Positions 1 through 64,000 of a stretch of DNA of 64,000 bases are shown here, piece by piece. This DNA is from an uncultured Planctomycetia bacterium (lineage in GTDB: Bacteria; Planctomycetota; Planctomycetia; Pirellulales; Thermoguttaceae). Location of the stretch: positions 271,278 to 335,277 of the forward strand of contig CAWDRV010000004.1 in the NCBI GenBank assembly GCA_963804825.1. Reading direction: 5' to 3'. The notes under the pieces were generated by a model. It was not told the DNA's origin. It did not search any database and worked only from the letters and a program-made list of their open reading frames with translations. A program made the position numbers and the translations under genes. How positions within the stretch are numbered: position 1 is the first letter of the stretch; every line of letters begins with the position of its first letter.

Positions 1-488
1 CCGAAGAGCCCGGGGACGGCCATGCCGTCGTAGTCCACCAGTTTCAACCGTCCTGCCCGCGTAACGAGGATATTGGCGTGCTGCAAGTCGCCGTGAGCCA
101 CGCGGGCGTCGGCGAGTTTGGCGACCAGCGCGCACCAGTGCCGGCTTCCCTTGACCAGGGAGTCTGTCTTGCCTTTCCGGCACTTGCAGCGGACCCATTG
201 GAAGAGGGTTTGGCCCTCGACCCACTCCATCAACAGCATCGGATACCATTTCCCGTCGCCCGCGGAACGAATGGCGTCGTCACGATACTCGAAGTCGATC
301 AACGAGCGAAGTTTGTGTGACTTCAGGTAGTTGCCCAGAAGTTGATAATGCTCTCGCCGCAGCGGCGACTCCGTGGAGAAGGTCCGAACGGCCAGGGGTT
401 TTCCCTCGGGGTCAACGGCCTTGTAGACGACGGCGAATGCCCCGGACCTGGGCGCGGCTGCCCGCGCGAGTCCGTCTCGATGCGGCAA
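1..488 (-). CDS. Protein kinase-like catalytic domain protein (partial; C-terminus beyond window start)
   Basis: Minus-strand translation gives G-loop-like PRSGAFAVVYKA, then VAHGDLQHANILV (HRDLKxxN-like) and DYDG (DFG-like). No ATG; TTG at 486-488 preceded by GCAAGG is a possible start. Runs off the window edge. Confidence 0.55.
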   Translation of the reverse strand, partial: MPHRDGLARAAAPRSGAFAVVYKAVDPEGKPLAVRTFSTESPLRREHYQLLGNYLKSHKLRSLIDFEYRDDAIRSAGDGKWYPMLLMEWVEGQTLFQWVRCKCRKGKTDSLVKGSRHWCALVAKLADARVAHGDLQHANILVTRAGRLKLVDYDGMAVPGLF

Positions 489-621
489 CCTTGCAGCCGA
501 CGGTCGCGAAACGCCGCGTGCGGCTTCTGGAGCATCGCGCTGAAATGCGAAGCTAAAGGCCAGGACATGGCTGGAGACTACCGTTCTTCCACAAGGCTAG
601 ACCGCTTGCCCATTCATGCCG

Positions 622-3416
622 TTATTCGCTGAGCAGTTCCCGTGCTTGTTTACCGTCGGGCCCATCAGGATCAAGCGCCGCTGCGCGGCGCAGTTTGTCT
701 TCGTAAACCTCCGGTCTCTGATTCTTGAACGCCACCGCGGACGCGACCAGTTTGTGGGCCCGGACGGCTCCCTGGTGGCGGGCCCGCTCCAACAGCGCGC
801 GGGCTTCCTCGTGCGCCGGGTCCATCTCCAAGATCTCCGGCAGTGCAGCCAAAAGCGCCAGAACGTCGTCCTCGGTGAACAACTTGCGGTGCTTGTCAAG
901 CAGGAGGAACCGTGATCCCGCCTCGGCCCTGGCCTCCTCGATCCGCTGCTGAAGCCCGTGCAGGGCAGCGGCCTCCGCGGCAGGCAAGGGGGCAAGGCGC
1001 AACAGGTCGATCCGCGCGGGCTTTGGCCCACTGCTGGTCGGCCAGCAGGGCCTCCGCCTCGTGCAGGGCCTGTTGGCTGCGACGTTGTATGCGCTGTTTC
1101 GTTTGGGTGAGCAGGGCATCGACCTGCCCGGCATATGCGCCCTTGGGAAAGCGACGGCGAAACTGGCCAAGCTCCTTCCAAAGCTCAAACTCCGCGTCGG
1201 CCTGGCCGCGCAAGGCCTGGATGCGGTCCCACTGTTCCTGTTCGGCCCGGCGGTCGGCGCGGAGCTTGATTTCCGCTTGCCACTGGGCAGAAAGGCTGCG
1301 GGCACGCTGCCGCGTCAACAGCGCGCCGAGCAACTCCGTCGGCGCAGCCTCGGCGACCGCTTCCGCCAGCTTGTCCTCCGCGGCCAAGGCCACCGCACGA
1401 CCCAGCACCCTTCGAGCGCGTTCGTCACCCTGCTGTCGCAGCACGGCGTCCAGCGCCTTCCAACGGCCGTCTGCCTTCCACGGGGCAAGCTGATCGAGCC
1501 AGCGCCGCACGGCGGTCAGTTGCCGGAGCGGATCGGCCGGTCTGTTCGCGAGTGCGGCGGGCTGAAACTCGTTGGCTGCGAGCATTTCCAAGAACGTCGA
1601 AGACCATTACCCCCATGCGGGTATGCATCTGCTGCGATGCCGCTTCGCCGGGCGAAAGCAGCGCTTCAACCTGCAAGCAGGCGGACACCAATTCTTGCCA
1701 CTGGCCGTCGCCGTATTGTTCCAACGCGGTCTCGTAGAATTCGCGCCGATCGATCGACTGGGCCAGTGTCGAGGTGGGCCTGCGCACGCCAGCGGCCGCG
1801 TCGTCTTTCGTCCACGGTTGGATCTGTTCCAGCAGCGGCCGGATGCGGCTTTCCGGAAGCCCGGGGAGCAGAGACGTCGCCCGCCGGGCCTCGCGGTCCC
1901 TGCCGCCGGGATCTCCGGCACGTTCGCACGCCAACGCATCATCGACCGCGCGCTTGCCCCGGGCGAAATGGACCTCGGGAGCGAGGTCCCTCAGGGTTTG
2001 TTGGAATTCATTTCTCTCGTCGGCATTCAGCGGCGTGCGCCAACCGGCGTAGAACCTGGCTCGCTGCATGAATTCCAGACCTTCGGTGACTTTCCCTGCC
2101 GCCAACTCCTCGACGGCTTTCTTGAACCACTGGCGGATTCTGTCGCACGCCGTCGCGCACGGCCCGCTGTTTGGCGAATCCGGACTTCAACGTGAGCAGC
2201 CGGCGGCCATACGGCGCCAACTCGTCCGGGTGGGCCTGGGCAAGGCGCTCGGCCTGCTTGACAAGTTGGTCGAGTTGTTGGAGGAGTTCTTCGGCCCGGT
2301 CGAGTGCCTTGCTTTCTTCCGCGGCGTTCTCTTCTTTGAGCTTATCGGCAATCTGCTGGAGCAGTTTTTGGAAGTCGGCAAGATAGGGCGGCGGCGGCTG
2401 CGGCTTCGGCGTCAGGCGTTCCGTCATCGCCTCGATCACCTTGACCAGGCGGGCCAGTCGTGGGTCGCCGGTCGCCACCTTCTGATCGCGGAGCGCCTCT
2501 TGCCACACTTGGGCCTGAACGAGGGCCCCCGCCGGGTCCTTGCTCCCTAGCAGCTTCTCGATCATCTCCAACGTGATGGGCGGAGCCAGTTGCCTTTCCA
2601 ACTTCTCGATCACCTGGGCCAACTTGACCAGTCGCGGATCGTCTTTGCTCACGCTCGAATCGCGACGAAGCCAGGCGAGCCATCGCCGGGCGCCGATCAG
2701 CGCGCTGGTCGGGTTGCGATTCTGCGACATGGCGTCGATGTCCGCCAACGTCAGGACCCACTGAGGGCGATTTGCCTTCGCCCTGGCCGCGCGCTTCGGC
2801 TTGTGGGCATCCGTCGTGGCGGCATCGGGTTCCCCGGAACGCCACATCCGATAGGCGCCGAACGCCGCCAGTGCCAACATAAGGATCGCGGCCGTTGCGC
2901 CAGACGAGAACAAACACGCCGGAACCGCGACCGGGGAGGAGAAGTCTCACGGGCGGGGGTCGGCGTCGCGCCAGCGGCTTGGGCGATGCGATACTTCTCA
3001 CGGTCGAGCGTAGGGCCGACGTGGATTTCGGTCCCGCAAGACGGGCAGTAGACACTGCTGCCGTAGTCCTCGGCGCGTACCGGGATCTGCACCCCGCACA
3101 GGCAAATCTCGTCGCCGACCACACGGGTCGCCGCCTCGACCAGGCCGCTGGCGGAGAACACCCCAGCATCGCGCGGGCTGCCGGTCTCCGACGGGGAAGG
3201 CTCGGGCGGCGGTGACGCGGCAACCGGGGCGGCCACCTCAGGCGGCGCGGCGCCTTGTTCGGCGGAGGGCGGCAGCACGGCTGCGGCGCAAGGGGCGGAA
3301 TCCGGTCCCGCAGGCACAAAGTTGGCCCGGCCGCACGAGGGACAATAAACGTCACTCCCTCGATCTTCTTCGTCGAAGGGGATAAGCGAGTCACAGTGTC
3401 GGCAAGAAATCACCAT
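622..3416 (-). CDS. Large zinc-ribbon/TM/helical-repeat protein, split into 5 frames (>=4 frameshifts)
   Basis: N-terminus has two CxxC...CPSC zinc ribbons (3416-2990). ORF 2008..2913 carries a TM helix plus DPRLxKLxxVIE helical repeats. ORFs 1425..2105, 896..1591 and 622..1305 continue protein-like sequence in shifted frames. The junction near 1010 reads ...QQWAKA | RIDLLRLA in frames one base apart. Confidence 0.5.
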
Positions 3417-3419
3417 ACG

Positions 3420-4244
3420 TCAGTTCTTTATGCCTTTCCCGTGGCCGGAACTGAGTTCCAACTTTTCCCCGGATGCCATGGGCGACCATCCTGCATCGAA
3501 GCCGCGATCCCATACGATGGAGCGGGCCTCACGAAAGGCGGCGTAGCTGTCGGGCCAGACGTCAAACTTGACGTAATAGTCAGCCGATTTTCGCCCCGCA
3601 AGTGCCTTTGCAAATCGCGACCCGGGACGCCGGATCTCTTCCAGACTCTCGCCGGGATGATTCGCCTTGCGGATGGCTGTCAGCTTCACGTCGGTGCCTT
3701 CCAGGGTGCCCTCGATGCGAAAATCCGAATCCGTCAGGTCGAAATCGACCGCCTGCCTGCCGCCTCCCCCGCGAGCGGCGAGATCGAGGACCTTCTTCAG
3801 AATCTCCTCGAAGTCGATGAAACTGATGGTCCCGTTCTCGCAGACAAAGTTGACGGATTTTTGATCCGTCAATTGTTCGTGCGGTTTGCGATATCGGACC
3901 CCCGGTGTCGGCGGCGGTGGCGGCGGATTTGACTCGTGGCCCTTCTTTTGAACCTGGACCGAGTCGGTGTCCTTCATGAGTTGGCGCAGTTCTTGATCGA
4001 CTCTCGGCAGCCGGCTGCCCAAGTCTTGCAGGCCCTGGCGACTCTGCTGGAGACTGTCGTGGATCACGCGCTGTAGGTGTTGGGTCTCGGCGTCTTCCGC
4101 GGCCGCGGGCGCCTTCGACGGGGCCCTTTCCCCCGCCGCGCCCAGACACACCGCCAGGATTGCCGCGCAGGCCAGGCCGAGGGCCATTCTGCAAGACATA
4201 AGCCGAACCGCTCTCTTGCCAGGCGCCGTGATGCTTGCCGTCAT
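3420..4244 (-). CDS. Secreted/membrane-anchored hypothetical protein (coiled-coil)
   Basis: Start ATG at 4244 with RBS GAGGAGAAAG. N-terminus MTASITAPGKRAVRLMSCRMALGLACAAILAVC is signal-peptide/TM-like. The N-terminal 176 aa of the listed ORF is low-complexity junk. Confidence 0.5.
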   Translation of the reverse strand: MTASITAPGKRAVRLMSCRMALGLACAAILAVCLGAAGERAPSKAPAAAEDAETQHLQRVIHDSLQQSRQGLQDLGSRLPRVDQELRQLMKDTDSVQVQKKGHESNPPPPPPTPGVRYRKPHEQLTDQKSVNFVCENGTISFIDFEEILKKVLDLAARGGGGRQAVDFDLTDSDFRIEGTLEGTDVKLTAIRKANHPGESLEEIRRPGSRFAKALAGRKSADYYVKFDVWPDSYAAFREARSIVWDRGFDAGWSPMASGEKLELSSGHGKGIKN

Positions 4245-4642
4245 GGTCTTTCTCCTCGATGGGTCGGCGGGGCGAGAGCGACGCGGCGGTCGCCGTCCGG
4301 GGCGGCGGCTTTGCGGCGGAAAGGCTCCGCCCCGGTCTGCGCTGCGGCGGATTTCGCCCTGGCGGCCTGGCGAAGCTTCCCCACGCGGTCGCGCAGCGCG
4401 GGGAGTTCCTTTTCCAGCGCCGCCGTCTTGTTGTCCACGTCGCGGATCGCCGCCTTCAGCAGCTCGATGTCCGCCAGCAGGGGGCGTACCGGCCGGCCGG
4501 CGTGGCCCGCCTCCGTCGGAGGCCCTGGAGGCAGGAGGATTTCCGGGGTCTTGGCGTGGGTAATCAGCAGCACGAGGATGACGAGGCGGATCATGGCCGC
4601 GGCCACATTGGTGATCGTGTCGGTCATGGGGTCGAAGTTCAT
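4241..4642 (-). CDS. Small TM coiled-coil protein
   Basis: MNFDPMTDTITNVAAAMIRLVILVLLITHAK TM helix then coiled coil. ATGA overlap with the downstream gene at 4241-4244 suggests an operon. Confidence 0.4.
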   Translation of the reverse strand: MNFDPMTDTITNVAAAMIRLVILVLLITHAKTPEILLPPGPPTEAGHAGRPVRPLLADIELLKAAIRDVDNKTAALEKELPALRDRVGKLRQAARAKSAAAQTGAEPFRRKAAAPDGDRRVALAPPTHRGERP

Positions 4643-4687
4643 TTTCGGCCCTTCGTTTCGCGCCGGCTTTGGCATCTGCTTCTCCCT

Positions 4688-5470
4688 TCACTCCTCCGAG
4701 CCGATCAACAACCAATCGTCCGAGAAAGGCTCCACTCCCAGGTCGATGCGGGACTTTGTGATCTCCAACCAACTACGCCCCGGAATAATGTCCTCGCGGA
4801 TGGTCTCATTGAAGTTCTTCAGCAGGTACTTGCGGAGCTTCTCGTAAGTTGCCACGCCGTTGGGATGGACCAAGAGCAAGAGGTACTGGCTTGCGCGCTT
4901 ACGATCAATTTGGGCGAGGAACGTGGCCATTGGGGAACCGGTCCGATCCAGGTCGGCCACGGCATAGAGCCGCTTTTCGGGATGGACCACGAATCCCTCG
5001 GCCTTGACCTCGACGAGAACCGCCTTCTTGCGAAATGTGCTGTCGCCACCCTGGTCGGGAATCATGTGAACCCCGTGAATGTACGTCAAGGGCTCTCCCT
5101 GGACGACGCGATCGCCGCCGACAATACCCGCCACCTCGTCTTCTTTCGCCTGGATGTAGGCCTCGACCTCCGTCTTGAGCTTGGCCAGCCGGTTGTACTC
5201 CGCGGTGTGCTGGAGCAGTTGCTTGGCCAGCGCGTCGACCTGCGCCTTGCAAGCGACGCACTCGTCCTTGGGCAGACACGGCTCATGGACCTCGCCGCCA
5301 CCGCCGCCGGGGACCACGGACGGACGCGGGGGTGGCGGCTCGTCGCCGGGTATCGCCCGGGTGATGACGATGCCGGCCAAAAACAACGTCAATACGCCGA
5401 TCACGGCGAAGAGGATGCTGAGGAACGGGAAGGTCGAGACTTCCAATCCTGCTGGCTGGCGGCGACTCAT
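4688..5470 (-). CDS. Membrane protein (N-terminal TM; possibly ExbD/TolR-like partner of upstream MotA/ExbB-like gene)
   Basis: 260-aa ORF, N-terminal TM VSTFPFLSILFAVIGVLTLFLAGIV, protein-like throughout. Confidence 0.5.
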   Translation of the reverse strand: MSRRQPAGLEVSTFPFLSILFAVIGVLTLFLAGIVITRAIPGDEPPPPRPSVVPGGGGGEVHEPCLPKDECVACKAQVDALAKQLLQHTAEYNRLAKLKTEVEAYIQAKEDEVAGIVGGDRVVQGEPLTYIHGVHMIPDQGGDSTFRKKAVLVEVKAEGFVVHPEKRLYAVADLDRTGSPMATFLAQIDRKRASQYLLLLVHPNGVATYEKLRKYLLKNFNETIREDIIPGRSWLEITKSRIDLGVEPFSDDWLLIGSEE

Positions 5471-5488
5471 GATCCCCGGCCTCCCGCG

Positions 5489-7268
5489 TTAGCGATTGAA
5501 GATCCGGCGCCACAACGTTGTGCGGGCCTCGGCCGGCTCCGGCTCCGCCACCAGCGGCGCCTCGCTGAGCGGCACGGTGACCGAGGGAGCCCGCGGCATC
5601 GTCAGCGGTGGGCTCGGCGGCATCGTCAGCGGTGGACCGATCGCCGGCGCCTTGTCCTGGCCATCTCCTCGCTGCGGTTGGGCCCCATCGAGCCAATGAG
5701 TGAAGCGGCCAATTTGCGTCGCCAGCTCGGCGACGCTGTTTTGCAGTTCGGCGCTGAAGTGCTGCGGCGCGCCTTGGAGCTGTTGCTGCGACAACTCGTG
5801 GAAGAGCCTGCCGTGCTCGATCAAGGTCTGCTGCAATTGAACGACGGCCTGCTGGAAGGCCTGGGCCTCGGAGGCCATGCCTTGCTGAGAGCGGTGCCAG
5901 GTGGCGGTGGCGGCGCCGGCCTTCTCGAAGAACTCGGCCATGCTGCGGCCGATCTGGTCGAGTTTTTGGAATCGCGTGGCGTCGCCCTGGGCGATCTGCT
6001 GCTGCATGCGCGGCCGCGGCCTCGAAATCGCCGCCGATGAGCTGACCGAGCTGCCCGATCTGCGCCTGCCACTGCGCCAGCCACCGCTGGTGCTCCTGGA
6101 AGGCCGAATCGAGGGCGTCGCGCACCACCTCCGGGAGCTTCTCATGCTGGTAGCCGAGCCGCTCCTCGGCCATGCGACGCAGCAGCGACTCGTTGGAAAA
6201 TCCCTCGATGCGGTCCAGCATCCCGTACTCGGTTTTTCGCAGCCCTTCGACGGGAAAGACCATCACGATGGCCATCACCAGGGCCAGCAAGGTCGCATCG
6301 AAGGCCGTGGCCAGTCCCTTGGTGACTTCGCCCAGCCCCTTGAGCAGGTTTTCGCCCTTGGGGGCGGCGGGTGCCGGCGGGGCGCTGCGATCAGCCGGGG
6401 CGGTCGCCGCCGGCGCCGAACCGGAGTCGCCGAGGCTGGTGTGCAGGCCGGCCACGGCGGCACTGATGCCCAGCACCGTGCCGACGAAACCCAGCAGCGG
6501 GATGCTCCAGATGAACGTGCGGAGCAGGCTGTAACCGGAATCGACGCCGGAGGCGTCCAGATCGGCCTGCTTGGCCAGGTACTCCTGGACTTCGGGGACG
6601 CTGTTTCGCGATTTGAAGTGTTCCAGGGCGCCGCGGATGCGTCGGCCGAGAATGCTCTGGCGTTCGGCCGGCGGCAGCCCGTCCAGGTGCCCGAGAAACT
6701 GATCAACGTTCGTGGGAGTGATTTGCAGGCCGATGTCCAGGGGGATCAGCTTCAGTTCCAGCTCGGCGTAGCTGAGTTGCTTCTTGACCGCGATGTACTT
6801 CAGTGCCAACAACGACATTCCCCAGCAGACGACCATGGTAATGCAGATCTGCATCGGGCCACGGCGCGCGAACAGGTCGGCAATGAACCATCCCGATCCA
6901 GGTTTTTCCACCATCACGGGCCTGCCCGACTGATCGACAAGACCGTTGCCCTCCTGGTCCTTTTGCTGAACCAGTTCGCTCCGCAGCGGCATAAAGAGGC
7001 CCAGGTAGAGCACCGCGGTGAGGACCACTCCGATCGCCGCGCCCCACCAGGCGGGGACGCTCGTGGAGCTGAGGCGGGCATCGGTTTCGCGGCGGAGGCC
7101 GGCCGCCGCCGTGGGATGAAGGGTGGCAAACGACTCGTCACCTACGGGGGCCTTGATTTCCACCAGGGCTTTGCAGCCCGGGCAGCGGCCTTTGCGTCCG
7201 ATGTACTCGGAGGAGGCTCGCATCCGGTTGTTGCAGTGCGGACAGACGACGGTGATCGCGGTTGCCAT
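5489..7268 (-). CDS. MotA/TolQ/ExbB-family proton-channel protein with N-terminal zinc ribbon (frameshift near 6000)
   Basis: CPHCNNR...CPGCK zinc ribbon. TM helices ICITMVVCWGMSLLALKYI, FIWSIPLLGFVGTVLGI, LLALVMAIVMVFPVEGL are typical of MotA/ExbB. The C-terminal part continues in ORF 5489..6145 (MQQQIAQGDATRF...). RBS GGGAGAAAG sits before the ATG at 7268. Confidence 0.6.
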
Positions 7269-7372
7269 ACGTCTTTCTCCCATGGCGGCAATCGAGGATA
7301 AGATCGGTTAATTTACATACGCCTTCAAGCTCCGGGAATTACAGCCCCCTGTCGAGGTCTCTTGCCTGCCCG

Positions 7373-9330
7373 TCACGGCGGGGAGACCGGCTCCTTCTCC
7401 TCGCGGACGCAGCGGAACCCCACGCCCTTGTCCGTCACCTGTCCGCCGTAAAGGAATTGGTTGGAGCCGATGCCCCACACGTATCCCAGCGACTTGAACT
7501 CCCCCCCCTTGGCGGCGCGCCACATCTGTCCATCGACCTCGGTCCATCCGCGCAGGAACTCGCTCGCGTTGCCGACCATGTTGTACACCATGAAGGGGCT
7601 TACGTCCTTGGGCGTATCATACACGGAGGAAGTCGAGGGGAACTTGGGGTTGTCCTTAACGTTGTGCGCGCCGCATCGTATTTGTCACCCCAGGGGAACA
7701 ACCAATCGTGATCCCCGCGGTACGCCCGCATCCACTGCTCGCGGGTGGGCAGGTCCTTTCCGGCCCAGCGTGCATACGCTTCCGCGTCCTCGTAACGGAC
7801 GCCAACGACCGGGTGGTCGTCCTTGCCGGGAGGCGGGCTGCCGTCGGTCCAGTCGGCCGGCGCGGCCCGGCCGGTCTCCCGGATGAACTTGGCGTACTGG
7901 GCATTGGTGACTTCATACTGATCGATCCAGAACGCCGGCACGTGGACGCGCCGTTGCGGCTCCTGGCGGAAGAACTTCAAAAAGGCCTCCACCGACTGGT
8001 CGTTCATGTAGTCGGAAAGGCAGTTCCGCACCTTGAGTTCGCTGTTTCCTAGACGGGCGAAGCCGACCTCGACGAAGACCATCCCAGCAGGGGCCTCACG
8101 AACGCGAACGTCCGGGGGAGGCGGGGGCGGAAACGCCTTCTGCCCCATCGTGAAGTTCAAGACCAATCCCACGATGAGGAAGGCGGCCAGGATGGCCCCG
8201 CCGGCGTACAGCCACGGCAGTTTCTCCCGCAACCATTCCTTGCGCGTCTCGAGGGGGAGCAGCTCGATGACGGGAAGTTGCCCTTCCCGATGCGTCTCCA
8301 CCGAGGCGGCCGACAACTCGTCGGTTCTCCAGATCGAGTCGCTCCGAGCCGGGGCGGCGCGGATCAAGTCTCGCAGCTCGTTGGCCATGGCCAAGGCGGT
8401 GGGAAAGCGGGATTCGGCTCGCCGCGCCATCGCCCGGGCAAGAAACTCCTGGACCTTGTGGGGCACCTCGATATTGATCCGGTCCACGGGGGCCGGCGGG
8501 ATGCCGCTGGAAATCGCTCCCACGACTTCCCCGACGGTCCCCTCGAACGGCGGCTTTGCCGTGAGGAGACAGTACATCGTGCCGCCGAGCGAAAAAATAT
8601 CGCTCCGCCGGTCCAAGGGCTTGCCCTGGCATTGTTCCGGTGACATGAAAGCAGGGGTACCCACGACCTGTCCCGTGCGCGTCAAGCTCGAGTCGCTCTC
8701 CTCGCGCACCAGGCCGAAATCCATCAGCAGGACGCGGAGGTCCGAGGAGAGCATAATGTTGGTCGGCTTGACATCGCGATGGACCAGCCCCTGATTATGG
8801 ACTGCATGAAGCCCCCGGGCCACCAACTGGATGATGCGGGCGGCGGAGCGCCAGGGGAGGGGACCACCTTGGTCCTGGACAACCTGAAGGAGGTTTCTGC
8901 CCTGGATGTACTGCATAATGATGAAGTACAAGCCGCCTTCTTCCCCCACGTCGTGGATAACCACCACGTTGGGGTGTTCGATTCGCGAACAGACGCGTGC
9001 CTCCTTGAGAAACCGCTCGATATGTTCGCGTGCGCCGAGGTTGGGGGGGAGGATTCTCAGCGCCACCGGTTTTTCCAGCGCGAGGTGCTGGGCCAGATAG
9101 ACCTCACCCATCCCGCCCCGCCCGAGCAACCGGACGATTCGGCAGCCTCGAATGACCTGCCCGCTGGCCAGAGTCTGTGTTCGTTGACGGACTTCCACGT
9201 TCTTCGCCCGCACGAGATCGCGTCGGCAGATCGTCACCGTGGGAAGCGGCGGCGCTGGGCGACCGATCCGACAAAAGGGGTCCCTCGTTTGCAGGAAGGC
9301 CAGCTTACCATGGGAGCAAATTTCTTGCAA
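7373..9330 (-). CDS. Ser/Thr protein kinase fused to FGE-sulfatase (formylglycine-generating enzyme-like) domain; frameshift near 7630
   Basis: Kinase motifs GRGGMGEVYLA, HRDVKPTNIML, DFG, SPE. The C-terminal FGE domain (PAFWIDQYEVTNAQY...) continues in ORF 7373..7624 (GNASEFL...GFRCV). The listed start at 9330 is TTG; the true start is probably a few codons downstream. Confidence 0.8.
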
Positions 9331-9414
9331 CGGGCCTGATGCCCCTAAGTGGTGGGATGGAAGAAATCGGCCCCCCCGGAAATCGGCCCGTCCTGAGTGA
9401 ATTTGTTTTGGTAA

Positions 9415-9930
9415 TTACGCGTTCCTTCGATGCGGCTCGACGTGGCTTGAGAGGTCCAGAACCGCCCTCAAGTGTGCCTTGGCCCGGCACGTCGCCACGG
9501 CCAGTGCGCCGGGAGTGAGCCGTAACTCCCGGCAGATTGCCTCCCGATTCTTGCCCGCCATGTATGCCAGGCAGATCGCCAGTTGTCTCCCTCGGAGGGT
9601 CGCCAGGGCTTCCCGGACCACCAAGTGGCGCAGTAGAATGCCGGGTGGGTCCGGCTGCCTGCCAGCGGGGGCGGACTGCCGGGTGCGTCGCCGGTGCTGC
9701 CTTCTCGCCGAGTCGGCCATTTCCCAGCGCAGCGCGCGATAGAAATAGGTCGCGGCGTGAGCGGCAGAGCAGCGATCCGCGGACCAATGGCGGCGGCAGC
9801 GGAGATAGGCCGAATGCACCACGTCCTCGGCGTCTTCCAACGTGCCTCGCAGGTGCTTTCGGCAGCAACGGATGAGGGCCGGGTAGTAACGACAAAACAA
9901 GTCGTTGAGAGATGCGAGAGACGGTGACAT
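9415..9930 (-). CDS. ECF-type RNA polymerase sigma factor
   Basis: C-terminal 171 aa of ORF 9415..10770 has sigma region 2 (HSAYLRCRRHW) and a region-4 HTH (LAICLAYMAGKNREAICRELRLTPGALAVATCRAKAHLR). ATG at 9930. The upstream part of the ORF is antisense junk. Confidence 0.7.
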   Translation of the reverse strand: MSPSLASLNDLFCRYYPALIRCCRKHLRGTLEDAEDVVHSAYLRCRRHWSADRCSAAHAATYFYRALRWEMADSARRQHRRRTRQSAPAGRQPDPPGILLRHLVVREALATLRGRQLAICLAYMAGKNREAICRELRLTPGALAVATCRAKAHLRAVLDLSSHVEPHRRNA

Positions 9931-10020
9931 AAGGGTATTCTTTTTTGGGGATAATCGTGGAGTTTTGCGCGTGCCTGGCGTAGGACACCCGCATCCACAG
10001 TCCTTAATGGCTGTCGAACG

Positions 10021-10980
10021 ATGAGCGTGGGAAAAAAATCGCTCGCTAGGGACGGGCCGGTTGCCGACGGTCTTCGGCATGACGGCGGCCGTGGGGATAC
10101 CTTCCCAGAAACCCAGACCAAGATCCTTGCTGATGCGGCCGCCGGCGATTGGGGCCCCTTTCTTGATCATTACCTGCGACCGCTCTGGCGGGAGGTGATC
10201 CTGGCATGCCGTGCGCATAGCCTTCCCCTGACCGACGCCGACGACTTGTACCAGGAACTGATGCTGCGGCTGATGCGAGACGGCCGCTTCCGTCGCGAGG
10301 TCCGCAGCCTCTTCGGTCAAGGGGGAGCCGCCGAAGGCTTCCGCGGCAACCTGGTGAGCCGGTTCCTGAAGTACCGGGAACTGCCGTTGCTGTCGGCTCG
10401 TTTCCGCACCTTTCTCAAAGGAGTGGTGCGGAACCTCGTCTACGAAGCGGTGCGGAAGGCTAGGCGGCGCCCTCGGCAGCTCACCGATTCCCGCTGGGAA
10501 GTGCTGGAGCCCTCGCTGGAAGAGTCGTGGGCTTCCTCGCTGGACCGCACTTGGGTGTCCGACTGCCTGGCGACCGCGGCCTGGCGGCTGCGGATGGAAT
10601 GCCAGTCGGCGCGGACCCGCGGGCAGAAGCGGCTTTTCGACCTCCTTTACTTGTCTACGGTGAAGGATCAATCGCCCGGCAAGATCGCGGCCGACTACGG
10701 CGTTGACCGCACGACGGTTGCCGCCCTGCTGGCCGCCGCGCGGAAACGGTTCGCGATCCTGCTGGGGCAACTTACCGGGATCGACAGCGCCGCGGAGTTG
10801 AAGAAGCTGTTAGAGGGCCGGACCAAGGACTTGACGGAGGCCCTGGCTGTGGCTCACTCCAGCCGGCTCGAGTCGGCGGAAAATCGCGTAGAATTCCCAC
10901 AAGAACCCGACTTGGGACATAGAGGTTCCAGAGGCGCCGGCCAGCGGCGGCAATCAAGCGCGAGAGGTGTCAAACCATGA
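10021..10980 (+). CDS. Sigma-70 family (ECF-like) sigma factor, translationally coupled to downstream Hsp70
   Basis: Region 2-like DADDLYQELMLRLMRDGRF and a region-4 [28 protein letters not shown]. The stop TGA overlaps the ATG of the next gene (ATGA at 10977-10980). Confidence 0.7.
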   Translation: MSVGKKSLARDGPVADGLRHDGGRGDTFPETQTKILADAAAGDWGPFLDHYLRPLWREVILACRAHSLPLTDADDLYQELMLRLMRDGRFRREVRSLFGQGGAAEGFRGNLVSRFLKYRELPLLSARFRTFLKGVVRNLVYEAVRKARRRPRQLTDSRWEVLEPSLEESWASSLDRTWVSDCLATAAWRLRMECQSARTRGQKRLFDLLYLSTVKDQSPGKIAADYGVDRTTVAALLAAARKRFAILLGQLTGIDSAAELKKLLEGRTKDLTEALAVAHSSRLESAENRVEFPQEPDLGHRGSRGAGQRRQSSARGVKP

Positions 10981-12674
10981 ACGAGCGCGCGTGTGAAGCG
11001 GTGGGCATTGATCTGGGTACGACCTACTCGTCGCTGGCGTACATGGATCAGAACATGGTCCCGCGCGTCGTCACCGACAGTTCCGGCCAGTCGGTGATGC
11101 CGAGCGTCGTCTTTTTCGACGCCGACGAGATCATCGTGGGCGAGATGGCACTACAGCAGGCCAAGCTATGCGCCGAGCGGATCGTGCAGTTCATCAAGGT
11201 CCACATGGGCGACATGTGGCGAAAAGAGATTCTCGGCCGCACCCAAACCCCCGAGAGCATCTCCGCCATCATCCTCGGCCAGCTCGTCAAGGAGGCGGAA
11301 CCGCAGATCGGGCCCATCGCCAAGGCGGTGATCACCGTGCCCGCCTACTTCACGGAGAAACGCCGCCGCGCCACGCAGCAAGCGGGCGAAATCGCCGGTC
11401 TGGACGTGATCGGCACCCTCAACGAGCCGATGGCAGCGACCCTCGCCTACGGGTTGCATCGCACCGACCGCGAACAGATCGTCGTCGTCTACGACCTGGG
11501 CGGCGGGACCTTCAACGTCACCGTGGTGCGAATCTCTCCCAACGCGCTCGAGGAACTGGCGACAACCGGCAACCGGCAACTCGGCGGCCGGGACTGGGAC
11601 CAGGTCCTGATCGACTACGTGGCCGACGACTTCCAAAAGAAGCACGGCGCGGATCTTCGCACCGATCCCCAGGCCATGCAAGACCTCTTCCTGGAAACTG
11701 AAAAGGCCAAGAGACGGCTGGGACGAATGGCGAAGACCTCGATGCGCGTTCATGGTTTCGGGCACGATCATCACGTGGAGATCACGCGCGAGAACTTCGA
11801 GGAGCTTACCGCCCACCTCCTCCAGGCCACCAAGCTGACCACCGAGATGGCCGTCCGCGACGCGAGGTTGAAATGGAGCCAGGTGGCGCGGGTTGTCCTC
11901 GTCGGCGGCTCGACGCACATGCCGGCGGTGCGGGAGATGCTAAAGAAAGTCAGCGGGCAGCCGCCCGACGTGGGCGTCAATCCCGTCGTGGCGGTGGCGC
12001 TGGGGGCGGCCATCTACGCGCACATGCTGGAAACCGGCCATGCGATGAAGGCCATCCAGCAACGTGCCGCCACGGACACCGAAGAGCCGGCCCGCGCGGA
12101 GGAACCGCGGATCTTCGTCACGCCTCCGCCCGTCCCCGAGGTCCCCGGGGTGCCGACCGTCCGCTTCGTCACCGCCCACGGCGTGGGCGTGAAGGCCCAG
12201 GCCGGCACCTCGACGCGATGGGTCAACAAGGTGCTGATTCACAAGAACACCCGCGTCCCCTGCCAGACCACGATGCAGTTCCGCACGCGGAGGACGGGGC
12301 CGAATTCGGACATCAAGATCTGCATCACCCAGGGGGACACGACCGATGTCGCCGTGGCGGAGCAGTTGGGCATCGGAACGATCAGCGGCTTGCCACCCGA
12401 CGAGCCCGACGGCCAACCGGTCAATATCACGATGGAGTTCGACGCCCAGGGGCGCCTGCACATTCGCGCCATCTACGTGCCGCGGAACCAGCAGATGCAG
12501 ATGTCGCTGGAGATCCCCGGCGGACTCCGCCCGGAGGAAGTGGTCGAGCATCGCCGCTTCCTGGAGAGCACCGGCTTCTTCCAGGCCCCGGCCGCAGAGC
12601 CGCCGCTGGTGGCGCTGGAGAACGCCGATGACGACGATGACGACGACATCTCGCTCCTGGAGGCGATTGAATGA
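10977..12674 (+). CDS. Hsp70-family chaperone lacking the alpha-helical lid (HscC-like), acidic C-terminal tail
   Basis: NBD motifs GIDLGTTYS, DLGGGTFNV and VLVGGSTHMPAV. SBD-beta-like region (IHKNTRVP...ISGLPPDEPDGQPVNITMEFDAQGRLHIRA) but no lid. Ends DDDDDDDISLLEAIE. 565 aa, intact. Confidence 0.85.
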   Translation: MNERACEAVGIDLGTTYSSLAYMDQNMVPRVVTDSSGQSVMPSVVFFDADEIIVGEMALQQAKLCAERIVQFIKVHMGDMWRKEILGRTQTPESISAIILGQLVKEAEPQIGPIAKAVITVPAYFTEKRRRATQQAGEIAGLDVIGTLNEPMAATLAYGLHRTDREQIVVVYDLGGGTFNVTVVRISPNALEELATTGNRQLGGRDWDQVLIDYVADDFQKKHGADLRTDPQAMQDLFLETEKAKRRLGRMAKTSMRVHGFGHDHHVEITRENFEELTAHLLQATKLTTEMAVRDARLKWSQVARVVLVGGSTHMPAVREMLKKVSGQPPDVGVNPVVAVALGAAIYAHMLETGHAMKAIQQRAATDTEEPARAEEPRIFVTPPPVPEVPGVPTVRFVTAHGVGVKAQAGTSTRWVNKVLIHKNTRVPCQTTMQFRTRRTGPNSDIKICITQGDTTDVAVAEQLGIGTISGLPPDEPDGQPVNITMEFDAQGRLHIRAIYVPRNQQMQMSLEIPGGLRPEEVVEHRRFLESTGFFQAPAAEPPLVALENADDDDDDDISLLEAIE

Positions 12675-12695
12675 CTGGGCCGGCACCCTCGGCGC

Positions 12696-13127
12696 TCACC
12701 GTGACCCGCTGACGGACCCTTTCTCCAAGCACTCGACGACGCGGGCGCGGAGGCTGTCGCGGCTCGACTGGGCATCCTCCTTGCACACCACCGGGACGCC
12801 GATCATCCGCTCCAACTCCTCCCGCGTCGTCAACGCATCGGTCAAGGCCGAAGTGTAGACGATGATCGGCAAGTTGGGCTGCGTGCGGCGCAGGCGGGCG
12901 CAGACGGCGGCCGCGTCGTCCAGCGGCTGGGTGCCCGGCATGAGGTGGTCCAAGATCAGCAGGTCGACGCCCCCTTGCGCAAGGCGCGCCAGCGCAGACT
13001 CGAAGTCGTCGGCAAACTCCACCTCGTACTTGGGGGAAAACAGCGCCGATACATATTGCCGCCAGCCGCGCTCGTCGTCGGCGTGCAAGATCACCTTTCG
13101 TCGTTCAGTCATCGTCAATCTCCTCAC
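12696..13127 (-). CDS. Response regulator receiver (CheY-like) protein
   Basis: KVILHADDE...DLLILDHLMPG...IIVYTS receiver-domain pattern. Overlaps the 3' end of the upstream histidine kinase gene (operon). Confidence 0.7.
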   Translation of the reverse strand: MRRLTMTERRKVILHADDERGWRQYVSALFSPKYEVEFADDFESALARLAQGGVDLLILDHLMPGTQPLDDAAAVCARLRRTQPNLPIIVYTSALTDALTTREELERMIGVPVVCKEDAQSSRDSLRARVVECLEKGSVSGSR

Positions 13128-14889
13128 AAGTTGGTGCTTTCGATCCTGCGCGGTATTGCGCGTAATCGGGAATGATCGTCAAACGTGGTCGGATGGCCTC
13201 GACGGCCGCGAGGCGTGCCTCTTCGGTCTTGGGCAGGCTGAAGGAGACCACCGTGCCGGGCGCATACGTGCCTTGCGGCTCGGTCGAGGTGGCGATCCGC
13301 ACCTGGCCGCCGAGTCGCCCGACGATATCGGCGACCAGGTAGACTCCCAGTCCCATGCCTTGCCTGTTCTCCCCCGTCACGAAGGGATTGCCCAATTGAT
13401 CGAGAATTCCGCAGGGAATCCCGCCGGCGTCGTCGCAGACGCTCATCAGACAGAAGCGGCGGGGGGCGTCGAAATCGTCGCCGGAGACGAGCTGGATGGT
13501 CCCGCTCCGTTTTTCGTGCCGGCGCCATGCCTCGTGCAGCACGCACAAGGAGTTCTTCACGCAATTGACCAGCACCTGCTGGACGGCCGGCTGGTCAATG
13601 ACCGCGCGGTGCGACTCGCGGCAGGCGTTCACCAGTTTCACGTCGGCCCGGTGCGCTTGATCGAGGAAGTATCGCTGGCACATGTCGAGCACTTCGTCGG
13701 CCACGACGCGGAGCGCGACTTCGCGCGGCTGCAAGTCGCCCAGGCCGGTGCGGGCCCGGCGGATCGCATCGCGGGTGATCTGGCGGAGGAAGACCAGGTC
13801 CTGCTTGACAAATTGCCAGGAGGGGTCTTGGGCCAGGGCGGGAAAGCCCTGTTCCACGCCGATCATGTTCTTTCCCAGGGCGTCGAGTACCGGTCGGGCG
13901 TCGTGCGACAGCCCACTGACGGCCTCGCCGGCCGCGGCCGCCGCCCGCCAGCGGCTGCGCTGCTCGGCGTCGGCGGCCCGATTGATCAGCAACGAGGCCA
14001 CGGTCCCCAGCAAGCAGAGCAACTGGGTGTCACGGCGCGTCAGCGGCCGGCCTTGACCGGCGATCGTGTGGATCTGCAAGAAACCGTGGATGGCGCCCAC
14101 CCGCCACAGCGGCAGGCACACGCAGGAGTCCATCGTCCGGCGCAGCACGCTGGGGGCGTCGGGGAGCGACGTGCCGGTGCCGTAAAACAGCGGTTTCTTT
14201 TGGGCGTAGGTCTGCGCCAGGATGTGAAAGCTGTACTTCGCCTCGACTCCCTGGTCGGCGCCGCGGCGGGGCGCGAAAACCACGCTGCCGATGTCGATGG
14301 ACCCGGGCTGCAACTGCTCACCGCAACCGGGCAGCAAGTCGATCAGCACCACGTAGGCGGCATCGGGAAAAACCTTGGCCAAGGCGTCGCAGATGGCCGC
14401 CCGCGTCTCCTGCATGCTGGTCGCATCCAGCGAGGGCAGGTCGAGAAACGCCCGCAACTGGGCAATCTGCTGCGCCGCCAGGGGCACTTCCTCGTGCGGT
14501 CCCTGGTGGTTCGCGTCCACCGACATGGTGCCCAGGTAATCGCCCTCGTCGCCGCGCGACATCTGGGCCGCCTCGGCCGTGACCGCCTCGACCAGGATCG
14601 TGGTGTTTCCCAAAATGATCTCGTCGTCGCTCTTGACTTCCCAGTCCGATTTCAGCGGTCCCAGCCAAATCGTCTCGCCGCCGCTGCGGACGAACGAGCC
14701 GTTACGGCTCAAGAGGTCGCGGTAGAGGCAGCGGGCGCCGATGTAGAGGAACTCGCCGTGCAGGTGCGAAACCTTGTTGTCCTTGAGCACGAGGTCGCAG
14801 TCCGCCCAGCGCCCGACGCTCACGACGCCCTGCCGGGTCTTGATCTGCTCGCCCTTGTCCGGCCCCTTGGTCACGCGAATATGGATCAT
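13105..14889 (-). CDS. Sensor histidine kinase with FHA and GAF domains
   Basis: N-terminal FHA (GRWADCDLVLKDNKVSHLHGEF), central GAF-like region, HisKA (LSHDARPVLDAL), HATPase_c (GMGLGVYLVADIVGRLGGQVRIAT). 594 aa, intact. Confidence 0.8.
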   Translation of the reverse strand: MIHIRVTKGPDKGEQIKTRQGVVSVGRWADCDLVLKDNKVSHLHGEFLYIGARCLYRDLLSRNGSFVRSGGETIWLGPLKSDWEVKSDDEIILGNTTILVEAVTAEAAQMSRGDEGDYLGTMSVDANHQGPHEEVPLAAQQIAQLRAFLDLPSLDATSMQETRAAICDALAKVFPDAAYVVLIDLLPGCGEQLQPGSIDIGSVVFAPRRGADQGVEAKYSFHILAQTYAQKKPLFYGTGTSLPDAPSVLRRTMDSCVCLPLWRVGAIHGFLQIHTIAGQGRPLTRRDTQLLCLLGTVASLLINRAADAEQRSRWRAAAAAGEAVSGLSHDARPVLDALGKNMIGVEQGFPALAQDPSWQFVKQDLVFLRQITRDAIRRARTGLGDLQPREVALRVVADEVLDMCQRYFLDQAHRADVKLVNACRESHRAVIDQPAVQQVLVNCVKNSLCVLHEAWRRHEKRSGTIQLVSGDDFDAPRRFCLMSVCDDAGGIPCGILDQLGNPFVTGENRQGMGLGVYLVADIVGRLGGQVRIATSTEPQGTYAPGTVVSFSLPKTEEARLAAVEAIRPRLTIIPDYAQYRAGSKAPTCEEIDDD

Positions 14890-14917
14890 GGTTGCAGTCC
14901 CCGATGAGCGAGGCGAT

Positions 14918-16333
14918 TTACTTGCGCCGCCATTTCTGCAACTCGTCTCTGGCCGCGTCTTCCGTCTTCTTGGCGACGATCTTTGTTACCCAGTCGGGGT
15001 GGGAAGCCGATATCCGCCGATTCGAGCTGGCCCGTTGGGACTTCAACTCCTTGATCTGCTTTCTCGACTCGCTGCGCACCTCGTCGAGCGTGCCGGAGAT
15101 GACGTCGCCCCAGAGGAGTTTGCCTTTCTGGAACACGCCGACGACGTAGTATTTCTCGGATCCTTCCGGCTTGGCCAGCGGCTTCTTGCCGTCCTTTGCC
15201 GAGCGCCCGATGGCTGCGAAGTTGTCCACGCCGTCGGAGCCGCGCGAAGCGGCGGCCGTCACTTCGACGGCCACGCTGTCCCAATACGAGATCCCTGCCG
15301 GGTCCGTGACGGTGATTCTTACTCGATAGGACCCAGGTTCAGAGTACTCGTGCAACGCGGCGACGGAGCCGGCCGGATTACTGCCGGCAGAGCCGTCGGC
15401 CGGCGCGGAACAACTTGCCCTGACCGTTGCAGGTTGCACCTGACCGCCGTCGCCCCAGTCAATGGCGGCCGTACACCGACCACTGTCTTCCGGAAGCCAA
15501 ACGCTCGCTCGGACAAGCACCCGCGTGCCCGATTGAGCCGAAATCAATTTCCTCTCGGCGGTCACGACCAGGGGTGCACTGACAACGGAAATCCTGCTCC
15601 CCGCCCCACCGTGGTCGCCGCCTCGATTGGTGATCAACACCGATGCCATGTACGCGCCCTTGTGGGCATAGCGGTGCGTCGCGGAAACAGTCCCCTTGAT
15701 GCGCCCCGGCCGGGCGAACGTGTCCGCCGCCTGTTCGACCACCGTGCCCACCGTGATCACGCCGTCTCCCCACTCGATTTGGGCCTGGTGTGGTGACGAT
15801 AAGCCGGCGTCCTCGAAGGTCACCTGCAACTCCGCCACCCTCCCCTGCGTCACGGTCTGGTCGGCTATCGATTCGACCGCGAGCACTACAGGATGAGGGA
15901 GCGAACGCAAGAAAACGGGTGAAGCCTTTAGCACGATCTTGTCCCAGGTGCTCTCGGTGGCAACCGTGCCTTCGATCCACAGCAGATTGCCTGCGCGCTC
16001 ACGGGAGAAGTCGATCTCGCCAGCATCCGAAATATCGATCTCCAGCACCTGGACAGTCGTATCCGTTTGCCCCGGGGGTGGGCCGACGCAAAGGCGTCTG
16101 TCGTAGGGGCGATACGCTACGAAGCGGGCTGTTCCATGGACGATCGTCCCCGCGGGCGGATGAAATCGCCACGCCCTGGCCAGGTCGTCCGTCTCGACTT
16201 GTCCAGACGCGCTCCGCAGCATCACGATGATATCCCGCAGTTGGACTAGCCGCGCGTGCGGTTCGATGCGAAAGCGGACGTTTCCCGGCGGGGACGGGAC
16301 CGCTTCGCCTTCGATCCGGACCAAATCGCCCAA
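14918..16333 (-). CDS. PKD-domain repeat protein
   Basis: Two WGDG...H.Y...G.Y PKD-like repeats (IEWGDGVITVG...ATHRYAHKGAYMASV; IDWGDGGQVQP...ALHEYSEPGSYRVRITVTD). The N-terminus may instead continue from the upstream J-like ORF via a frameshift near 16290. Confidence 0.6.
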   Translation of the reverse strand: MGDLVRIEGEAVPSPPGNVRFRIEPHARLVQLRDIIVMLRSASGQVETDDLARAWRFHPPAGTIVHGTARFVAYRPYDRRLCVGPPPGQTDTTVQVLEIDISDAGEIDFSRERAGNLLWIEGTVATESTWDKIVLKASPVFLRSLPHPVVLAVESIADQTVTQGRVAELQVTFEDAGLSSPHQAQIEWGDGVITVGTVVEQAADTFARPGRIKGTVSATHRYAHKGAYMASVLITNRGGDHGGAGSRISVVSAPLVVTAERKLISAQSGTRVLVRASVWLPEDSGRCTAAIDWGDGGQVQPATVRASCSAPADGSAGSNPAGSVAALHEYSEPGSYRVRITVTDPAGISYWDSVAVEVTAAASRGSDGVDNFAAIGRSAKDGKKPLAKPEGSEKYYVVGVFQKGKLLWGDVISGTLDEVRSESRKQIKELKSQRASSNRRISASHPDWVTKIVAKKTEDAARDELQKWRRK

Positions 16334-17235
16334 GAAAAACCTTCCCTCATCATTCCTGCCGGAAAATCGTGCTGCCAGGCGCGCGAGACAGCGGCGTCTG
16401 GGGTGAAAGCCTCCACCAGGCTCGGCCCCCCAGGATTCGTACTAGGCAAGACCGTGCCGACAAGCACGTGGAGCTCGTTGCCATGGCTGCGAATGTCGAG
16501 CAACTTGCCTTCCCAGGCTTTGTCCTGCGCTGTCGGGGTCACCGTGCCGGACGCTGCTCTCGTCTTGGTGGAAGACGATCCTCGATCAATCGCGCCGGCC
16601 ATCGGGTCGCCGCCGAACCATCCGGCAGCGTGATATCCCGCCAAGGCCAGGATTCCCAGAAGCGTCGTGGCGATCGCAGTCACCCCCCACTCTTTCGTCC
16701 ACAATCCGTGGAAGAGGCGTCTGGACCGCGGTCTGCCGCTCTTGGAGGACGGTTGCAGCGCGGCGTAGGAAGGAGACAAAACCGGTTCGACGGCCTGGGT
16801 TTCGGCAACCCCAAGCACAAGTGTATCGCCCTGTGCCTTCAGAACCGCTTCGGCCACCGCGGGCAACTGGTCCGGCACCACGTTACCTTCCGCTTCCAGC
16901 CACTCCTGCACGCCATCCAAAGACCAAGGCACGCTCGGATCCCCGCAGATCGCACCGTAAGCCTCTCGGAAAGAAGCGACGATCTTCCCGTGGTGCGCCT
17001 CGATCTTTTGCGGGTCGGAAAGAATGTCCTCGGCGCGGCCAAGCTCCCTCTGAAGCTTGACGGCCCGCGCCGCGACCTGCGGATCGGCGTGGTTCTGATA
17101 GGGGAGCAAGTCGGCGTACGCCGTGCGAACGCCTTCGAGCAATTCTTCCCGGTGCGGATCGAATCGCCGTCGGCCCAGCAGATCGTACAAATCCGCAGGC
17201 TGTCGCTCGGTCTTGAGCCAATCGCGAATCGCCAT
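16246..17235 (-). CDS. J-domain-like membrane protein (HPD replaced by HAD), DjlC-like candidate
   Basis: N-terminal DLYDLLGRRRFD...VRTAYADLLPYQNHADPQ...LSDPQK resembles a J-domain but lacks the HPD tripeptide. Internal TM VTAIATTLLGILALAGYHAAGWFGG. The C-terminal tail is low quality. Confidence 0.45.
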   Translation of the reverse strand: MAIRDWLKTERQPADLYDLLGRRRFDPHREELLEGVRTAYADLLPYQNHADPQVAARAVKLQRELGRAEDILSDPQKIEAHHGKIVASFREAYGAICGDPSVPWSLDGVQEWLEAEGNVVPDQLPAVAEAVLKAQGDTLVLGVAETQAVEPVLSPSYAALQPSSKSGRPRSRRLFHGLWTKEWGVTAIATTLLGILALAGYHAAGWFGGDPMAGAIDRGSSSTKTRAASGTVTPTAQDKAWEGKLLDIRSHGNELHVLVGTVLPSTNPGGPSLVEAFTPDAAVSRAWQHDFPAGMMREGFSWAIWSGSKAKRSRPRRETSAFASNRTRG

Positions 17236-17661
17236 GGTTGCCCTTCGTCCAAGCGGCGTCCATGAAGCAACCCCTCCGCCCGCACCGTCGCGGGACGGAC
17301 GGTTTGCGATAAGTCAATTCGCCTCCGCTCTTTGATACGCCACAGCCTGTTCCAGATTTCAGCGTCCCGCCGATGGCTGGCCGCTAGATTACCATTATAG
17401 CCTCGCCGTTGGGGAGGACAATCACCACACCGCGACCGGGGGCGAGCTATCGACGGCGAAGATTCTGCCTTTGGACCGCTTCGGGTCGGATGGCGCAAGT
17501 GTCAGTCGCGAAAGCACTTGCCGAGTGCCTTACCCGCTGCGCAAGTGTGTCACTGGTCTTGCCGGTGGCACACCACCTCGGCCCCGTTATCGTCAGTGCC
17601 ACTCGCCGCCTTGGCGTGAAATACTCATGTCCGGCGGCGCTTAGGTTCCGGGGTGATCATG

Positions 17662-17886
17662 TCAACGCTGGATCGTGCAATTCGGCAATGCCTGCTGGAG
17701 CTTCCGTACACCGGCGTCCGTGACGCTCGTGTTTCGCAGGTCCACGTGCCGCCCGTCTCCGATGCGAAACCCGGCGCGGGAGCGGTGCCGCAGCAACTGC
17801 CGCTCGCCGATCACCTCGCCCAGGGGCGTCGAGTTCAGCAGGCGGACCAGTTCGTTCGGTCGCAGCTGTCGCGGGTCAATCGGCAT
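17662..17886 (-). CDS. Hypothetical small protein (LRR-like C-terminal motif)
   Basis: 74-aa ORF ending VDLRNTSVTDAGVRKLQQALPNCTI. Overlaps the upstream small ORF by 11 nt. Confidence 0.3.
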   Translation of the reverse strand: MPIDPRQLRPNELVRLLNSTPLGEVIGERQLLRHRSRAGFRIGDGRHVDLRNTSVTDAGVRKLQQALPNCTIQR

Positions 17887-18100
17887 TGCTCAACTCCCGC
17901 ACCAACCAGGCAGCGTAATGCACAAGGTTCATTGTCCCGTTGGGGTTGGTCGGTGCGCCTTCGGCGATGTCCGCCTCGAGCATTTCCACAGTGACTGGCC
18001 TCGAACCCGAGGCGGAAAGGATGCGGGCCATATCCGCCAGCCGTAATGCCTGGGGGTTTAATGGGCCGTCCGGCCGTCCTTCAGGGTTAAGGTCACTCAT
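17876..18100 (-). CDS. Hypothetical small protein
   Basis: 74-aa ORF with non-repetitive composition, paired with 17662..17886. Confidence 0.3.
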   Translation of the reverse strand: MSDLNPEGRPDGPLNPQALRLADMARILSASGSRPVTVEMLEADIAEGAPTNPNGTMNLVHYAAWLVRELSNAD

Positions 18101-18248
18101 CAGCGAGCCTTTCGGTGCCCAGCCATTACAAATGAATTACAGAAATCTGGCCCCCGGGCCTCGTAATCCGCTTGATCTTTTTCCGAAAACACGGCTCATG
18201 TGTGGATGTGCGAACGAACATGCGACATCCAACCCAAGGAGAACCAAG

Positions 18249-18599
18249 ATGACCACCAACCGCAAACGGAAAGGAGCCCGCAAGACCAACGCCTACGAGT
18301 TGGGCGACGACCTCGTAATCACCAAGACGACACGTCGGGCCTCCGGCGGCGGAACCTGGGTGTGCGGGACGATCGCCGGATACCGCTTCAACGCCCTGGT
18401 CTTTGCCGAGCACGCCGAATGCCCTGACTACGAGTTGGGCGACAGCCGCATCTCGAAGCTCTGGATCGCCCGGCTCAAGAACAAAGAGACGGTCTTCAAC
18501 TGGGACCGCGGAATGGACCAGCCGGCCACCTCTGCCAAAACGCAGGCGGTGGTCGATTTTCTGGCCGACGGATTGGCCGAACACGTTTACGGCAACTAA
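18249..18599 (+). CDS. Hypothetical protein
   Basis: ATG at 18249 preceded by AAGGAGAACC. 116 aa, [12 protein letters not shown].... Confidence 0.5.
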
Positions 18600-18634
18600 C
18601 CCCTGTTTCCCTTTTTCCCAAGGAGAATGTGTGA

Positions 18635-19239
18635 TGAAGAAGAACGAAGTGAAGATTGGCAAGGTGTACACCGCGAAGGTGACCAACAAGGTCGTCCAGG
18701 TGCGGATCGATGCGGAGAGCCGGTACGGCGGCTGGGACGCGACCAACCTGACCACCGGCAAGAAGGTCCGTGTCCAGTCGGCCCAGCGCCTGCGGGCGGC
18801 CGTCGGGGGCGACAGTGCCCAGACGGGCGGCAAGAAGGGCAAGGCCACCAAGAAGGCCAAGGCCCCGGCCGAGGCCCAACCGGCGCAAACGTCGGGCCCC
18901 ACGGCCGAAGATACGGCCAAGGACCAGCCGGTCGCCGGCACCGAGCCCGCTGCGGCCGAGAAGGCCGACAAGCCCAAGCGGACGCGGGCCAAGAAGGAGC
19001 CCAAGGAGAAACGCATTAGCGGCCTGGATGCGGCGGCCAAGGTGCTTGAAGAGTCTGGCCAGCCGATGACCTGCAAGGAGATGGTCGAGGCATCCGAGGC
19101 CAAGGGCTACTGGAAGTCGCCCGGCGGTAAGACACCCCACGCGACTCTTTACAGCGCGATCGCCCGCGAGATCAAGGCCAAGGGCGCCGAGGCCCGGTTC
19201 TCCAAGGCCGACCGCGGCAAGTTCACCCGCAAGAGCTGA
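18635..19239 (+). CDS. DNA-binding protein with C-terminal HARE-HTH winged helix and Lys/Ala-rich histone-like linker
   Basis: ATG at 18635 preceded by CCAAGGAGAA. N-terminal KOW/SH3-like region, then a [15 protein letters not shown] linker. C-terminal [34 protein letters not shown] matches the HARE-HTH pattern. Confidence 0.6.
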
Positions 19240-19261
19240 TTTCATTCTCTTCCCTCCTTCC

Positions 19262-19292
19262 AACCCCGGCTAGCCCGGGGTTCTCTTCGGCC
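19262..19292 (+). terminator. Intrinsic terminator-like hairpin (CCCCGGCTAGCCCGGGG + TTCTCTTC)
   Basis: Perfect 7-bp GC stem with a T-rich tail directly after the 18635..19239 CDS. Confidence 0.45.
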
Positions 19293-19416
19293 TGATCGGC
19301 TGGCGGAAGCCGAACTGCCGGATCGACTCGGCCACGGCATCAACAGCGGCATCGTTTTGGCGGGGATTGCCCGGGTAGGGCGTGATTCTTGCCAACTCCC
19401 ATTGCTCGATCTTCAT
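19270..19416 (-). pseudogene. ParB/Srx-like nuclease N-terminal fragment (48 codons)
   Basis: MKIEQWELARITPYPGNPRQNDAAVDAVAESIRQFGFRQPI resembles the ParB N-terminal domain. A premature stop lies inside the terminator hairpin. Confidence 0.4.
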
Positions 19417-20023
19417 ATCGCGTCTCCTCCAGTGCGTAAGTACATTGTTTTCAATGGTTTAGAAAAGTCGGACAAGCAAAAGAAAGTCTGTCTATCCGGG
19501 GGCCTGTTCCCGCGGGCCAATCGGCGACGCAAGTTCCTGGGAGGACCCAAGGCCGGGGGGCCCAAAGCGGATACGCTACGTTGGGCCGTGTTGGGCCGCG
19601 CGCAACGTTGGGGGAAGGGCAAACGGCGCGACACCGGGCCAACGTGCGCAAACGTGGGGCAACAAGGGGCATTGCCTGCGGAGCGGCCGGCCTCCGTCTT
19701 GCCGGCGCCGAGGTGTGCGCCTCTGCGGTTGAATTGTCAGAATATCCAGAGCGCTTTTCGGCAAGGTCGTGCGCGATGGCCAGGGTTGATTGGCGCAGCG
19801 CGGAATGGAGAGCGCGGGAAGCACTACGCATGGCGTCCTCCCGTTGCCTGGATGATAGCGGCGATAGTATCGCGGATCGCAGAGGGAAGAGTGGGCCACG
19901 CGTCGATTACGCTGGCCAGTTGCGGGTCGGCAGGAGGGGTTTCTGGCGAGAGTGCTGCGCCTGTGCTGCGCTTGTTGGAGAAATGCCAGATTTCTCGGGG
20001 TTCTTGGGGTCTTCGTCTAGACT

Positions 20024-20068
20024 CGAAATCAGGTGCCGGGCAACCGGTTGAGGGTTCGAATCCCTTGC
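20024..20068 (+). tRNA. Partial tRNA (3' half of a class-II Ser/Leu-like tRNA): probable att-site remnant
   Basis: GGTGCCGGGCAACCGGTTGAGGGTTCGAATCCCTTGCCCTCCGC is a variable-arm, T-arm and 3' acceptor segment. No matching 5' half upstream. Similar to the 3' ends of array tRNAs at 26218 and 27879. Confidence 0.4.
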
Positions 20069-20319
20069 CCTCCGCTTCGCACTGTCTCGCACTGACTCGC
20101 ACAAGCCCGCAACTCGTAAAGAGTTGGGGCTTGTGCCATTTCTTGGGGGCGGCCTTTCTTCGTCGCACCCCGTCGCATCGTCCAGCACCAAATCGCGCCC
20201 TGAGTGCTGCGCATGCGCTGCGCTTTTTTGGGCCGACCCTGGATCGAAGCCCCCGGTCTTCATGGGCAACCGGAGTACCGGTGCCTCGTCGGTCCCTGTC
20301 GCCCGGAGGGCCATGGGCT

Positions 20320-20839
20320 CGCTGGCCATCATATTCGGCAGCCGGGCGACCGTGGCGGCGTCCTGGCCCGGGAAGAGGTGCCCGTAGGTATCCATCGTCA
20401 GCACGATCGTCGAGTGCCGCATCACCGATTGCACCGCCTTGGGGTGGGCACCGGCCATCGCCAGCCAGGCCCCGCAGGTGTGTCGGAGACTGTGGAAGTC
20501 GAGGAACTCCCCCTCGTGGTTCTTCTCTCCCAGGAAATCGCTCTCTCCCCGCCGCATAGATTCCTTGGCGTCCCGCTTGGCGGCCTTCAGCCAGGCCTGC
20601 CGGGCGTCGGCCACGTCCGCCCGGAACATCGCGGCGACGTCGGGCCGCGGCTTCATGGCCTCGGTACGAAACGGCGAAACTTCCTTCGTCTCTCCTGTCT
20701 TCCACGTTCGCCACGCTTCCTTCCACGTTTCGTATTCGGCGGCCACTGCCTGTTCCATCGCGCTGGCAAAGCCGCCCTCCCGGTAGTGGCCTAATTTGGC
20801 CGGATTCGCCCTAAAAATGGGTGTGACTTTGAAAGCCAA
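20320..20839 (-). pseudogene. Tyrosine recombinase/integrase C-terminal catalytic fragment (N-terminally truncated, stop lost)
   Basis: FHSLRHTCGAWLAMAGAHPKAVQSVMRHSTIVLTMDTYGHLF is the box II H-x-x-R...Y region. About 155 aa of catalytic domain with no N-terminal domain. The ORF then runs about 160 aa beyond the catalytic Tyr as low-quality sequence. Confidence 0.6.
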
Positions 20840-21144
20840 AAACGTCAGCGGCCCGCAAGGCTGATGCGGGTTCTAGCATTAGCCGGTTGTCTTTTCTAAC
20901 TCGTTGTCTCCATTAGGTTTGGGAGAGTTACGCAGCCCCGCTCTTGCGCCATAGCGGTTCGTAGAAGCCTGCCGGTATGGGGTTCTTGGGCCTTGGAAGT
21001 TTCGGCCCGTTCTTGTAACGATCCGGCTGGCGCTTGTCCCCGCTAAAGCGTGTTTCGGTCGCCTTGTTGCATTGTCTTCCTCTTGACTCGCTCTACGATT
21101 CGTCGTGTGTCAACAAACACCCATTAGAAAAGCGAGTTTTGGAC

Positions 21145-21384
21145 ATGTCTAATTTAGAAGCTGCGTTAATTGGGGCAATTTGCGAGGAGGGACGCGCCCC
21201 AAAAACCAAGGAGGCAATCCTAGCTGAACTCAACCACCCGGACGTAACATGCTATTGGTGGTGGTGGCAGTATTGTCCCCTCGTCATTACGAATAACTGG
21301 CAATCCCTGTCATTTGAAAGCAAACTCGTCGCAATGCTCATCGGCGCAGAGACGGCGAGTTACATACTTGCGAACATGGATTGA
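21145..21384 (+). CDS. Hypothetical small protein (lower-GC island)
   Basis: 79-aa ORF MSNLEAALIGAICEEG...CYWWWWQYC in a lower-GC segment. Confidence 0.3.
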   Translation: MSNLEAALIGAICEEGRAPKTKEAILAELNHPDVTCYWWWWQYCPLVITNNWQSLSFESKLVAMLIGAETASYILANMD

Positions 21385-21525
21385 ATTACACGGCGGTCGC
21401 ACCCTTGTAAGTGCTGGGGTCTATTCGCCATTGAACATTCGCAAGCCCGACGTAAAGCATGATGATACAACCTAAAAAGACATACTGCTCAGGCTTAACC
21501 GTTGGCGTCAATTGGCCCGCTCGCA

Positions 21526-21996
21526 TCAGCGCGCCGCCCATCCGGGAATCATTGTTCCATCCGTGGTTTGCATCTGCCACTTAGGTTGCTCGGCTTCAAG
21601 CCATTGTTGCAAAATTTCCATCTGGGCCATTACTTCTTTATCCACAAGTTTGATCGCAAAATCAGCGTGCGCGATCGCATTGCGAATATCTCTAATCGCT
21701 TTCAGCGCCTTTAAGGGCTCGCCGTCGAATAAACCAAACTTCACGCCACGACTGAGGTTTTTGCCAATACTCAATGCACCCTTACACCCCGGTTTCTTTG
21801 CCTTCAGGCATCGTATGACGGCGTTATTAAGGAACTCTGTTCCTATGAGAACCTGTGCCAGTTCGCTTTCCGGTTTGAGCACATCCAATAGGGGTTGCCC
21901 CTTCTTGTTAAGAAACTCCGCGGCTACCACCATCTTGCCATCGGGCGTTCCCTGCGCGGTCGTGCCGCGTGGAAACGGAAGAAAATACATCTCCAT
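21526..21996 (-). CDS. HEPN-domain protein (Rx4-6H motif RNAIAH)
   Basis: ATG at 21996 with GGAGG RBS. IRDIRNAIAHADF matches the HEPN Rx4-6H motif. Lower GC. Confidence 0.5.
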   Translation of the reverse strand: MEMYFLPFPRGTTAQGTPDGKMVVAAEFLNKKGQPLLDVLKPESELAQVLIGTEFLNNAVIRCLKAKKPGCKGALSIGKNLSRGVKFGLFDGEPLKALKAIRDIRNAIAHADFAIKLVDKEVMAQMEILQQWLEAEQPKWQMQTTDGTMIPGWAAR

Positions 21997-22022
21997 TTTC
22001 TGCCCTCCTATAACAGTGCCCC

Positions 22023-22069
22023 TTGACACGTAAGTGTCTTATGATACAATTCCGCCTAGAAAGGGTCAA
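22023..22069. promoter_or_regulatory. Overlapping divergent sigma70-like promoters (plus: TTGACA-N16-TACAAT; minus: TTGACC-N17-TATCAT)
   Basis: Plus strand: TTGACA 22023-22028, TACAAT 22045-22050, then ATG at 22073. Minus strand: TTGACC (rc of 22064-22069) and TATCAT (rc of 22041-22046), upstream of the HEPN gene start at 21996. Confidence 0.5.
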
Positions 22070-22072
22070 CCC

Positions 22073-22267
22073 ATGAGACGAGAACCGATACCCCAGAGAC
22101 TTAGAACCGCCATTAGGCGGACGGGCAAGAGCATTTACCGGGTCGCAAAGGACGCGGGTGTCGGCCACCCGATCATTCTCCGCTTTCTGAGCGGAGAGCG
22201 AGACATACGGCTGGAGACGGCCGAGAAGCTAGCGCGGTCGCTAGGCTTGGAATTGAAAGAAGTGTAG
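22073..22267 (+). CDS. XRE-family helix-turn-helix transcriptional regulator
   Basis: SIYRVAKDAGVGHPIILRFLSGERDIRLETAEKLARSLGL is an HTH_XRE pattern. 64 aa. Confidence 0.65.
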   Translation: MRREPIPQRLRTAIRRTGKSIYRVAKDAGVGHPIILRFLSGERDIRLETAEKLARSLGLELKEV

Positions 22268-22299
22268 CAATAAAAACGCCCGGAGCGGTGGCAACCGTT

Positions 22300-23330
22300 C
22301 CGGGCAACCACAACCGGGCTTTCGCCCAATTGCGGGTTCGATGCTTGCATTATAGCGAAAGCCCCCAACAAAGGGAAGGCTTCGCTATGTGCAACGTCGT
22401 GAAACCGGAGCGCCAAAAGCAGGTGCTCCACATGCTGGTGGAGGGCAGTTCAATCCGATCCACGTCGCGCCTTACGGGAATCCATCGGGATACCATTGGT
22501 CGGCTGTTGGTCCGTTTCGGGCAAGGGTGCCGTCGTTTGCTCGATAACCGGTTGCAGGGATTGGCTTTACGGCACCTGGAATTGGACGAAATGTGGACTT
22601 TCGTGCTCAAAAAGGAGGGGCGATTGACCCTGGAAGAGCGCCAGGAGCGTTACGACATTGGGGATATTTACCTATGGACCGCCCTTGACCAGAAAACCAA
22701 GCTGATTCCCGCCTTTTTGGTTGGGAAACGGTCGGCAGACAACGCAAGGCGGTTTCTGCGGGACGTGGCCGGCCGGCTGCGGTTCCCCACGGCCCATGAC
22801 TCCGATCCGCACCACTACCAGCCGGGCGGGTATTCGCTGGTAGTGCAGATTTCCAGCGACGCCTTCCGGGCCTATCCCGAAGCGGTTGACTTGGCTTTCG
22901 GCCCCTATTGCAAATACGGCCAGATCATCAAGAACTATCGCAACGCCGACCAGCCGGGGCGCTATGCTCCCCCGGAGATGGTCGAGACTGAGCGCCGGAG
23001 GGTGTTCGCGTTGAGAGAAGACGAGGAGCGGACAATATGCACGTCCCACGTGGAGCGCCACAACTTGACCGTCCGCACCTTGTTGCGGCGGTTCACTCGC
23101 CTTGCTCTGGGATTCTCCAAAAAACTAGAGAACCTCGAGGCGGCGTGCGCGGCGTTTCTGGCGTACTACAACTTCGTTTGGCGAACCAGATACCCGGATG
23201 ACAGCGGGAAGGCAGGGCGGTATCGTCCGCCGGCCGCGGTCATGGCAGGCGTGGTTTCCAACCTCTGGACATTCACAGACCTGTTCAATCGTGTAATGGG
23301 GTAGAACCGGGCTGTTGTGGAGGCATACAT
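22300..23330 (+). mobile_element. IS1-family insertion sequence
   Basis: Contains an IS1-type transposase. Imperfect terminal inverted repeats around CCACAACCGGGCT (about 22307-22325) and CCGGGCTGTTGTGG (about 23300-23325). Confidence 0.55.
22386..23304 (+). CDS. IS1-family transposase (InsAB-like single ORF)
   Basis: N-terminal HTH IRSTSRLTGIHRDTIGRLL (InsA-like). The C-terminal HVERHNLTVRTLLRRFTRLALGFSKKLENLEAACAAFLAYYNF parallels IS1 InsB [41 protein letters not shown]. Confidence 0.7.
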
Positions 23331-23731
23331 GGCAGATACTTTTTCGCCAATGGAGAAAGCATCATGGGAAAAAACATGTATGCTTCTCCATCGTTCGCTT
23401 CATCAAGATGGCCGTGCGCACTCGCGCGAACAAAGATGTTCTTCTTTAGCAACCCAGCGACTAGAGGGGTATCTAATGGAAAGTCTAAGGTGTTCCGTTG
23501 CTGTTTCGTGAATCTGTTTATCGCCTCCCATTCGGAGGGATCAAGAGAAGCAATAGCTTGCTTTATGGCCTGTGTTTTTTGATCGTTGATTTCAACATGT
23601 TCCGTTTGGCAAGGACGGCTAATGCAGAAGAAAAAGGCAACGATGATCGCGCCAGACACTATCCCTACTCCGATTGCCGACAAGATCGCTGGAATGAGAT
23701 GCCATCCGCCCACCCAAGCGATAAGGTACAC
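23285..23731 (-). CDS. Membrane protein, 3' end possibly disrupted by the IS1 element
   Basis: N-terminal TM helices IAWVGGWHLIPAILSAIGVGIVSGAIIVAFFFCI. The ORF tail overlaps the IS1 right end. Confidence 0.35.
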   Translation of the reverse strand: MYLIAWVGGWHLIPAILSAIGVGIVSGAIIVAFFFCISRPCQTEHVEINDQKTQAIKQAIASLDPSEWEAINRFTKQQRNTLDFPLDTPLVAGLLKKNIFVRASAHGHLDEANDGEAYMFFPMMLSPLAKKYLPCMPPQQPGSTPLHD

Positions 23732-23943
23732 GGCCGCGCCTCCGATTACAGCAGCAGTAGCCGCAACGTTTTTTGCGAACGACCAAGCGGCATTAACCCG
23801 GATAACCCATTTTCAACACCATTCTTCGCTCATCGGACGCCCTCTTGCAATAGCGGCCGAAGGGCGTACAATGACAGCATCATTCAACCAGTGCCGCCCT
23901 ACGGCACGAGAACAGAAAGCGGCCGGATTTCCCCCGGCCGCTT

Positions 23944-24258
23944 TCATTTTATCCCGACCAGCGGCACGTGCAACCCACCATACCACCCAGAGGTGCAAAT
24001 TAGGCCACTGCCGCCCTCCCCGGTGGCTTGAAAGCGAACTTCAAAGGCAGTCGGATGATTCGCAATGGTCGAGCGCAGCCAACCGCGGCGTTCGACCATG
24101 CCGGCGGCCGTCAACAGAAACAGGGCATTGTCTTGAATGACGGTCAGCCGGTCGAGATCGAAGTCAGCCCACGTTTCGGGGATCGTCCGCAGCAACTCGG
24201 CGATTGCCCGCTTGAGAAGATCGGCTTCAGCGTCGGTTCGCGGGAGACGTTCTGCCAT
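23944..24258 (-). CDS. Hypothetical protein
   Basis: MAERLPRTDAEADLLKRAIAELLRTIPETWADFDLDRLTVIQDNALFLLTAAGMVERRGW... Protein-like composition. Confidence 0.35.
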   Translation of the reverse strand: MAERLPRTDAEADLLKRAIAELLRTIPETWADFDLDRLTVIQDNALFLLTAAGMVERRGWLRSTIANHPTAFEVRFQATGEGGSGLICTSGWYGGLHVPLVGIK

Positions 24259-24796
24259 GAATTCGCCCTTCGTTCTGCGGGTCGGCCCGCGCCGGCTGGG
24301 TTGTCCAGGTGGCCACCCGGCACAACCGTCCGGACGATTCTGCTCCACCCGTTTCTATCCCAGCATGCCCGCCATTTTACCCTCGGCGATGGCGTTTACC
24401 AGCCAGCGGGCGTAACGGCGGCTGCAGGGAGACGGACGGCAATCACTGGCCGCCCCGGGCAAAGGCACGACCTTCTCCATGGGTCACCGGCTCGCACCGT
24501 GGAAAATTTTCCGCGGGGCGGGAATAATTTCGCCCGTTCGAGCGTCTTATAGATAAGGCCGCCGTGCTCGGGAAAATTTCGTGAACTTCTGTAGCATCGG
24601 CGGCGTCTATACGATATAATAGCGATAGTGCGGCCCTCGGCGGGCTGCCAGTTTGAGAGAAAGAGCCATGACTTCGATACGGCTAAGTCACAAACAGCGA
24701 AGATGGATGGGTACATTCGCCGCCCAAGCGGCGAATACGCTCCCGTCCTATCCATTGCGCGTTTGACACCGGCCGTACCTATTCCGAAGAATACCG

Positions 24797-24832
24797 AAAG
24801 CCCGGTGTCATAACGACATCGGGCTTTTTTTA
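24797..24832 (+). terminator. Rho-independent terminator (AAAGCCCGGTG...CATCGGGC + TTTTTTTATT)
   Basis: GC stem agcccg/cgggct followed by a run of 7 T. Lies about 150 nt upstream of the first tRNA of the array. Confidence 0.6.
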
Positions 24833-24985
24833 TTGGGTCGGTAGCTGAGATGCGGGCACCGACCGAAGGTTGGTCGGCGGCGGCCTGAAAAGCCGCAGAC
24901 GCGGATTCGAGCACCGCCCGACCCACTGCGTGAAACGTGCGCGCGAACCCCTTGCTTCAACTGCGTGGAAGGTGCGCGCTGAGAT

Positions 24986-25059
24986 GGCCTGTTCGTCTAT
25001 CGGTTCGAGGACACCGGCCCTTCAAGCCGGGAAGACGGGTTCGACTCCCGTACGGGCCG
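24986..25059 (+). tRNA. tRNA-Glu(UUC), non-canonical (C33)
   Basis: Acceptor ggcctgt/acgggcc. The D-arm TTCGTCTATCGG resembles bacterial tRNA-Glu. Anticodon stem ccggc/gccgg with loop CCTTCAA. T-arm acggg-TTCGACT-cccgt. Confidence 0.7.
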
Positions 25060-25066
25060 CTGTGGG

Positions 25067-25160
25067 CAGAACGTAGCGAAGCCTGGTTATCGCGCGGGCA
25101 CCGATGCGCAGCATTGGTCCGGGGACCAGGAGACCGGCGGTTCAAATCCGCCCGTTCTGA
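25067..25160 (+). tRNA. tRNA-like, 94 nt, Pro-type D-loop, hairpin repeat where anticodon arm should be (probable pseudo-tRNA)
   Basis: Acceptor cagaacg/cgttctg, T-arm ggcgg-TTCAAAT-ccgcc, D-loop AAGCCTGGTTAT. The interior carries GGGCACCGATGCGCAGCATTGGTCC (array hairpin repeat). No standard anticodon arm. Confidence 0.35.
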
Positions 25161-25168
25161 CTGGATGA

Positions 25169-25241
25169 CGGGATGTAGGGTAGCGGCGAACCCGTGTGTT
25201 CTGGGAACACAAGATCGCAGGTTCGAGTCCTGCCATCCCGA
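25169..25241 (+). tRNA. tRNA-Pro(UGG), non-canonical (C33)
   Basis: Acceptor cgggatg/catcccg. Anticodon stem tgtgt/acaca with loop TCTGGGA. T-arm gcagg-TTCGAGT-cctgc. Confidence 0.65.
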
Positions 25242-25267
25242 CCTGACGGACAACGACGTTGGCACAT

Positions 25268-25339
25268 GGTAGTCGAGGGCCGGTTGCCCAAACCCGGCTG
25301 ATAACCGAGTGGCGCTGAGTTCGACTCTCAGGGCTACCA
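25268..25339 (+). tRNA. tRNA-Ile(GAU) (short D-loop; possible indel)
   Basis: Acceptor ggtagtc/ggctacc. Anticodon loop CTGATAA. T-arm ctgag-TTCGACT-ctcag. The D-arm looks truncated. Confidence 0.6.
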
Positions 25340-25405
25340 CTGGAAAGTGAGGAGCATGACCATGAAGCAAACCCGATGGAAACGCATACGCCCGGCCTGC
25401 ATTTC

Positions 25406-25477
25406 GGGGTCGTGGTGTAACGGCAGCACTCCGGACTTTTAATCCGGTAGGTGAAGGTTCGAGTCCTTTCGGCCCCA
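25406..25477 (+). tRNA. tRNA-Lys(UUU)
   Basis: Acceptor ggggtcg/cggcccc. Anticodon stem ccgga/tccgg with loop CTTTTAA. T-arm gaagg-TTCGAGT-ccttt. Confidence 0.8.
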
Positions 25478-25487
25478 CTCGCCGTGA

Positions 25488-25576
25488 CGGCGCGTAGCTC
25501 AATGGTCAGAGCGGGCCTCTTATAAGGGTCAGGACCACCTGCGGTGGTGCCCAGGGTTCGACTCCCTCCGCGCCCA
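25488..25576 (+). tRNA. tRNA-like with long variable hairpin, anticodon loop CTTATAA (UAU?); anticodon and acceptor ambiguous
   Basis: Canonical D-arm TAGCTCAATGGTCAGAGC. Anticodon stem ggcct/gggtc needs two G-U pairs. Variable hairpin ACCACCTGCGGTGGT. T-loop TTCGACT. The 5' acceptor pairing is imperfect. Confidence 0.4.
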
Positions 25577-25602
25577 CTGCTGCGCGTAACGAAGCAGACG
25601 AC

Positions 25603-25675
25603 GGGACCAAGGTGCTAGCGGCAGCACAGCGGATTCTTAATCCGCCAGGTGAGGGTTCAAGTCCCTCTGGTCCCA
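25603..25675 (+). tRNA. tRNA-Lys(CUU)
   Basis: Acceptor gggacca/tggtccc. D-arm gtgc/gcac. Anticodon stem gcgga/tccgc with loop TTCTTAA. T-arm gaggg-TTCAAGT-ccctc. Confidence 0.8.
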
Positions 25676-25690
25676 CTGATGTGAGCACTG

Positions 25691-25790
25691 GTCCGGGCAC
25701 CGACGCGCAGCGTTGGTCGTGGCGAGGATACCGCACCCGTAATGCGGCGACGAGGGTTCGAGTCCGGGCACCGACGCGAAGCGTTGGTCT
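25691..25790 (+). pseudogene. Pseudo-tRNA: Thr(CGU)-like anticodon arm (loop CCCGTAA, C33) flanked by two copies of the hairpin repeat, T-arm broken
   Basis: A direct repeat GTCCGGGCACCGACGCG[C/A]AGCGTTGGTC sits at both ends. Anticodon stem ccgca/tgcgg. The sequence around GGTTCGAGTCC cannot form a 5-bp T-stem. Confidence 0.35.
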
Positions 25791-25827
25791 GGTGCTCCTG
25801 TTGTTTGACAATTCGGCACACCACGAC

Positions 25828-25917
25828 GCGCCCATGGGGCACCGTCGCGAAGCGATGGTCGCGGCAGCCTGCTGCCTTGCCATGGCAGAAGTGCGGGTTC
25901 GACTCCCGCTGGGCGCT
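25828..25917 (+). tRNA. tRNA-Gly(GCC) with expanded D-region containing the hairpin repeat
   Basis: Acceptor gcgccca/tgggcgc. Anticodon stem ctgcc/ggcag with loop TTGCCAT. T-arm gcggg-TTCGACT-cccgc. 34 nt lie between the acceptor and the anticodon arm, including GGGGCACCGTCGCGAAGCGATGGTC. Confidence 0.5.
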
Positions 25918-25925
25918 TTTCAGCG

Positions 25926-26000
25926 CAGGACGTAGGAAAGCCTGGTATTCCGCGTGCCCCGGGCAGCACGAGATCGCGGGTTCAAATCCCGCCGTCCTGA
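25926..26000 (+). tRNA. tRNA-Pro(CGG)-like, 8-nt anticodon loop CCCGGGCA / C33
   Basis: Acceptor caggacg/cgtcctg. D-loop AAGCCTGGTAT. Anticodon stem cgtgc/gcacg. T-arm gcggg-TTCAAAT-cccgc. Confidence 0.5.
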
Positions 26001-26007
26001 CTTTGAT

Positions 26008-26082
26008 TGCGGTGGGGCCTGTGTTGGCACGGGCGGGCGCTTGTTAAGCGTCATGTCGCAGGTTCGATTCCTGCCACCGCAG
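26008..26082 (+). tRNA. tRNA-Asn(GUU)
   Basis: Acceptor tgcggtg/caccgca. Anticodon stem ggcgc/gcgtc with loop TTGTTAA. Variable loop ATGTC. T-arm gcagg-TTCGATT-cctgc. Confidence 0.7.
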
Positions 26083-26096
26083 CCTGTTGAGAGAAC

Positions 26097-26218
26097 GGAA
26101 GGGCAAGCCGGACCACCGCTTCGCGGCGGTGCCCGCGATGGCAGCCGCCGGGCACCATGCGAAGCATGGTCAGCGGCCGAGCGATGAGCCTTGAGGGTTC
26201 GACTCCCTCTCCTTCCGC
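26097..26218 (+). tRNA. Ser-type tRNA-like element, 122 nt with two hairpin insertions (probable pseudo/unusual tRNA)
   Basis: Acceptor ggaaggg/tccttcc (Ser-like), T-arm gaggg-TTCGACT-ccctc. The interior contains CACCGCTTCGCGGCGGTG (UUCG hairpin) and GGGCACCATGCGAAGCATGGTC (array repeat). Confidence 0.3.
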
Positions 26219-26223
26219 CTGCT

Positions 26224-26312
26224 GTGCCCTTGGCCGGCCGGCAGAGGTGCCAGCCTTCCAAGCTGGCGCGACCAACCTTCGGTCGGTGCCCGGTTCGACT
26301 CCCACAGGGCAC
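26224..26312 (+). tRNA. tRNA-Gly(UCC)-like with reverse-orientation hairpin repeat in variable region, defective T-arm (pseudo)
   Basis: Acceptor gtgccct/agggcac. Anticodon stem ccagc/gctgg with loop CTTCCAA, followed by GCGCGACCAACCTTCGGTCGGTGCCC. Relative to the paralog at 27439 it lacks about 18 nt, so the T-stem cannot pair. Confidence 0.35.
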
Positions 26313-26327
26313 TCTCAGCGATGACGA

Positions 26328-26398
26328 TCGGGGATCAGCTAGTGGCAGGCTTCCTGGCTTTGAACCAGGCAACGGAGGTTCAACCCCTCCTCCCCGAG
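26328..26398 (+). tRNA. tRNA-Gln(UUG)
   Basis: Acceptor tcgggga/tccccga (U1-A72 as in bacterial Gln). Anticodon stem cctgg/ccagg with loop CTTTGAA. T-arm ggagg-TTCAACC-cctcc. Confidence 0.75.
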
Positions 26399-26435
26399 CT
26401 TGCAGCCGGCGAGCCGTGTCTCGTCACGCAAACGA

Positions 26436-26506
26436 TGCGGAGTCATCTAACGGTAGGATGAGACTCTCTGAAGGTCTTCATGTTGGTTCAACTCCAGCCT
26501 CCGCAG
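26436..26506 (+). tRNA. tRNA-Gln(CUG)
   Basis: Acceptor tgcggag/ctccgca. D-stem catc/gatg. Anticodon stem agact/ggtct with loop CTCTGAA. T-arm gttgg-TTCAACT-ccagc. Confidence 0.7.
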
Positions 26507-26515
26507 CTTGATAAC

Positions 26516-26601
26516 GGAAGCCATCCGGCCGGATGAGGAGCCTGTCTTGAAAACAGGTGGCGGCCCGACGCCGCTTGTGGGTTCGAGTCCCACGGCTTCC
26601 G
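26516..26601 (+). tRNA. tRNA-Ser(UGA)
   Basis: Acceptor ggaagcc/ggcttcc. Anticodon stem cctgt/acagg with loop CTTGAAA. Long variable arm TGGCGGCCCGACGCCGCT. T-arm gtggg-TTCGAGT-cccac. Confidence 0.75.
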
Positions 26602-26606
26602 CCTTT

Positions 26607-26677
26607 GGGGTCATGGTCCAACAGGACGACGCCAGCTCCGCACGCTGGAGATCCGGGTGCGACTCCCGGTGACTCCA
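26607..26677 (+). tRNA. tRNA-Ala(CGC), non-canonical (C33, T-loop TGCGACT), G3-U70 present
   Basis: Acceptor ggggtca/tgactcc gives G3-U70 and discriminator A. Anticodon stem ccagc/gctgg with loop TCCGCAC. T-arm ccggg-TGCGACT-cccgg. Confidence 0.65.
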
Positions 26678-26689
26678 CTGTAGAAACAT

Positions 26690-26761
26690 AGCCCCGTGGT
26701 CCAACGGCAACGACGCTTGGTCCACACCCAGGAAACGATGGTTCGACTCCATCCGGGGCTA
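26690..26761 (+). tRNA. tRNA-Val(CAC), non-canonical (C33)
   Basis: Acceptor agccccg/cggggct. D-arm GTCCAACGGCAACGAC. Anticodon stem cttgg/ccagg with loop TCCACAC. T-arm gatgg-TTCGACT-ccatc. Confidence 0.65.
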
Positions 26762-26765
26762 CTGC

Positions 26766-26839
26766 GGCTCGGTAGGCAACCGGCAGACCACCTTGGCTTA
26801 GAACCAGGGATGCTGTGGGTTCGACTCCCACCTGAGCCA
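26766..26839 (+). tRNA. tRNA with anticodon UAG (Leu) on a class-I body (short variable loop), non-canonical
   Basis: Acceptor ggctcgg/ctgagcc, discriminator A. Anticodon stem cttgg/ccagg with loop CTTAGAA. Variable loop GATGC. T-arm gtggg-TTCGACT-cccac. Confidence 0.55.
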
Positions 26840-26853
26840 CTGTGAACGACCCT

Positions 26854-26928
26854 GCCCTCGTGGAGCAGCCTGGAGTGCTCGCCTGCCTGTCACGCAGGAG
26901 ATCGCGGGTCCAAATCCCGTCGAGGGCG
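26854..26928 (+). tRNA. tRNA-Asp(GUC) (T-loop TCCAAAT, C54)
   Basis: Acceptor gccctcg/cgagggc, discriminator G. D-stem gagc/gctc. Anticodon stem cctgc/gcagg with loop CTGTCAC. T-arm gcggg-TCCAAAT-cccgt. Confidence 0.7.
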
Positions 26929-26942
26929 CTTTCAAGTATGAC

Positions 26943-27017
26943 GGCGCGGTACGCAAATCGGCAAAGCGGTCAAGCTCAAACCTTGGTGATCTGCGGGTTC
27001 GACTCCCGCCTGTGCCA
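26943..27017 (+). tRNA. tRNA with anticodon CAA (Leu) on a class-I body, non-canonical
   Basis: Acceptor ggcgcgg/ctgtgcc. D-arm CGCAAATCGGCAAAGCG. Anticodon stem tcaag/cttgg with loop CTCAAAC. Short variable loop. T-arm gcggg-TTCGACT-cccgc. Confidence 0.5.
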
Positions 27018-27028
27018 CTGGAAACCAT

Positions 27029-27112
27029 GCGTCAACTGGGCATCGGCGAGCCCAACTGCCCGTAAAACAGCCAGCCCGAAAGGCTATGCAGGTTCGACTC
27101 CTGCCCGGCGCA
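27029..27112 (+). tRNA. Class-II-like tRNA element, anticodon arm degenerate (loop CCCGTAAAA), acceptor mismatched (probable pseudo/chimera)
   Basis: D-arm GGGCATCGGCGAGCCC. Variable hairpin AGCCCGAAAGGCT. T-arm gcagg-TTCGACT-cctgc. The 5' gcgtcaa does not fully pair with the 3' ccggcgc. Confidence 0.3.
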
Positions 27113-27122
27113 CTGACAACAT

Positions 27123-27195
27123 GGCCCGTTCGTCTATCGGCCAAGGACACCGGCCCCTCACGCCGGAAAGGCGGGTTCAATTCCCGCACGGGCTG
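27123..27195 (+). tRNA. tRNA-Glu(CUC), non-canonical (C33)
   Basis: Paralog of 24986. Acceptor ggcccgt/acgggct. Anticodon stem ccggc/gccgg with loop CCCTCAC. T-arm gcggg-TTCAATT-cccgc. Confidence 0.65.
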
Positions 27196-27202
27196 CTGAC
27201 AT

Positions 27203-27284
27203 GACCAAGTGGCGCAACTGGTAGACGCGCGACGCTCAGAACGTCGTGCCGCAAGGCATGGGAGTTCGAATCTCCCCTTGGTCA
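27203..27284 (+). tRNA. tRNA-Leu(CAG), class II
   Basis: Acceptor gaccaag/cttggtc, discriminator A. D-arm GGCGCAACTGGTAGACGCG. Anticodon stem cgacg/cgtcg with loop CTCAGAA. Variable hairpin TGCCGCAAGGCAT. T-arm gggag-TTCGAAT-ctccc. Confidence 0.75.
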
Positions 27285-27295
27285 CTGAGGAATTG

Positions 27296-27362
27296 CAGGC
27301 GCGGCAGGTGCCCAACTGGCTCCCATAAGGCCGGTGCGCCCGGCTCGATACCGGGGCCTGCA
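27296..27362 (+). tRNA. Degenerate tRNA-like element, anticodon loop CCCATAA (CAU, C33)
   Basis: Acceptor tgcaggc/gcctgca. T-arm cccgg-CTCGATA-ccggg. The interior is only 38 nt, with a 4-bp anticodon stem ggct/ggcc. Confidence 0.3.
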
Positions 27363-27364
27363 AC

Positions 27365-27429
27365 TGCGGGTGGGCCAGTGCTCAGCCGGGCCCCATAAGC
27401 CTGGACCGCCGGGCGCAACACCCGGACCC
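27365..27429 (+). tRNA. Degenerate tRNA-like element, anticodon loop CCCATAA (CAU, C33), 1-72 mismatch
   Basis: T-arm ccggg-CGCAACA-cccgg. Acceptor tgcgggt/acccgcc has a T1xC72 mismatch. Anticodon stem gggc/gcct. Confidence 0.25.
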
Positions 27430-27438
27430 GCCACTTGC

Positions 27439-27530
27439 GACCGGGTACGCAAATTGGCATAGCGGCGCGACCAACCTTCGGTCGGTGCCCGAGAGCCTCG
27501 TGCCTGTGGGTTCGACTCCCACCTCGGTCA
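27439..27530 (+). tRNA. Class-II-like tRNA with reverse-orientation hairpin repeat occupying the anticodon-arm position (loop AACCTTC)
   Basis: Acceptor gaccggg/ctcggtc. D-arm CGCAAATTGGCATAGCG. The anticodon-position segment CGACC-AACCTTC-GGTCG is part of GCGCGACCAACCTTCGGTCGGTGCCC. Variable arm GAGAGCCTCGTGCC. T-arm gtggg-TTCGACT-cccac. Confidence 0.4.
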
Positions 27531-27544
27531 CTGACAAGGAAAAC

Positions 27545-27617
27545 GATCCCGTGGTCCAACGGCGAAGACGCCTGGGTGACAACCAGGAAAGCGATGGTTC
27601 GACTCCATCCGGGATCA
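27545..27617 (+). tRNA. tRNA-Val(GAC)
   Basis: Acceptor gatcccg/cgggatc. D-arm GTCCAACGGCGAAGAC. Anticodon stem cctgg/ccagg with loop GTGACAA. T-arm gatgg-TTCGACT-ccatc. Confidence 0.7.
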
Positions 27618-27711
27618 TGTTGGAAAAACGGTCTGTAGGTGTTTCGGCAGCACACCTCCTCGGTAAAGAGGAAGACCCGGTTCATCTCCGGGACGGACCT
27701 CTTGATGATGC

Positions 27712-27782
27712 GGGCCGCTGGTCCAACGGGAAGACGCTTGGTTTGCACCCAGGCAATCGGGGTTCGATTCCCCGGCGGTCCA
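27712..27782 (+). tRNA. tRNA-Ala(UGC)
   Basis: Acceptor gggccgc/gcggtcc with G3-U70, discriminator A. Anticodon stem cttgg/ccagg with loop TTTGCAC. T-arm cgggg-TTCGATT-ccccg. Confidence 0.8.
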
Positions 27783-27791
27783 CTGAAATAC

Positions 27792-27879
27792 GGAAGGTAG
27801 CCGGATACCGGGTTGCCGGGCCGCCCCGCTAAGGCGGTTCTCCCCTGTGGAGATGAGGGTTCAACTCCCTTGCCTTCCG
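27792..27879 (+). tRNA. tRNA-Ser(GCU), class II, non-canonical (C33)
   Basis: Acceptor ggaaggt/gccttcc, discriminator G. Anticodon stem ccgcc/ggcgg with loop CCGCTAA. Variable hairpin TCTCC-CCTGT-GGAGA. T-arm gaggg-TTCAACT-ccctt. Confidence 0.65.
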
Positions 27880-27898
27880 CTTGGTGTGTCGGGTTGAC

Positions 27899-27969
27899 GC
27901 CCCGATAGTGAAACGGAAATCATGCCTCGCTTCTAACGAGGCGATCCAGGTTCAACTCCTGGTCGGGGT
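27899..27969 (+). tRNA. tRNA-Arg(UCU)
   Basis: Acceptor gccccga/tcggggt. Anticodon stem cctcg/cgagg with loop CTTCTAA. T-arm ccagg-TTCAACT-cctgg. Confidence 0.75.
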
Positions 27970-27990
27970 GCTGGCGGAGACAGTTATATA

Positions 27991-28066
27991 TGGTGTCCGT
28001 GGTGTAGCGGTTCCTGCACGCCTGGCTGTGAACCAGGAGGTAGGGGTTCGATTCCCCTCGGATACC
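27991..28066 (+). tRNA. tRNA-His(GUG) with encoded G-1 and C73
   Basis: G at -1, acceptor gtgtccg/cggatac, discriminator C. Anticodon stem cctgg/ccagg with loop CTGTGAA. T-arm agggg-TTCGATT-cccct. Confidence 0.8.
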
Positions 28067-28096
28067 CCTGGGGAGAATTGTGGGAAGGAGAACGTT

Positions 28097-28693
28097 ATGG
28101 TCACCAAGGTACTCCAGCGGCCGACGCTGGTGCTGAACCGCAACTGGCAGCCGGTGAACGTCGCCACCGTGACGCGGGCACTGGTGCTGCTGTGGAACGA
28201 GTCTGCGCGCGTCGTGGACCCGGCCGACTACCAGCTCTACACCTGGGCCGACTGGGCCAAGCTGCGGCCGGGCAACGGCGAGGACTGCATCCAGGCGGTG
28301 AGGTTCAAGCTGCGGGTGCCGGAAGTGGTCGCACTGAGCGGCTACGATCGGCTGCCGACGGCCCACGTGACCTTCAGCCGCCGGAACATTTTCAAGCGGG
28401 ACCACTACACCTGCCAGTACTGCGGCGCCCAGCCGGGCAGCGATGAACTGACGCTGGACCACGTCCTGCCGCGTTCCCAGGGTGGCGTGTCGGGTTGGGG
28501 GAACTGCGTGCTGGCCTGTGTGGCCTGCAACAAGCGGAAGGCCGATCGGACACCGGAGCAAGCACGGATGCACCTGCGCCGTAAGCCGGTCCGGCCGACG
28601 TGGAAGCCGCTCTATGCGGATCACGAGGTGCGGATCGAGAGCTGGTCGAAGTTCGTCAGCGAAGCGTACTGGAACGTAAGGCTTGAGACCTGA
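28097..28693 (+). CDS. HNH endonuclease
   Basis: ATG at 28097 with RBS GGAAGGAGAA. HNH motif CQYCGAQPGSDELTLDHVLPRSQGG...NCVLACVACNKRK. 198 aa. Embedded in the tRNA array; the larger listed ORF 27881..28693 overlaps tRNAs and is spurious. Confidence 0.8.
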   Translation: MVTKVLQRPTLVLNRNWQPVNVATVTRALVLLWNESARVVDPADYQLYTWADWAKLRPGNGEDCIQAVRFKLRVPEVVALSGYDRLPTAHVTFSRRNIFKRDHYTCQYCGAQPGSDELTLDHVLPRSQGGVSGWGNCVLACVACNKRKADRTPEQARMHLRRKPVRPTWKPLYADHEVRIESWSKFVSEAYWNVRLET

Positions 28694-28736
28694 GACCTGA
28701 GACCTGAGACCTGAGGCTTGAGGCTTGAGTGGTGAG
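28681..28736. repeat. Tandem heptad repeats (GCTTGAG/ACCTGAG x8)
   Basis: gcttgag acctgag acctgag acctgag acctgag gcttgag gcttgag tggtgag overlaps the HNH stop codon. An inverted complement array lies at 29117-29196. Confidence 0.7.
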
Positions 28737-28740
28737 GAAG

Positions 28741-29121
28741 TTAGGCACTTCGGCGAAGAGACCGCACTAGACCTGCCAGGACCTTTGCGGTCTCGTCCGC
28801 CTGTTGTGCGACTTTCTGGGCGGCATCGTCCGGCACGTATCCTAGGCGATGAGCGACCGTAAGCTGGTACTGGACCTCACGCGATGAACCAAACGCCATG
28901 TCGAGAAAACGAATGTAGTCGGCCTGCGAGTGCCTGGCGCAGCCCTCGACGATATTCGAGGCAATGGAGATTGCGGCACGACGCAATTGGATGGTCAGTC
29001 CGAACTGCTCCTGCCTAGGAAATGTCTTGGTAATTGAATAGATCGACAGAACAAGATTGTCGGCTAACTCGAACGCACGGAGTTTTCGATGGTCTCGCAT
29101 CGCTGTATTGTGCCACTTCAA
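28741..29121 (-). CDS. Four-helix-bundle protein (23S rRNA intervening-sequence protein family, TIGR02436-like)
   Basis: MRDHRKLRAFELADNLVLSIYSITKTFPRQEQFGLTIQLRRAAISIASNIVEGCARHSQADYIRFLDMAFGSSREVQYQL matches the conserved family pattern (FGLTSQLRRAA.SI..NIAEG). The start may be the Met at 29100 rather than 29121. Confidence 0.7.
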   Translation of the reverse strand: MKWHNTAMRDHRKLRAFELADNLVLSIYSITKTFPRQEQFGLTIQLRRAAISIASNIVEGCARHSQADYIRFLDMAFGSSREVQYQLTVAHRLGYVPDDAAQKVAQQADETAKVLAGLVRSLRRSA

Positions 29122-29196
29122 GCCTCACAACTCAAGCCTCAGGCCCCAGGCCTCAAGCCTAAGGCCCCAGGCCTCAAGCCTAAGGCCTCAGGCCTA
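29117..29196. repeat. Tandem heptad/21-bp repeats (CTCAAGC/CTAAGGC/CCCAGGC), inverted complement of the 28681-28736 array
   Basis: caagcctcacaactcaagcctcaggccccaggcctcaagcctaaggccccaggcctcaagcctaaggcctcaggcct. Together with the left array it can form a long imperfect stem around the 4HB gene. Confidence 0.65.
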
Positions 29197-29200
29197 TTAC

Positions 29201-29270
29201 AGGAGTGTCCTCCTGGGAGAGGAAGCGGCCTCCAAAGCCGCTGCACGGGGTTCGAATCCTCGCGCTCCTG
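29201..29270 (+). tRNA. tRNA-Trp(CCA)
   Basis: Acceptor aggagtg/cgctcct, discriminator G. Anticodon stem gcggc/gccgc with loop CTCCAAA. T-arm cgggg-TTCGAAT-cctcg. Confidence 0.75.
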
Positions 29271-29273
29271 CTT

Positions 29274-29345
29274 GCCGACGTGGCCGAAAGGCAAGGCGGC
29301 GGTCCTGTAAACCGCATGATGCTGGTTCGAATCCAGTCGTCGGCT
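29274..29345 (+). tRNA. tRNA-Thr(UGU), non-canonical (C33)
   Basis: Acceptor gccgacg/cgtcggc. D-arm GCCGAAAGGCAAGGC. Anticodon stem gcggt/accgc with loop CCTGTAA. T-arm gctgg-TTCGAAT-ccagt. Confidence 0.6.
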
Positions 29346-29356
29346 TTGGTACGTTT

Positions 29357-29428
29357 GTCCCGATGGTGTAGCGGATCGCACGGGGCTCTCCTAAGGCCCT
29401 GGCCCTGGTTCGACTCCAGGTCGGGACA
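29357..29428 (+). tRNA. tRNA-Arg(CCU)
   Basis: Acceptor gtcccga/tcgggac. D-arm GTGTAGCGGATCGCAC. Anticodon stem gggct/ggccc with loop CTCCTAA. T-arm cctgg-TTCGACT-ccagg. Confidence 0.75.
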
Positions 29429-29434
29429 CTATTC

Positions 29435-29506
29435 GTCTCGATGGTGTAGCGGATCGCATAGGACCCTCCGAAGGTCCAGGTCCAGGTTCGACTCCTGGTC
29501 GAGACA
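29435..29506 (+). tRNA. tRNA-Arg(CCG)
   Basis: Acceptor gtctcga/tcgagac. Anticodon stem ggacc/ggtcc with loop CTCCGAA. T-arm ccagg-TTCGACT-cctgg. Confidence 0.75.
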
Positions 29507-29509
29507 TTT

Positions 29510-29582
29510 GCCCTGCGAGTGTGCCGGATTAGCACGGCAGACTACGAATCTGCAAGACGGGGTTCGATTCCTCGGCGGGGCG
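29510..29582 (+). tRNA. tRNA-Arg(ACG)
   Basis: Acceptor gccctgc/gcggggc, discriminator G. Anticodon stem gcaga/tctgc with loop CTACGAA. T-arm cgggg-TTCGATT-cctcg. Confidence 0.75.
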
Positions 29583-29593
29583 CTGAAACGAAT

Positions 29594-29666
29594 GTCCTCG
29601 GAGTGTGCCGGATAAGCACGCGACCGTGCGAAGGTCGTAGACCAGGTCCAATTCCTGGCGAGGACG
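29594..29666 (+). tRNA. Arg-type tRNA body with anticodon arm CGACC-GTGCGAA-GGTCG (GCG; stem identical to the hairpin-repeat core), T-loop TCCAATT
   Basis: Paralog of 29510 (same D-arm GTGTGCCGGATAAGCAC). Acceptor gtcctcg/cgaggac. Purine at position 32, anticodon GCG. Confidence 0.45.
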
Positions 29667-29690
29667 CTTGACAATTCGGCGCTGGAGCCA
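29667..29690. repeat. Direct repeat DR1 (CTTGACAATTCGGCGCTGGAGCCA): promoter-like TTGACA plus a copy of the first 13 nt of tRNA-Cys
   Basis: 21 of 24 positions identical to 30734-30757, which is the true 5' end of tRNA-Cys. The two repeats flank a 1.04-kb lower-GC insert. Confidence 0.6.
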
Positions 29691-29859
29691 CAGCATAGCA
29701 TTTGGGCGGCGGTCGCCCATCGCAGATGTAAGCGGGCCAACTGGCGCACCCCACCACAATTCGGTGCGACAGCGCATCGTGTCGGGCCATAGCCCGCCCG
29801 AGAATGCGCTAATCTCACTGTGGATAACAAGGGATTCCCAGTCAACGCGGAGAAATGCA

Positions 29860-30738
29860 ATGGCCATCAATTACCAACGAGCGAGTGAACTGCTACTAGA
29901 GACCCAACAAGCAATGCAGTGCGACGAAAGCACGCGTCTGTGCGAAGCGGTGGGCAAGTTGCTGGATGCGCGTCTATGTGGGGCTGATCCTTGGGACTGG
30001 CGCTACAACACCACGCATTGGGCATTGGATGTGGTCAATGTCTGTAAGGAGATCGGGTACAGCGTTGCATGGATGCGAGCGTTGGCTCGCTACTGCTCGG
30101 AGTCGGAGGAGCAGGATCGGCAATCCGTCGAGGGCCTCGTGTCGTATTATGCGGACAACGCTGCAACGAGGATCAGTTCGTGCCGTGACAAACTCGCGCT
30201 CCTTGCATGGTCGTATTATTGCCCATTCAACCCTGACAAGAAGGACGACGTCTTGAGTTTTGAGCAGGTTCACGCCCGATTGACCACCCCGCTTAGGTTC
30301 GGCCTCCACTTCAACGGTCACAATGAGTTCCTCGTCGAACTGAACAAGCTCCTGGGATCAGGCTTTGAAAGGGCTATTGCCTACCGACACAAAAAGGTAC
30401 ATCGCATGGAACCGCGCGTTATGATGCGTAAGCCCGAGGTCCCCGACCAACGATGTTACATGTTTGCGGTAACGACAGAAAAGGACGTTCGCGGATTCGA
30501 CGATAAGCTCAAGAAGATGTACCCAGATGATGGGTTTCGAGCAGAAGTCCGACAGGGGTGCTTCCTCGATGGCGTGCTTTTTGACCGGCGAGCGCCCGAG
30601 GAATTGCTCTGGCACTTCGAGGATTTCGACGGATTCACTTATCCTTGTTGGAAGAGTCTATGTGATGCGACCGCGGGCTCGTGCGAGATACTGTTACGTC
30701 GTGAACCAATGCTTTCAAAGGCTGGCCAAGGCACTTGA
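29860..30738 (+). CDS. Hypothetical protein (cargo of insertion within tRNA array; lower GC)
   Basis: ATG at 29860 with RBS GGAGAAA. 292 aa, no recognisable motifs. About 50% GC against about 65% for the flanks. Confidence 0.5.
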   Translation: MAINYQRASELLLETQQAMQCDESTRLCEAVGKLLDARLCGADPWDWRYNTTHWALDVVNVCKEIGYSVAWMRALARYCSESEEQDRQSVEGLVSYYADNAATRISSCRDKLALLAWSYYCPFNPDKKDDVLSFEQVHARLTTPLRFGLHFNGHNEFLVELNKLLGSGFERAIAYRHKKVHRMEPRVMMRKPEVPDQRCYMFAVTTEKDVRGFDDKLKKMYPDDGFRAEVRQGCFLDGVLFDRRAPEELLWHFEDFDGFTYPCWKSLCDATAGSCEILLRREPMLSKAGQGT

Positions 30739-30757
30739 CAACGTGGCGCTGGAGCCA
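30734..30757. repeat. Direct repeat DR2 (CTTGACAACGTGGCGCTGGAGCCA), overlaps 5' end of tRNA-Cys
   Basis: Matches DR1 at 29667-29690. Confidence 0.6.
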
Positions 30758-30816
30758 GACGGCACGGCGGCTGCCTGCAAAGCAGCTTCAAGTGGGTTCG
30801 ACTCCCACCGGCGCCT
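30745..30816 (+). tRNA. tRNA-Cys(GCA)
   Basis: Acceptor ggcgctg/cggcgcc, discriminator U. D-arm GCCAGACGGCACGGC. Anticodon stem gctgc/gcagc with loop CTGCAAA. T-arm gtggg-TTCGACT-cccac. Confidence 0.8.
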
Positions 30817-30927
30817 TTTTGGAAGCAATGATACGGCCGGGCCAACGGCGCAGCGCCGCCCTGTCCTCCAGCGAGGCGGTCGGCGACGTGCGTTCCGTAC
30901 ATGGGTTCTGACCGATGGTCGTGTCAA

Positions 30928-31000
30928 GCGAGGTTAGCTCAGTGGATAGAGCACCAGACCAATAATCTGGCTGTCGCGGGTTCGACTCCCGTACCAACAC
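30928..31000 (+). pseudogene. Pseudo-tRNA (canonical D-arm TAGCTCAGTGGATAGAGC, loop CCAATAA, 3' acceptor does not pair with 5' end)
   Basis: T-arm gcggg-TTCGACT-cccgt is followed by accaaca, but the 5' acceptor is gcgaggt. Anticodon stem ccaga/tctgg with A34 and C33. Confidence 0.35.
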
Positions 31001-31447
31001 CGCAGGCTAAACCCCTGCTCCAAACGGCCCGCGACCAACGCGGGGCGTTGGTGCCCGGCGGGCCAACGTGTGATCGGCCACCGGCGGCCGAGCGACCGAC
31101 GGCGCCGAGGACTCTGGGCATACTGCCTGTAAGGCAGCGCCCGGAGGAATCGACGCCCAAGGGAGCACACGGTTGTCCGGTGGCAGCACGGCCGAGTGCC
31201 ATGTAGTGCGTGGATACCGCTTCCGCCGGCCTCCGGCAAGCGGCAACGGATGCCTGGCGACTCGCCCCAGGGCTTTGCCCCTTCGGCGACCAGCCCGGCG
31301 GAAACTGCCGCACCGCCGCAGGCTATGCGGATGCTCAAACGACACTCCGCAGTTGTCCGTGTGATCGCCGCTGGCTCCGCCGCCCGACGGCTTTATGAAA
31401 CGCAGACAAGAGCGGCCCACGAAAGGCCGCAGGAAGGAAGGTGAAGG

Positions 31448-32554
31448 ATGTTCGTCATCAAGACCGTCAAGATTCGCAGCTACGAAACGGGCCTGCACTT
31501 CCGTGACGGCGAGTTCAAGGGCCTGCTCGGCGCCGGCCGGCACTGGTTCTTCGACCCGCTGGGCAAGGTCAAGGTGGAGGTCGTCTCGCAGCGCAGCCCG
31601 TGGCTGGCCCACGAGAAGCTCGACGTGATCGTCAAGTCGGGGGCGCTGAAGGACCGCGCCGTGGTGCTGGACCTGAAGGACTACCAGCGGGCCGCTGTGT
31701 GGGTGGACGGCCGGTTCAGCCACATCCTGCCGCCGGGCCTGTACGCCTACTGGACCACCTTCCGCGAGGTCGCCGTCGAGGTGATCGACGCCCGCCGTGT
31801 CCGCTTCGAGCACAAGGACCTCCAGGTGATCGTCCGCTCGGCGCTGGCCGATCGGCTGCTGGATGCCTTTGCCGTCGAGCAGGGCCACGTCGGCGTGCTG
31901 TTCGAGGACGGCCGCTACGTCGAGACCCTGCCGCCGGGCAAGTACGCCTTCTGGAAGAACATGGCCAAGGTCATGCTCGTGCCGATGGACCTGCGCGAGA
32001 CGATGCTGGACATCGGCGGCCAGGAGATCATGACCGCCGACAAGGTCACGCTCCGCCTGAACGCGGTGGCCACTTACCGGGTGGCCGACGCCCACAAGGC
32101 GCTGAGCGCGGCCGACGACGCCCGCCAGGCCCTGTACCGCGAGGCCCAGTTGGCCCTGCGGGCGGTGATCGGCGGCCGCGAACTCGACCAGTTCCTGGCC
32201 GACAAGGACGCCGTGGCCAAGGAACTGGAGGTCATCGTCCGGCAGCGGGTGGCTGCGCTGGGTCTGGAGGTCATCTCGGTGGGCATCCGCGACGTGATCC
32301 TGCCGGGCGACATGAAGGACCTGATGAACAAGGTCACGGAGGCCAAGAAGGCGGCCGAGGCCAACCTGATCGTTCGCCGCGAGGAAACCGCGGCCATGCG
32401 CAGCCAGGCCAACACGGCCAAGGTGCTGGAGGGCAACCCGACGCTGATGCGGCTCCGGGAACTGGAAGTCCTGGAGCGGGTCGCCACCAGCGGCAAGCTG
32501 AACGTCGTGCTGGGCGAGAAGGGCCTGGCCGAGCGGGTCGTGAACCTGCTCTGA
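31448..32554 (+). CDS. SPFH/band-7 domain protein
   Basis: 368 aa. A hairpin terminator follows at 32562-32600. Confidence 0.75.
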   Translation: MFVIKTVKIRSYETGLHFRDGEFKGLLGAGRHWFFDPLGKVKVEVVSQRSPWLAHEKLDVIVKSGALKDRAVVLDLKDYQRAAVWVDGRFSHILPPGLYAYWTTFREVAVEVIDARRVRFEHKDLQVIVRSALADRLLDAFAVEQGHVGVLFEDGRYVETLPPGKYAFWKNMAKVMLVPMDLRETMLDIGGQEIMTADKVTLRLNAVATYRVADAHKALSAADDARQALYREAQLALRAVIGGRELDQFLADKDAVAKELEVIVRQRVAALGLEVISVGIRDVILPGDMKDLMNKVTEAKKAAEANLIVRREETAAMRSQANTAKVLEGNPTLMRLRELEVLERVATSGKLNVVLGEKGLAERVVNLL

Positions 32555-32561
32555 TTGAACC

Positions 32562-32600
32562 TGATGCCCGGAGGCTGGGAGCGATCCCGGCCTCCGGGCC
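32562..32600 (+). terminator. Hairpin terminator-like element (CCCGGAGGC...GCCTCCGGG)
   Basis: 9-bp GC stem immediately after the SPFH gene stop, with a weak T-tract. Confidence 0.4.
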
Positions 32601-33035
32601 TATTTCGAACATCTGGAGCGTCCGCAATTCCATTCTTGTAACTGTCGTATCCGTTCTACCCGCAAGGGTCGCCAATCAATCTTGCGGACCGGGCTCGGCC
32701 CACGCTAATGGTTGCGTTGTGACGGAAATCGAGGCGGTGAAACCGCCCCCAGTTCCTCTGTTGGGATCAGGAATGTTCTAGTTTCAACAACACTGATACC
32801 CGTTTCCTGGGCGGCCATCGGCTGGTACACTGACGCTATCGCCCCGGTCAGCCCGAGATTGCCATCTATGTCCCAGGACCAACACTCCTTCCGCAAGCTG
32901 CTGCCCAATTTCGTCATCTCGGCGGGCACCCAGGTGGTGCTCAAGGTGGCCAAGGTTCTGGTGGATGGCCAGCAGTTCAAGCCGCCGGGCTGCGTGGGCG
33001 TCGTCTTGCAGAGTCCACCGGATAATCCCTACGGG

Positions 33036-33497
33036 TCAAGACGCCGGTTGTCTACACGACCGTCTTCCCCGTCGTTGAGCAGATACCTGTCTCCTCACGC
33101 TTTGCAACACGACGTATTGCTTCCGGAACTCGTAGCCGGCGGCGGGCCAGCTCGTGGCATATTCCCGCAGCGCCTGGGCTCCCTTCTCCCAGTCCTCGCC
33201 GTTCACTCGACAGTCGGCCTGCGGCATCCCTTCCGCGTCACGGGCGGCAAACAGGCGCAGCCCATAGAAGCCGTCTCCTTCGAGGAAAGTCCGGAATGCC
33301 TCGAAGGTCTTCGTCAACAGGCAGCAGGGGCAGAAAGGATGCTCGTCGGGCGATTCTTCCTCGCCTTGGCTCGGCGGTTTCTGCCTGAAATGGCCGACCG
33401 GCCCCAAGACGGCGCGGCGGATTCGCGACGGCTTACCGCCGCCTGCCGGACTACAAATCGGGATTTCGATGTGATACCCTGAGACATAGTAATACAA
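33036..33497 (-). CDS. Hypothetical protein
   Basis: 153-aa ORF, partly protein-like (HPFCPCCLLTKTFEAFRTFLEGDGFYGLRLF). Start uncertain. Confidence 0.3.
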   Translation of the reverse strand: MYYYVSGYHIEIPICSPAGGGKPSRIRRAVLGPVGHFRQKPPSQGEEESPDEHPFCPCCLLTKTFEAFRTFLEGDGFYGLRLFAARDAEGMPQADCRVNGEDWEKGAQALREYATSWPAAGYEFRKQYVVLQSVRRQVSAQRRGRRSCRQPAS

Positions 33498-33606
33498 ACC
33501 ATGCTACCCCCCCTGCACGGGGCTTGGTGATGGGGTGCAGTCATGGCGCAGACGACAAAGACCGTGGCGATAGCAGGCCAAAAGCCCTGAAGAAAGAAAG
33601 GAGCAG

Positions 33607-34140
33607 TTGCCAATGTTCAAAGAAGAACGCGAGGAATCTGCTTTTCAATGGACCATGCTTGGGCAGATCGATGTAGGCCGGCCAAATCTTGGGTTTAAGA
33701 CAGACGTTGCCGTCTACCGGCTGATGCAGTTCACGCTTCGGGATGTGCTCATCAGGCAGTATGGCGTGGAGGCGGCGGACAAGGTTTTCTACTCCGCCGG
33801 CGAGACTGCCGGAAGGCATTTCTACGAGAACCTCATCACAAAGCGAGATTCCTTCGGCGACTTTGTTGCCGAACTCCAGGAGGTGCTAAAGAATCTGGGC
33901 ATCGGCATCCTGCGGGTCGAGAAAGGGGATTTGGAGAATCTGACCTTCACCTTGACGGTCGCCGAGGACCTCGATTGTTCCGGCCTGCCCGCGTGCGGCG
34001 AGCAGATCTGCACTTATGACGAAGGGTTCATCAGCGGCCTCCTTTCCGCCCACACCGGCAAGCGATTCCTGGTCAAGGAGGTGGACTGCTGGTGTTCGGG
34101 TGACAGAGTATGCCGCTTCGATGTGAAGCCCATTTCTTAA
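33607..34140 (+). CDS. V4R-domain protein (hydrocarbon/ligand-binding 4-vinyl-reductase-like)
   Basis: C-terminal DEGFISGLLSAHTGKRFLVKEVDCWCSGDRVCRF matches the V4R signature with conserved Cys/Gly. Confidence 0.65.
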   Translation: MPMFKEEREESAFQWTMLGQIDVGRPNLGFKTDVAVYRLMQFTLRDVLIRQYGVEAADKVFYSAGETAGRHFYENLITKRDSFGDFVAELQEVLKNLGIGILRVEKGDLENLTFTLTVAEDLDCSGLPACGEQICTYDEGFISGLLSAHTGKRFLVKEVDCWCSGDRVCRFDVKPIS

Positions 34141-34150
34141 AGGCAATCGC

Positions 34151-35350
34151 ATGCTTGAAGTACGGGAAGAGGACATTGACAGGATCACGGCGCTGTTCTA
34201 CCGCGTTCTGAAGGGCGAGTTGCCTCCGCCGCTGGACTTGCCGAAGGACTATCCGGACAACGAGGTCAGGCAGGTCGTGGAGTACGCCAATCGATTCGTC
34301 GCGGAGTATCAGGCTCTGGCCGGCGCGATATCCGCCGTGTCACGTGGCGACCTCGACCTCAATGTCCCCGTCGGCAAGATGCATGTCCTTCAATCGTTCA
34401 AGAATCTCCACGCGAACCTTCGCCACCTGACTTGGAAGACCCAGCAGATCGCTGGGGGCGACCTAAGCCAGCGCGTCGATTTCATGGGAGACTTCTCCAA
34501 GGCATTCAACAGCATGACGCACCAGTTGCAGGAAGCCTTCGCGAAGATCGAGCGGCAGAACCAGGATCTCTTCCGTGCGAATCAGCGCATGAAGCGAGAC
34601 CTGGATGCCGCCGCCCGTGTACAACGGACGCTCCTGCCCGAAGGCTTTCCTGAAATCCAGGGGTTGAACTTCGCCTGGACATACAGGCCCTGTGACGAGT
34701 TGGCCGGAGACGCCCTCAACATCGTCCGGATCAACGATGACCTGATCGCCCTTTACCTGCTGGACGTCAGTGGGCACGGCGTGCCGGCCGCCCTGCTTTC
34801 GGTGACGGCCACCCGTAGCCTGCACCCGCGTGCGGGGGGCGCGCCTTCCCTCGTGGCCGGTCCCGGTATGAGCCCCGATGCCGTGGACCCGGTACTGGTG
34901 GCCTCCAGGCTGAACACACTCTACCCGATGGAGTCGAACGGAGATCACTATTTTACGATGATCTACGGACTCTTGGACGTTCGTACCCATCGGTTTCGCT
35001 TCACGGTTGCCGGGCATCCCGCGCCAATCTTGGTCCGCGAGGGAAGTCCCCCCAAACGTCTCGATGTGATGGGCTTTGCTATTGGCATGATCGATGAGGC
35101 AGAATATGACGAGTCGGTAATCGATTTGCAGCGTGGCGATCGCTTGTATCTCCATTCGGACGGCGTGACCGAGGAGGTGAATGCCCAGGATGAGGAGTTC
35201 GGCAATGAGCGGTTGCTTAGCGCTATCGCCGATGGCCAGGCACTCGGCTTGCAAGAAACCGTCGAATCCCTGGTCCAGAAGGTCCTTGCCTGGCGAGGCG
35301 AAGAGCACCTCAGCGACGACCTATCGATTCTGGCCGTCTCAGTCCCCTAG
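34151..35350 (+). CDS. RsbU/SpoIIE-type PP2C Ser/Thr phosphatase with HAMP-like N-terminal region
   Basis: ELAGDALNIVRINDDLIALYLLDVSGHGVPAALL...MIYGLLD...RFTVAGHPAPILVR...LYLHSDGVTE is the SpoIIE/PP2C pattern. Confidence 0.8.
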   Translation: MLEVREEDIDRITALFYRVLKGELPPPLDLPKDYPDNEVRQVVEYANRFVAEYQALAGAISAVSRGDLDLNVPVGKMHVLQSFKNLHANLRHLTWKTQQIAGGDLSQRVDFMGDFSKAFNSMTHQLQEAFAKIERQNQDLFRANQRMKRDLDAAARVQRTLLPEGFPEIQGLNFAWTYRPCDELAGDALNIVRINDDLIALYLLDVSGHGVPAALLSVTATRSLHPRAGGAPSLVAGPGMSPDAVDPVLVASRLNTLYPMESNGDHYFTMIYGLLDVRTHRFRFTVAGHPAPILVREGSPPKRLDVMGFAIGMIDEAEYDESVIDLQRGDRLYLHSDGVTEEVNAQDEEFGNERLLSAIADGQALGLQETVESLVQKVLAWRGEEHLSDDLSILAVSVP

Positions 35351-35635
35351 GCCAAGGATTCCAGCAGAAAACGGCGACCAGCGTCAACGTGCGGTCGGTC
35401 CATGATCCGCAGAGTTTTCAGCACCGAACTGCGCACCATGTGGAAGATCGACGACTTTCTCGAATGTGTTTGCGACTCGCCGCCAAACAGGCCGGTGATG
35501 GACCGATTGCCAGCCACCAAGTGGTTCAACAGATTGGTGTGGTACGAATAGCGAAAGTCTGAAAGGACTGGTATACTGGTGATAATTCCAGGCCGGCGCA
35601 TCGTTGGCCCAAACTTGATTCGAAGGGAGCGAGCC

Positions 35636-36037
35636 ATGGCAGTAGTCAAGAGCGAAGTTAAGGACGAGATCCGCATCATTTTCGTGGACGTGGCACGGTT
35701 CGTGGATGGAGCGGTCATCGAGCAGTGCTATCGAGAGATCGTGGAACTCTTGGACAAGACCGAGGAGAGCAACGTGCTGTTGCACTTCGGTCGCGTGGGG
35801 TTCATGTCCTCGGCGGCGTTGGGCATGCTGATTCGGGTGATGAAGAAGTGCAAGGAACTCAAGATCACCCTGAAGCTGTGCAACATCAGCCCCGACATCG
35901 TCCAAGTGTTCAAGATCACCGGCCTTGACAAGGTGTTTGACATTCATGCGGACGCTGCCGATGCTATGGCGTCGTTCAAGGCGAGCGGCACGTCATTCTT
36001 TCGCAGGCACCGCGAATCGCGTCATGACTTGACGTGA
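35636..36037 (+). CDS. STAS-domain anti-sigma factor antagonist (SpoIIAA/RsbV-like)
   Basis: MAVVKSEVKDEIRIIFVDVARFVDGAVIEQCYREIVELL...LLHFGRVGFMSSAALGMLIRVMKKCKELKITLKLCNISPDIVQVFKITGLDKVFDIH. Confidence 0.75.
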   Translation: MAVVKSEVKDEIRIIFVDVARFVDGAVIEQCYREIVELLDKTEESNVLLHFGRVGFMSSAALGMLIRVMKKCKELKITLKLCNISPDIVQVFKITGLDKVFDIHADAADAMASFKASGTSFFRRHRESRHDLT

Positions 36038-36129
36038 CGGTGGATACCCGATTCTATTTCGGCTCGGCACCGACCTTCAGAGATCGATTTCCATCAACGT
36101 AACCCGTCCTCGCGCCCTTAGAGGATCGT

Positions 36130-36954
36130 ATGAACATTGTTCGACGCTTGGCTGGGCATGGAACTCTTCTACTGGCGGTCCTCGGCCTGTTTCTGTGCAT
36201 CGTAGGGATCGTCGGTGTTTGGGTGGGCAAGAGTCGCGTGGACCCCTTTGGCGCTGCCGTGTTCGGAACCGCCGACGAGGCGCTCGGCTTTGTGGACATC
36301 AAGCTTGATCGCGTGAAGCAGGTGTTGGAAAGGAGCCGCCATCGGGTCAGCGACATGTCGAAGCTCGCAGAGCGGTTGAACAGCGCGGAGGCAAACGCAA
36401 GAAGAGAGTGCGAGCCGTTGCTGAAAACCTTGGAAGAGGTCTATCAGGAGTTGAAGTCGGCGGAATCTTGGCTGGATTCCAGCCAGGCGCTTGCCAGCGG
36501 TGTCAGTAGGGTGTCCGAAGCTGTGGTGTCCTCCGACTATGCCGCCTCGCATCAAGAAGCCGTAGGATTGACTGTAGCCCGCCAGCTTCAGGCGTGCGCG
36601 GACGCCCTGACCGACGCCATTGCCAAGCTCCAGGCCATACGCGTGGAACTCATCGAACTTCGGGACACGGGAAAACTCGCCCGCAAAGCCACCGTAGGCA
36701 TCATCGCCCGTGTGGCGGATCTGGATGGGAAGTTGGCGAGCATGTACGCTCGAATCGAGAAACTGGATGCGAGGGTGGTGACGACCAGGGCGTCCTGCGC
36801 CGACCTCGGTCAGAGATTCCGCTGGTGGACTCTGGTTGCGGCGGTGGTGGTCACCGTTATCCTGGCGTGGTTCGGCATTTCGCAGATCGTGATGATGGGC
36901 TGCGGATGGCGGCTGGCGCACGCCTTGGCGAATCCCTTGTCCCAGAAGCGATAA
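36130..36954 (+). CDS. Membrane protein with N- and C-terminal TM helices and central coiled coil
   Basis: 274 aa, TM helices LLLAVLGLFLCIVGIVGVWV and LVAAVVVTVILAWFGISQIVMMGC. Confidence 0.5.
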   Translation: MNIVRRLAGHGTLLLAVLGLFLCIVGIVGVWVGKSRVDPFGAAVFGTADEALGFVDIKLDRVKQVLERSRHRVSDMSKLAERLNSAEANARRECEPLLKTLEEVYQELKSAESWLDSSQALASGVSRVSEAVVSSDYAASHQEAVGLTVARQLQACADALTDAIAKLQAIRVELIELRDTGKLARKATVGIIARVADLDGKLASMYARIEKLDARVVTTRASCADLGQRFRWWTLVAAVVVTVILAWFGISQIVMMGCGWRLAHALANPLSQKR

Positions 36955-37526
36955 AGAAGTCAGGATTCCTCAATTCTGGTCCAAGGCAACTGCGGAAGGG
37001 GTTGCTGTTTTCCATCAAGCGCTCCGATAGGAACGATACCACTCTTGGGTTATCCATCCCCCGAAGGTGTTAGTCATAACCTATTGCAACATAAGGATTT
37101 GGCGTAATTCCAGTCAGGATGGAAGGACTCTATGTAGGACGCAATTGCCCAGGATGGGAAGGCGCCCCGTAGCTACCCCCTTGCTCCCTTTGCCTTCTCT
37201 GCCTTGGCCAGCAACTCCCCCCAGGTGCCGCTCGGCCTGCACCTGCGCAACCTGCACCCTTTTTGGTGTTTGGATTCCGAACACGCCTTCGCCGAAAGGT
37301 TCGCGTCGAACCTTTTTTCCCTGACGGACGGCATGTCGGCACGGAAATGTCGGGAGGCGGTTCCTGGCTGAAGTTTCGGCATCAGGAGCGTTGCTTGCCG
37401 ACCGGTGCCGGGTTATGCTCAGGAGTGCCGTTTCCCGCCTGCCCCGAAGGCGGCCGCGACGAGCACCGCTCGCGGCAAATGGCCAAGGAGCAAACCAAAT
37501 CACGCCTTTTGCAGAAGGAGCTTCCC

Positions 37527-40362
37527 ATGACCCGTCTCGTTTCCCCCCTGCTCCTGTTGGGCATGCTCTCCCAAGCGGTCTTCGCGACGGCGGCCGACGC
37601 GCCGCCGGCGAGGAAGTATTTTGCCCACTCGGTCGTCGAGGACGGCGACGGGGTCATCGCCCCCTGGTACCAGGGCCAGAATGGCCAAATCGACCTCCGC
37701 ATCCGCGTCGCCGTCGAAACGCTCAAACGCTATCCCTGGGCCGACAAGCCCGTGGCGATCACGCCGGCGCCCCATTTCGTCTTCAATAGCTCCTGGGGCA
37801 TCGAGCCCAACGGCACCATCCACGTCAACCCCGCCCTGGACGACTGGATGAATGCCGATCTCGGCCAGCGGTCGATCAGCACGCTGTTGGGCTTCACCCA
37901 GTATTATCGCTACACGGGCGATCCGGCGGCCATCGGCTTGATGACCTTGACTGCCGACTACCTCCTGGACTACTGCCGGACCCCGGCCGATCACCCCTGG
38001 CCGAATTTCATCATCAGTTGCCCGACGAAGGGCAAGGCCTATGGCCGGGCCAACCCGCACGGCTTGATCCAACTGGACCTCTGCCGCGCACCTCGGTTCG
38101 GCCGTCTTGTCCGCCTACAAGGTGACCGGCAACCCGCGTTATCTCGCGGCGGCCACGCATTGGGCCGACCTGCTGGCCCAGCATTGCGATCTGCGGCGCG
38201 GCGCGGTGCCGTGGCCCCGCCACGCCGTTTTGGCCGACGCCCCCAGGGATTGGAGCCAGAACGCCACCGGCGGCGTGTCGCTCATTTTGCGGTTTCTCAA
38301 CGACATGATCCGCATGGGGCACCGCGGGCCGGGCGACTCGCTCGTAAAGGCCCGCGATGCCGGCGAGACCTACCTTCGCGACGCCCTGATGCCGGTCTGG
38401 AGCGACAATCCCACCTTCGGCCGACATTTCTGGGACTGGGACAACTCCGTCTACTCCTGTTCGGTGCCGGGCTTTGTGGCCGAATACATGATGGATCGCC
38501 GCGAGGCTTTCCCGCAGTGGAAGACCAACGTCCGCAATTTTATGTCCTTGTTCTTCTGTCGCTCCAGCGTCGATCCGGGCTCGGCGGGCGGCGTGTACTC
38601 AGGGGCCTGGGGGACGCCCGAGTCCAGCGGCTGCTGCGGTAAGACGCTGCAAGCCTCGATGATGCTGGTTCCGCCGTTGGCTCGCTACGCGCTGGTTGCC
38701 GACGACGCCTGGGCCCGGGAGATCGCCCGCCGACAAACCATCCTCACCACCTACGATGCCCGGGAAAATGGCGTGGTGGAAGACCTTGTCGACGGCGGTG
38801 CCAATACAGCGGCGGGGTGGTTCAACTCGGCCCATCCTTGCCCCTTGCGGATGGTGATGGAGATGCTCGCCTGGCAGCCGGAGCTCTTCGGCCCTGCCCG
38901 CGAGAACCACATCATGCGCACCAGTTCTGTGGTCCGCACCGTCCGCTACGGCAAGGCGCGGATCGCCTACTCGACGTTCGACGGCCTGTCGCCCTGCGAG
39001 GACGTGCTGCGGCTGGCGTTTGCTCCCAAATCGGTCACGGCCGACGGGATGCCCTTGCCGCTCCGGCAGGAAGCGGCGGGCAGCGGCTTCGTCGTCAAGC
39101 CGCTCTCCAACGGCGACTGCATCGTGACGATCCGCCACGACGGCTGCCGTGACATCGTGGTCGAGGGGGCCGATCCGCAAGAAACGCTTTCCCACGAGCG
39201 GCTGCGGTATGAAGGACCGTGGACGACGGAGGATTGCGCCGGGGCGGCGGATGGCAAGCTGCACGTGGCCTCGCTGGCCGGCGCGCGGGCCCGCGCGGAC
39301 TTCACCGGCAACCAGGTCCGCCTCATCGGCCGCGCCGACCCAGGCGGCGGCCGTGCCGACGTGTATCTCGACGGAGTGAAGCAGCTCTGCGGCATCGACT
39401 TCTGGTGCCCGCAGGCCCGCGACCAGCAGGTCCTTTGCTACAAGAACGGCCTGGCGCAGGGGCCGCACCGGCTGGAGATCGTGGCCACGGGAACGAAGAA
39501 CCCCGTCTCGACCGGCACGCGGGTCTACGTGGACGCCGTGCAGTGGTCGGCCGCGCAAGGGGAGAGCGGCTTCGGCTCCGGCAGCGGCCCGACCCAGACG
39601 CAGCGGGTGATCTTCGGCTACGTGGGCCGGAAGGATTACGTCGATACGGCGGGCCGCGCCTGGCGCCCGGCCACCGAGTTCGTCATGCGGCTGGGGACGC
39701 TGGTGGATCTGGTGCCGGCGTCGTTCTGGAGGGAGCCGCAGTTGAAGGAGGTGGGCGGCACGGCGGACCCCGAGCCTTACCGCCACGGCGTCTACGGCCG
39801 GGACTTTACGGCCTACTTTACGGTGGCCCCTCGGCACGCTTACCACGTGCGGCTGAAGTTCTGCCAGGCGAGAAAGCCGCCGAAGCCGGGCGGCTACATC
39901 ACCAACGTCGAGATCAACGGCAAGCCGGCGGTCCGCGATATGGACGTGGCCGCCGCGGCAGGGGGATTGGGCAAGGCGATAGACCTCGTGTTCGACGATG
40001 TCCGCCCGCAGCACGGCGTGATCGCCGTCCGGTTCTTCGGCAGCCCCGGGGCCGTTGCCATGATCCAGGCGATCGAGGTCGGTCTGGCGCGGGGGCGCCG
40101 GCGCCAAGCGGGCAGCCGTGTCCCCGGAGCCGCCTGTCCGATCCCGGCCCTAAAGCGCCCGCCGCTCACGCTGGGGCCACAGGACAAGCTACTGCCTTTC
40201 TCCATGCCACGCCACCGGCACCACGCCGGTGATGCTCACCACCAGGAGCACCGCGGCCCCCAACGCCGCCTGCGGCCCGCGGGGTCAGCCAACTGGGACT
40301 GTTCCAAGACCCCCGTGGAGTACAACGCCGCACCGTCGTCCCATCGAAGCAACATACCTTGA
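37527..40362 (+). CDS. Secreted glycoside-hydrolase-like protein with C-terminal malectin-like carbohydrate-binding domain (frameshift near 38090; C-terminal end uncertain)
   Basis: ATG at 37527 with RBS AAGGAG. Signal peptide MTRLVSPLLLLGMLSQAVFATAA. Continues in ORF 38107..40362. Malectin-like region HVRLKFCQARKP...GGYITNVEINGKPAVRDMDV...IQAIEV. Probably ends near 40090; the later tail is low-complexity. Confidence 0.55.
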
Positions 40363-40404
40363 CACCTGGTGGCAAATCACTAGATTGAGGGGAGTGGTGT
40401 CCGT

Positions 40405-40462
40405 ACCGTGCAGGAACTCCTCGGGCACAAGGACGTGAAGACGACCATGATCTACACCCGAC
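40405..40462 (+). pseudogene. Relic of a tyrosine recombinase 3' end (encodes [19 protein letters not shown])
   Basis: [15 protein letters not shown] is the highly conserved extreme C-terminus of XerC/integron-type integrases. No upstream integrase body. Confidence 0.4.
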
Positions 40463-40481
40463 GTGGATCATCAAGGATGTT

Positions 40482-41370
40482 GTGATGACGCCCCGGAAAG
40501 TCAATTCTGTTCTGGAGTTAATCGGAAACACATCGCTGGTGCGCATCAATCGTCTGAACCCCGTCCCAGGTGTCGAGGTGCTGGTGAAACTGGAGGGGCT
40601 GAATCCTGGGGGCTCGGTCAAGGACCGCATCGCGCTGAAGATGATCGAGCAAGCTGAGGCCACCGGCGAACTGATTCCCGGCAAGATCGTGCTCGAGGCC
40701 AGCAGCGGCAACACCGCCATCGGCTTGGCCATGGTCTGTGCGGTCAAGGGCTACCAGCTCTTGGTCACGATGAGCGAGTCGGCGAGCGAAGAACGCAAAC
40801 GCATTCTGAGGGCCTACGGGGCACAAATCCTCCTGACGCCGGGCTACCGCGGCACCGACGGGGCCATCGAAGAGGCCTACCTCTTGGCCAGGGAAGAGCC
40901 CGGAAAGTATGTCCTCGTCAACCAGTTCAACAACGAGGCCAACTGGCAAGCTCACTATGAGGGCACGGGCAAGGAGATTTGGGAAGCCACCGAGGGCAAG
41001 GTCAATGTCGTGGTGGTCACGATGGGGACCACGGGCACGTTGATGGGCACAACCCGTGCGCTCCGGGAATTCAACCCCGCGGTCCGCGTCGTCGGTGTCG
41101 AGCCCTTCAAGGGCCACAAGATCCAAGGCCTGAAGAACATGAAGGAAAGCTACCCGCCGGGGATCTTCAAGCCGGATGAGCTGTGCGCGATCGTCAGCGT
41201 GGATGACGATTCGGCCTATGCGGTGGCCAGGCGGCTGGCGCGAGGAGGGGATCTTCGTCGGAATGAGCGCCGGGGCCGCCATGAAGGTCGCCCTGGACGA
41301 GGCCCAGGCGTTGGGAAAGGGCACGGTTGTCGCCCTGCTTCCGGACGGGGGCGAGCGGTATCTTTCCACC
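40482..41370 (+). CDS. cysK: Cysteine synthase (CysK/CysM family), frameshift near 41240; no stop before cysS in the corrected frame
   Basis: [35 protein letters not shown]-terminus [22 protein letters not shown]...[10 protein letters not shown] is in ORF 41176..41748. Confidence 0.75.
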
Positions 41371-41394
41371 TCGCTGTTCGTTTTCGAGACCACT

Positions 41395-42787
41395 CCGGAG
41401 CCCCTGCGTTTCTACAACACGCTGACCGGCCAACTGGAGCCGCTGGAGCCCGTCTCTCCGGGCAAGATCACCATGTACTCCTGTGGGCCGAGCCTGGATG
41501 GGCCTCCCGACTTGGGGCTTTGCCGCCGGGTCGTCTTCTCCGACGTCCTTCGACGCTATCTCGAATGCCGCGGCCATCAGGTCAAACATGCCATGAATCT
41601 CGGCGACATCGATGACCGCACCGTCAAGGAGTGTCTGAAGGCCGGGAGCAATTTCGCGCGAGTTCACCACGCGATGGGAGAAGGTCTTTTTCAAAAGCCT
41701 GGAGACGCTGCGCGTCAAACGCGCACACTACTATCCCAAGGCCAGTGAGCATGTCGGCGACATGGTTGAACAGACTCGCAGCCTCCTGGAAATGGGATTG
41801 GCCTACGAGAAACTGCGATCGGTCTACTTCCGCATCAGCAGTTTCTCCGACTACGGAAGGCTGTCGGGCATCGAGCCGGACCGGATGCGGAGCGAGGCTT
41901 CCACGACCTACGACTACTATGATAAGGACAACCCCGGCGACTTCGTTCTCTTCAAACGTTCCACGTTGGCAGAGCTCAAATCGGGCATCTTCTGGCAAAC
42001 TCCTTGGGGCAACGCCAGGCCGGGCTGGCACGTGGAGTGCGCCTGTATGGCGGTGCGGTACCTGGGCCAGCCCATCGACATCCACACCGCAAGCACCGAC
42101 CTGACCTTTCCGCACGGCGACAACGAGATCGCCATCGCCAGCGGACTGAAACACAAGCCCTTGGCCAAGCTCTGGATGCACTGCGAAGTGGTCATGGCCG
42201 ACGGCAAGAAAGTCAGCCGCGCCGGCGGCAATGAGTTGACCCTCGAAGACCTGAGGGAACAAGGTTTCGACGGGCCGACGGTCCGCTACTGGCTGTTGGC
42301 CACGCATTACCGCACGGTGCTCCACTATTCTCTCCACGAACTTCAGCGGGCGGCGCAGTGTGTGGCCCGGCTGAATGAGTTCGCCGCGCGGCTGGCGCGT
42401 TTCCAATCCGGTCGGCGAGGCCCCGACGTGGGGCAGGCCCTGCACGACGTTCAAGCCGCTTGGCGGGACGCCATGGACAACGATCTCAACATCCCCAAGG
42501 CCCTCGGAAAGCTCTTTCGCTTCGTTCGCCAGATCAACCGGCTTCTGAATCGCGAAGAACTGGATGGCGACCAGGTCGGGCAAATTCTCGACTTCATGCA
42601 CCAGGCCAATGAGGTCCTCAACGTGGTGGACTTCCAGCCCGAAGAGCCCAATACCCAAGTGGCCAAACTGATCGAGGCACGCGAGAAAGCACGTCAAATA
42701 AAGGATTTCCGCACGGCGGATACGATCCGGAAAGAATTGGAGTCGATGGGCGTCCGTGTGGCGGATAGTCCCATAAGCACATCGTGA
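41395..42787 (+). CDS. cysS: Cysteinyl-tRNA synthetase (frameshift near 41650; start codon unclear)
   Basis: LRFYNTLTGQLEPLEP...MYSCGP, YYPKASEHVGDMVEQTRSLLEMGLAY (in the third frame), WHVECACM, KKVSRAGGNELTLEDL (KMSKS-like). Confidence 0.75.
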
Positions 42788-42816
42788 TAGGAAATGTCCG
42801 TTAAGAGGGAGGGGTT

Positions 42817-44723
42817 ATGCGGAAGGCAACAAAGCTACTCGCAGCGGCCGTGATCGCGGGCGGAGTCGTCATGGGACTGCTCGGATCACGCCTGCCGTGG
42901 CACGTAGGGCCGGGCTTGGCGCTCGGCGCCGACATCGTGAGCACCATGCCGCCGGAGGCGGTCGGGTTCAACGGCACGCTGTCCGGCCAGGTCGCGAAAC
43001 CCGGCGGCCAGGGATGGTTTGTGATCAAGGTGGTCAAAGTGATCGGATTGGCTCCGAACAACCGGACCAGGCTCAATGCCAAGGCCCTGACCGCCGCGTG
43101 GAAGGACAAGTACGTGACCATCGTGGGCAAGAACCTGCCGCCGGTCGCCGTGGGCGACATGGTGACCGTGGTGGGCACGCAGTTCGAAATGCACATCCGC
43201 TCGTCGAAGGTGACGAAGCAGGACGGGGGCCGACCGGGCGGACATGCGCAAGCCCGTCGCGGGAGGCCGGAACTACGACCTCGTATTTTCCACGTATTTC
43301 GGCCAGAAGATGGACTGCCGCGGGATGACCGTCGACGCCCAGGGCAACGTCTATCTCGCCGGGTCCACGTGGGACGCGGAGTGTCCGACCACCAAGGGCG
43401 CCTATGACCGGATATTCCACGGCGAGGCCGACATGGCCATTTCCAAGTGGTCGCCTGAGGGAAAACTTCTCTGGTCCACGCTGGTGGGGAGCCCGGGGCA
43501 CGACCGCCCCTATTCGGTCAAGGTGGACAGTCATGGCTGTGTCTACGCGGCGGGGATCGGCGGCGTGGGAATGCCCGTCTCGCCGGACGCCTTCCAGCCC
43601 AAACCGCTGGCCCGCACGAAGAACGTGAAGATCCCCGGCGAGGAGTACGTGGGGGCCAACGGCTACATCGTCAAGCTCAGCGCCGACGGCTCGAAGGTCC
43701 TATGGGGCAGTTACGTCGGCAGCAACATCGAGTGCCGCGACCTGGCGATCGACGACGAGGACAACTTGTACCTGACGTTCGGCTGGAGGAAGGATTCAGC
43801 CGGGGAATTGCCCGCGCAGTTGGTTCGCCAACGCCTACCGCAAGCGGCCCCATGCAGGCCGCACGCCGCCTGGTCGCATCGAGGATCTTGGCGTGATGAA
43901 GGTTTCCAGCGACGGGAAGAGGGTCTTCTGGGCGACCTACATCGGCGGCACCGGCGGGAACGCCCTTGAGGCGAGCCTCTGCGTCGGCCCCGACCATTGC
44001 CCGGTCGTCTTCACCGGCACCTCGTCCCGCGACATGCCGACGACTCCCGGCGTTTTCAGCAACAAGCCCAACTCCTCCTGGTTGGGCAAGTTCTCCGCCG
44101 ATGGATCGAAACTGATCTTCGGCACTTACCTGGGCGCGGGAAAGGTGTCGGTCCCGAGAACGCACGACGTCGCCATGGATTCCAGGGGCCACATCTTTGC
44201 GACCTTCAGCGTTGACGGCACGTGGCCCACGACCCCCGGCGCCTTCCAGCGGAAATACGGCGGCGGCAAGACGGATTTCGGCATCGTCAAGCTCTCTCCG
44301 ACAGGGAAGCTGCTGGCATGCACCTACCTCGGCGGGAGCGGGGACGAAATCAACGGCCCGGATACCCTATCGGTGGGCAAGGACGGCAGCGTCCTGATCA
44401 CCAGCGGATGGGGGACCACGTCGCCCGATTACCCCGTCACCGCGGGGTGTTTTCAGCCGAACCTCCGGGGAAAGAACAATGCGTTCTTCTCGCTGCTTTC
44501 CAACGACCTGGGCACGCTTCTCTATTCGACCTACATGGGAGGCAATGGGGCCAATCTTCGCGCCAACGCCTTTGCCCCGGACGGGTCGATCTGGGTAGCC
44601 GGACACTCGCCGGGGCCGGACTGGCCGCTGAAGAACGCCTACCCGAACGTCCGCAAGGCCGGCCTCGTGCTGGCCAAGTTTTCGCCCCGTTCCTCGGCCT
44701 CCGGGGGATTGCCGTCACGGTGA
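42817..44723 (+). CDS. Secreted SBBP beta-propeller repeat protein (2 frameshifts, near 43240 and 43890)
   Basis: Signal peptide MRKATKLLAAAVIAGGVVMGLLG. Repeats of the type YSTYMGGNG...D.SGNVY..G in ORFs 43244..43969 and 43893..44723. Confidence 0.6.
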
Positions 44724-44769
44724 GGAAGCACCGGCTGCCCCCCTGAACGCGGTGGGTCAACTTGTTCGT

Positions 44770-44925
44770 TTACGATGCCTTACGGCTTGTGCTCCAGTTG
44801 CTTGGCCTTGGCGAAGTCCTGGTTGGCCTTGTCCAACTGGCCGTTTTGCTGATAGGCCAGGCCGCGATTGCTGTACGCCAGAGCGAATCCCGGGTCCAGC
44901 CGGATGGCTTCATCTAATCGCAACA
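44770..44925 (-). pseudogene. TPR-repeat fragment (C-terminal part only)
   Basis: Minus-strand translation ...LDPGFALAYSNRGLAYQQNGQLDKANQDFAKAKQLEHKP*. No start codon or N-terminal body. Confidence 0.3.
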
Positions 44926-45005
44926 AAATGGGCCCGGGGGGCGACAACCTTGCCCCTCCGGGCCCCTGGTCCCCGGTCCTTGCTTCGATCCCCGGTTCTT
45001 ACTTA

Positions 45006-45148
45006 GTTTCTGTTGCGGAAGCGGTTTTCGACGGCGGGTAGGGTGGGACGAGCACAGCGAAGTCCCACCATAATACGCGAAAAACCGATGGTGGGTCTTC
45101 GCTGCGCTCGACCCACCCTACCAATTTCCAACCTTCCGCAACAGAAAC
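45006..45148. repeat. Nested palindromic element (~140 bp): outer IR GTTTCTGTTGCGGAAG, inner 35-bp arms GGTAGGGTGGGACGAGCACAGCGAAGTCCCACCAT
   Basis: The arms at 45038-45072 and 45088-45122 are near-perfect reverse complements. A second copy of the family is at 56835-56965. Confidence 0.75.
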
Positions 45149-47346
45149 TACTTAATGGTCATGCCGTCGAGCCAGGCGCGGAACGGCCCGCCGCCCCACG
45201 GGAAGAACTCGATGGTCATCCAATTCATGGTGGCGGGGACCTCTCCCTCGAGATTCCACACTTCGTTGCCGTGCAGCGGGATGCTTTTGTGGATCCAATC
45301 GAGACCGCCCTGCCAATTCAGCGGGTCGTCGTTCGGCCGGAGTTGGCAGAACTTGGTGGGCGACTCGTAGATCACCACGGTGGGCATCAGGCCTTTCCAG
45401 GCGTGGGTGTTGTTGTTGATCATCTTGACCCAGAAGACCAGGCTGGTCTTGCCCGCCAAGGGGATCCCGGCGTTCTTCGTGCGCGGATAGAGCAGGCGGA
45501 TGGCGGCTTCGCTGGCGGGCGTGACGCGGAGGGCCAGCGACGACTGGCCCACCAGGTGGACGTCGCGGTCGTCGCTGATCTCGACCTTGGTTTTCGGGTC
45601 TTTGACGGGCGTGACCTTTGCGTCCGAGGCCTTCTGCCCACGCGGCACGTGCCACTGATAGTTGCGGCCTTGGAGTTCTTCCCAGGACCAGTCGGCGGCA
45701 TGGCCCTCGGTGGCGGGCTCAACGACGTCCTCGTAAGCGAGGAAGTCGCCATAGGCGAGGTCCGAGAAGCGGCCGTTGGTGACGGTCATGCCGATGCTGT
45801 GCGGGCCGACCTTGTGAAAGGCGTGGGTGACGCGGGGTCCGGTGGCGGCGGTCGTCCCGTCGTTGAAGTCCCAGCGGAAGGTGAGCGGATGACCGTCGGG
45901 GTCGGTGCTGCCCGAGGCGTCGAACACCAGCTCCTGGCCCGTTTTGACGGGGGTCAGCTCGCCCGGTTTGGCGGCAATCGGCAGGACCAGCTTGGCGTGG
46001 GGCGAGCGGGTGATCTTGGGATCGTCCCTGTGGATCGTGATGTTGGTGTTGAAGCCGCCCTGAATGTCGCCGTCGCGGTTGCCTCCCATGACGTTGCCGG
46101 CGATGTCGATCCAGTCGGCCGACTCCATGTAGATGCCCCAGCGGTTGTCGCGGATGACGTTGTTTTCGATGACCCAGTGGAAGACCCTGGATTGCTGCTT
46201 GGGCGACGCGTTGATGGCCAAGCAGATGCCGGCGCCGTTATTGCCGACGCACTTGTTGCCGCGAACGATGATATGGTTGCACCAGCCGAGCATGATGATG
46301 CCGCCGGCGCCGTTTTGCGGCCCGTTCGGCACGTACTTGAACTGCCACGGCGCGTTGTGCAGCCCGCTGGGCACACCGTTGTAGCAGCACTCGTTGTCCT
46401 CGACGATCGACTCGTTCGACAGGCCGATCCAGATGCCGTGGCTGCCGTGGTTGGCCTTGTTGTGGCGATAGATGTTGCGCGGGCATTGGGCCTCGATGCA
46501 ATTGTTGTTGGCAAACGAGGTGTCGTTCGACTCGATCACGTTGCCGCTGCTGGCACCACCGGACGGACGCAGGAACAGCCCGTCGCCGCCGTAGGTGATG
46601 TCGTTGTCGGCGAAGTAGTTGTCGTTCGAGCAGGCCAGGACCAGCACGCCGGCCGAATCGCGGGCGTGGACCTCGCCCGGACGGATGCGGATGCCATAAC
46701 TGAGATTGTTCTTCAGGAAGCGGTTGCGGCAGGCGGCCCACAGCCTCACGCAGTTGTTCGAGGTGACGGAGAAGTTGTTTTCCTCGACCAGGTTGTCGTT
46801 CGAGTCGGCCAACTGGCAGGCGTCCCAGACCCGATTGGCCTTATTCTTGCGGAGGGTGGAATGATCGACGCCCTCCAGCACGATGCCGCCGTGCTGGCCG
46901 ATTTCTCCCCAGCCTGCCTCAGGATAGTGGAAATTGTCGGAGAAGTTGCAGTTCTCCACCAGCCACTTGCTGCCTTTTTCGACTTTCAGCCCGATGTCCC
47001 AGCCCTTGGCATTGACGTTCCTCAGGGTAACGTTCGAGACGCCCTTGGCCGCGATGCCGATGCCTTTGAAGTCTTTCGGATCGCCCTGGCGGGCGCCGAT
47101 GACCCATGCCCCGTGGCCGTCGATGGTGATGTTCGAGGCCTTGATGACGATGGGTCCGTAGGTCTTCGCGGGGTCGAGCACGGTGTCGGCGGTGATTTCC
47201 AGCGGGGGCGGGCCCGCGGGCGCCGGCGCCTGGGCACGCGCGATGGCGGCCGCCACGCACACGGCCCCGAGCGCGGACAACACCCACGTCCGCGAGATTT
47301 CAAAACGCGACCAGCCGCGACGGCGAGAACAAGACGGTGCAATCAT
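45148..47346 (-). CDS. Secreted right-handed beta-helix (pectate-lyase-fold) protein with PKD domain
   Basis: Signal peptide MIAPSCSRRRGWSRFEISRTWVLSALGAVCVAAAIARA. Parallel beta-helix repeats (NITIDGHG, NVTLRNV, NCNFSDN). PKD TFRWDFNDGTTAATGPRVTHAFHKVGPHSIGMTVTNG. Intact. Confidence 0.75.
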   Translation of the reverse strand: MIAPSCSRRRGWSRFEISRTWVLSALGAVCVAAAIARAQAPAPAGPPPLEITADTVLDPAKTYGPIVIKASNITIDGHGAWVIGARQGDPKDFKGIGIAAKGVSNVTLRNVNAKGWDIGLKVEKGSKWLVENCNFSDNFHYPEAGWGEIGQHGGIVLEGVDHSTLRKNKANRVWDACQLADSNDNLVEENNFSVTSNNCVRLWAACRNRFLKNNLSYGIRIRPGEVHARDSAGVLVLACSNDNYFADNDITYGGDGLFLRPSGGASSGNVIESNDTSFANNNCIEAQCPRNIYRHNKANHGSHGIWIGLSNESIVEDNECCYNGVPSGLHNAPWQFKYVPNGPQNGAGGIIMLGWCNHIIVRGNKCVGNNGAGICLAINASPKQQSRVFHWVIENNVIRDNRWGIYMESADWIDIAGNVMGGNRDGDIQGGFNTNITIHRDDPKITRSPHAKLVLPIAAKPGELTPVKTGQELVFDASGSTDPDGHPLTFRWDFNDGTTAATGPRVTHAFHKVGPHSIGMTVTNGRFSDLAYGDFLAYEDVVEPATEGHAADWSWEELQGRNYQWHVPRGQKASDAKVTPVKDPKTKVEISDDRDVHLVGQSSLALRVTPASEAAIRLLYPRTKNAGIPLAGKTSLVFWVKMINNNTHAWKGLMPTVVIYESPTKFCQLRPNDDPLNWQGGLDWIHKSIPLHGNEVWNLEGEVPATMNWMTIEFFPWGGGPFRAWLDGMTIK

Positions 47347-47692
47347 GGCGAGACTCTCCAAGGTGGGGCGGTCATGCGGCAACGGGATCGACCGCGGTCG
47401 TTTTTTGGTAGGAAACACCCGCGGAAGGACGCACGCCGGATGACTGCTACAAGGGGGGGTAAACTTAGGCAGGACGGCAACGAACGCCCCTCATTATACT
47501 CTGGCGCGAAGCAAGAGCAACCAAATTCCCGAAATCGATCTTCGGGCCCCTACTTTTTTCGTTCCCATGTCGCCACTACAATAACGCCCGCGGCGGCGTG
47601 GTGGGCTTGTCGTCCGGCGTCCTCGGGGCCGTCGGCCGGCGGTCGTTTTTTTCAGGGGTCATCGGCACCGGGCATGAAGCGGAGGGTCAAGC

Positions 47693-48942
47693 ATGAATTG
47701 GGCGGTTTATCTTGAACTCAGCGGGGTGTTTCTGCTGGAATTTGCCGTCTGGGGCGCGTGGATGCCGGTGTTGGCCGCCCGATTGCTGGGGCCGTTGAAG
47801 CTGAGCGGGAAGCAGACCGGGTGGATATATGCCACTCTGCCGCTGGCCAGCCTGATCGCCTTTCCTTTGGCCGGCCACTTGGCCGACGGATACGTGGACC
47901 TCCGCACAATCTTGATCGTCTCGCACGCGGCGGGGGTGGCGCTGCTCTATCTGGCCTCGCGGATGGAAAAATTCGGCGGGCTGTTCGTGACCATGTTTCT
48001 TTACTCGCTGTTTTATGGGGCCACGCTGCCGCTGGTCAACGGCTTGGTCTTTCGTCATGTCGCCGAGACCGGCGTTGCAGAGGCAACCATCATCCCGTGG
48101 ATTTTCGTTTGGGGGCCCATCGGCTGGTCGCTGACGGGATACGTGCTGGCCGGCCTGCGGCAATGGGGGATCACGAAGGCCGACGGCAGCGACGCCCTGA
48201 AACTGGCGGCCGTCCTGTCGCTGGTCATGGTTCTGATTTGCGTGGCGGCGCCACTGTCGCCTCCGGGAAACAAGGGCACGCCGATTCTCCAGGCATCTCC
48301 CTGTTCCGCGAACCCAATTTCGCGATCTTTATGGTCGTTTCCTTGGTCTTGGCCGCCACGACCTCGTTCTACTTCCAGGGGACGGCCCAGTTCCTCCAGG
48401 ACATCGGCGTCTCCGGCAAGAACGTCTCGGCGGCCATGAGCATCGCTCAAGCCGTCCAGGCGGTGGCGACCATGACGATCCTCGGTCTCCTTTATTACCA
48501 CGGGCCAAAGTGGACGGTCGCGCTGGGCGCCGGCTGCTGGGTACTGATGTACGCGATCTACGTCGGCAGCCGGCAACGATGGCTCATCGTCCCGGCGCAA
48601 GCGCTGCACGGGGTGGCCTACCTGTTGGCGTTCAACGCCGGCTGGCTGTTCGTCAAGGACATTGCCCCGGAGGAAATCCAGAATTCCGTCCAGTCGCTTT
48701 TCAACCTGGCGATCGTGGGCGTCGGGCCGTTCCTCGGCACGCAACTGGCGGGTGTGGTCATGGACCGGTTCGCCGTGGAGGGCAAGTTCCAGTGGCGGAA
48801 AATATTCTTGGTGCCGCTGCTTTGCACGCTCCTGGGAACGATCGTTTTCGCCGCGGCGCTGCACGATCCGCAGAAGATGTCGGGTGAAAAGGCCCCCGCC
48901 GGCAAGACCGCCCAGCCCGCGACGGCGACCGACAAGCCGTAA
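47693..48942 (+). CDS. MFS transporter (nucleoside:H+ symporter-like), frameshift near 48290
   Basis: 12-TM pattern split across ORFs 47693..48439 and 47758..48942. Confidence 0.65.
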
Positions 48943-49002
48943 CCTTCCCGGTTTGGACATAAGCCGCGGCAAGGTTGTCGGCGGCCCGATCCTCCTGTAT
49001 AA

Positions 49003-50126
<1,124 letters not shown>

Positions 50127-50477
50127 TCGTAACCGTGCACGCCCCCGGCAGAGAAACCGCGGATTAACGCAGATAAACGCGGACAGAGATGGATTTCATC
50201 AACTGCGTTGATCCGCGTTTATCCGCGGTTCCCTCGCTGGATTTTCCGATCTGTGAACGGTTACCTGTAATCTGCCAAGTGCCCATGAATTTTCCACGAC
50301 GAGGAGGGCGGACATGGTTGTCCGTCCTCCTTCCTCGTTTTTTTCCTGGTCTCGGGTTCGATTTCCCCGCCGCGGCCCGGACCCGTATAATACACGGAGG
50401 ATCGTGGGGGACTGTCCCGATTTTCGTCCGACGAAAATGGGACTGTCCCCTTGGGAAGTGCCTCCGTGAACCGAACG

Positions 50478-51903
50478 ATGTCCACCACCCTGAACAGGAC
50501 GAGACTGAGCGACAGCGGATACGACTTCATCGACGAGCCGTATCTCTTGGGGCTGTTGAAGCGGCCGTCGTCGCCGGGCCGCCTGCGCGACGTGATCGCC
50601 AAGAGCATGGCCAAGGAATCGCTCGACGTCGAGGAGACCGCCGTGCTGTTGGCCGCCGCCGACGCCGAGAGCGTCCAGCGGATTTTCGACGCGGCCCGGC
50701 AGCTCAAACGCAACGTCTACGGCAATCGCATCGTGTTGTTTGCGCCGCTGTACGTCGGCAACGAATGCACCAACGATTGCCAATACTGCGGCTTCCGCCG
50801 GTCCAACCGCGAGGCGGTCCGCCGGACGCTTTCGCCGGCCGACCTTCGCGCCCAGGTCGAGGCCCTGGAAAGCCGCGGCCACAAGCGGATCATCCTCGTC
50901 TTCGGCGAGCACCCGTCGTATACGCGCCCCGTACATGGCCGATTGCATCCGGCAGGTCTATGCGGTCAAGGTCGGCCGCGGCGAGATTCGCCGGGTGAAT
51001 CTCAATGCCGCCCCGCTGGACCACGCCGGCTACGAGATCATCCAGGCAGCCGGCATCGGCGCCTATCAAATCTTCCAGGAAACCTATCACCACGAAACCT
51101 ATGGCCGCGTGCACCCCCGCGCGACGGCCAAGGCCGACTATCTCTGGCGGTTGGACGGCGTCGCCCGGGCCATGGAATCGCAGTGCGGCGACGTGGGCAT
51201 CGGCGCCCTGTTCGGACTGTACGACTGGCGTTTCGAGGTGCTTGCCCTGGTGGCGCATGCCAGGCACTTGCAAAAGCATTACCAGGTCGGGCCGCACACG
51301 ATCAGCTTCCCGCGGCTGCGGCCGGCCAGCGGCGTGCGGTTGGACGACACCTGCCTGGTCGGCGATGAGGCGTTCAAGCGGCTGGTGGCCGTGCTGCGGC
51401 TGGCGGTGCCCTACACGGGCTTGATCTGCACCGCGCGCGAGCCCCCCAGCTCCGGCGCGAGGTCCTGGCCCTGGGCGTCTCGCAAATCGACGCCGGCAGC
51501 CGCGTCGAATTGGGCGGTTATACCGAGGTCGGCGACGCCCAGGTCATGGAACGCGGCAATTCGAGCTCGGCGACATCCGCAGCCTCGACGCCGTGTTGGG
51601 CCAACTGGTGACCGACGGCTACATCCCCAGCTTTTGCACCGCCTGCTATCGGCTCGGCCGCACCGGCGAGCACTTCATGGAGTTTGCCATCCCCGGCTTC
51701 ATCCAGAACTTTTGCACCCCCAACGCCCTGAGCACGTTGATGGAATACTTGCAGGACTACGCCTCGTCGGAGACCTATGCGGCCGGCCATCGGCTGATCG
51801 AGCAAGAGCTGGCGAAGATGCCCGAGGGAAAACGCAAGACGGAACTGATCGACCGGCTCCGCCGCATCCGCGAGACCGAGCAGCGGGATTTGTATTTTTG
51901 AAA
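50478..51903 (+). CDS. ThiH/HydG-family radical SAM enzyme (2-iminoacetate synthase-like), >=3 frameshifts
   Basis: CTNDCQYCGF radical-SAM cluster motif. QETYHHETYGRVHP. The C-terminal GYIPSFCTACYRLGRTGEHFMEFA is typical of ThiH. Pieces lie in ORFs 50451..51368, 50740..51924 and 51593..51901. Confidence 0.7.
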
Positions 51904-52009
51904 GGCAGTGAGCCGGCGGCGTAAGCCGGCGGATGAGGCTTGCCGCGATGGGTCCCGGGCAGTAGAATCAGACGCACCAGAACACAGCCCCGATCGGTGG
52001 TTTTCAGCC

Positions 52010-52549
52010 ATGACCGCGAAACAATTCTACGATTGGCAAACTGCCGGCGGCACCGACGACGTCATGCGGCTGGTGGACTGCCTTGAGAGGGCGGATATCG
52101 CTTGGTGCGCCATCGGCGGCGTGGCTGTGAATCACTGGGCGAAAGAACCCATGGTGACCCAGGACGTTGATTTCGTCGTGGCCAGCAACGCCGTCCCGCG
52201 CACCGTCGCGTTGCTCGAGGAAGCGGGATTCCGATCCGAAAGATTCGAGTGGTCCGTCAACTTCCAGGGCCGCTCGAAGCTGACCCTTCAACTCAGCACC
52301 GAGGAATTCTACCGGGAGTTTCCCGCCCGAGCCGTGCCAGCCGACGTTCACGGCATTCTCTTGCGGGTGGCCTCGCTGGAGGACACGCTGCGGGGAAAGA
52401 TCAAAGCATGGGCCGAACCGTCGCGGAGGCAAAGCAAGCGGATCAAGGACCTCGGGGATATCGCCCGGCTGGTGGAAGCGCATCCCCGGCTCTGGGACCA
52501 TTTGCCGGACGAACTGAAACGGCAAATTCAACGGCCGGAGGGGAAATAG
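52010..52549 (+). CDS. Nucleotidyltransferase-fold protein (DVDFVV motif)
   Basis: MTAKQFYDWQ...CAIGGVAVNHWAKEPMVTQDVDFVV. Minimal NTase-like pattern; function not established. Confidence 0.45.
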   Translation: MTAKQFYDWQTAGGTDDVMRLVDCLERADIAWCAIGGVAVNHWAKEPMVTQDVDFVVASNAVPRTVALLEEAGFRSERFEWSVNFQGRSKLTLQLSTEEFYREFPARAVPADVHGILLRVASLEDTLRGKIKAWAEPSRRQSKRIKDLGDIARLVEAHPRLWDHLPDELKRQIQRPEGK

Positions 52550-52573
52550 TCGCTTACGCCTCCGGCCCGCTTT

Positions 52574-53685
52574 TCATCGCAGCGTCGGGCCGTCGATCAC
52601 GTCGATGTGCTGGGCCATGAGGTGGCTGGCCTGCTGCTCGGGCACGTAGCCGCGGGTGCCGTTGATGCCCACTTGCCGGCCGAGATAATAGCGCAGGTTC
52701 ATGCCGGGCTCGGGCGTCACGTAGCAACGCACGCGGCCGTAATCGTCCAACAGGGCGTATTGCGGCGCCCCGATCCGCGACGGACTCACCCGCGCCAGCT
52801 TGCCCACCCCGTCGTACCGCCCGTCGGTGTCGAATTGCGGCGCGACGCCGCGTAGCCGCGGGCCGACGCGGGCCGATTGGCGGTCCATGCGGTCGATCTC
52901 GTCGTGCATCGCGTTGATGTGGTCGTAACGTTGTTTCATGTCCTCGAAGCGGGCGATCTTGCCCAACAGCAGCCGGGCCCGGCCGCGATCGACCGCGGTC
53001 TCGGCCTGGTCCAACAACGCCTCGCTCCGCGTGCGCAACTCGCCGAACTGCCAAACGGTCGGCTCCTCGACCACGACGCTCGAAAGATCGAGTTCGATCC
53101 GGTTGACCGCGGTCTCAAAGGGCGCGGCCGAGGCGGCCCGACCGTCGCCACGGGTCTTCCGCAGACCGTTGTAGGGGAAGTCGGCGTCGACGAACCGGCC
53201 CGAAATCCAGCGGAACTCGCCCGCCGGCGGGGCAATCTTGACCCAGGCGCCGGCGGCCGTGCCGGCGTCCGGACCCTCTCGCTTGGCCTCCAAGACTTCG
53301 ACCAACTCGCCGCGGTGCAGGCGGACCTGGATCACGTCGCGGATGTCGCTGAAGCGGCTGCCCACGCGGGCGGCCACGTGCTCTTCGCTCACGGTGGCGA
53401 GGTTCTTGTGGCCCAGTTCCAGGTACCGCCCGGAAACCCAGGAAAAACTGCCCCGGCCGGCCGAATGGCCAGCCAACCGCCGGGATCCTGGCGATAGACC
53501 TCGACCGGATCGCCCGTCTTGAGCTTGTCGGTGGGGTAGTAGTTGTCGCCCGGACCGCTGCGGACGTAGACATCGTTGGCGATGACGTAAGCCTTGTAGG
53601 GGAAGGTCTGGCCCGGGGCGGCCCGCGCCGTGGCAACCCAACAGCCAAGAAAACAGCACGAAATCGCGGCAAGGGACAATCGCAT
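52574..53685 (-). CDS. Secreted SH3b-domain protein (frameshift near 53440)
   Basis: Signal peptide plus SH3b YVIANDVYVRSGPGDNYYPTDKLKTGDPVEVYRQDPGGWLAI in ORF 53389..53685. The rest is in ORF 52574..53887. Confidence 0.5.
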
Positions 53686-53764
53686 GGTTCCATACCTCCC
53701 AGGACAGTGGGAAGAGATCGGGTTGATTTCGAGTTAGGCGGTTTCTTCGTTCGGGCGAAGCAGT

Positions 53765-53915
53765 AGTGCCACGGGCATCTTGCCCGTGCCCTCGTGCGGG
53801 GTGCCACGGGCATCTTGCCCGTGCTGCAATCGGCATTGGCACACGCACCAGTGTTGGCTTCGGGCACTGGCAAGATGCCAGTGGCACCCGTGCCAGATGC
53901 CAGTGGCACCCGTAT
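53765..53915. promoter_or_regulatory. Cluster of short palindromes/direct repeats in divergent intergenic region (2x CACGGGCATCTTGCCCGTG, CACTGGCAAGATGCCAGTG, 2x ATGCCAGTGGCACCCGT)
   Basis: 7-3-7 inverted repeats ACGGGCA-tct-TGCCCGT at 53770-53788 and 53805-53823. ACTGGCA-aga-TGCCAGT at 53866-53884. They lie between the SH3b gene start and leuS. Confidence 0.4.
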
Positions 53916-54132
53916 CCGTGCTACCCAACGCTATGTGAAAAGTGGCTGGAAAAGTAGACCGAGAAAAGTAGACCGCGGACTTGTAGCGAAAATGGGCCGC
54001 CGATTCAAGGGCAATTGTGGTTTGCCGCGGAGGGCCGGTTCTCGATAAAATCATGGTTTCGTCTTCCGCTCCCTCTTCCTCCGGGAGGGGGGGAGACCGT
54101 TTTCACGCCCTTTCCCTGAAGCAGGCTGTGCC

Positions 54133-56803
<2,671 letters not shown>

Positions 56804-56834
56804 CGACGGCGCAATCGCTTCGGGATGCGAATTA

Positions 56835-56965
56835 GTTTCTCTCGCGGAAGGCTGAGAATTTGTAGGGTGGGTCAAGCGCAGCGAGACCCACCATCAGTCT
56901 TTCGCGAATTTTGGTGGGTCTCGCTGCGCTTGACCCACCCTACCATAGTTTTCCGCAACAGAAAC
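56835..56965. repeat. Nested palindromic element, second copy (outer IR GTTTCTCTCGCGGAAG; arms GTAGGGTGGGTCAAGCGCAGCGAGACCCACCAT)
   Basis: Same architecture and about 85% identity to 45006-45148. Sits between the convergent leuS and GYD genes. Confidence 0.75.
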
Positions 56966-56969
56966 GCAT

Positions 56970-57254
56970 TTAGATGCCGGCCACCAGGGCGTCGAAATCC
57001 TGCACGGAAACGGCCGGCGACGTGTTGAACGCGATGCCGGTCAGCTTGCTCAGGGCGACGGACGCCTTCATCGCGTCGCCGTTGCCGGGAAACGACACGA
57101 CGAACACCAGGTCGTACCGCCCGAGCGTCGCATACAGGCCAATCACCTCGCCGCCGTAACGCTTGATCAACTCCGTCGCCTTTTCGGTCCGCTGCCGGCT
57201 GATTTGCCGCGAGCCCTCGGGCGAGTACCGTCCGAACATGATGAACGTGGACAT
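56970..57254 (-). CDS. GYD-domain protein
   Basis: MSTFIMFGRYSPEG...GEVIGLYATLGRYDLVFVVSFPGNGDAMKASVAL matches the GYD family pattern. 94 aa. Confidence 0.65.
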   Translation of the reverse strand: MSTFIMFGRYSPEGSRQISRQRTEKATELIKRYGGEVIGLYATLGRYDLVFVVSFPGNGDAMKASVALSKLTGIAFNTSPAVSVQDFDALVAGI

Positions 57255-57350
57255 GGCTCTACTCCCTGTCAGGTTGTGAGGTTCGTACCCCGTGTCACCG
57301 CAGTACCATTATACGGGGCGGTCCAGGGGCATCAAGCGGCAGCACCCCGG

Positions 57351-58106
57351 CTACCAGAGCCACCACGCGCTGAACTTCAACACGTAGAGTCCCAACAGCA
57401 GGTTGGTCAACGCATGCGCGGCCACGCAGTCCCAGATGTTCTTGGTCTTGGCCATCAGCCAGGTGATCAGCGAGAACCAGACCAGGACCGCCGGCGTCTC
57501 GACGGGAAAGTGGTGATACAGGACCGGCACGCCCACGCCCACCGCCACCGCGACGGGGGTCAACTTGCCGAAGGGCACTTCCCACCAGCGCGGCTGAATG
57601 ACGTATCGCATGAGGAAGCCGCGGAGGAAGAACTCCTCGATCATCGGCGCCACGACGACCAGTCCCAGGAAACGGACGCCCAGGAAGCCCCAGGCGCAAA
57701 CGGGGCAGGCGGCCAGTTGCTCGAAGGGGTCGTAGGCCGTTCGGGCCCCGACGTTGGTGAGCCAGCCGAGAGACAGCGTCTTGCCGATCCAGGTTTCCAG
57801 TCCCAGTCCCAGGTAGCAGAGGCCGATCCAAGCGGCGCCGCCCCCGACGCCGGCGAGGATCGCCCAGGGACTCAGCCGCAGCGGGAATTGGCGATAGCCG
57901 GACCACACCAGGGCCACGGCCGCAAGCGTCAAGACGATCTTCAACGTGTAGAGCCACGGATACCAGGCGTAGGGGATGGGCAATGCCCAGGCGCTGCGGG
58001 CGGCGCCGTCGGGCCCCGGCTCCAACGTGCCCAGCAACAGGAAGACGAGAAAAGGGAGCAGGAAAACCAGCCAGCGGTGCTTGGTCAGAAGGTCTTGCTT
58101 CAGCAT
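57351..58106 (-). CDS. CPBP-family intramembrane metalloprotease (CAAX protease/Abi)
   Basis: Multi-TM protein with an EEFFLRGFL (EExxxR) motif and conserved His residues. Confidence 0.7.
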   Translation of the reverse strand: MLKQDLLTKHRWLVFLLPFLVFLLLGTLEPGPDGAARSAWALPIPYAWYPWLYTLKIVLTLAAVALVWSGYRQFPLRLSPWAILAGVGGGAAWIGLCYLGLGLETWIGKTLSLGWLTNVGARTAYDPFEQLAACPVCAWGFLGVRFLGLVVVAPMIEEFFLRGFLMRYVIQPRWWEVPFGKLTPVAVAVGVGVPVLYHHFPVETPAVLVWFSLITWLMAKTKNIWDCVAAHALTNLLLGLYVLKFSAWWLW

Positions 58107-58169
58107 GGCCAGGGGTCCAAGGCTCGGCTAAAGCACCGGACTTGAAGAGTGTGCTTCCGGGAACACCGC

Positions 58170-58687
58170 TCAATCGTTCATGTCCAAGAACACCTCGTCC
58201 GAGAGGCCGCGCTCCGCCGCCATCCCCAGCTCATCCAAGCGGCGGCGCTTGCCCACGGCGTGCCAAGGACTGACGCCCCGCAGTTCGGGCATCATCTCGG
58301 TCAACTGGTCGATCAGCGTCTGGGCCATCAGGTGGACGGGCTCTTGCTCGGCCTGTTCCAAGATGGCCAGCGCCGTTTTCATCAGGCGGACCAATTGCGC
58401 CCGCTTCATCAGCGGCTCCGAAAGCGAATCGTCCGACTCGACCAGCAATTCGCCCACGGGCACTTCCAGCGCTTTTTGCCACTGGTAAAGTTTGCTGAGC
58501 GGCAGATCGGAAAACTGGTTCTCCTGCGCCTGATCTCGGCGATATCGACGTTCAATCGCCGCGCGACCGCCCGGCGCGAGATGCCTTGCAACTGGCGGAC
58601 GGCTGCCAGCCGGTGCAACGGCTGCTTGACGGGAAGGTTCAACCCCTGGGAACCCTCGGCCCCACACGCGCAATCCACGATGCTCAT
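58170..58687 (-). CDS. XRE-family HTH regulator (frameshift near 58530)
   Basis: HTH ISRRAVARRLNVDIAEI in ORF 58409..58687. The C-terminal domain is in ORF 58170..58709. Confidence 0.45.
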
Positions 58688-59040
58688 GGCACGTTCCTTC
58701 CGTGATCACGGCTGGTCGTTTGCCTTACGGAATCTCCGGGATAAACGTGAACGAAGCGACAAAGACATTCCGTTTCCCGCGACCAGACATGATCCAGCGT
58801 TCCCCATTGGGCAGCGACGGTCTAGCGACAAACCCACACTGCCACGTAATCCAACTCACTGGCGGATGGCTCACTGGAAGACCGGCGAAGAAAAGAGCCC
58901 GACTCGAAAGCACGGCCTTCGTGGTCTATCCTAACCTAGCCGCAAGCGATCCGCAAGCAAGTTCCGCACAATCGGCAAAAGAATTGCCGGCGGCATAACC
59001 GTAACAGGGGGTGCCATCGCCCGGAATGACCGCTCCCGGT

Positions 59041-59418
59041 CTATTCACCCAGGGCAAGCTGCCGCAGCCGGGCCAGGTAGTTCGGCCGCGCCGGCCGGTT
59101 GGCATGGGCGAGCCGCTCCATCCTGCGGCGGTCCTTGTCGTGGACAAAGACCATCTCGCCCCGGCTCTCGGACAGCCCGGTACGCAAGGCCGCCTCTCGC
59201 CCTAAAGGCTTGCCGTGCCGAATCATTCGCACTTGGGGATAGTGCCGGGTCAGCTCGTGGGCCACCTCGCTGGTGGCGTCGGCCGAGCCGTCGTCGATGA
59301 TCAGCAACTCGAAACGGTCGGCCAAGGCGGCCGTCGCGTCCAGGACCTCTTCGACCGTCTCCGCCAGGGTTGCTTGGGCGTCTTGGACGGGCAAAAGAAC
59401 GGTCAAGAATCGCTTCAC
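59041..59418 (-). CDS. Glycosyltransferase family 2 N-terminal-domain protein (short; possibly truncated)
   Basis: GTG at 59418 with RBS GGAAAGGAAG. VKRFLTVLLPVQD...LLIIDDGSAD...MIRHGKPLGREAALRTG is a GT2 pattern, but only 126 aa. Confidence 0.45.
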   Translation of the reverse strand: MKRFLTVLLPVQDAQATLAETVEEVLDATAALADRFELLIIDDGSADATSEVAHELTRHYPQVRMIRHGKPLGREAALRTGLSESRGEMVFVHDKDRRRMERLAHANRPARPNYLARLRQLALGE

Positions 59419-59607
59419 AGGATGCTTCCTTTCCCCTCCCGCGGGCAATAAGTTCGAGGAATGCCCCGCTTCTACCGGGGGCGCATATCCTCGTAGTTGC
59501 TTTCGGACCGGCACAAACCATAGCTCTAGACAAGCGGAGAATAATGGTTTTGCACCATCCGTAGGGGCATCGACGAAGGTGCCGCCTTTGCCGCCTTCTG
59601 CGAAAGA

Positions 59608-60405
59608 AACCGGGACAGGTCCGGTATTGACAAGATAGGTAAGATTCTCTTATCCTCTACGCCATGCCGCGTGCTGCCAGAGTCGCCCCCGGTGGAATGG
59701 TCTTCCATGTCCTCAACCGAGCCATTGCGCGGGTTCGGATATTCGAGAATAATGGGGATTATGCCGCGTTCGAGCAGACCTTGGCGGAGACGTTGCGACA
59801 ACGGCCCATGCGGGTATGCAGCTATTGTCTGATGCCGAACCACTGGCACTTTCTCCTTTGGCCGGAACGCGACGGCGAATTGGCGGCATTCCTGCAGCGA
59901 CTCACCATTGCTCACGTTCGGAAGTGGCAAGAATATCGGGGCGTCACTGGCACGGGGCATTTGTACCAGGCGCGTTACAAATCGTTTCCCGTGGAGGATG
60001 ACGAGCATTTCCTGGCGGTGGCCCGGTACGTGGAACGCAACCCGCAACGTGCTGGGTTGGTGTCGCGCGCGGAAGACTGGCAGTGGGGTAGCCTGTGGCG
60101 GCGATGCCGAAACGCCATCGCGCCGAGTATTCCGCTGTCGGCGTGGCCGATGCCGATACCCGCCTCTTGGTTGGATTGGGTGAACGCCGCGGAGGACGAG
60201 GACCAGTTGAAGCAATTGCGGACGAGTATTGGACGAGGCCGGCCGTTTGGTCGCGTGGAGTGGCAGCACCGCGTGGCCAAGCAGCTTCGCTTGGAGTCGT
60301 CGTTTCGGGAACCGGGCAGGCCCAAGGGATTCAAACGTTCGTGATCAACAAACCATCAAGACGTTAAATTACCCATTTTCACAATACCGGACCTGTCCCG
60401 GTTTC
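59608..60405 (+). mobile_element. REP-associated tyrosine transposase unit (RAYT gene flanked by inverted REP copies)
   Basis: REP AACCGGGACAGGTCCGGTATTG at 59608-59629 and its reverse complement CAATACCGGACCTGTCCCGGTTT at 60383-60405 bracket the RAYT CDS. Confidence 0.7.
59664..60344 (+). CDS. REP-associated tyrosine transposase (RAYT, IS200/IS605 TnpA-like HuH Y1)
   Basis: HuH motif CLMPNHWHFLLW and catalytic Tyr region GHLYQARYKSFPV. 226 aa. Confidence 0.8.
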   Translation: MPRAARVAPGGMVFHVLNRAIARVRIFENNGDYAAFEQTLAETLRQRPMRVCSYCLMPNHWHFLLWPERDGELAAFLQRLTIAHVRKWQEYRGVTGTGHLYQARYKSFPVEDDEHFLAVARYVERNPQRAGLVSRAEDWQWGSLWRRCRNAIAPSIPLSAWPMPIPASWLDWVNAAEDEDQLKQLRTSIGRGRPFGRVEWQHRVAKQLRLESSFREPGRPKGFKRS

Positions 60406-60461
60406 TGCCTCAAGAAACGACGCGGTGTCAAAGCGGTCTCTTTCCAGAAAGGAGCTGGATC

Positions 60462-61487
60462 ATGTACCGACTGCAAGTGGTAGGGGCGATGGCGATCCTT
60501 GTCCCGTTGCTGGCCGCCGTGCCGGCCGCGTCCCAGGACGCGGGCAGCCCCGCGTTGTCCCCCCAGGAGGCGATTGAGCGGCTGGCGAAGGTCGCTAGAG
60601 TGCTGCCCAAACCGTGGCCAAGGGAACTCGCTGCGCGGGTAACAAAGGCCGAACTACCGAGCGATCTATTTACGATTTTTGAGGGGGAAGCAGTTGAGGG
60701 CGGCGCGCTAGGTTATGGGTTTGAGGACGACAACGGCTGGCCGGCGCTCTATTGGGACATTTCGGGCCTTTCGATTAAGGGAGAGGACTGGTCGGAAGTA
60801 GGCGGTCGCCTCCACAAACGGCTTGAGAAGCTCGGCTACCGCCAGGTGACGCACACAACCTTCCTTTTCGACTGGGCGTTCCACCGCAAGACCGCCGATG
60901 CGGACTTCGTGGTCTTCTTAACGAATGCGGAGCGTGGCGGTGGTGGCAGGATGCCGCCGCTAACCGGTAAGAAGGAGCCCGGCCCAGTTGGCCCGTCATT
61001 TGCCGAACTGCGCGTTCACTGTTGGGTCCGGTCCACGCATCGCTCGTCGCTGCCCACCTACGCCGAGACCCTGCGGGCGATTCCGTCCCTGGAACTGTCT
61101 CAGGGTACAAACCGCCTCATCCCCCCCCAAGTGTTGAAGACGCTCATGGACTGGCCTGTCACTTCCGTACAGACAAGGCCAGGCTCGGAGACGAAGGTTT
61201 GTATTCAGTTCCCCCGTCCGGTGATCTCCCCGGGCAAGGCGTTATATCCGAGAGACCTTGTCGAAGGAATTCCCGATGCCTGCCTAGCGGCCGGTTATAA
61301 TCGCTATAAACCCCTGAATGGTCGGGGCGAGCACGCGGTACGGGTCGAAAAGTTCGACTCCAACGCGCAGCCGGGCGAGTGTGATGGCAGTTCGGTCGAG
61401 ATCGACTCGGAACCACTCGCAGCAAAGGCCATAGTTACAATCAACCTTCAGTATAAAGAGGTGTTGCCTTGGCAAAAGGTCCCTTGA
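60462..61487 (+). CDS. Secreted hypothetical protein (between REP elements)
   Basis: Signal peptide MYRLQVVGAMAILVPLLAAVPAASQ. 341 aa. Confidence 0.5.
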   Translation: MYRLQVVGAMAILVPLLAAVPAASQDAGSPALSPQEAIERLAKVARVLPKPWPRELAARVTKAELPSDLFTIFEGEAVEGGALGYGFEDDNGWPALYWDISGLSIKGEDWSEVGGRLHKRLEKLGYRQVTHTTFLFDWAFHRKTADADFVVFLTNAERGGGGRMPPLTGKKEPGPVGPSFAELRVHCWVRSTHRSSLPTYAETLRAIPSLELSQGTNRLIPPQVLKTLMDWPVTSVQTRPGSETKVCIQFPRPVISPGKALYPRDLVEGIPDACLAAGYNRYKPLNGRGEHAVRVEKFDSNAQPGECDGSSVEIDSEPLAAKAIVTINLQYKEVLPWQKVP

Positions 61488-61500
61488 TGAGGGCAGGGGG

Positions 61501-61582
61501 AAAACCGGGACAGGTCCGGTATTGGCAAAATAGATAATGTAATAAACATCCCAATTATACAATACCGGACCTGTCCCGGTTT
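61501..61582. repeat. REP doublet (two inverted copies of the same REP separated by 34-bp AT-rich spacer)
   Basis: AAACCGGGACAGGTCCGGTATTG at 61501-61523 and CAATACCGGACCTGTCCCGGTTTT at 61558-61582. Confidence 0.7.
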
Positions 61583-61637
61583 TATTCCTTCCGCCCTCCG
61601 CCTTCCTCCTTCCTCCTTCCTCCTGTATGCTGAACGA

Positions 61638-62054
61638 ATGACCCCAACACCCCCCACGGGACCCGATTTTTCCCGCGGCGACGGCCTGCTGCCCGCCATT
61701 GCCCAGGATGCCCAGACGGGCGAGGTCCTGATGCTGGCTTACATGAACGCCGAAAGCTACGCCGAGACCGTGGCGACCGGCCGGGCCGTCTACTACAGCC
61801 GCAGCCGGAAGAAACTCTGGCGGAAAGGCGAGCAGAGCGGCAACGTCCAACGGGTCCGCGCCATTTACCTGGACTGCGACCTGGACACGATCCTGCTCCG
61901 CGTCGAGCAAGTGGGGGGGGCCGCCTGCCACGAAGGTTATAAGAGCTGCTTCTTCCGCCAGGTCGGCCCGGACGGGCTCGACGTGATCGGCCAGCGCGTG
62001 TTCGACCCGGCGGAAGTTTATGGAAAGAAGTCCATGGAAAGAAGTGAACCATGA
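61638..62054 (+). CDS. hisI: Phosphoribosyl-AMP cyclohydrolase
   Basis: [24 protein letters not shown]...[18 protein letters not shown]...[27 protein letters not shown]. Confidence 0.85.
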
Positions 62055-62926
62055 GCACCGTCCTGAAACTCGGCATTCCTGCCGGCAGCCTCCAGGAAGC
62101 GACGGCCGAACTGTTTCGCCGCGCCGGCTACAAGATCACGTTCGGCGCCCGGAGCTATTATCCGAGCATCGACGACGAGGAGATCGAGTGCCTGTTGATC
62201 CGCGCCCAGGAGATGGCCCGCTACGTCGAGGACGGCGTATTGGACGCGGGCCTGACGGGCCACGATTGGATCGTTGAGAACGGATCGGACGTTCACGAGG
62301 TGGCGGAGTTGATCTTCTCGAAGGTCAGCCGGCGGCCGGTCCGCTGGGTGCTGTGCGTGCCGGAGGACTCGCCGGTGCGGAGCGTTGAAGACCTCCAGGG
62401 CAAGCGGATCGCCACGGAGGCGGTCGGGCTGACCACGCGCTGGCTGCACGAGCACGGCGTCGCCGCCCGGGTCGAGTTCAGTTGGGGCGCCACCGAGGTC
62501 AAGCCGCCGCGGCTGGCCGACGCCATCGTCGAGGTGACCGAGACCGGCGGCTCGCTGAGGGCGAACAACCTGCGGATCATCGACGAGGTGCTGCAAAGCA
62601 CGCCCCGCTTGATCGCCAATCGCCGGGCGTATGCCGACCCGTGGAAGAAGCAGAAGATCGACGACATCGCGCTGATGCTCCGCGGCGCCATGGCCGCGGA
62701 GGGCAAGGTCGGGCTGATGATGAACGTGCCGCGGGCGAAGCTCAAGCAGGTGCTGGCGCTGCTGCCCGCCTTGCAGCAGCCGACCGTCTCCAGCCTGGCC
62801 GACGAAAACTGGGTCGATGTGAACACGATCCTCGACGAATCGGTCGTGCGCCGGATCATTCCCCGGCTGAAGGCGGCCGGCGCCCGCGGCATCGTCGAAT
62901 ATCCCCTGACCAAAGTGATCGACTGA
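62051..62926 (+). CDS. hisG: ATP phosphoribosyltransferase (long form)
   Basis: [14 protein letters not shown]...[10 protein letters not shown]...[15 protein letters not shown] plus the C-terminal regulatory domain. Start overlaps the hisI stop (ATGA). Confidence 0.9.
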
Positions 62927-62935
62927 GGACCCCGA

Positions 62936-63408
62936 TGAGCGCGGAAGCCCGGCTTGCGGAAAAACTGAAGGAATTGGGCATCGCCATGCCACCGGCGCCG
63001 GAACCCAAGGGCGTGTACCGCCCGCTGGTCACCCGGGGCGACCTGGTCTATACGTCCGGCCACCTGCCGGTGCAACCGTCCGGCGAGTTGGTTGTCGGGC
63101 GGCTGGGCGCCGAATTGGACGTGCCGGCGGGCTACGCGGCCGCGCGGCTGGCGGGCCTGGCCATCCTCGCCTCGCTCCGCAAGGAGTTGGGCACGCTGGA
63201 CCACGTCCGCCGCGTGCTCAAGGTGTTGGGCGTGGTCAACGGCACGGCCGAATTCACCCAGCAGCCCGCCGTGCTCAACGGATGCAGCGAATTGTTCGCC
63301 GAGGTCTTCGGTCCGGAGGCCGGCGTCGGGGCCCGCAGCGCGATCGGCGTCGCTTCGTTGCCGTTGGGCGTGCCGGTCGAAATCGAAGCGATCTTCGAAA
63401 TCGCGTAA
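62936..63408 (+). CDS. ridA: RidA/YjgF-family reactive-intermediate deaminase
   Basis: Chorismate-mutase-like family pattern. 157 aa. Confidence 0.8.
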
Positions 63409-63493
63409 CGCGAAGTTTTTTGCCGGTCCACGTCGCCTGCAAAACGGCAAGCGAAGGACGGGGATTTTGCGGCAGCAACCCGAGGAACACACC

Positions 63494-64000
63494 ATGTGGA
63501 AGAACGTTGGTTGGGGCATTTTTCTCCTGGCATGTTGGACGGCCGTGTTGGCCGCGGCCGCGGCCGACCAACGGATCGAATATCCCCGCACCCGCCGCGT
63601 CGAGCAGGTGGACGATTATTTCGGCGTCAAGGTGCCCGACCCGTATCGGTGGCTGGAGGACGACGTTCGCAAGTCCCGCGAGGTGGCCGACTGGGTGGCC
63701 GCGGAAAACAAGGTCACGCGGCGCTGGCTGGATTCGATCCCGCAGCGGGAGAAGATCGGCCGTCGGCTGACGGAGCTGTGGAATTTCGCCAAGTACGACG
63801 CGCCTCGAAAGGCCGGCGGACGTTACTATTATCTGAAGAACGACGGGCTTCAGAACCAGCCGGTCCTCTATGTGATGAATTCGCTGGAGGGCCGGCCCCG
63901 GGTCCTCCTCGATCCCAACACGTGGACGAAGGACGGCACGATCGCGCTGGCCGGGCTGGCCGCCAGCGACGACGGCCGGTACCTGGCCTACGCCCGGGCC
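63494..64000 (+). CDS. Prolyl oligopeptidase (S9A) N-terminal region, partial at window end
   Basis: Signal peptide, YPRTRRVEQVDDYFGVKVPDPYRWLEDD...AENKVTRRWLDSIP...YYYLKNDGLQNQPVLYV matches the prolyl endopeptidase N-terminal propeller lead-in. Confidence 0.8.
   Translation, partial: MWKNVGWGIFLLACWTAVLAAAAADQRIEYPRTRRVEQVDDYFGVKVPDPYRWLEDDVRKSREVADWVAAENKVTRRWLDSIPQREKIGRRLTELWNFAKYDAPRKAGGRYYYLKNDGLQNQPVLYVMNSLEGRPRVLLDPNTWTKDGTIALAGLAASDDGRYLAYARA

Follow-up and report, generated by a model that had tools for sequence, protein, structure and literature searches.

The Nostoc/Anabaena L-array (PMC8421152; Tran et al. 2016, PMC4758250) groups tens of tRNA genes on one strand, at a density above two per kb, supernumerary to the dispersed housekeeping tRNAs, linked to an HNH gene and interspersed with cargo ORFs. 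The locus described here, part of a 64,000-nucleotide stretch of DNA from an uncultured Planctomycetia bacterium (the window), shares these features, including a homologous HNH gene. Unlike the L-array, the planctomycete arrays hold one gene order in many genera, which, with a Band7/SPFH gene in 28 of 80 related loci, suggests that they have been inherited vertically over a long time rather than transferred sporadically between lineages. Their tRNAs differ as well: 17% carry C33 and 28% lack U8, whereas in the Nostoc array C33 occurs in 0/16 and U8 is lacking in 1/16. Phage tRNA clusters (van den Berg et al. 2023, PMC10264068) resemble the array in being large, in being linked to the same HNH family, which we found in 253 Mycobacterium phage records, and in having loop nucleotides that differ from those of the host housekeeping tRNAs; position 33 is not mentioned in that study. 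The array differs from these clusters in its chromosomal context and in that no nuclease partner was found.

Natural C33 tRNAs are described in eukaryotes. Saccharomyces cerevisiae tRNA-Leu(GAG) carries C33, and its replacement by U33 makes little difference (PMC13492127); C33 is also natural in the initiator tRNA-Met of multicellular eukaryotes (PMC8887486, PMC5041475). As in these molecules, C33 in the array would lie within an otherwise functional tRNA; moreover, array Leu-GAG, the counterpart of the yeast tRNA, is the one family with C33 in all copies, and one of the C33 genes of the window is an initiator-like CAU tRNA. The array nevertheless differs in being bacterial, with many families affected at once, in being polymorphic between species, and in that the trait is limited to the supernumerary genes, the housekeeping copies having U33. 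Candida tRNA-Ser(CAG) (cited in PMC5041475 and PMC13492127) is likewise a non-U33 elongator that still decodes; its G33 distorts the loop; unlike the array, it is a single eukaryotic tRNA with a purine at this position and is tied to codon reassignment.

Organization of the array

The array (24835..30995, + strand) contains about 40 same-strand tRNA or tRNA-like genes, delineated with ARAGORN, Rfam and the gene order kept in related loci; CCA is encoded by none of them. It is interrupted by two cargo ORFs and by an HNH endonuclease gene (28097..28693, + strand; Pfam HNH_5, 2.7e-13), the signature gene of the array family, whose product shares 34.5% identity with the HNH protein of Nostoc pCC7120delta (3e-20). 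A scan of species-representative genomes yielded at least 540 HNH relatives, and the 80 loci retained for comparison, almost all labelled Planctomycetota, mostly bear an array of 20 to 40 tRNAs on the HNH strand. Gene order is conserved among related loci from many genera, where the HNH and Band7/SPFH genes are the only conserved protein-coding neighbours found. Several MAGs contributed two HNH loci each, both array-bearing in at least two MAGs. The window holds one copy of this HNH-linked, gene-order-conserved L-array of many Planctomycetota genomes. The sole nuclease-like neighbour in the window is a HEPN-like ORF with a weak Pfam match below cut-off; it has no PADLOC match, and none of the 80 related loci contains it.

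At the tuf loci of Pirellulales, the Thr-UGU, Tyr, Gly, Thr-GGU and Trp tRNAs all have U33 and U8 and are about 60% identical to the array copies, in a comparison that covers related genomes and five anticodons, three of them in families where C33 occurs. The array tRNAs appear, from these sequences, to be extra copies beside canonical housekeeping tRNAs.

C33 tRNA genes with an intact register

An earlier note on this DNA had claimed that at least ten array tRNAs carry C33 but keep their identity elements, and had named a covariance-model alignment as the check on stem placement. We aligned the genes to Rfam RF00005 (5-bp anticodon stem, 7-nt loop; gathering score 29 bits) and verified the register independently with our own cloverleaf parser, in which the loop sequence is excluded from the score and which covers well-folded tRNAs only, about 70% of the ARAGORN calls. 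Rfam leaves C at position 33, and the parser gives the same registers for the C33 genes. The two methods agree on seven of the tRNAs claimed, all on the + strand: Glu(UUC) (24986..25059, loop CCTTCAA, C33 at 25020), Pro(UGG) (25169..25241, TCTGGGA, C33 at 25201; 61.8 bits), Ala(CGC) (26607..26677, TCCGCAC, C33 at 26638), Val(CAC) (26690..26761, TCCACAC, C33 at 26722), Glu(CUC) (27123..27195, CCCTCAC, C33 at 27156), Ser(GCU) (27792..27879, CCGCTAA, C33 at 27827), which has a long variable arm and was aligned with the tRNA-Sec model, and Thr(UGU) (29274..29345, CCTGTAA, C33 at 29305; 61.9 bits). Identity elements are indeed retained, as in Ala(CGC), where G3-U70 and A73 are intact in the Rfam alignment; C1-G72, A73 and G37 are all present in Pro(UGG). 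Another C33 gene, absent from the earlier list, encodes Thr(GGU) (27630..27700, + strand, TCGGTAA, C33 at 27661; 33.9 bits) and has an A8-U14 pair. The seven C33 genes named first, Ser(GCU) included, score 49.5 to 61.9 bits, the same range as the U33 tRNAs, which were also correctly listed (Lys, Ile, Asn, Gln, Ser-UGA, Asp, Leu-CAG, Ala-UGC, Arg, His, Trp and Cys). With C33 tRNAs, ARAGORN slips into another register, in which the anticodon follows a T, and miscalls Pro(UGG) at 25169 as Gln-CUG.

About one third of the intact tRNA genes of the array are C33. This state is found in 8/25 clean 7-nt loops of the window versus 3/108 in other HNH-linked arrays (Fisher p = 6e-5), an excess greater than chance. 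The search for C33 in phage arrays, also suggested in the note, gave none in the distant ones sampled, unlike the planctomycete array.

C33 tRNAs are conserved as much as their U33 neighbours and more than the spacers, and compensatory stem changes are seen among C33-only members. In an alignment of Thr-UGU orthologues chosen by sequence similarity alone, 99.1% of cells are paired versus 93.1% in shuffles, a value reached by 0/500 of these, and the anticodon stem shows double changes at 4/5 pairs; this covariation fixes the register. Anticodons are held at syntenic slots between species. The array Ala tRNAs keep Ala anticodons, which AlaRS does not read, pointing to selection for decoding. The C33 genes are real: they are folded, under purifying selection and conserved across species, with anticodon and purine 37 kept. 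As the earlier note had supposed, they form a class of non-canonical tRNAs; this class is recurrent, being shared with related genomes in the same tRNA types, which makes the trait a natural test of U33 conservation.

Position 33 in related arrays

Over 81 arrays, position 33 is T in 1000 tRNAs, C in 202, G in 9 and A in none, and position 37 is a purine in 1182/1182. C33 reaches 72-100% in the Thr-CGU, Glu-CUC, Ala-CGC, Val-CAC, Pro-GGG and Leu-GAG families, with near-fixation in the last two (13/14 and 12/12), and is about 0% in Lys, Asn, Gln, His, Phe, Ile, Gly and most Arg (chi-square 492, 35 df, a figure that ignores phylogenetic non-independence). On the HNH tree, parsimony gives about 90 changes at position 33, none of them in Lys, Asn, Phe, Ile-UAU, Gly-UCC, Cys or Arg-UCU/CCU/CCG, although many of these families do show variation at positions 32 and 38. 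C33 frequency varies with base 35 (G 38%, A 17%, U 13%, C 5%), a pattern that fits the stronger contact of the U33 2'OH with N7 of R35 (PMC5041475), although Glu and Tyr are relaxed and Phe, Ile and Leu-CAG strict, contrary to this rule.

In the HNH genes, fourfold sites give a neutral C/(C+T) ratio of 0.78, which matches the families with 72-100% C33 and is never clearly exceeded by any family. When the isoacceptors of a codon box are compared, those with C34 or G34, which are more dispensable, tend to have the highest C33 frequency, as relaxed constraint predicts. The C33 fraction correlates weakly with locus GC (rho 0.23, p = 0.12), and an Acidiphilium array has C33 in 2/34 only; GC pressure alone is insufficient to explain C33. 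Other "universal" sites that are off-standard co-vary in a fixed way (A8-U14, G8-G14; also G55), which resembles an alternative architecture by design more than the outcome of drift.

Possible origin and role of C33

The reading towards which we lean, with slightly better than even confidence, is that the C33 genes encode functional supernumerary tRNAs, the demand for U33 having loosened to "any pyrimidine" where the anticodon context is tolerant. Relaxation would be limited to some isoacceptor families of the array lineage, mainly those with purine 35 (especially G) and the C34/G34 isoacceptors of four-codon boxes, together with Glu and Tyr. Here GC-biased mutation would repeatedly turn U33 into C33, and sometimes the reverse, while strict selection for U33 would persist where the anticodon is weak and A/U-rich or depends strongly on modification of position 37 (e.g. 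Lys, Asn, Ile, Phe, Gln, His and Arg-UCU). By analogy with yeast tRNA-Leu(GAG), the C33 tRNAs may still be charged and still decode at little cost. Those for Thr and Met are probably devoid of t6A37, since C33 acts as an anti-determinant towards E. coli TsaBCDE (PMC8887486).

This block on the t6A machinery also bears on an adaptive reading, which we regard as rather unlikely: because of C33 and the other off-standard sites, enzymes that recognize the anticodon loop, either modification enzymes or anticodon nucleases and toxins (of phages, of competitors or of the cell's own toxin-antitoxin systems), would act poorly on array tRNAs, and the array would serve as a back-up pool that is toxin-proof or differently modified. 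Phage tRNA clusters, which the array HNH family also adjoins, are proposed to evade anticodon nucleases through loop substitutions (PMC10264068), and the Anabaena L-array is induced in translational stress, when VapC-type tRNases are induced (PMC8421152). Some toxins cleave at position 33, CdiA-CT EC536 doing so between 32 and 33. The difference between housekeeping and array copies at this position is in line with such a role; its repeated switching could mean an arms race, and the near-fixation in Leu-GAG and Pro-GGG could reflect positive selection. However, no cognate nuclease linked to the array was found, the HEPN-like ORF being a weak match that the 80 related loci lack, no family rises clearly above the neutral value in C33 frequency, the preference for dispensable isoacceptors is that of relaxed constraint, and the C33 state differs between two arrays of one MAG (L012 and L021). 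The decoys and decoding modulators evoked in the earlier note are possible roles that nothing tested requires.

That the C33 genes are decaying pseudogenes of a redundant paralogue pool, another suggestion of that note, is improbable as the main reading. The arrays are supernumerary, 3/26 Anabaena array genes are pseudogenes (PMC8421152), and the window does contain damage, namely hairpin insertions in stems, an 8-nt loop and C-A mismatches at 31-39 in Thr-GGU and Tyr; yet C33 tRNAs equal U33 tRNAs in Rfam score and conservation, their stems are maintained by compensatory changes, purine 37 is invariable, A33 never occurs, syntenic anticodons are stable, and hairpin load is unrelated to C33 fraction (rho 0.06). 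Still less credible is a post-transcriptional C-to-U editing that would restore U33 and canonical mature tRNAs. The replacement of U33 is by C, and some tRNAs elsewhere do undergo C-to-U editing (at C32 in trypanosomes and plants, at C8 in Methanopyrus), but position-33 editing is not known from bacteria, the conserved neighbours of the arrays include no deaminase gene, and the family-specific pattern is explicable without it. Sequencing or assembly error can be practically dismissed: although indel errors were reported elsewhere in the window and the closest relatives are MAG assemblies with contig names suggesting long reads, the same C33 loops recur in independent assemblies (Ser-GCU and Thr-GGU in L001, Thr-UGU in L004, Glu-CUC in L003), some of them with contig names that point to short-read assemblers; the loops lie in the same syntenic genes and within covarying stems. 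C33 is thus not an artefact, as the note had argued.

Damaged, atypical and tRNA-like members

All genes below are on the + strand. Hairpin insertions disrupt several of them. In a Pro(GGG)-like tRNA (25067..25161; 40.9 bits with a 34-nt insert), a hairpin at 25096-25119 breaks the anticodon arm, the loop region being TCCGGGGA. Thr(CGU) (25683..25800), reported at 25691 in the earlier note, does have C33 (25737) in the loop CCCGTAA, closed by the stem CCGCA/TGCGG and found in orthologues at 20 loci, but the gene is broken by hairpins in the D arm (25695-25718) and the T arm (25766-25789). A disrupted Leu(GAG)-like tRNA (27439..27531; hairpin at 27469-27490) has the loop CCGAGAG with a probable C33, and its intact orthologue in L001 has TCGAGAG. 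The Pro-CGG tRNA of the note is a Pro(CGG)-like gene (25926..26000; 52.3 bits with an extra loop base, also recovered by the parser) whose loop, CCCGGGCA (25958-25965), has 8 rather than 7 nt.

The two CCCATAA loops reported at 27296 and 27365 belong to CAU tRNA-like genes with C33, conserved in more than 25 loci each but not called as tRNAs by Rfam. The first (27294..27363, C33 at 27323) has a reduced D arm and the T loop CTCGATA, and is 74-99% identical across 28 loci, most with the loop TTCATAA. The second (27365..27433, C33 at 27393), initiator-like, has a 1:72 mismatch, a 4-nt D loop and the T loop CGCAACA; it is conserved in 43 loci, most with CTCATAA, and gives only a sub-threshold Tymo_tRNA-like match in Rfam. 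Absent from the earlier list, along with the Leu-like gene, are two further members. A Tyr(GUA)-like tRNA (27028..27112; 23 bits, to the Sec model only) has the loop CCGTAAA with a probable C33 at 27061, orthologues with CCGTAAC, and a weak anticodon stem with the 31-39 C-A mismatch also seen in Thr(GGU). The terminal tRNA-like gene (30932..30995; 45.6 bits over model positions 5-66) has the loop CCAATAA, and comparison of its orthologues reveals a conserved body, a loop that is hypervariable between loci and a vestigial acceptor stem.

A conserved tRNA array with an embedded HNH gene

The plus-strand cluster at 24835-30995 comprises about 40 tRNA and tRNA-like genes. Within it, ARAGORN called 35 tRNA genes, all on one strand, from 24.8 to 30.8 kb, and the Rfam tRNA model gave 25 matches in the window at its gathering score, with additional ones at relaxed thresholds. 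None of the array tRNA genes encodes CCA, and the spacers are mostly of 6-30 nt. The array encloses an HNH endonuclease gene (28097-28693; Pfam HNH_5, 2.7e-13), a minus-strand ORF for a 23S-IVS/Avd-like four-helix protein (28741-29121) and an ORF with a weak, sub-threshold HEPN match (29860-30738). A Band7/SPFH gene lies downstream, and an IS1-like transposase gene (22288-23304) is found just upstream in a segment of lower GC (56% at 20000-24000 vs about 63%).

Long tRNA arrays with a linked HNH homing endonuclease, termed L-arrays, have been reported as supernumerary, and that of Anabaena is induced by translational stress (PMC8421152). The window array has the size, density and uniform orientation of an L-array (taken here as at least 20 tRNA genes, at least two per kb, in one orientation), and its linked HNH is homologous to all8564 of Nostoc PCC 7120. 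The window protein shares 34.5% identity (3e-20) with the HNH of pCC7120delta from that strain, which adjoins the trn operon/tRNA cluster, and is also homologous to HNH genes of tRNA-rich phages.

An exact-sequence look-up of the window HNH protein returned no identical record; at least 540 relatives were found in species-representative genomes. The best 80 of these share 67-97% identity with it and are almost all labelled Planctomycetota (Pirellulales, Thermoguttaceae, Planctomycetaceae), and in most of the 80 loci the HNH strand bears 20-40 tRNAs. Gene order is conserved across the related loci: Phe, Glu, Pro, Pro/Ile, Lys, Ile-UAU, Lys, Thr-CGU, Pro, Asn, Gly, Gln, Gln, Ala-CGC, Val, Leu, Asp, Leu, Tyr, Glu-CUC, Leu, Leu-GAG, Val, Thr-GGU, Ala, Ser, Arg and His precede the HNH gene, and Trp, Thr-UGU, four Arg genes and Cys follow it. 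Several MAGs give two HNH loci each, and in at least two of them both loci carry arrays. Complete genomes among the array carriers are OY970273.1, OY970228.1 and CBDDFU010000001.1. As to horizontal transfer, the IS1-like transposase lies upstream and the upstream flank of the window array shows no conservation in related loci; yet the gene order is kept, 28 of the 80 loci have a Band7 gene after the array, and the array is widespread in the phylum. Compared with phage records at the DNA level, the array gave short tRNA-sized matches only.

C33 genes and their register

Few nucleotides in biology are as invariant as U33, and why it is conserved is still debated on the evidence of a few mutants. 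From the sequence alone, the earlier note had assigned C33 to at least ten array tRNAs. In Rfam covariance-model alignments, eight window genes have an anticodon stem of 5 bp and a 7-nt loop with C33: Glu-UUC (24986), Pro-UGG (25169), Ala-CGC (26607), Val-CAC (26690), Glu-CUC (27123), Thr-UGU (29274), Ser-GCU (27792, aligned with the tRNA-Sec model at 31.1 bits) and Thr-GGU (27630, 33.9 bits), the last of which had escaped that list. C33 is at 25020 in Glu-UUC, 25201 in Pro-UGG, 26638 in Ala-CGC, 26722 in Val-CAC, 27156 in Glu-CUC, 27661 in Thr-GGU, 27827 in Ser-GCU and 29305 in Thr-UGU. Apart from Ser-GCU and Thr-GGU with their low scores, the C33 tRNAs reach 49.5-61.9 bits, and the U33 tRNAs 34-67. 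A cloverleaf parser made for this analysis, in which the loop sequence is left out of the score, returned registers identical to those of Rfam, so that both approaches bear out the C33 calls. Pro-UGG has C1-G72, A73 and G37, and the G3-U70 and A73 claimed for Ala-CGC are indeed intact in the Rfam alignment. Three further entries need qualification. The Pro-CGG-like gene at 25926 has a loop of 8 nt rather than 7 according to Rfam; the Thr-CGU-like gene does carry C33 (at 25737) but holds two hairpin insertions; and the two CCCATAA elements, although not recognised as tRNAs by Rfam, are conserved CAU tRNA-like genes. At least nine intact window genes have C33, in departure from the U33 (U-turn) of canonical elongator tRNAs. 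An assembly error, against which the note had also argued, is excluded since the same C33 loops occur in independent assemblies. In C33 tRNAs ARAGORN shifts the register so that a T stands before the anticodon, and it reports Pro-UGG (25169-25241) as Gln-CUG; tRNA finders can thus give C33 genes a wrong anticodon, which matters for the annotation of MAGs.

Position 33 across related arrays

The window and the 80 loci yielded 1221 tRNAs with the parser, which covers about 70% of the ARAGORN calls. Position 33 of the 7-nt loops is T in 1000, C in 202, G in nine and A in none. Position 37 plays no part in the parser score; a purine stands there in 1182 of 1182 tRNAs, which supports the register. 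C33 is strongly family-specific (chi-square 492, 35 df, a statistic that ignores phylogenetic non-independence). It is found in Leu-GAG (12/12), Pro-GGG (13/14), Ala-CGC (16/20), Val-CAC (8/10), Glu-CUC (23/30) and Thr-CGU (21/29), in Ala-GGC (12/24), Val-UAC (14/34), Thr-GGU (10/25), Tyr-GUA (10/33) and Glu-UUC (11/39), and in Thr-UGU (7/40). Lys, Asn, Gln, His, Phe, Gly-UCC, Arg-UCU, Arg-CCG and Leu-CAG have zero or one C33 gene per about 35-65 genes, and the smaller families Ile-UAU (17 genes), Arg-CCU (13), Leu-CAA (26) and Trp (7) have none.

Parsimony on a neighbour-joining tree of the HNH proteins counts about 90 changes at position 33, a number that would be inflated wherever the tRNA trees differ from the HNH tree. 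All of them fall in the families that tolerate C33; the families that hold U33 show no change at this position, though many of them vary at positions 32 and 38. C33 frequency follows base 35 (G 38%, A 17%, U 13%, C 5%), and C33 is commoner with C34 than with U34. Two arrays of one MAG (loci L012 and L021) have unlike C33 states. Neither locus GC (rho 0.23, p = 0.12) nor the load of hairpin insertions (rho 0.06) correlated clearly with the C33 fraction, and changes at 32, 38 or 31-39 that might compensate for C33 followed no clear pattern. We found no literature report of C33 in bacterial tRNA arrays or in Planctomycetota.

A "tRNA-Leu(GAG)" called by ARAGORN at 5854-5926 was treated as a false positive, being inside a coding sequence and without Rfam support, so the window offers no solitary tRNA with which to compare the array. 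The flanks of the 80 loci hold too few isolated tRNAs, and these are of U33 families; we therefore turned to the housekeeping tuf loci of Pirellulales, reached through an EF-Tu search, which provide five anticodons from related genomes. These loci are laid out as sigma factor, tRNAs, tuf, tRNA-Trp, secE, nusG and rplK. U33 and U8 are present in each of their five tRNAs, Thr-UGU (TTTGTAA), Tyr (CTGTAAA), Gly-UCC, Thr-GGU (TTGGTAA) and Trp; these share only about 60% identity with the array copies and, for Thr-UGU, Thr-GGU and Tyr, differ from them at position 33. In other arrays of the same HNH family (Nostoc, Acidiphilium, phages Tunturi_5 and S-CRM01, IMG/VR contigs) C33 is found in 3 of 108 tRNAs vs 202 of 1202 in the planctomycete arrays (Fisher p = 1e-5). 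Distant phage and plasmid arrays of this HNH family have almost no C33. The IMG/VR contig L102, whose HNH is 83% identical to that of the window, carries a planctomycete-type array with C33 in 9 of 28 tRNAs.

Evidence for a probable function of the C33 genes

The window C33 tRNAs share 79-87% identity with their orthologues, the U33 tRNAs 79-91% and the spacers 46-83%. When only C33 genes are aligned, many stem pairs show compensatory double changes, as in 14 of the 21 pairs of Thr-CGU and 12 of 21 of Pro-GGG. In the alignment of Thr-UGU orthologues, chosen solely by sequence similarity, 99.1% of the cells are paired vs 93.1% in shuffles (none of 500 reaches the observed value). Double changes affect four of the five anticodon-stem pairs while T and C alternate in the position-33 column, and this covariation fixes the register independently. 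Compensatory substitutions between orthologues thus maintain the cloverleaf; the anticodons keep their synteny from locus to locus, the purine at 37 is kept and so are the identity elements of Ala and Pro, as expected of functional tRNAs. AlaRS does not read the anticodon, and Ala anticodons are nevertheless kept at their slots across loci, which argues for selection on decoding. The most economical interpretation of these comparisons is that the C33 genes, as a class, would be functional tRNAs rather than pseudogenes. The decaying paralogue pool offered as one option in the earlier note fares less well: it fits a few damaged window genes but not the class as a whole, whose stems are compensated and whose identity to orthologues is near that of the U33 tRNAs. 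We found no support for an editing of C33 to U33.

Other departures from standard tRNA features

The U8-A14 tertiary pair is near-universal in tRNAs. In the arrays, the 8-14 pair co-varies by family, so that the three-dimensional fold seems constrained too, in non-standard ways. Most families have U8-A14, Lys-CUU and Thr-GGU have A8-U14, and G8-G14 is found in Cys, Asn, Arg-GCG and Arg-UCG across loci and in Asn, Cys and Arg-ACG/GCG in the window; some Gln-CUG genes have C8-C14. The window genes without U8-A14 are Lys-CUU (25603), Thr-GGU (27630), Asn (26008), Cys (30745) and two Arg genes (29510 and 29594). Each variant is conserved across loci, and the housekeeping tRNAs of the tuf loci keep U8. 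Position 55 is G or C instead of U in some array tRNAs, with T loops such as TGCGACT (26607), TCCAAAT (26854) and TCCAATT (29594); most Thr-UGU orthologues have a TGCGAAT or TGCAAAT T loop and a D loop without GG.

The CAU tRNA-like genes at 27294-27363 and 27365-27433 are conserved in 28 and 43 loci, respectively, and both are missed by the Rfam tRNA model. Their D loops are of 4 nt or degenerate and their T loops are non-canonical (CTCGATA, CGCAACA/TGCGACC). Bacterial initiator tRNAs have a 1:72 mismatch, and the second gene has one as well, C1xA72 in many loci. With the parser, no canonical CAU tRNA was found in any array of the window and the 80 loci. Ile-UAU is present at 25488-25576, and both Arg-ACG and Arg-GCG at 29510-29666; we infer that the array set seems to avoid anticodons needing lysidine or inosine. 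Several tRNAs with Leu anticodons, named by anticodon alone, are of class I with a short variable loop of 5 nt, in the window UAG (26766-26839) and CAA (26943-27017) and across loci the CAA, UAA, UAG and GAG families, the normal long arm being found only in Leu-CAG. The terminal tRNA-like gene (30932-30995) has orthologues in at least 25 loci with a highly conserved body from the D arm to the T arm, an acceptor stem of about 3 bp and a hypervariable 7-nt loop (CCAATAA, CCGTGAA, CCGATAA, TTTGGAA, CTATCAA, TCCCGAA and others).

Origin of C33 and its family distribution

The HNH genes have a C/(C+T) of 0.78 at their fourfold-degenerate sites, so a site free to be either pyrimidine would be expected to hold about 78% C. 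The top families, with 72-100% C33, stand at this neutral level and no family is clearly above it; position 33 seems to be under partial constraint in the intermediate families and under full constraint in the strict ones. The most economical reading of these sequence patterns is that the array tRNAs would be functional and supernumerary, that U33 would be selected just as strongly as each anticodon context demands, and that GC-biased mutation would fill the tolerant sites with C. Published work fits this tolerance gradient. The contact of the U33 2'-OH with N7 of purine 35 is independent of base 33 and stronger than that with pyrimidine 35 (PMC5041475); yeast tRNA-Leu(GAG) has a natural C33, and its conversion to U33 makes almost no difference (PMC13492127); and C33 blocks t6A37 formation by E. 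coli TsaBCDE (PMC8887486). Of the tRNAs reading ANN codons, Thr and the CAU genes are the only ones with tolerance of C33 at family level; U33 is kept in Lys, Asn, Ile, Ser-GCU and Arg-UCU/CCU, which have A/U-rich anticodons, the window Ser-GCU (27792) itself having C33. As a rule, C33 appears to be tolerated with purine 35, GC-rich anticodons and redundant isoacceptors, and to be forbidden in A/U-rich anticodons dependent on t6A37. The arrays provide more than 200 natural C33 tRNA genes; these reflect about 90 independent switches between U and C that sort with the anticodon family, and U33 housekeeping copies from the same phylum serve as controls.

Alternatively, the deviations could be adaptive. 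The array would then be a parallel tRNA set, off-standard by design, that evades enzymes reading the canonical anticodon loop or core (anticodon nucleases, secreted toxins, the t6A or s4U machinery) and serves as an insulated back-up pool; C33, A8-U14, G8-G14, G55, the initiator-like tRNA nearly devoid of a D loop and the EF-Tu paralogue of a few arrays would all belong to it. The cell would have a translation back-up under attack or stress, and L-arrays would be a bacterial counterpart of nuclease-resistant phage tRNA sets, for which an escape from anticodon nucleases by way of loop changes has been proposed (PMC10264068). Some toxins cut adjacent to position 33, and the non-U8 and G55 variants look designed. 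The array Thr-UGU, Thr-GGU and Tyr are unlike the housekeeping tRNAs of related genomes at position 33. However, no nuclease partner is linked to the array; a phage-type resistant set would be expected to have a cognate tRNA-targeting nuclease in its own system or host. The HEPN-like ORF (29860-30738) was rejected for this role, being below the Pfam cut-off, without an NCBIfam or PADLOC hit and present in none of the 80 related loci, and the HNH gene showed only generic HNH-motif similarity, including to PtuB. We consider this joint adaptive reading unlikely.

Leader, insertions and cargo genes

The leader (24763-24828) has a promoter-like TTGACA, 18 nt, AAGAAT, followed directly by a 14-bp hairpin and a T run resembling a terminator, which ends 6 nt 5' of the first tRNA. 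It aligns to about 16 related loci with about 80% identity, and this promoter and hairpin may provide attenuator-type control of the array.

A hairpin of 20-24 nt (GGGCACC-stem-loop-GGTC, in either orientation) occurs in 11 copies in the window. Ten are inside tRNA genes (24854-24875, 25096-25119, 25533-25552, 25695-25718, 25766-25789, 25837-25860, 26111-26134, 26150-26171, 26270-26291 and 27469-27490), in D loops, variable loops, anticodon stems and T stems, and disrupt several of them; the eleventh (31033-31056) comes after the terminal tRNA-like gene. Matches to the motif pattern are present, anywhere in the locus, in 47 of the 80 related loci, and the insertion in Ile-UAU, the one case compared, is unique to the window. 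The hairpin looks like a tiny palindromic mobile element targeting the array.

The HEPN-like ORF lies within an insertion of about 1.07 kb that has a duplication of CTTGACAA..GGCGCTGGAGCCA at its borders; the duplicated sequence corresponds to the upstream motif and the first 13 nt of tRNA-Cys (copies at 29668-29700 and 30735-30757). The 23S-IVS/Avd-like gene, found in 3 of the 80 related loci, has short tandem repeats on both flanks (28690-28730 and 29120-29198), each set being the reverse complement of the other, GAGACCTGAG/GAGGCTTGAG on one side and CTCAAGCCT/CAGGCC-type on the other, which suggests a cassette. In three related loci an EF-Tu paralogue occupies different slots inside the array (L023, 6273-7442; L045, 10920-12119; L046, 1649-2845). 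It shares 57-60% identity with E. coli EF-Tu and about 70-74% with Pirellulales EF-Tu proteins, of which the three examined by genomic context lie at tuf loci; closer relatives, with 78-91% identity, are found in metagenomes.

Follow-up and report, generated by a model that had tools for sequence, protein, structure and literature searches.

Type I tRNALeu genes with UAG and CAA anticodons in an accessory tRNA array of Planctomycetia and their probable leucine identity

The tRNALeu(UAG) gene (26766-26839, + strand) and the tRNALeu(CAA) gene (26943-27017, + strand) of a planctomycete tRNA array were found to lack the long extra arm of bacterial tRNALeu, and the type I tRNALeu that they encode in an accessory array are probably functional and charged with leucine. 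Both genes lie in the window, by which the whole stretch of 64,000 nucleotides that was analysed is meant. They were found to be real tRNA genes, conserved and with structural covariation, whose bodies are tied exclusively to leucine anticodons and whose homologues occur in L-arrays and phage contigs. The two genes represent two conserved families of a horizontally spread accessory array. Arrays of this type, their presence in Planctomycetes and their link to an HNH gene have already been published, as has bacterial type I tRNALeu, and the Anabaena homologues have been assayed. That type I tRNALeu is a regular component of L-arrays and of the tRNA sets of phages may be a new generalisation, and no text stating it was found.

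The window has a GC content of about 63% and was found to contain 36 tRNA calls by ARAGORN. The array (24835-30816, 5,982 nt) contained 35 of these calls, all on the + strand, and was found to be interrupted by two ORFs. With 35 calls in 6 kb, where 20 genes and a density of 2 per kb are the minimum, it belongs to a known array type, named L-array or tRNA array unit. Such arrays are long, horizontally spread and supernumerary, contain a conserved HNH endonuclease gene and include Planctomycetes among their phyla (PMC8421152, PMC4758250, PMC12803027). The HNH association of L-arrays was found here in an HNH endonuclease gene of 198 aa (28097-28693, + strand; Pfam HNH_5/HNH) located after tRNA-His. 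An HEPN-like ORF (29860-30738, + strand) was present between the Arg tRNAs and tRNA-Cys with a weak Pfam match to HEPN_Cthe2314 (E 2e-5, below the gathering score), and an HEPN_AbiV gene was found at the same array position in the related locus L002. No counterpart of the segment 29690-30722 was found in the closest relative (L004), and the HEPN-like ORF is absent there. A putative promoter, read from a consensus scan, was present immediately 5′ of the array's first tRNA (24763-24828, + strand), its promoter-like TTGACA-18-AAGAAT site being directly succeeded by a hairpin of 14 bp with a T run. A Band_7 gene located downstream of the array was found to be common to the window and L002, which suggests a stable chromosomal site of the array within the lineage. 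A Hsp70-like protein was also found to be encoded in the window, and a search for its exact sequence gave no match.

The closest homologues of the HNH protein (75-97% identical) were found inside arrays in MAGs of Pirellulales, Thermoguttaceae and other Planctomycetia, and through them the organism was placed as a Pirellulales-like planctomycete. When loci were fetched via HNH homologues (L001-L083), tRNAs were found in 77 of the 83, with up to 40 per locus within 12.6 kb, and an array of the window type is present in about 75 other Planctomycetia genomes. The order ..Arg(UCU)-His-HNH-Trp-Thr-Arg..Cys was found to recur in L001-L003. More distant HNH homologues (30-41% identity) were located beside arrays on pCC7120delta of Nostoc PCC 7120, on a Mycolicibacterium plasmid and on many tRNA-rich phages. 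When the array was searched by megablast against the plasmids of PLSDB and the phages of INPHARED, no related record came up, and the matches were confined to tRNA-arm stretches of 40-60 nt. The tRNALeu of the planctomycete arrays were found to contain 75-81 nt (CAA), 73-76 nt (UAG), 75-79 nt (GAG) and 74-76 nt (UAA), and Leu(CAG) nearly always 83-86 nt. In two loci (L006 and L042) the arrays were found to be adjoined, on the other strand, by canonical class II Leu(CAA) and Leu(UAG) genes, which makes the array copies surplus there. Viral sequences contained short tRNALeu as well, namely Rctr197k, S-CBWM1 (a Synechococcus phage) and IMG/VR contigs with a GC content of 38-66%. The class II tRNALeu was kept in the arrays of Mycolicibacterium (85 nt) and Acidiphilium (82-84 nt).

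ARAGORN called the two short genes tRNA-Leu(tag) (26766-26840) and tRNA-Leu(caa) (26943-27018). Both matched Rfam RF00005 at full length (model positions 1-71) and above its gathering score of 29 bits, the UAG tRNA with 41.7 bits (E about 2e-7 to 2e-6) and the CAA tRNA with 49.8 bits (E about 1e-9 to 1e-8). These calls and matches agree with the first-pass annotation, which had read the two units as tRNAs without the long arm. A base-paired extra arm was found in neither tRNA, in the Rfam alignments or in the sequence, and neither has class II architecture, so the departure from the textbook class II tRNALeu of bacteria that had been pointed out was borne out. The variable loops had been given as 4-5 nt; they are short, but they were found to contain 5 nt in the UAG tRNA and 6 nt in the CAA tRNA.

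The acceptor stem of the CAA tRNA was found to contain 7 bp, with G4.U69 in the window copy, followed by the presence of U8 and A9. The D stem contained the 3 bp C10-G25, G11-C24 and C12-G23 and the mismatch A13.A22, followed by the presence of A14 A15 U16 C17 G18 G19 C20 A A A nucleotides in the 11-nt D loop. The anticodon stem contained 5 bp, and the variable region contained the 6 nt UGAUCU with U48 as the last base, followed by a normal T arm and A73 (A at 27017). In the UAG tRNA, the D stem contained only two Watson-Crick pairs, G10-C25 and G11-C24, followed by the presence of C12.A23 and A13.G22. The anticodon stem of this tRNA was unusual, with 6 bp (CCUUGG/CCAGGG), followed by the presence of the 5-nt variable region AUGCU and of A73 (A at 26839), and the gene (26766-26839) was found not to encode CCA. 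The tRNALeu(CAG) gene (27203-27284, + strand; ARAGORN and Rfam), which served as the internal comparison, was found to be an ordinary class II tRNA of 82 nt with the 13-nt arm UGCCGCAAGGCAU, the presence of a long arm there having been stated earlier. A third short 'Leu(gag)' called by ARAGORN at 5854-5926 was rejected as a false positive, as no Rfam tRNA was found there even at E<=10.

The anticodon loops of the two genes contained 7 nt (CUUAGAA and CUCAAAC) in the canonical register, with U33 and A37 present, which rules out another anticodon register. The retention of these loops, of U33 and A37 and of the anticodon stem points to a constraint from decoding, not from charging. This bears on the alternative that the two genes mainly encode non-decoding RNAs, which would act as decoys or spare substrates against tRNA-targeting nucleases or would supply leucine for processes off the ribosome, and in which the short arm would be of use for this. 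Such a function would be in keeping with the proposals that arrays of this kind are anti-defence or stress-response sets (PMC12803027, PMC8421152, PMC10264068). The HEPN-type ORFs within arrays, the RtcB tRNA ligase gene found within the related viral array L099, and the family members in which a hairpin was present in place of the anticodon and the rest of the body was kept also favour it. Against the preserved loops and stems, and against the presence of the inducible Anabaena array tRNAs in polysome fractions (PMC8421152), a mainly non-decoding function is quite unlikely.

The short tRNALeu were found to be built on two types of body. Body A contained the D arm UACGC(A/C)AA..GG.A.AGCG and the anticodons CAA, GAG and UAA. 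Body B contained UAGGCAA..GGCAGACCA followed by the presence of a 6-bp anticodon stem and the anticodon UAG. The CAA and UAG genes of the window were found to be consensus members of body A and body B, respectively. The D-arm signature of body A was present in 100 of 1592 array tRNAs, with leucine anticodons in 96 and a hairpin insert at the anticodon in the other 4. With the viral contigs included, the intact copies of body A (n=107) carried the anticodons CAA (47), GAG (42), UAA (14), CAG (2) and UAG (2), and those of body B (n=44) carried UAG (27), CAA (5), CAG (5), GAG (4) and UAA (3). No anticodon other than leucine was found on an intact body A or B tRNA among about 150 copies from genomes and viral contigs. 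The anticodon switches were found to stay within leucine (CAA to CAG, UAG to CAG, and UAG on the UAA body). A restriction of a body to anticodons of the UUR and CUN boxes, with both boxes represented, is expected if leucine is the amino acid attached and if recognition by the synthetase is independent of the anticodon. Two 'GTC' pattern matches in IMG/VR contigs contained no T arm and were rejected as tRNAs of either body. A family 'GGTTAGCTCAG..AGAGCACCAGA' located downstream of the HNH gene was rejected as a leucine family, its loop triplets being many and different.

LeuRS, SerRS and AlaRS are the synthetases for which the anticodon plays no part in recognition; SerRS requires the long arm, tRNASer containing G73, and AlaRS has G3:U70 as its determinant. 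To our knowledge, every other synthetase reads anticodon bases that are absent from the short tRNALeu, and we know of no class II bacterial tRNA other than tRNALeu whose synthetase tolerates the loss of the arm. The two families were found to contain conserved U8 and A14 (130/130), A73 (128/130), U48 (128/130) and C3:G70 (128/130), and G18G19 was kept. A15 was present in 106 of the 107 copies of body A, the D loop of which was found to be built like that of E. coli tRNALeu. The class II tRNALeu of the array was found to share A73, U8, A14, U48 and C3:G70 with the short families. The CAA tRNA contained the whole E. coli core set (U8-A14, G18G19, A15-U48 and the A20a-type D loop). The UAG tRNA contained U8, A14, G18G19 and U48, with C at position 15, which is variable in the family, and a D loop of 7 nt. 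In its variable position 15 and the two mismatches of its D stem, the UAG body differs from the E. coli set. The identity elements expected of a missense tRNA, G3:U70 for AlaRS and the long arm or G73 for SerRS, were absent from the short tRNALeu. The identity set of E. coli LeuRS contains A73, A14, A15-U48, G18G19 and A20a, with the long arm and the anticodon dispensable (PMC9976931), and deletion of the arm in Aquifex mainly lowers affinity (PMC2377443). The premise of the first-pass annotation that LeuRS needs a class II body is at odds with these E. coli results and with those on S. coelicolor (PMC6614811).

A covariance model of class II tRNALeu (R1), built from 26 host-type, array, plasmid and phage sequences, was used as a proxy for isotype-specific scoring. 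As R1 includes the anticodon-loop columns and the CAG family of the array itself and somewhat favours leucine anticodons, its scores are to be read with this bias: 92.9 bits for Leu(CAG), 51.7 bits for the CAA tRNA at 26943 (first rank among the class I tRNAs of the array) and 46.3 bits for the UAG tRNA at 26766 (third rank). By this proxy, the two were the sole class I array tRNAs that scored higher with R1 than with the generic Rfam model (+1.9 bits for 26943 and +4.6 bits for 26766, against -7.5 to -31.7 for 22 others). The D-arm sequence of body A (CAA/GAG/UAA) was found to be no more similar to class II tRNALeu than to other isotypes, the architecture alone matching, and that of the UAG body gave a weak signal. 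Because D-arm similarity gave little signal, the argument for leucine is founded on the architecture, the identity positions and R1.

These results weigh on the proposal that the class I bodies are missense tRNAs, charged not by LeuRS but by another synthetase, and would place an amino acid other than leucine at the codons UUG and CUA. The class II arm is missing from both tRNAs, the CAA copy of the window contains G4.U69, and deliberate mistranslating tRNAs exist in bacteria; the tRNAProA/ProRSx pair of Streptomyces is reportedly a system of this kind. The Phe and Ile tRNAs of the Anabaena operon showed aberrant mobility in acid gels, with misacylation discussed, and mistranslation was not detected at the codon tested (PMC8421152). 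Recognition of the CAA copy by AlaRS through G4.U69 was rejected, since the pair 4-69 was found not to be conserved in the CAA family (A-U 27, G-C 14 and G-U 4) and C3:G70 was present in 128 of 130 sequences. SerRS is disfavoured by the missing long arm and by A73 in place of G73, and the remaining synthetases known to us would lack the anticodon bases that they read. The exclusive presence of leucine anticodons across two codon boxes would be expected only if the amino acid is leucine, and, together with the identity positions kept in the families, it disfavours charging with another amino acid, which had been suggested earlier and is very unlikely. The leucine codons of ten long ORFs of the window were found to contain 13% UUG and 4% CUA, which gives no sign of codon avoidance.

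The alignment of the CAA family (A1, 46 sequences) was found to contain 98.5% paired cells, with both-side changes in 9 of 20 pairs; none of 500 shuffles was as high, and the slid controls contained 0-3 both-side-changed pairs. The alignment of the UAG family (A2, 20 sequences) contained 97.8% paired cells, with both-side changes in 7 of 20 pairs. The oddities of the UAG body, namely C12.A23, A13.G22 and the 6-bp anticodon stem, were found to be invariant in 20 genomes and to recur in viral contigs of 38-59% GC. The UAG gene of the window was found to be identical to L005 3233-3307, whereas the adjacent HNH protein of L005 was only 85% identical. The damaged members of the array and the poor D stem and modest Rfam score of the UAG tRNA might suggest that the two genes are decaying pseudogenes of a degenerating array, which the earlier reading had offered as non-functional paralogs, but the fit of both genes to the family consensus, the compensatory changes that preserve their helices across dozens of genomes and the invariance of the supposed defects make this highly improbable. 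A natural deletion of the arm was found at L033 5188, where a member of the class II CAG family was present without its arm (75 nt).

The array was also found to contain a hairpin element of 19-23 nt (GACCA-stem-UNC-stem′-C-GGUGCC). The copies of this hairpin-forming element (n=92) were present in both orientations with covarying stems, 86 of them inside array spans, and none was found in the 434 kb outside the spans. The array of the window contained 11 copies and is partly decayed, which means that not every member is in use, and the element disrupts neighbouring array tRNAs. A type I tRNA body of the Leu(GAG) family (27440-27530, + strand) was found to be disrupted by a 22-nt copy (27468-27489). 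In pairwise alignment this body was identical to the intact L004 5281-5355 save for AGGT replaced by CGACCAACCTTCGGTCGGTGCC, the element thus taking the place of nucleotides 29-32 of the anticodon stem, and ARAGORN miscalled it as Val(aac). The replacement of these four anticodon-stem nucleotides is recent. A weak Tyr-like unit was present at 27028-27112. No Rfam family was found to match the hairpin element, and no paper was found that describes it; it is the least explained feature of the locus and possibly the most interesting one.

As to function, the short tRNALeu would most likely be transcribed together with the array, would receive CCA post-transcriptionally and would be charged with leucine by the host LeuRS. 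Recognition would proceed through A73 and the core (U8-A14, G18G19 and U48), with no part for either the anticodon or the extra arm, and in the CAA body additionally through A15 and the A20a-type D loop. The charged tRNAs would then most likely read UUG and CUA/CUN as leucine. The loss of the arm may be neutral streamlining of a mobile tRNA set, or it may be an adaptation. The eukaryotic Schlafen nucleases recognise type II tRNAs by the extra arm. By analogy, the tRNALeu of mobile sets might escape a defence or toxin nuclease, or another factor that senses the arm, tRNALeu being the one class II isotype for which the synthetase would permit this, although we consider an adaptive loss of this kind unlikely. 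In an extreme version, the short bodies may be partly orthogonal to the host LeuRS and mischarged under stress.

The short tRNALeu point to a lineage of accessory arrays and phage tRNA sets, found in Planctomycetota, in Cyanobacteria and in viral contigs (38-66% GC), in which as many as five anticodons are borne by type I tRNALeu. They offer natural substrates on which bacterial LeuRS can be tested without the extra arm, and they make the evasion of tRNA-directed defences by arm loss in mobile sets a testable idea. Annotation pipelines should take care not to flag such genes as pseudogenes or isotype mismatches, and the genes give no pointer to genetic-code ambiguity.

Among the known systems, animal mitochondrial tRNALeu is also of type I and is recognised through A73 and A14 without the long arm (PMC9976931). 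It differs in that it belongs to an organelle, has a degenerate core and is served by a LeuRS of its own, and no homology is implied. The published L-arrays (PMC4758250, PMC8421152), including those of the M. avium linear plasmids (PMC12803027), share the tRNA density and the HNH gene with the window. The actinobacterial and alphaproteobacterial arrays that were checked contained class II tRNALeu and no hairpin element was seen in them, whereas the planctomycete arrays carry one.

In Streptomyces coelicolor, a natural type I tRNALeu(CAA) is leucylated by the single LeuRS of the organism (PMC6614811). The likeness, drawn from its description, is that tRNALeu of both types, I and II, occur in a single cell, one LeuRS leucylating both there. 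The tRNA of S. coelicolor is a chromosomal housekeeping isoacceptor, whereas those of the window are members of a mobile array, and type I was found for CAA only in S. coelicolor and for four of the five isoacceptors in the planctomycete array. The S. coelicolor system also differs by the special LSD in its LeuRS and by the presence of C74 rather than A73. For the LeuRS of other bacteria that were tested, charging of the Streptomyces type I tRNALeu was reported to require the Streptomyces LSD (PMC6614811). We infer charging by the planctomycete LeuRS with an efficiency that is not guaranteed, because of this need for the LSD and the drop of affinity in Aquifex.

The trn operon of Anabaena/Nostoc PCC 7120 (plasmid pCC7120delta) is likewise a long accessory array with an adjacent HNH gene that belongs to the same family and the product of which shows 34% identity to that of the window. 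Its Leu(caa/tag/gag/taa) were found to contain 75-78 nt, no extra arm and A73, like the short tRNALeu of the window, and a 3-bp D stem followed by the presence of an 11-nt CAAUUGGCAGA-type loop, as in the CAA design of the window. The T arm of the Leu(gag) copy was found to be defective. The two arrays differ in phylum (Cyanobacteria and Planctomycetota), in GC content and in the CCA that is encoded in some Anabaena copies. A class II Leu(CAG) was not found in the Anabaena array, whereas the array of the window contains one, and the UAG body of the window, which combines a 6-bp anticodon stem with mismatches in the D stem, had no obvious counterpart there. In the available part of the Anabaena paper, the short arm goes unmentioned, and neither the attached amino acid nor the three genes that are pseudogenes are named (PMC8421152). 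In that paper, 23 of the 26 operon tRNAs were found to be present and charged in vivo (PMC8421152). Because the operon contains four short tRNALeu genes but only three tRNAs were undetected, at least one short tRNALeu of Anabaena is charged.

The tRNA array of the window was found to contain a palindromic hairpin element of the form 5'-GACCA-(3-4 bp stem)-T(G/T/A)C-(stem')-C/T-GGTGCC, which is specific to tRNA arrays. Eleven copies were found in the window (24855-24875, 25097-25119, 25533-25551, 25696-25718, 25767-25789, 25838-25860, 26111-26133, 26151-26171, 26270-26290, 27469-27489 and 31033-31055), and the element was also present in 35 other loci (e.g. L001 9221, L003 8226 and L032 4630, from contigs that encode homologues of the array's HNH endonuclease). 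Among the hairpin-forming copies (n = 92), 86 were located inside array spans (332 kb) and none outside them (434 kb), with both orientations represented (48/42). The inner stems were found to covary (CCGC/GCGG, ACGC/GCGT, ACC/GGT and TGC/GCA). No matching Rfam family and no paper were found for the element, and the reference arrays that were checked from cyanobacteria, actinobacteria and phages lacked it.

Within the array tRNAs, the element occupied the D-loop, the anticodon loop or the variable region, where it gave rise to a class-II-like extra arm. It often replaced 4-5 nt of the tRNA with a recurrent junction immediately 3' of U33, so that the anticodon was removed. The Leu(GAG) tRNA of type I (short variable region) showed a presence/absence polymorphism of the element between the window (27440-27530) and its closest relative, locus L004 (CAWDSU010000008.1; 5281-5355), the HNH protein of which was 97% identical. 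The window gene was the same as the intact gene of L004 except for the replacement of AGGT (nt 29-32) by CGACCAACCTTCGGTCGGTGCC, and this replacement is a recent disruptive event. The disrupted gene was miscalled by ARAGORN as an intron-bearing Val(aac). L004 was deposited as a 'Methanoregulaceae archaeon' MAG, yet the contig contained a planctomycete-type array and is therefore probably mis-binned or mislabelled.

Position 33, a near-universal U, was C in all Leu(GAG) tRNAs of this lineage (loop YCGAGAN). The family with C33 comprised 42 loci (e.g. L004 5281 and L001 9626) and its 5-bp anticodon stem covaried; viral members were found in virus Rctr197k (L089 7408) and in two IMG/VR contigs (L103 7902 and L105 643). 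C33 was also present in the window unit at 26607-26677 (loop UCCGCAC) and in a Tyr-like unit at 27028-27112 (loop CCGUAAA). In locus L033, a 75-nt gene belonging to the class-II Leu(CAG) family (5188-5262) had its variable arm cleanly deleted, and this is a natural conversion of class II to class I inside an array.

A conserved tRNA-like unit was present 1-2 kb 3' of the HNH gene in the window (30932-31000) as well as in L018 3322, L030 7075, L031 7239, L033 8124, L057 7058, L058 7540, L059 2501, L065 7332, L074 7966, L075 6461 and L080 7493, with the pattern GGTTAGCTCAG..GG.AGAGCACCAGA-(7-nt loop)-TCTGGCTGTCGCGGGTTCGA.TCCCGTACC. Its acceptor stem paired poorly, and the anticodon-loop triplet changed in almost every genome, being AAT in the window and ATG, GAT, AAG, CAA, CAG, GAG, TAA, TGA, TTA or CGT in other loci. 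Two neighbouring tRNA-like units at 27290-27436, conserved with L004, both contained CAU at the anticodon position (loops CCCAUAA) together with aberrant D-arms and T-loops (CUCGAUA and CGCAACA). Neither was called by ARAGORN or Rfam tRNA, and a weak Tymo_tRNA-like match was found. The window's array showed no ordinary tRNA-Met.

HEPN-type ORFs were located between the Arg tRNAs and tRNACys in the window (29860-30738; weak HEPN_Cthe2314 match) and in L002 (2041-2871; HEPN_AbiV). The region of the window's ORF (29690-30722) was missing in L004, which marks it as a variable cargo slot within the array. An IS1-like transposase ORF (DDE_Tnp_IS1, HTH; 22288-23304) was found 1.5 kb 5' of the array, in surroundings of lower GC (56% at 20-24 kb). 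The viral array of L099 (IMG/VR contig, 38% GC) contained the same type I Leu bodies and an embedded RtcB tRNA ligase gene (7593-8789), and the presence of this gene is consistent with a function of such arrays in tRNA repair or against nucleases.

A promoter-like site (TTGACA-18-AAGAAT) was located just 5' of the first array tRNA, and directly behind it came a GC-rich hairpin of 14 bp and a run of T (24763-24828). This arrangement may act as an attenuator or conditional terminator for the whole array. The L-array of Anabaena (the trn operon of Anabaena/Nostoc PCC 7120) is induced by translational stress.

Follow-up and report, generated by a model that had tools for sequence, protein, structure and literature searches.

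The nature and origin of the intervening sequences (IVS) of rRNA genes, and the role of their conserved open reading frame (ORF), have been open questions since about 1990-93. ORF-bearing IVS in helix 45 of 23S rRNA are known from Coxiella burnetii and Leptospira (Ralph & McClelland 1993; Afseth 1995). They encode proteins of the same family, PF05635, as the gene studied here. In the Coxiella IVS, RNase III cuts a terminal stem of 28 bp, and tandem GACAGAT heptamers in variable number stand ahead of the ORF (Warrier 2016, PMC4990558). Its protein appears not to be made in vivo, though the IVS is maintained (PMC4990558). According to the same paper (PMC4990558), the ORF-less IVS in rRNA genes of Salmonella, Yersinia, Campylobacter and alphaproteobacteria are extended stem-loops without a gene.

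In this study, we compare with these elements a hairpin cassette that lies in a tRNA gene array of the window, i.e. the whole stretch of 64,000 nucleotides that was analysed. Overall, the comparison is based on 240-odd loci. The features of the locus are the following, the hairpin and its arrays being given without a strand.

27993..28068, + strand: tRNA-His(GTG), upstream neighbour in the tRNA array (ARAGORN; Rfam tRNA, 60.2 bits)
28097..28693, + strand: HNH endonuclease gene, co-directional with the tRNAs (PF14279, E 2.7e-13; PF01844, E 9.4e-13)
28679..29181: whole hairpin cassette, in which 28679-28737 pairs with 29123-29181
28681..28736: left heptad array, 8 units, GCTTGAG/ACCTGAG/TGGTGAG on the + strand; in gene sense the 3' arm, of CT-N5 type
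28741..29100, - strand: gene of a four-helix-bundle protein, PF05635/TIGR02436, 119 aa; alternative TTG start at 29121
29101..29135, - strand: short spacer from the 5' arm to the ATG, with weak promoter-like boxes by eye
29117..29196: right heptad array, 11 units, CTCAAGC/CTCAGGC/CCCAGGC/CTAAGGC on the + strand; in gene sense the 5' arm, of N5-AG type
29201..29271, + strand: tRNA-Trp(CCA), downstream neighbour, starting 5 nt past the right array (ARAGORN)

The gene array comprises 35 tRNAs, all on the + strand (ARAGORN), and the cassette lies inside it with the HNH gene on one side and tRNA-Trp on the other. Other neighbours of the cassette are a weak HEPN-like ORF and a Band-7 gene. Rfam revealed no rRNA match within 24500-31200, which places the cassette outside rRNA helices 9, 25 and 45; on the cassette itself it gave sub-threshold miRNA-like noise on the repeats and nothing else. 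The initial annotation had described a left array of eight tandem heptads running into the HNH stop, and this is what we find: exactly eight units occupy 28681-28736, and the stop codon TGA (28691-28693) lies inside the second of them. The tail of the HNH gene, its last four codons (RLET) and the stop, is encoded by the left array; those HNH orthologues in other Pirellulales tRNA arrays that no heptad array abuts end in ...YWNVELE(K) before the stop. In practical terms, the arrays rewrite the 3' ends of adjoining genes, as the HNH tail at this locus exemplifies. In draft genomes published earlier, moreover, contig ends were associated with heptad repeat regions (PMC4679880).

Concerning the enclosed gene, its product matches PF05635 (E 1.8e-33, 115.4 bits against a cut-off of 33.8) and TIGR02436 (E 8.3e-34, 116.1 bits against a cut-off of 24). 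The original assignment of a gene at 28741-29121 to the 23S-IVS protein family is right as to the family and probably needs correction at the 5' end. The start codon is likely the ATG at 29100, giving 119 aa, and not the TTG at 29121, because nearly all homologues have that length and M1 is invariant. No Shine-Dalgarno sequence was found ahead of ATG 29100. The family motif GxxRxxxSxxxNxxE (PMC3936711) is present in the window protein as GLTIQLRRAAISIASNIVEG, and R40, R41, S48, N49, E52 and G53 are invariant across 35 relatives. By sequence homology, the nearest solved structure is Xcc0516 (2gsc, E 3.2e-26), and 2rld is homologous as well. Xcc0516 was deposited as five chains; the title of its report, as cited in PMC3936711, names five four-helix bundles. 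PADLOC gave no defence-system match for the protein and tblastn no match against a phage collection. There is no transposase domain in the cassette, and neither a catalytic nor a recombinase domain is present in the protein, a helical bundle of 119 aa.

Weak matches were obtained to the Avd proteins of diversity-generating retroelements (bAvd PF22296, 25.4 bits; NF033474, 28.6 bits; PHROG 'Avd protein of DGR', E 8e-9). They would suit a gene that encodes such an accessory protein, with the repeats as part of a template or target. This reading is already contradicted, since both curated cut-offs (40 and 80 bits, respectively) are missed and neither a reverse transcriptase nor a template/variable repeat pair is found nearby, and we hold it to be extremely improbable.

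On the + strand, the left array reads GCTTGAG, four times ACCTGAG, twice GCTTGAG, and TGGTGAG; in gene sense these are CTCAAGC/CTCAGGT units, i.e. CT-N5. The right array (29117-29196) reads CTTCAAGC, CTCACAA, CTCAAGC, CTCAGGC, CCCAGGC, CTCAAGC, CTAAGGC, CCCAGGC, CTCAAGC, CTAAGGC and CTCAGGC, and its gene-sense units are GCTTGAG, GCCTGAG, GCCTGGG and GCCTTAG. About nine heptads had been proposed here; the array is confirmed, and its 11 units show the count to have been slightly low. TRF reported 9.3 copies at 29131-29195 with a 21-nt superperiod and 95% matches. The pattern GCTTGAGNNNTGAGNNNTGAG, with one mismatch allowed, occurs five times, always within the two arrays, as against 0.00 occurrences expected from 100 shuffles. 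A CRISPR array is ruled out by the period of 7, the head-to-tail units without spacers and the two inverted blocks. The arrays had further been claimed to be mutually reverse-complementary and able to form a long imperfect stem, and the data agree: the arms at 28679-28737 and 29123-29181 are 59 nt each and 83% complementary in DNA terms, giving a stem of about 59 bp on either strand. When the cassette region is folded as RNA, the arms pair on both strands, a lack of complementarity being seen on neither. The + strand gives an MFE of -233 kcal/mol (z -6.7) and the minus, gene-sense strand -247.7 (z -7.8), with a stem of about 57 bp that is nearly continuous when G:U pairs are included. A consensus scan of 28600-29300 called no intrinsic terminator at either array, its sole call being an internal 5-bp stem at 29087-29102.

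This anatomy is conserved across the gene family, and its two arms covary. The genome sample comprised 77 loci with usable flanks, namely the window and relatives of 62-98% identity from Planctomycetota, Hydrogenedentota, Zixibacteria, Verrucomicrobiota, Kiritimatiellae and others. The upstream flank was aligned to the reverse complement of the downstream flank, with the 99th percentile of shuffles as threshold; this was preferred to strict self-periodicity detection, which missed degenerate arrays. The flanks were significantly complementary in 65 of the 77 loci (median alignment 15.5 for cognate versus 8.5 for non-cognate flanks), and their lag-7 autocorrelation was 0.69/0.68 versus about 0.40 at neighbouring lags. 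The arms sit tightly on the ORF, the 3' arm beginning +1 to +12 past the stop in most loci and the arrays reaching up to the start codon, and an arm usually counts 4-5 heptads. The heptads themselves vary by locus (GCTTGAG, GCTGTAG, GCTGGAG, GCTTCAG, GCTTTAG, GCCAGAG and others), yet the arms vary together: 89.1% of cells are paired versus 70.1% in shuffles (0/500), the covariation score is 0.451 versus 0.135 (0/500), and double changes are seen in six of seven pairs; slid controls yield 20-47%. AG at heptad positions 6-7 is invariant (94-95%), and positions 3-5 vary freely among close relatives though protein identity stays at 70% or above. Distant plasmid homologues (29-44% identity) have heptad arrays in eight of eight cases, and the Azospirillum homologue among them is located within a 23S rRNA gene. 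Three divergent subfamilies share one cassette rule, the 5' arm being (N5-AG)n and the 3' arm (CT-N5)n, and PF05635 is the only cargo ever found enclosed. A 121-123-aa ORF in the loci L010 and L040, considered as another cargo, turned out to be placed between two adjacent hairpins, outside both, and gave no Pfam match.

Gene conversion between the inverted repeats, and not selection for pairing, could be what keeps the arms complementary. A plain stem, moreover, does not explain the period of 7 and the invariant AG/CT every seven bases. Such recurring invariant positions are consistent with arrays that are binding sites of the encoded protein, which is pentameric in solved relatives, for autoregulation or for a cellular role on folded RNA, the inverted arrangement being a by-product. 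Arms of usually 4-5 heptads, the five chains of Xcc0516 with its five four-helix bundles (per the title in PMC3936711) and the adjacency of arrays and start codon point the same way. The freedom of positions 3-5 at 70% protein identity or more, however, makes a tight protein-sequence code unlikely, ORF-less hairpins (described below) survive without the gene, and in Coxiella the IVS is still kept while its protein appears not to be made (PMC4990558). On balance, we regard protein binding as an unlikely reason for the arrays.

For comparison with true IVS, we assembled 81 IVS in helix 45 of 23S rRNA that carry the family, 80 of them metagenomic and one from Azospirillum; the metagenomic relatives of the 23S-located Azospirillum protein were helix-45 IVS in 80 of 80 cases. 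All 72 distinct arm pairs are complementary, with a lag-7 autocorrelation of 0.71 versus 0.33-0.39, and the arms are built of (NNRTCAG)n/(CTGANNN)n, which is the N5-AG/CT-N5 rule again. The likeness to 23S IVS suggested at the outset thus extends to the repeats, as the terminal stems of true IVS are inverted heptad arrays too. The repeat-built hairpin is the general architecture of the PF05635 family, true rRNA IVS included. As to the features by which an IVS may be recognised, the window cassette has the extended terminal stem of complementary borders around an insert, and it has the N5-AG/CT-N5 heptad stem that we derived here from 73 true IVS; it has neither the insertion in rRNA nor the ORF in host sense, the gene being in sense to the host rRNA in all 81 IVS. 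That the repeats are functionless, slippage-prone low-complexity DNA, complementary by accident or through a recent inverted duplication, would agree with their unstable copy number and with the ease with which tandem repeats arise. It is very improbable all the same: three divergent subfamilies, across phyla and contexts, show the architecture in 65/77, 8/8 and 72/72 loci with different, covarying heptads, none is expected by chance in the window, and the comparative data already contradict it. Within the literature searched on PF05635/TIGR02436, heptamer repeats, S23 protein and STRR, we found no paper describing the general heptad architecture; only the Coxiella heptamers had been noted previously, and the general rule appears new.

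The gene in the window runs antisense to each of the 35 tRNAs, and among tRNA-array cassettes the gene is antisense to the tRNAs in 29 loci versus sense in one. Strand preference was assessed by counting mismatch types in the aligned arms, RNAduplex on 150-nt flanks being too noisy. In the window arms, seven mismatches are G:U-compatible on the gene-sense strand versus one on the other, so that the transcript of the gene itself forms a better stem than the tRNA precursor does. Mismatches in the genome sample also favour G:U on gene-sense RNA (86 versus 56, p 0.015; a modest difference, with loci that are non-independent), and so do those of true IVS (91 versus 63). Because the gene is antisense and the G:U pattern favours the gene-sense strand, the case for a role in the RNA of the gene itself is stronger than that for excision from the tRNA precursor. 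The consensus promoter/terminator scan of 28600-29300 gave no convincing promoter. By eye, the minus strand has TTGAGT (29135-29130), 17 nt, CACAAT (29112-29107), 6 nt and the ATG; these boxes score 8 of 12, and the consensus scan did not call them. GACAAT/CATAAT boxes 6-8 nt ahead of the ATG also occur in the sampled loci L002, L003, L012, L013 and L020. Judged by its sequence, TTGAGT/CACAAT may be a weak, promoter-like candidate; were it real, it would yield a leaderless mRNA without the 5' arm.

The cassette occupies multiple sites, is present, absent or inverted at a given site, and changes its copy number rapidly. It was found at at least six sites in Pirellulales tRNA arrays, and the site between the HNH 3' end and tRNA-Trp occurs empty, with an ORF-less heptad hairpin, filled, and filled in inverted orientation. 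Relatives of the cassette are also found in cas operons and ordinary intergenic DNA, and the portability that the initial annotation proposed is supported by these sites and states. ORF-less heptad hairpins fill tRNA-tRNA spacers in related genomes and are frequent near cassettes; none was found in the tRNA spacers of the 64-kb window. A unit of tRNA-Cys and cassette is duplicated as a whole. No target-site duplication is definable, as empty and filled sites are too diverged. Among relatives with proteins 96-100% identical, the left array has 8, 5 and 6 units in three of them, and the right array has 11, 6 and about 13 units in three close relatives.

Several insertion sites, four states at one of them, and ORF-less hairpins common near cassettes and between tRNAs are also what speaks for arrays that act in DNA. 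They would then be terminal inverted repeats or hairpin recombination sites of a mobile element, the ORF-less hairpins MITE/REPIN-like non-autonomous derivatives, and the protein or a host enzyme would move, invert or maintain the element by recognising its N5-AG heptads. The invariant AG/CT and C2, which suggest sequence-specific recognition beyond pairing, PF05635 as the sole cargo, and the kinship of the family to Avd, a nucleic-acid-handling partner of reverse transcriptase, add to this. We nevertheless give action in DNA, which is compatible with the RNA model, a rather low probability. The 119-aa bundle is devoid of catalytic and recombinase domains, and a transposase is found neither in the cassette nor next to it; no target-site duplication could be delimited; duplication of the tRNA-Cys and cassette unit resembles segmental duplication and not transposition; and the bias for G:U over A.C points towards pairing in RNA and away from DNA.

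The explanation that we consider probable is an IVS-type selfish gene cassette whose host is a tRNA array and not an rRNA gene, with the heptad stem as RNase III substrate. Excision by RNase III, which leaves the precursor pieces unligated, has been demonstrated for the Coxiella IVS, and by analogy the stem of the window cassette would be cut as well. As the inverted repeat reads alike on both strands, any transcript crossing the cassette, from either direction, would fold into the double-stranded stem with the gene in its loop. RNase III acting inside the stem, as in the Coxiella helix-45 IVS, would cut the insert of about 0.5 kb from the host transcript and would give the gene's own RNA defined, base-paired ends. 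Excision would render an insertion harmless in transcripts that are already processed, such as rRNA and tRNA arrays. Arms of tandem heptads could expand, contract or slip in register without loss of pairing, and as recombination substrates they could lead to inversion, exchange or reduction of the cassette to an ORF-less hairpin. Cleavage by RNase III, the strand of the relevant RNA, the reader of the invariant AG/CT and the role of the protein are matters of inference.

A broader and more tentative idea, which we think possible but would not bet on, is that PF05635 genes and N5-AG/CT-N5 hairpins belong together as a single class of mobile hairpin cassettes, both ancient and widespread. ORF-bearing 23S IVS would be its rRNA-resident subset, and ORF-less hairpins, perhaps with part of the cyanobacterial heptanucleotide repeats, its non-autonomous derivatives; the Avd-like four-helix-bundle protein, encoded by the element, might recognise the heptad duplex and promote spread or maintenance, like RAYT/REPIN with entirely different chemistry. 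ORF-bearing IVS are one habitat of a far wider cassette, found also in tRNA arrays, cas operons and ordinary intergenic DNA. Its architecture is strict (inverted heptad arrays with an invariant AG/CT, their middle positions covarying), it has derivatives that are hairpins without a gene, and its turnover can be seen at single sites. What was loosely conceived as a selfish element flanked by inverted repeats thereby acquires a specific, testable architecture.

REP/REPIN sequences and their RAYT genes likewise consist of a small gene between inverted short repeats and many gene-less hairpin derivatives in intergenic DNA. RAYTs are HUH tyrosine transposases of known chemistry. The cassette resembles them in its single small gene, its inverted short-repeat flanks and its gene-less hairpin derivatives; it differs in that its four-helix-bundle protein has no recognisable catalytic site and its repeats are tandem heptads, not single palindromes. 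The Avd proteins of diversity-generating retroelements have a distantly related helical-bundle fold, the window protein staying below the Avd cut-offs. STRR are 7-nt units repeated in tandem in the intergenic DNA of heterocystous cyanobacteria. In cyanobacteria, PF05635 genes are flanked by heptad arrays (GTGACAG, CTAAAAG, GGAAAAG), which resemble STRR as tandem, intergenic 7-nt repeats. STRR are treated in the fingerprinting literature (PMC5088731), and no link to the PF05635 family or to an inverted arrangement was found in the literature searched. ORF-less heptad hairpins between tRNAs of related genomes look like counterparts of ORF-less rRNA IVS, both being gene-less stem-loops in stable-RNA operons. 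From ORF-bearing IVS, the window cassette differs in its host site, a tRNA array and not an rRNA helix, in the orientation of its gene, antisense to the host transcript against sense in all 81 IVS, in its stem of 59 bp versus a median of 33, and in its heptad type, GCYKKAG versus NNRTCAG or GACAGAT. It shares with them the gene inside terminal inverted repeats, a long stem of AG-ending tandem heptads, heptad numbers that differ between strains, and its size class (about 500 nt, against a median of 468 nt for true IVS and 428 nt for the Coxiella IVS).

The window's tRNA array comprises 35 genes (24835-30816), all on the + strand. Inside it lies a cassette consisting of a minus-strand four-helix-bundle gene between inverted arrays of heptads, with the following features:

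27993-28068, + strand: tRNA-His, upstream neighbour of the HNH gene
28097-28693, + strand: HNH endonuclease gene (PF14279/PF01844 profile match)
28681-28736: left array of eight tandem heptads (GCTTGAG, four ACCTGAG, two GCTTGAG, TGGTGAG)
28741-29100, - strand: PF05635/TIGR02436 gene, 119 aa, ending four bases past the left array
29117-29196: right array of eleven heptads, reverse complement of the left set, beginning seventeen bases upstream of the ATG

The final HNH codons run into the left array, and tRNA-Trp starts five bases past the right array. TRF, a repeat finder and a search by pattern each recovered both arrays, for which the chance expectation is nil. The initial annotation had counted eight heptads on the left and about nine, in reverse complement, on the right; the right array has eleven, the rest stands. 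It had also assigned the gene to the protein family of 23S rRNA intervening sequences (IVS), and the protein clearly belongs to that family (PF05635, E 1.8e-33; TIGR02436, E 8.3e-34), its nearest solved structure being Xcc0516 (2gsc). The likely gene start is not the TTG at 29121, as annotated, but the ATG at 29100, because nearly all homologues have 119 aa and begin with MRDHRKL.

Folding confirmed the long imperfect stem proposed for the two arrays. The arms (28679-28737 and 29123-29181, 59 nt each) are 83% complementary. The + strand RNA folds at -233 kcal/mol (z -6.7), the arrays pairing with many single-mismatch interruptions, whereas the minus-strand, gene-sense RNA reaches -247.7 kcal/mol (z -7.8) with a nearly unbroken stem of 57 bp. 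The minus strand folds better because seven positions at which the arms do not match form G:U in the gene-sense RNA but A.C in the opposite one; a single position behaves the other way round.

This heptad-flanked architecture is general and not a local oddity of the window. Scanning one genome per species yielded 80 loci with relatives 62-98% identical, from Planctomycetota, Hydrogenedentota, Zixibacteria, Verrucomicrobiota, Kiritimatiellae and others. On reading of the flanks, nearly all have heptads upstream and their reverse complement downstream. In gene sense, the array before the gene (5' arm) reads (N5-AG)n and the one after it (3' arm) (CT-N5)n. Quantification was restricted to the 77 loci with usable flanks. 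In 65 of these, the upstream flank matched the reverse-complemented downstream flank beyond the 99th percentile of shuffles, with a median score of 15.5 for cognate and 8.5 for non-cognate flanks. Autocorrelation at lag 7 was 0.69 upstream and 0.68 downstream, as compared to about 0.40 at lags 4-6 and 8-10. The 3' arm usually begins 1-12 nt past the stop codon, and a gap of 8-30 nt usually separates the end of the 5' arm from the ATG.

The heptads themselves vary among loci (GCTTGAG, GCTGTAG, GCTGGAG, GCTTCAG, GCTTTAG, GCCAGAG, TCTTGAG), and the 3' arm is the complement of whichever heptad the 5' arm carries. At the orthologous tRNA-Cys site, for example, Stieleria has TCTTGAG/CTCAAGA and strain SH139 TCTTTAG/CTAAAGA. 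When consensus heptads were aligned and compared with 500 shuffles, paired cells amounted to 89.1% (70.1% in shuffles) and the covariation score to 0.451 (0.135), values that no shuffle reached. Changes on both sides occurred at six of the seven pairs, and pairing was only 20-47% in a control with the partner slid by 1-3 columns. Conserved positions are AG at 6-7 (94-95%) and C at 2 (79%). The comparison covers three subfamilies, namely relatives centred on Pirellulales, plasmid copies from cyanobacteria, and IVS of helix 45, and since loci of one sample have common ancestry, their counts are not independent events.

All eight plasmid homologues, from cyanobacteria, Azospirillum and Gemmatirosa and merely 29-44% identical, bear heptad arrays (GTGACAG, CTAAAAG, GGAAAAG, AGGCAGA and others), each writable in an AG-ending register. 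Two of the eight lie between cas6 and cas4, in agreement with earlier reports of the family inside cas loci (PMC3936711; PMC10910872). In these two, on plasmids of Pseudanabaena (L082; L-numbers denote comparison loci) and Anabaena sp. 90 (L085), the gene has the orientation of its cas neighbours, and its arrays reach a great length (at least 16 CTAAAAG and more than 12 GTGACAG units, respectively). L082 has arrays of the same polarity on both sides of the gene, the inverted partner being a hairpin without ORF farther upstream.

The homologue from Azospirillum lipoferum (plasmid AZO_p2), an ORF without annotation within a 23S rRNA gene (Rfam RF02541), belongs to a genuine IVS in helix 45. Its terminal stem pairs GAGGACG GATGACA GAGGACG GAGGACA with CCGTCCT CTGTCTT CTGTCAT CCGTCTT. 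With this protein as probe, a metagenome scan gave 80 more loci, all in 23S rRNA at the identical junction, their ORFs running in the direction of the rRNA. Both junctions were defined in 73 (median length 468 nt). All 72 distinct arm pairs were complementary beyond shuffles, with a lag-7 autocorrelation of 0.71 versus 0.33-0.39 and the formula 5' (NNRTCAG)n, 3' (CTGANNN)n. The likeness to 23S IVS stems put forward initially is thus upheld: the window cassette has the architecture of classical ORF-bearing IVS, heptad rule included. In the Azospirillum IVS (L084, 638; GACGGATGACAGAGG), as in several metagenome IVS, the in-frame ATG lies within the 5' array, so that the protein's N-terminus would be heptad-encoded. 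Another IVS (L101, 522 nt) has its 5' array and leader duplicated internally.

The G:U bias toward the gene-sense strand extends beyond the window: 86 versus 56 over the genome loci (p 0.015), about 30 versus 7 within tRNA-array loci and, comparably modest, 91 versus 63 in true IVS, whose relevant RNA is known to be the sense one. This suggests that the gene's own transcript bears both arms. A promoter scan found no consensus promoter for the gene; the sole promoter-like box, TTGAGT-17-CACAAT, lies 6 nt upstream of the ATG, and an mRNA made from it would be leaderless and lack the 5' arm.

At 29 of the genome loci, the window included, the cassette is part of a Pirellulales tRNA array and its gene runs opposite to all the tRNAs; L012 (sense) and L068 (mixed) are exceptions. 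The cassette sites in these arrays are:

beside tRNA-Trp: window, L001-L003, L011, L029
beside tRNA-Cys: 16 loci
between Gln and Asn: L069
beside Arg-GCG: L006, L019
5' of the HNH gene: L013, L015
beside Gly: L036

The site between the HNH 3' end and tRNA-Trp occurs in four states:

empty, with an ordinary GC hairpin: L069, L015
ORF-less heptad hairpin with a 31-nt loop: L013
filled, antisense: window, L001, L002, L003, L011, L089
filled, opposite orientation: L012

Between L003 and L012, the flanks are 97% and 90% identical, the 402-nt interior is inverted (86% identical) and the breakpoints fall in the arrays. In L015 (about ten), L012, L003, L013 and L069, spacers between tRNAs are occupied, to within 4-15 nt, by heptad hairpins that lack an ORF. 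In the same loci, extra heptad-flanked segments of ~400 nt encode PF05635 paralogues that are more distant and whose heptads are of other types; no cargo besides PF05635 turned up. The closely related MAGs L003 (3629-3706) and L012 (2821-2893, 4486-4580) have ORF-less hairpins of another type (TTTTCAG/TGTTCAG versus CTGAAAA/CTGAACA) besides GCTTGAG-type ones in the same tRNA array, and differ in heptad type in the orthologous spacer past tRNA-Trp.

Three relatives with 96-100% identical proteins and nearly identical unique flanks have 8/5/6 heptads in the left and 11/6/about 13 in the right array. Where an array abuts the HNH gene, the ancestral C-terminus ...YWNVELE(K)* has given way to RLET* (window) or RLELRPEA* (L001), owing to the array. 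The HNH gene (198 aa) is a conserved, co-directional resident of Pirellulales tRNA arrays, found also in L001, L003, L006, L011, L012, L013, L015, L069 and L089, usually between tRNA-His and tRNA-Trp, and 60-97% identical with or without an adjoining cassette. Its HNH domain matches IscB/Cas9-type models; the N-terminal part is LVLNRNWQP. In Novipirellula herctigrandis (L010/L017), tRNA-Cys and cassette are duplicated together, the upstream flanks of the two copies being identical and the distance between them 7 kb, and Novipirellula sp. SH528 (L023) has a tandem Cys-cassette-Cys. Duplication as a unit points to segmental duplication as the way in which the cassette spread within the array.

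L001 (CAWDSU010000008.1), from a MAG labelled 'uncultured Methanoregulaceae archaeon', carries a bacterial tRNA array with HNH gene (97%) and cassette (98%) like the window's; the contig probably belongs to a planctomycete and was mis-binned. The same may hold for L005, L009, L055 and L064, which bear the labels Anaerosomatales, Trueperaceae, Actinomycetes and Akkermansia.

Elsewhere in the window's array, several tRNAs either exceed the usual length, at 89-95 nt (Phe, Ile, Gly, Val), or received odd anticodon calls (24835-24926, 25067-25161, 25488-25577, 26224-26314, 27439-27531). Four long spacers (25677-25845, 26085-26223, 27019-27122, 27286-27438) have T-arm-like GGTTCGA motifs and strong folds with no tRNA called, and Rfam tRNAs at 26607-26677 and 30932-30995 are absent from the ARAGORN calls. 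A co-directional 292-aa ORF (29860-30738) between tRNA-Arg(GCG) and tRNA-Cys, where related genomes have a cassette just before tRNA-Cys, has as sole match a sub-threshold HEPN family (Cthe_2314-like; 25.5 bits, cut-off 27.1). At 61490-61625, just upstream of an ORF (61638-62054), a perfect 24-nt inverted repeat (AAAACCGGGACAGGTCCGGTATTG / CAATACCGGACCTGTCCCGGTTTT) with an AT-rich loop of about 40 nt is preceded by GAGGGCAGGGGGA, and five heptads rich in CT (TCCTTCC/GCCCTCC) come after it; the structure may represent a heptad hairpin that has degenerated and taken up an insertion.

Because the inverted repeat is identical on either strand, every RNA that runs across the cassette would read 5'-(N5AG)n ... 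(CUN5)n-3' and form the same stem. In Coxiella, RNase III cuts the 28-bp terminal stem of the IVS, which has three or two tandem GACAGAT heptamers before the ORF, depending on the strain, and the cut removes the insert from the rRNA precursor; such removal is also stated for Leptospira and Salmonella (PMC4990558). By analogy, the heptad stem would be an RNase III substrate and the cassette removable from any host RNA, which would explain why it persists in rRNA genes, in tRNA arrays and in operons. The tandem build of the arms would make pairing tolerant of slippage and could be the substrate of the observed inversion and exchange events. A plain stem accounts for neither the invariant AG/CT nor the 7-base period, a gap that specific reading of the sequence, by the encoded protein or some other factor, could fill.

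Among known systems, a DGR Avd protein was rejected (scores under both cut-offs, no reverse transcriptase nearby), as were a CRISPR array for the element and an intrinsic terminator for its arrays; no transposase was seen in it. A gene with hairpin derivatives functionally resembles RAYT/REPIN. The full texts searched, with subscription papers mostly outside their coverage, gave no description of a general inverted-heptad rule with invariant AG, of arm covariation, of ORF-less heptad hairpins or of tRNA-array residence. Inverted repeats around the IVS ORF have reportedly been known since 1993. Heptamers in the Coxiella IVS have been known since 2016 (PMC4990558). Apparently new here is the general architecture, a more interesting result than the window cassette, which shares structural features with rRNA IVS but differs from them in location and orientation.

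Follow-up and report, generated by a model that had tools for sequence, protein, structure and literature searches.

The 1.04-kb segment that separates tRNA-Arg(GCG) from tRNA-Cys(GCA) in this long tRNA gene array is, we conclude with moderate confidence, an old and patchily distributed cassette that carries an HEPN gene, sits in a polymorphic slot of the array, and is bounded by a genuine duplication of the Arg|Cys junction; it would have entered by recombination, would be expressed by read-through of the tRNA operon, and would supply an RNase effector. The evidence supports the view that the segment behaves as an insertion at this junction. The window referred to below is the whole 64,000-nt stretch that was analyzed, and related loci are cited by L numbers. 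The main features of the window are as follows.

24835..30816, +, long tRNA gene array with embedded protein genes (35 ARAGORN calls, Rfam tRNA matches)
28094..28693, +, HNH endonuclease gene in the array, outside the insert (Pfam HNH/HNH_5, PF01844/PF14279)
28741-29121, -, gene for a '23S rRNA intervening sequence protein' in the array (Pfam)
29594..29667, +, tRNA-Arg(GCG), the last tRNA before the insert (ARAGORN; conserved in other arrays)
29655..29690, +, left junction copy: live tRNA-Arg 3' end, spacer (29667-29677), orphan tRNA-Cys start (29678-29690, 13 nt)
29691..29859, +, cassette leader, with GGAG 8 nt upstream of ATG
29860..30738, +, 292-aa HEPN-superfamily gene (Cthe_2314-like), putative RNase (Pfam, alignment)
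30385..30402, +, codons for R176-H-K-K-V-H181, the Rx4H motif of HEPN RNases (alignment)
30722..30757, +, right junction copy: decayed tRNA-Arg 3'-end remnant, spacer (30734-30744), first 13 nt of the live tRNA-Cys
30745..30816, +, intact tRNA-Cys(GCA), starting 6 nt past the ORF stop (ARAGORN; Rfam tRNA, 47.8 bits)

The tRNA array and its protein genes

All 35 tRNA genes are co-oriented (+) within ~6 kb, and the gene order of the array is repeated in L004, L018, L019, L035, L039, and L040. HNH is a conserved core gene inside related arrays: it has 5430 homologues at E<=1e-20 (the best 120 of the 5430 are 74-95% identical), and a comparable tRNA array surrounds HNH in every homologue contig inspected. 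A Band_7 gene adjoins the array downstream. The window array matches the long "L-arrays," in which co-oriented, closely spaced tRNA genes are accompanied by a linked HNH gene. Such arrays, with linked HNH and RNA-processing genes, have been described as horizontally spread (Santamaria-Gomez et al. 2021, PMC8421152), and Planctomycetes are among the array-bearing phyla both in that survey and in that of Tran et al. 2015 (PMC4758250). The likeness extends to the protein genes inside or beside the array, and related arrays in our analysis are followed by Ro60/TROVE or RtcB genes. However, the passages of PMC8421152 and PMC4758250 consulted here mention neither an HEPN gene inside an array nor a fixed slot that is by turns empty, filled with a Cthe_2314-like HEPN gene, or filled with an AbiV gene, and a full-text search found no literature on HEPN genes inside tRNA arrays.

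Duplication of the Arg|Cys junction

The insert is flanked by two copies of a 24-mer. The left copy, CTTGACAATTCGGCGCTGGAGCCA (29667-29690), is identical to the right copy (30734-30757) at 21/24 positions, as a preliminary description of this DNA had stated; a pattern search of the window at <=3 mismatches to the left copy returned these two sites alone, and no shuffle (0/100) contained two matches. ARAGORN and Rfam also agree with that description in taking the right copy as the genuine start of tRNA-Cys and the left copy as an orphan after the last Arg tRNA: because tRNA-Cys(GCA) is called at 30745-30816, the right 24-mer consists of the 11-nt spacer and tRNA-Cys positions 1-13. The repeat is, however, longer than the 24 bp first reported and does not duplicate the tRNA-Cys start only. 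By a repeat search, the two flanks are alike over 36 nt (29655-29690 vs 30722-30757, 81%), a stretch that takes in the 3' end of tRNA-Arg(GCG), the whole 11-nt spacer, and tRNA-Cys(GCA) up to its position 13. The extra 12 nt are the tRNA-Arg 3' end in the left copy and the last ORF codons in the right copy; therefore, it is the Arg|Cys junction that was duplicated, and not the tRNA-Cys start alone.

That two GC-rich stretches resemble each other by chance is a reading that we regard as negligible. The short length of the repeat speaks for it and nothing else does; besides the shuffles of the window, the junction has a local alignment score of 37 against a null maximum of 25 (300 shuffles), and an equivalent feature lies at the equivalent place in L016, L004, L018, and L003.

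In the right copy, the decayed tRNA-Arg remnant now encodes the ORF tail, AGQGT followed by TGA. The ORF had been thought to end exactly at the right repeat, whereas its last five codons and the TGA (30736-30738, inside CTTGACA) fall within that repeat. Beyond a conserved '..SK', the tail varies among aligned family members. We also rejected the earlier suggestion that TTGACA is a -35 box: no sigma-70-like promoter was called with either TTGACA, nor was one called anywhere in 29300-31500, L001, or L004.

tRNA-Arg(ACG) (29510-29583) and tRNA-Arg(GCG) are ARAGORN calls that lie below the Rfam tRNA gathering score; both genes are conserved in related arrays, and their sequences may be atypical for tRNA-Arg. 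An exact 13-mer, TTGACAATTCGGC, occurs twice in the array, at 25805-25817 and 29668-29680 (~0.002 expected by our own estimate). The former copy, which had been reported as a related element at 25803, lies upstream of tRNA-Gly(GCC), in a region littered with hairpin elements and tRNA debris. ACAATTCGG is also found, at 29758-29766.

Composition, leader, and ends of the insert

The insert (segment 29691-30721/30733) has a GC content of 55.3%, compared with 63.0% for the window, and GC3 is 0.63 in the HEPN ORF, compared with 0.88 in the neighboring HNH gene and 0.95 in the neighboring Band_7 gene. This composition looks foreign. The initial picture of a lower-GC insertion with one ORF holds insofar as GC lies below that of the window and the 292-aa ORF is the sole sizeable ORF with homologues, but its figure of roughly 50% GC does not.

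In its 3' half, the leader shares homology with those of L004 and L001. Rfam E-value scans found no tRNA in window positions 29668-29862, even at E<=10, and none in the L018 left flank (4039-4234), and a hidden pseudo-tRNA in the left flank was rejected on these scans and on the tRNA-Cys alignments given below. The leader fold is not unusual (RNA fold z = -0.52), and a structured leader RNA was rejected on this value. No terminator was called in the insert. A Pfam search found neither an integrase nor a transposase domain there (the sole homologue-bearing ORF being HEPN), and the insert has no terminal inverted repeats; its three short inverted repeats are all internal. Since both a transposase and terminal inverted repeats are lacking, a transposon or IS with target-site duplication was rejected.

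The HEPN protein

The 292-aa ORF, first reported as being of unknown function, is predicted from sequence to encode an HEPN protein of the Cthe_2314 family; its Rx4H motif is intact, and the protein is a putative metal-independent RNase. R176 and H181 (in YRHKKVHRMEP) are invariant across a 26-sequence alignment of homologues, hence the putative RNase assignment. The window protein matches the Pfam model PF18730 (HEPN_Cthe2314) with 25.5 bits and an E-value of 1.5e-5, under a gathering cut-off of 27.1 bits; 25/26 family members match this model at E<=1e-3 (best E-value, 5.4e-9), and most homologues bear a precomputed PF18730 match. We found 29 homologues in a large protein collection, and those with a named source are from Planctomycete bins, names that point to Planctomycetota as the probable source of the array; no homologues were found in phage, plasmid, or IMG/VR collections. 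Structure prediction, which the preliminary description had recommended, gave a confident AlphaFold model (pLDDT 87.6) with the all-alpha helical bundle of the HEPN fold and an extra C-terminal alpha/beta region (residues ~186-280 of the predicted model). A sequence search of the PDB returned no relatives with solved structures.

Cthe_2314-like HEPN proteins (PF18730) were described as having an Rx4-6H motif and a genomic context of 'none detected' (Anantharaman et al. 2013, PMC3710099). The helical HEPN core, the conserved Rx4-6H motif, and the stand-alone organization are all seen here; in contrast to that description, the present subclade recurs inside tRNA arrays and has the additional C-terminal alpha/beta region. 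AbiV, PrrC, and RloC belong to the same superfamily and are linked to phage defense; PrrC and RloC cut tRNA anticodon loops (PMC3710099), and in L033 a gene of the AbiV family is found immediately before tRNA-Cys. However, the window protein has no match among PADLOC or NCBIfam defense models and is not accompanied by an ATPase or restriction-modification partner. Assignment to the AbiV family (TIGR04498) was rejected, as neither NCBIfam nor PADLOC reports a match and BLASTP detects no significant similarity to the AbiV protein of L033. An HEPN-MNT toxin-antitoxin pair was rejected as well: the insert contains no second gene and its neighbors are tRNA genes, so an adjacent MNT nucleotidyltransferase antitoxin gene is absent.

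A polymorphic slot in related arrays

A search for the ORF next to tRNA genes elsewhere, as first proposed, was productive: the gene follows tRNA-Arg(GCG) in the same orientation in seven other arrays, with HEPN identities of 66-88%, and an intact tRNA-Cys(GCA) is present downstream in 5/7 of them. Its stop codon lies 6 nt from tRNA-Cys in the window and 20-98 nt away in other arrays. Below, HEPN identity is relative to the window, and the remnant is the match of the left copy to the tRNA-Cys of the same locus.

Window: remnant of 13 tRNA positions, inside the 36-nt repeat
L016: HEPN 88% identical; remnant 23/24
L004 (also L005, L006): HEPN 73% identical; remnant 14/15
L018: HEPN 71% identical; remnant 35/35, ending at CTGC of the anticodon loop
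L019: HEPN 69% identical; no match
L003: HEPN 69% identical; downstream tRNA-Cys lost, upstream tRNA-Arg(GCG) read from sequence and uncalled by ARAGORN
L040: HEPN 66% identical; second ORF also in the slot, tRNA-Cys disrupted; no match
L039: empty; Trp-Thr-Arg(CCT)-Arg(CCG)-Arg(ACG)-Arg(GCG), 11-nt spacer, Cys, a tRNA order identical to that of the window
L035: empty; 10-nt spacer
L038: empty; 4-nt spacer
L037: empty; 119-nt spacer
L032: 25-nt Arg-Cys spacer; tRNA-Cys fused to a downstream element

The empty-site comparison anticipated in the preliminary description is thus provided by four arrays (L039, L035, L038, and L037) in which Arg(GCG) is followed directly by Cys. These empty sites would be compatible with either gain or precise loss, and the repeats themselves would permit precise loss. 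In L033, the place between tRNA-Arg(ACG) and tRNA-Cys is taken by a gene for an AbiV-family abortive-infection HEPN protein (71.9 bits against TIGR04498, cut-off 27); there, the flanking repeat is absent and tRNA-Arg(GCG) is missing. Measured against the arrays' own genes, the HEPN gene is patchily distributed: HNH proteins from arrays that lack it are 85% (L033), 84% (L032), 83% (L034), and 80% (L035) identical to that of the window, and those from arrays that have it are 79% (L018), 76% (L004), and 73% (L019) identical. Since related arrays are empty or hold a different HEPN gene, the junction is an old accessory-gene slot and the cassette is not a mobile element of recent arrival.

Copies of the gene are also found at sites without tRNAs, in L001, L007, L008, L009, and L020 and in all homologues of ~40% identity. 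The L001 copy is 83% identical to the L004 array copy, and the tree places them as sisters; the stretch common to both consists of the leader and the ORF only, from GATTCA(G/C)TGTGGC to two bases past the stop.

In L032 (8090-8165), the 5' three-quarters of tRNA-Cys is joined at the T-arm to the 3' end of the tRNA-like element, a deletion via T-arm x T-arm recombination which shows that arrays rearrange readily through tRNA homology.

The orphan tRNA-Cys start

The length of the duplicated stretch differs by locus, from 0 to 35 or more nt, and the common leader starts after a left remnant of ~78 nt in the window, ~66 nt in L018, and ~33 nt in L004. One explanation would be tandem tRNA paralogy, in which two full tRNA-Cys genes once flanked the HEPN gene and the left one decayed to a pseudogene remnant. 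The unequal remnants fit uneven decay of a tRNA-sized piece, and in L018 the perfect match up to the anticodon is followed, past the break, by a 16/20 match to the tRNA-Cys T-stem/acceptor 3' end and trailer (p ~0.014), which likely represents a remnant of the tRNA-Cys 3' end. On the other hand, the window, L016, and L004 show no significant likeness to tRNA-Cys past its 5' part (p ~0.7 to 0.8 for sequence after the first 13 nt in the window and L016), Rfam detects no tRNA there at E<=10, and arrays of the same gene order have a single Cys. The right copy, moreover, also holds the tRNA-Arg 3'-end remnant and the spacer, which points to duplication of the junction rather than of tRNA-Cys alone. 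A second tRNA-Cys remnant, the circumstance that the preliminary description had named as weighing against an insertion, is partly borne out by L018, with nothing significant in the window, L016, or L004; we consider tandem paralogy unlikely.

Alternatively, the orphan start may have been kept for a function: it might mark the 5' end of the HEPN mRNA for processing or recognition, or it might serve the RNase as a decoy or regulatory substrate. GCTGGAGCCA or a close variant stands directly after tRNA-Arg in five lineages whose proteins are ~70% identical, and these include L003, where GATGGAGCCAGG is retained after tRNA-Arg despite the loss of tRNA-Cys. The left and right copies also have lineage-specific bases in common (GGCGCTG, with G2, in the window and GACGCTG, with A2, in L018). 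Such common bases fit gene conversion or separate events, however, and conversion from the conserved tRNA-Cys accounts for them equally well; the fragment is variable in length, it is missing from L019 and L040, which retain the gene, and the folding of the leader is ordinary. We view a retained function of the fragment as very improbable.

Origin of the cassette

The preliminary description favored site-specific insertion into tRNA-Cys with duplication of the target. An insertion, a duplicated junction, empty sites, and foreign-looking composition are all supported; site-specific integration, a mechanism that regenerates the tRNA, and the implied recency of the event are not. In this explanation, a small integrative element would target the tRNA-Cys 5' end, bring its own tRNA start, and regenerate the gene in the manner of attP/attB, and the fixed crossover would fall inside GGCGCTGGAGCCA. 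As in the tRNA islands made by integrases (attL/attR), direct repeats with a tRNA segment, one intact and one orphan, lie at both ends and relatives have empty sites; GC and GC3 are reduced, and the cassette is found at non-tRNA loci too. The differences are substantial. The insert is only 1 kb and encodes no integrase or transposase, it lacks terminal inverted repeats, repeat length varies by lineage, nonarray copies such as L001 have no tRNA-Cys fragment, phage, plasmid, and IMG/VR collections yielded no homologues, and the arrangement is ancient rather than recent. The event must be old because it is common to arrays whose HEPN proteins are only 66-88% identical. Furthermore, integrases that target tRNA genes reportedly duplicate the 3' part of the tRNA and not the 5' part, and such islands are said to have the intact gene upstream; here, the duplication covers the tRNA 5' end (tRNA-Cys positions 1-13), the spacer before it, and the neighboring tRNA's 3' end, and the insert precedes the intact gene. 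We find no support for site-specific insertion of the integrase type and hold a site-specific element of this kind to be improbable.

We favor instead the entry of an HEPN cassette that would have duplicated the Arg|Cys junction. In the left copy, the tRNA-Arg 3' end would still work and the tRNA-Cys start after it would be dead; in the right copy, a dead tRNA-Arg 3' end, read as the last ORF codons and stop, would precede the working tRNA-Cys. The arrangement would since have been lost, replaced, or exchanged among arrays. Entry and exchange probably proceeded by recombination through the conserved flanking tRNA sequence and not by an insert-encoded recombinase, the donor possibly being a circle, or another array, that bore a copy of tRNA-Cys. 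Because no terminator was called and the stop lies so close to tRNA-Cys, the HEPN gene would be transcribed with the tRNA operon and its mRNA would be freed by tRNA-processing enzymes. The RNase would serve as a stress or antiphage effector made alongside a spare tRNA set.

Possible roles of HEPN genes in tRNA arrays

The role of long bacterial tRNA arrays is debated: they may be a backup under translational stress or may act as a buffer against nucleases that attack tRNAs. Genes from two unrelated HEPN families, including an abortive-infection family, turn up repeatedly at one array junction, and Ro60 and RtcB genes are found beside other arrays; together, these provide a concrete, testable link between spare tRNAs and RNA-cleaving effectors. 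It is conceivable, although we think it doubtful, that the Arg(GCG)|Cys(GCA) junction is a dedicated docking site for HEPN nucleases (Cthe_2314-like or AbiV) and that the nuclease and the array form one functional module. If so, a predicted RNA- or tRNA-cutting effector would be coexpressed with a set of spare tRNAs that may resist cleavage. The cell could then halt and restore translation, or attack phage RNA with its own tRNA supply buffered. The tRNA-Cys 5' fragment, having been kept, could take part in the processing or control of the module.

Long tRNA arrays, their embedded HNH genes, and the HEPN family are already known. In the literature that we searched, we found no description of a fixed array junction that is vacant in some arrays and occupied by a Cthe_2314-like HEPN gene or an AbiV gene in others, nor of a recombinase-free cassette bounded by a duplicated tRNA 5' end, an arrangement that differs from the classic 3'-end integrase pattern.

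Other elements of the arrays

An IS1-like transposase ORF (DDE_Tnp_IS1, HTH) lies at 22288-23304 (+), ~1.5 kb upstream of the array. Inside the array, the gene for the '23S rRNA intervening sequence protein' (a four-helix-bundle protein) resembles a second accessory cassette: its GC3 is low (0.61), and it is present in L004 and L019, while tblastn did not find it in the other arrays searched. It is bracketed by 59-nt inverted repeats (28679-28737 and 29123-29181, 83% complementary), which are built of heptamer tandem repeats, TGAGACC / CTCAGGC. These flanks could pair as a long stem, reminiscent of rRNA intervening sequences.

A hairpin element of 21-25 nt, GGGCACCGAC-loop-GTTGGTCC, is scattered through the arrays in either orientation and is almost confined to them; it could be a miniature mobile element specific to these arrays. 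It likewise occurs in L004, L018, L032, L034, L035, L036, L038, and L040, and the copies in the window are at the following positions.

24854-24876
25096-25120
25532-25552
25695-25719
25766-25790
25837-25861
26110-26134
26269-26291
27468-27490
31032-31056

Some hairpin copies lie inside tRNA genes, namely, in the D-loop of tRNA-Phe and in the variable region of tRNA-Ile(TAT), tRNA-Gly(TCC), and tRNA-Val(AAC), which explains the 90-95-nt 'long' tRNAs reported by ARAGORN. In L040, a hairpin directly follows CTGC in the tRNA-Cys anticodon loop, and that tRNA is no longer called.

Most arrays have a conserved structured element of ~280 nt on the 3' side of tRNA-Cys.

Window: 30817-31110 (tRNA-like core, 30932-30995)
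L004: 8965-9250
L033: 3029-3300
L039: 2400-2680
L018: 5217-5520
L019: 9044-9330
L038: 7159-7460

The element combines a long 5' hairpin, which shows compensatory changes, with a tRNA-like cloverleaf. The cloverleaf matches the Rfam tRNA model with 45.6 bits over model positions 5-66 only; its acceptor stem has just 3 bp, and its anticodon loop is variable and noncanonical, so that ARAGORN calls it Leu, Glu, or '???' depending on the locus. Because Ro60/TROVE genes follow the arrays in L034, L035, and L040, the element is possibly a Y-RNA/YrlA-like partner RNA. Rfam reports no Y-RNA match for it, and the 64-kb window contains no TROVE, RtcB, or AbiV genes. Among the neighbors of related arrays are RtcB and RlaP (L039, 6119-7804), TROVE/Ro60 (L034, 8579-10201; L035, 9042-10655), and, in L037 (2724-4241), dnaA, ~1.7 kb upstream of a short array. 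Genes for RNA repair and quality control recur next to these arrays.
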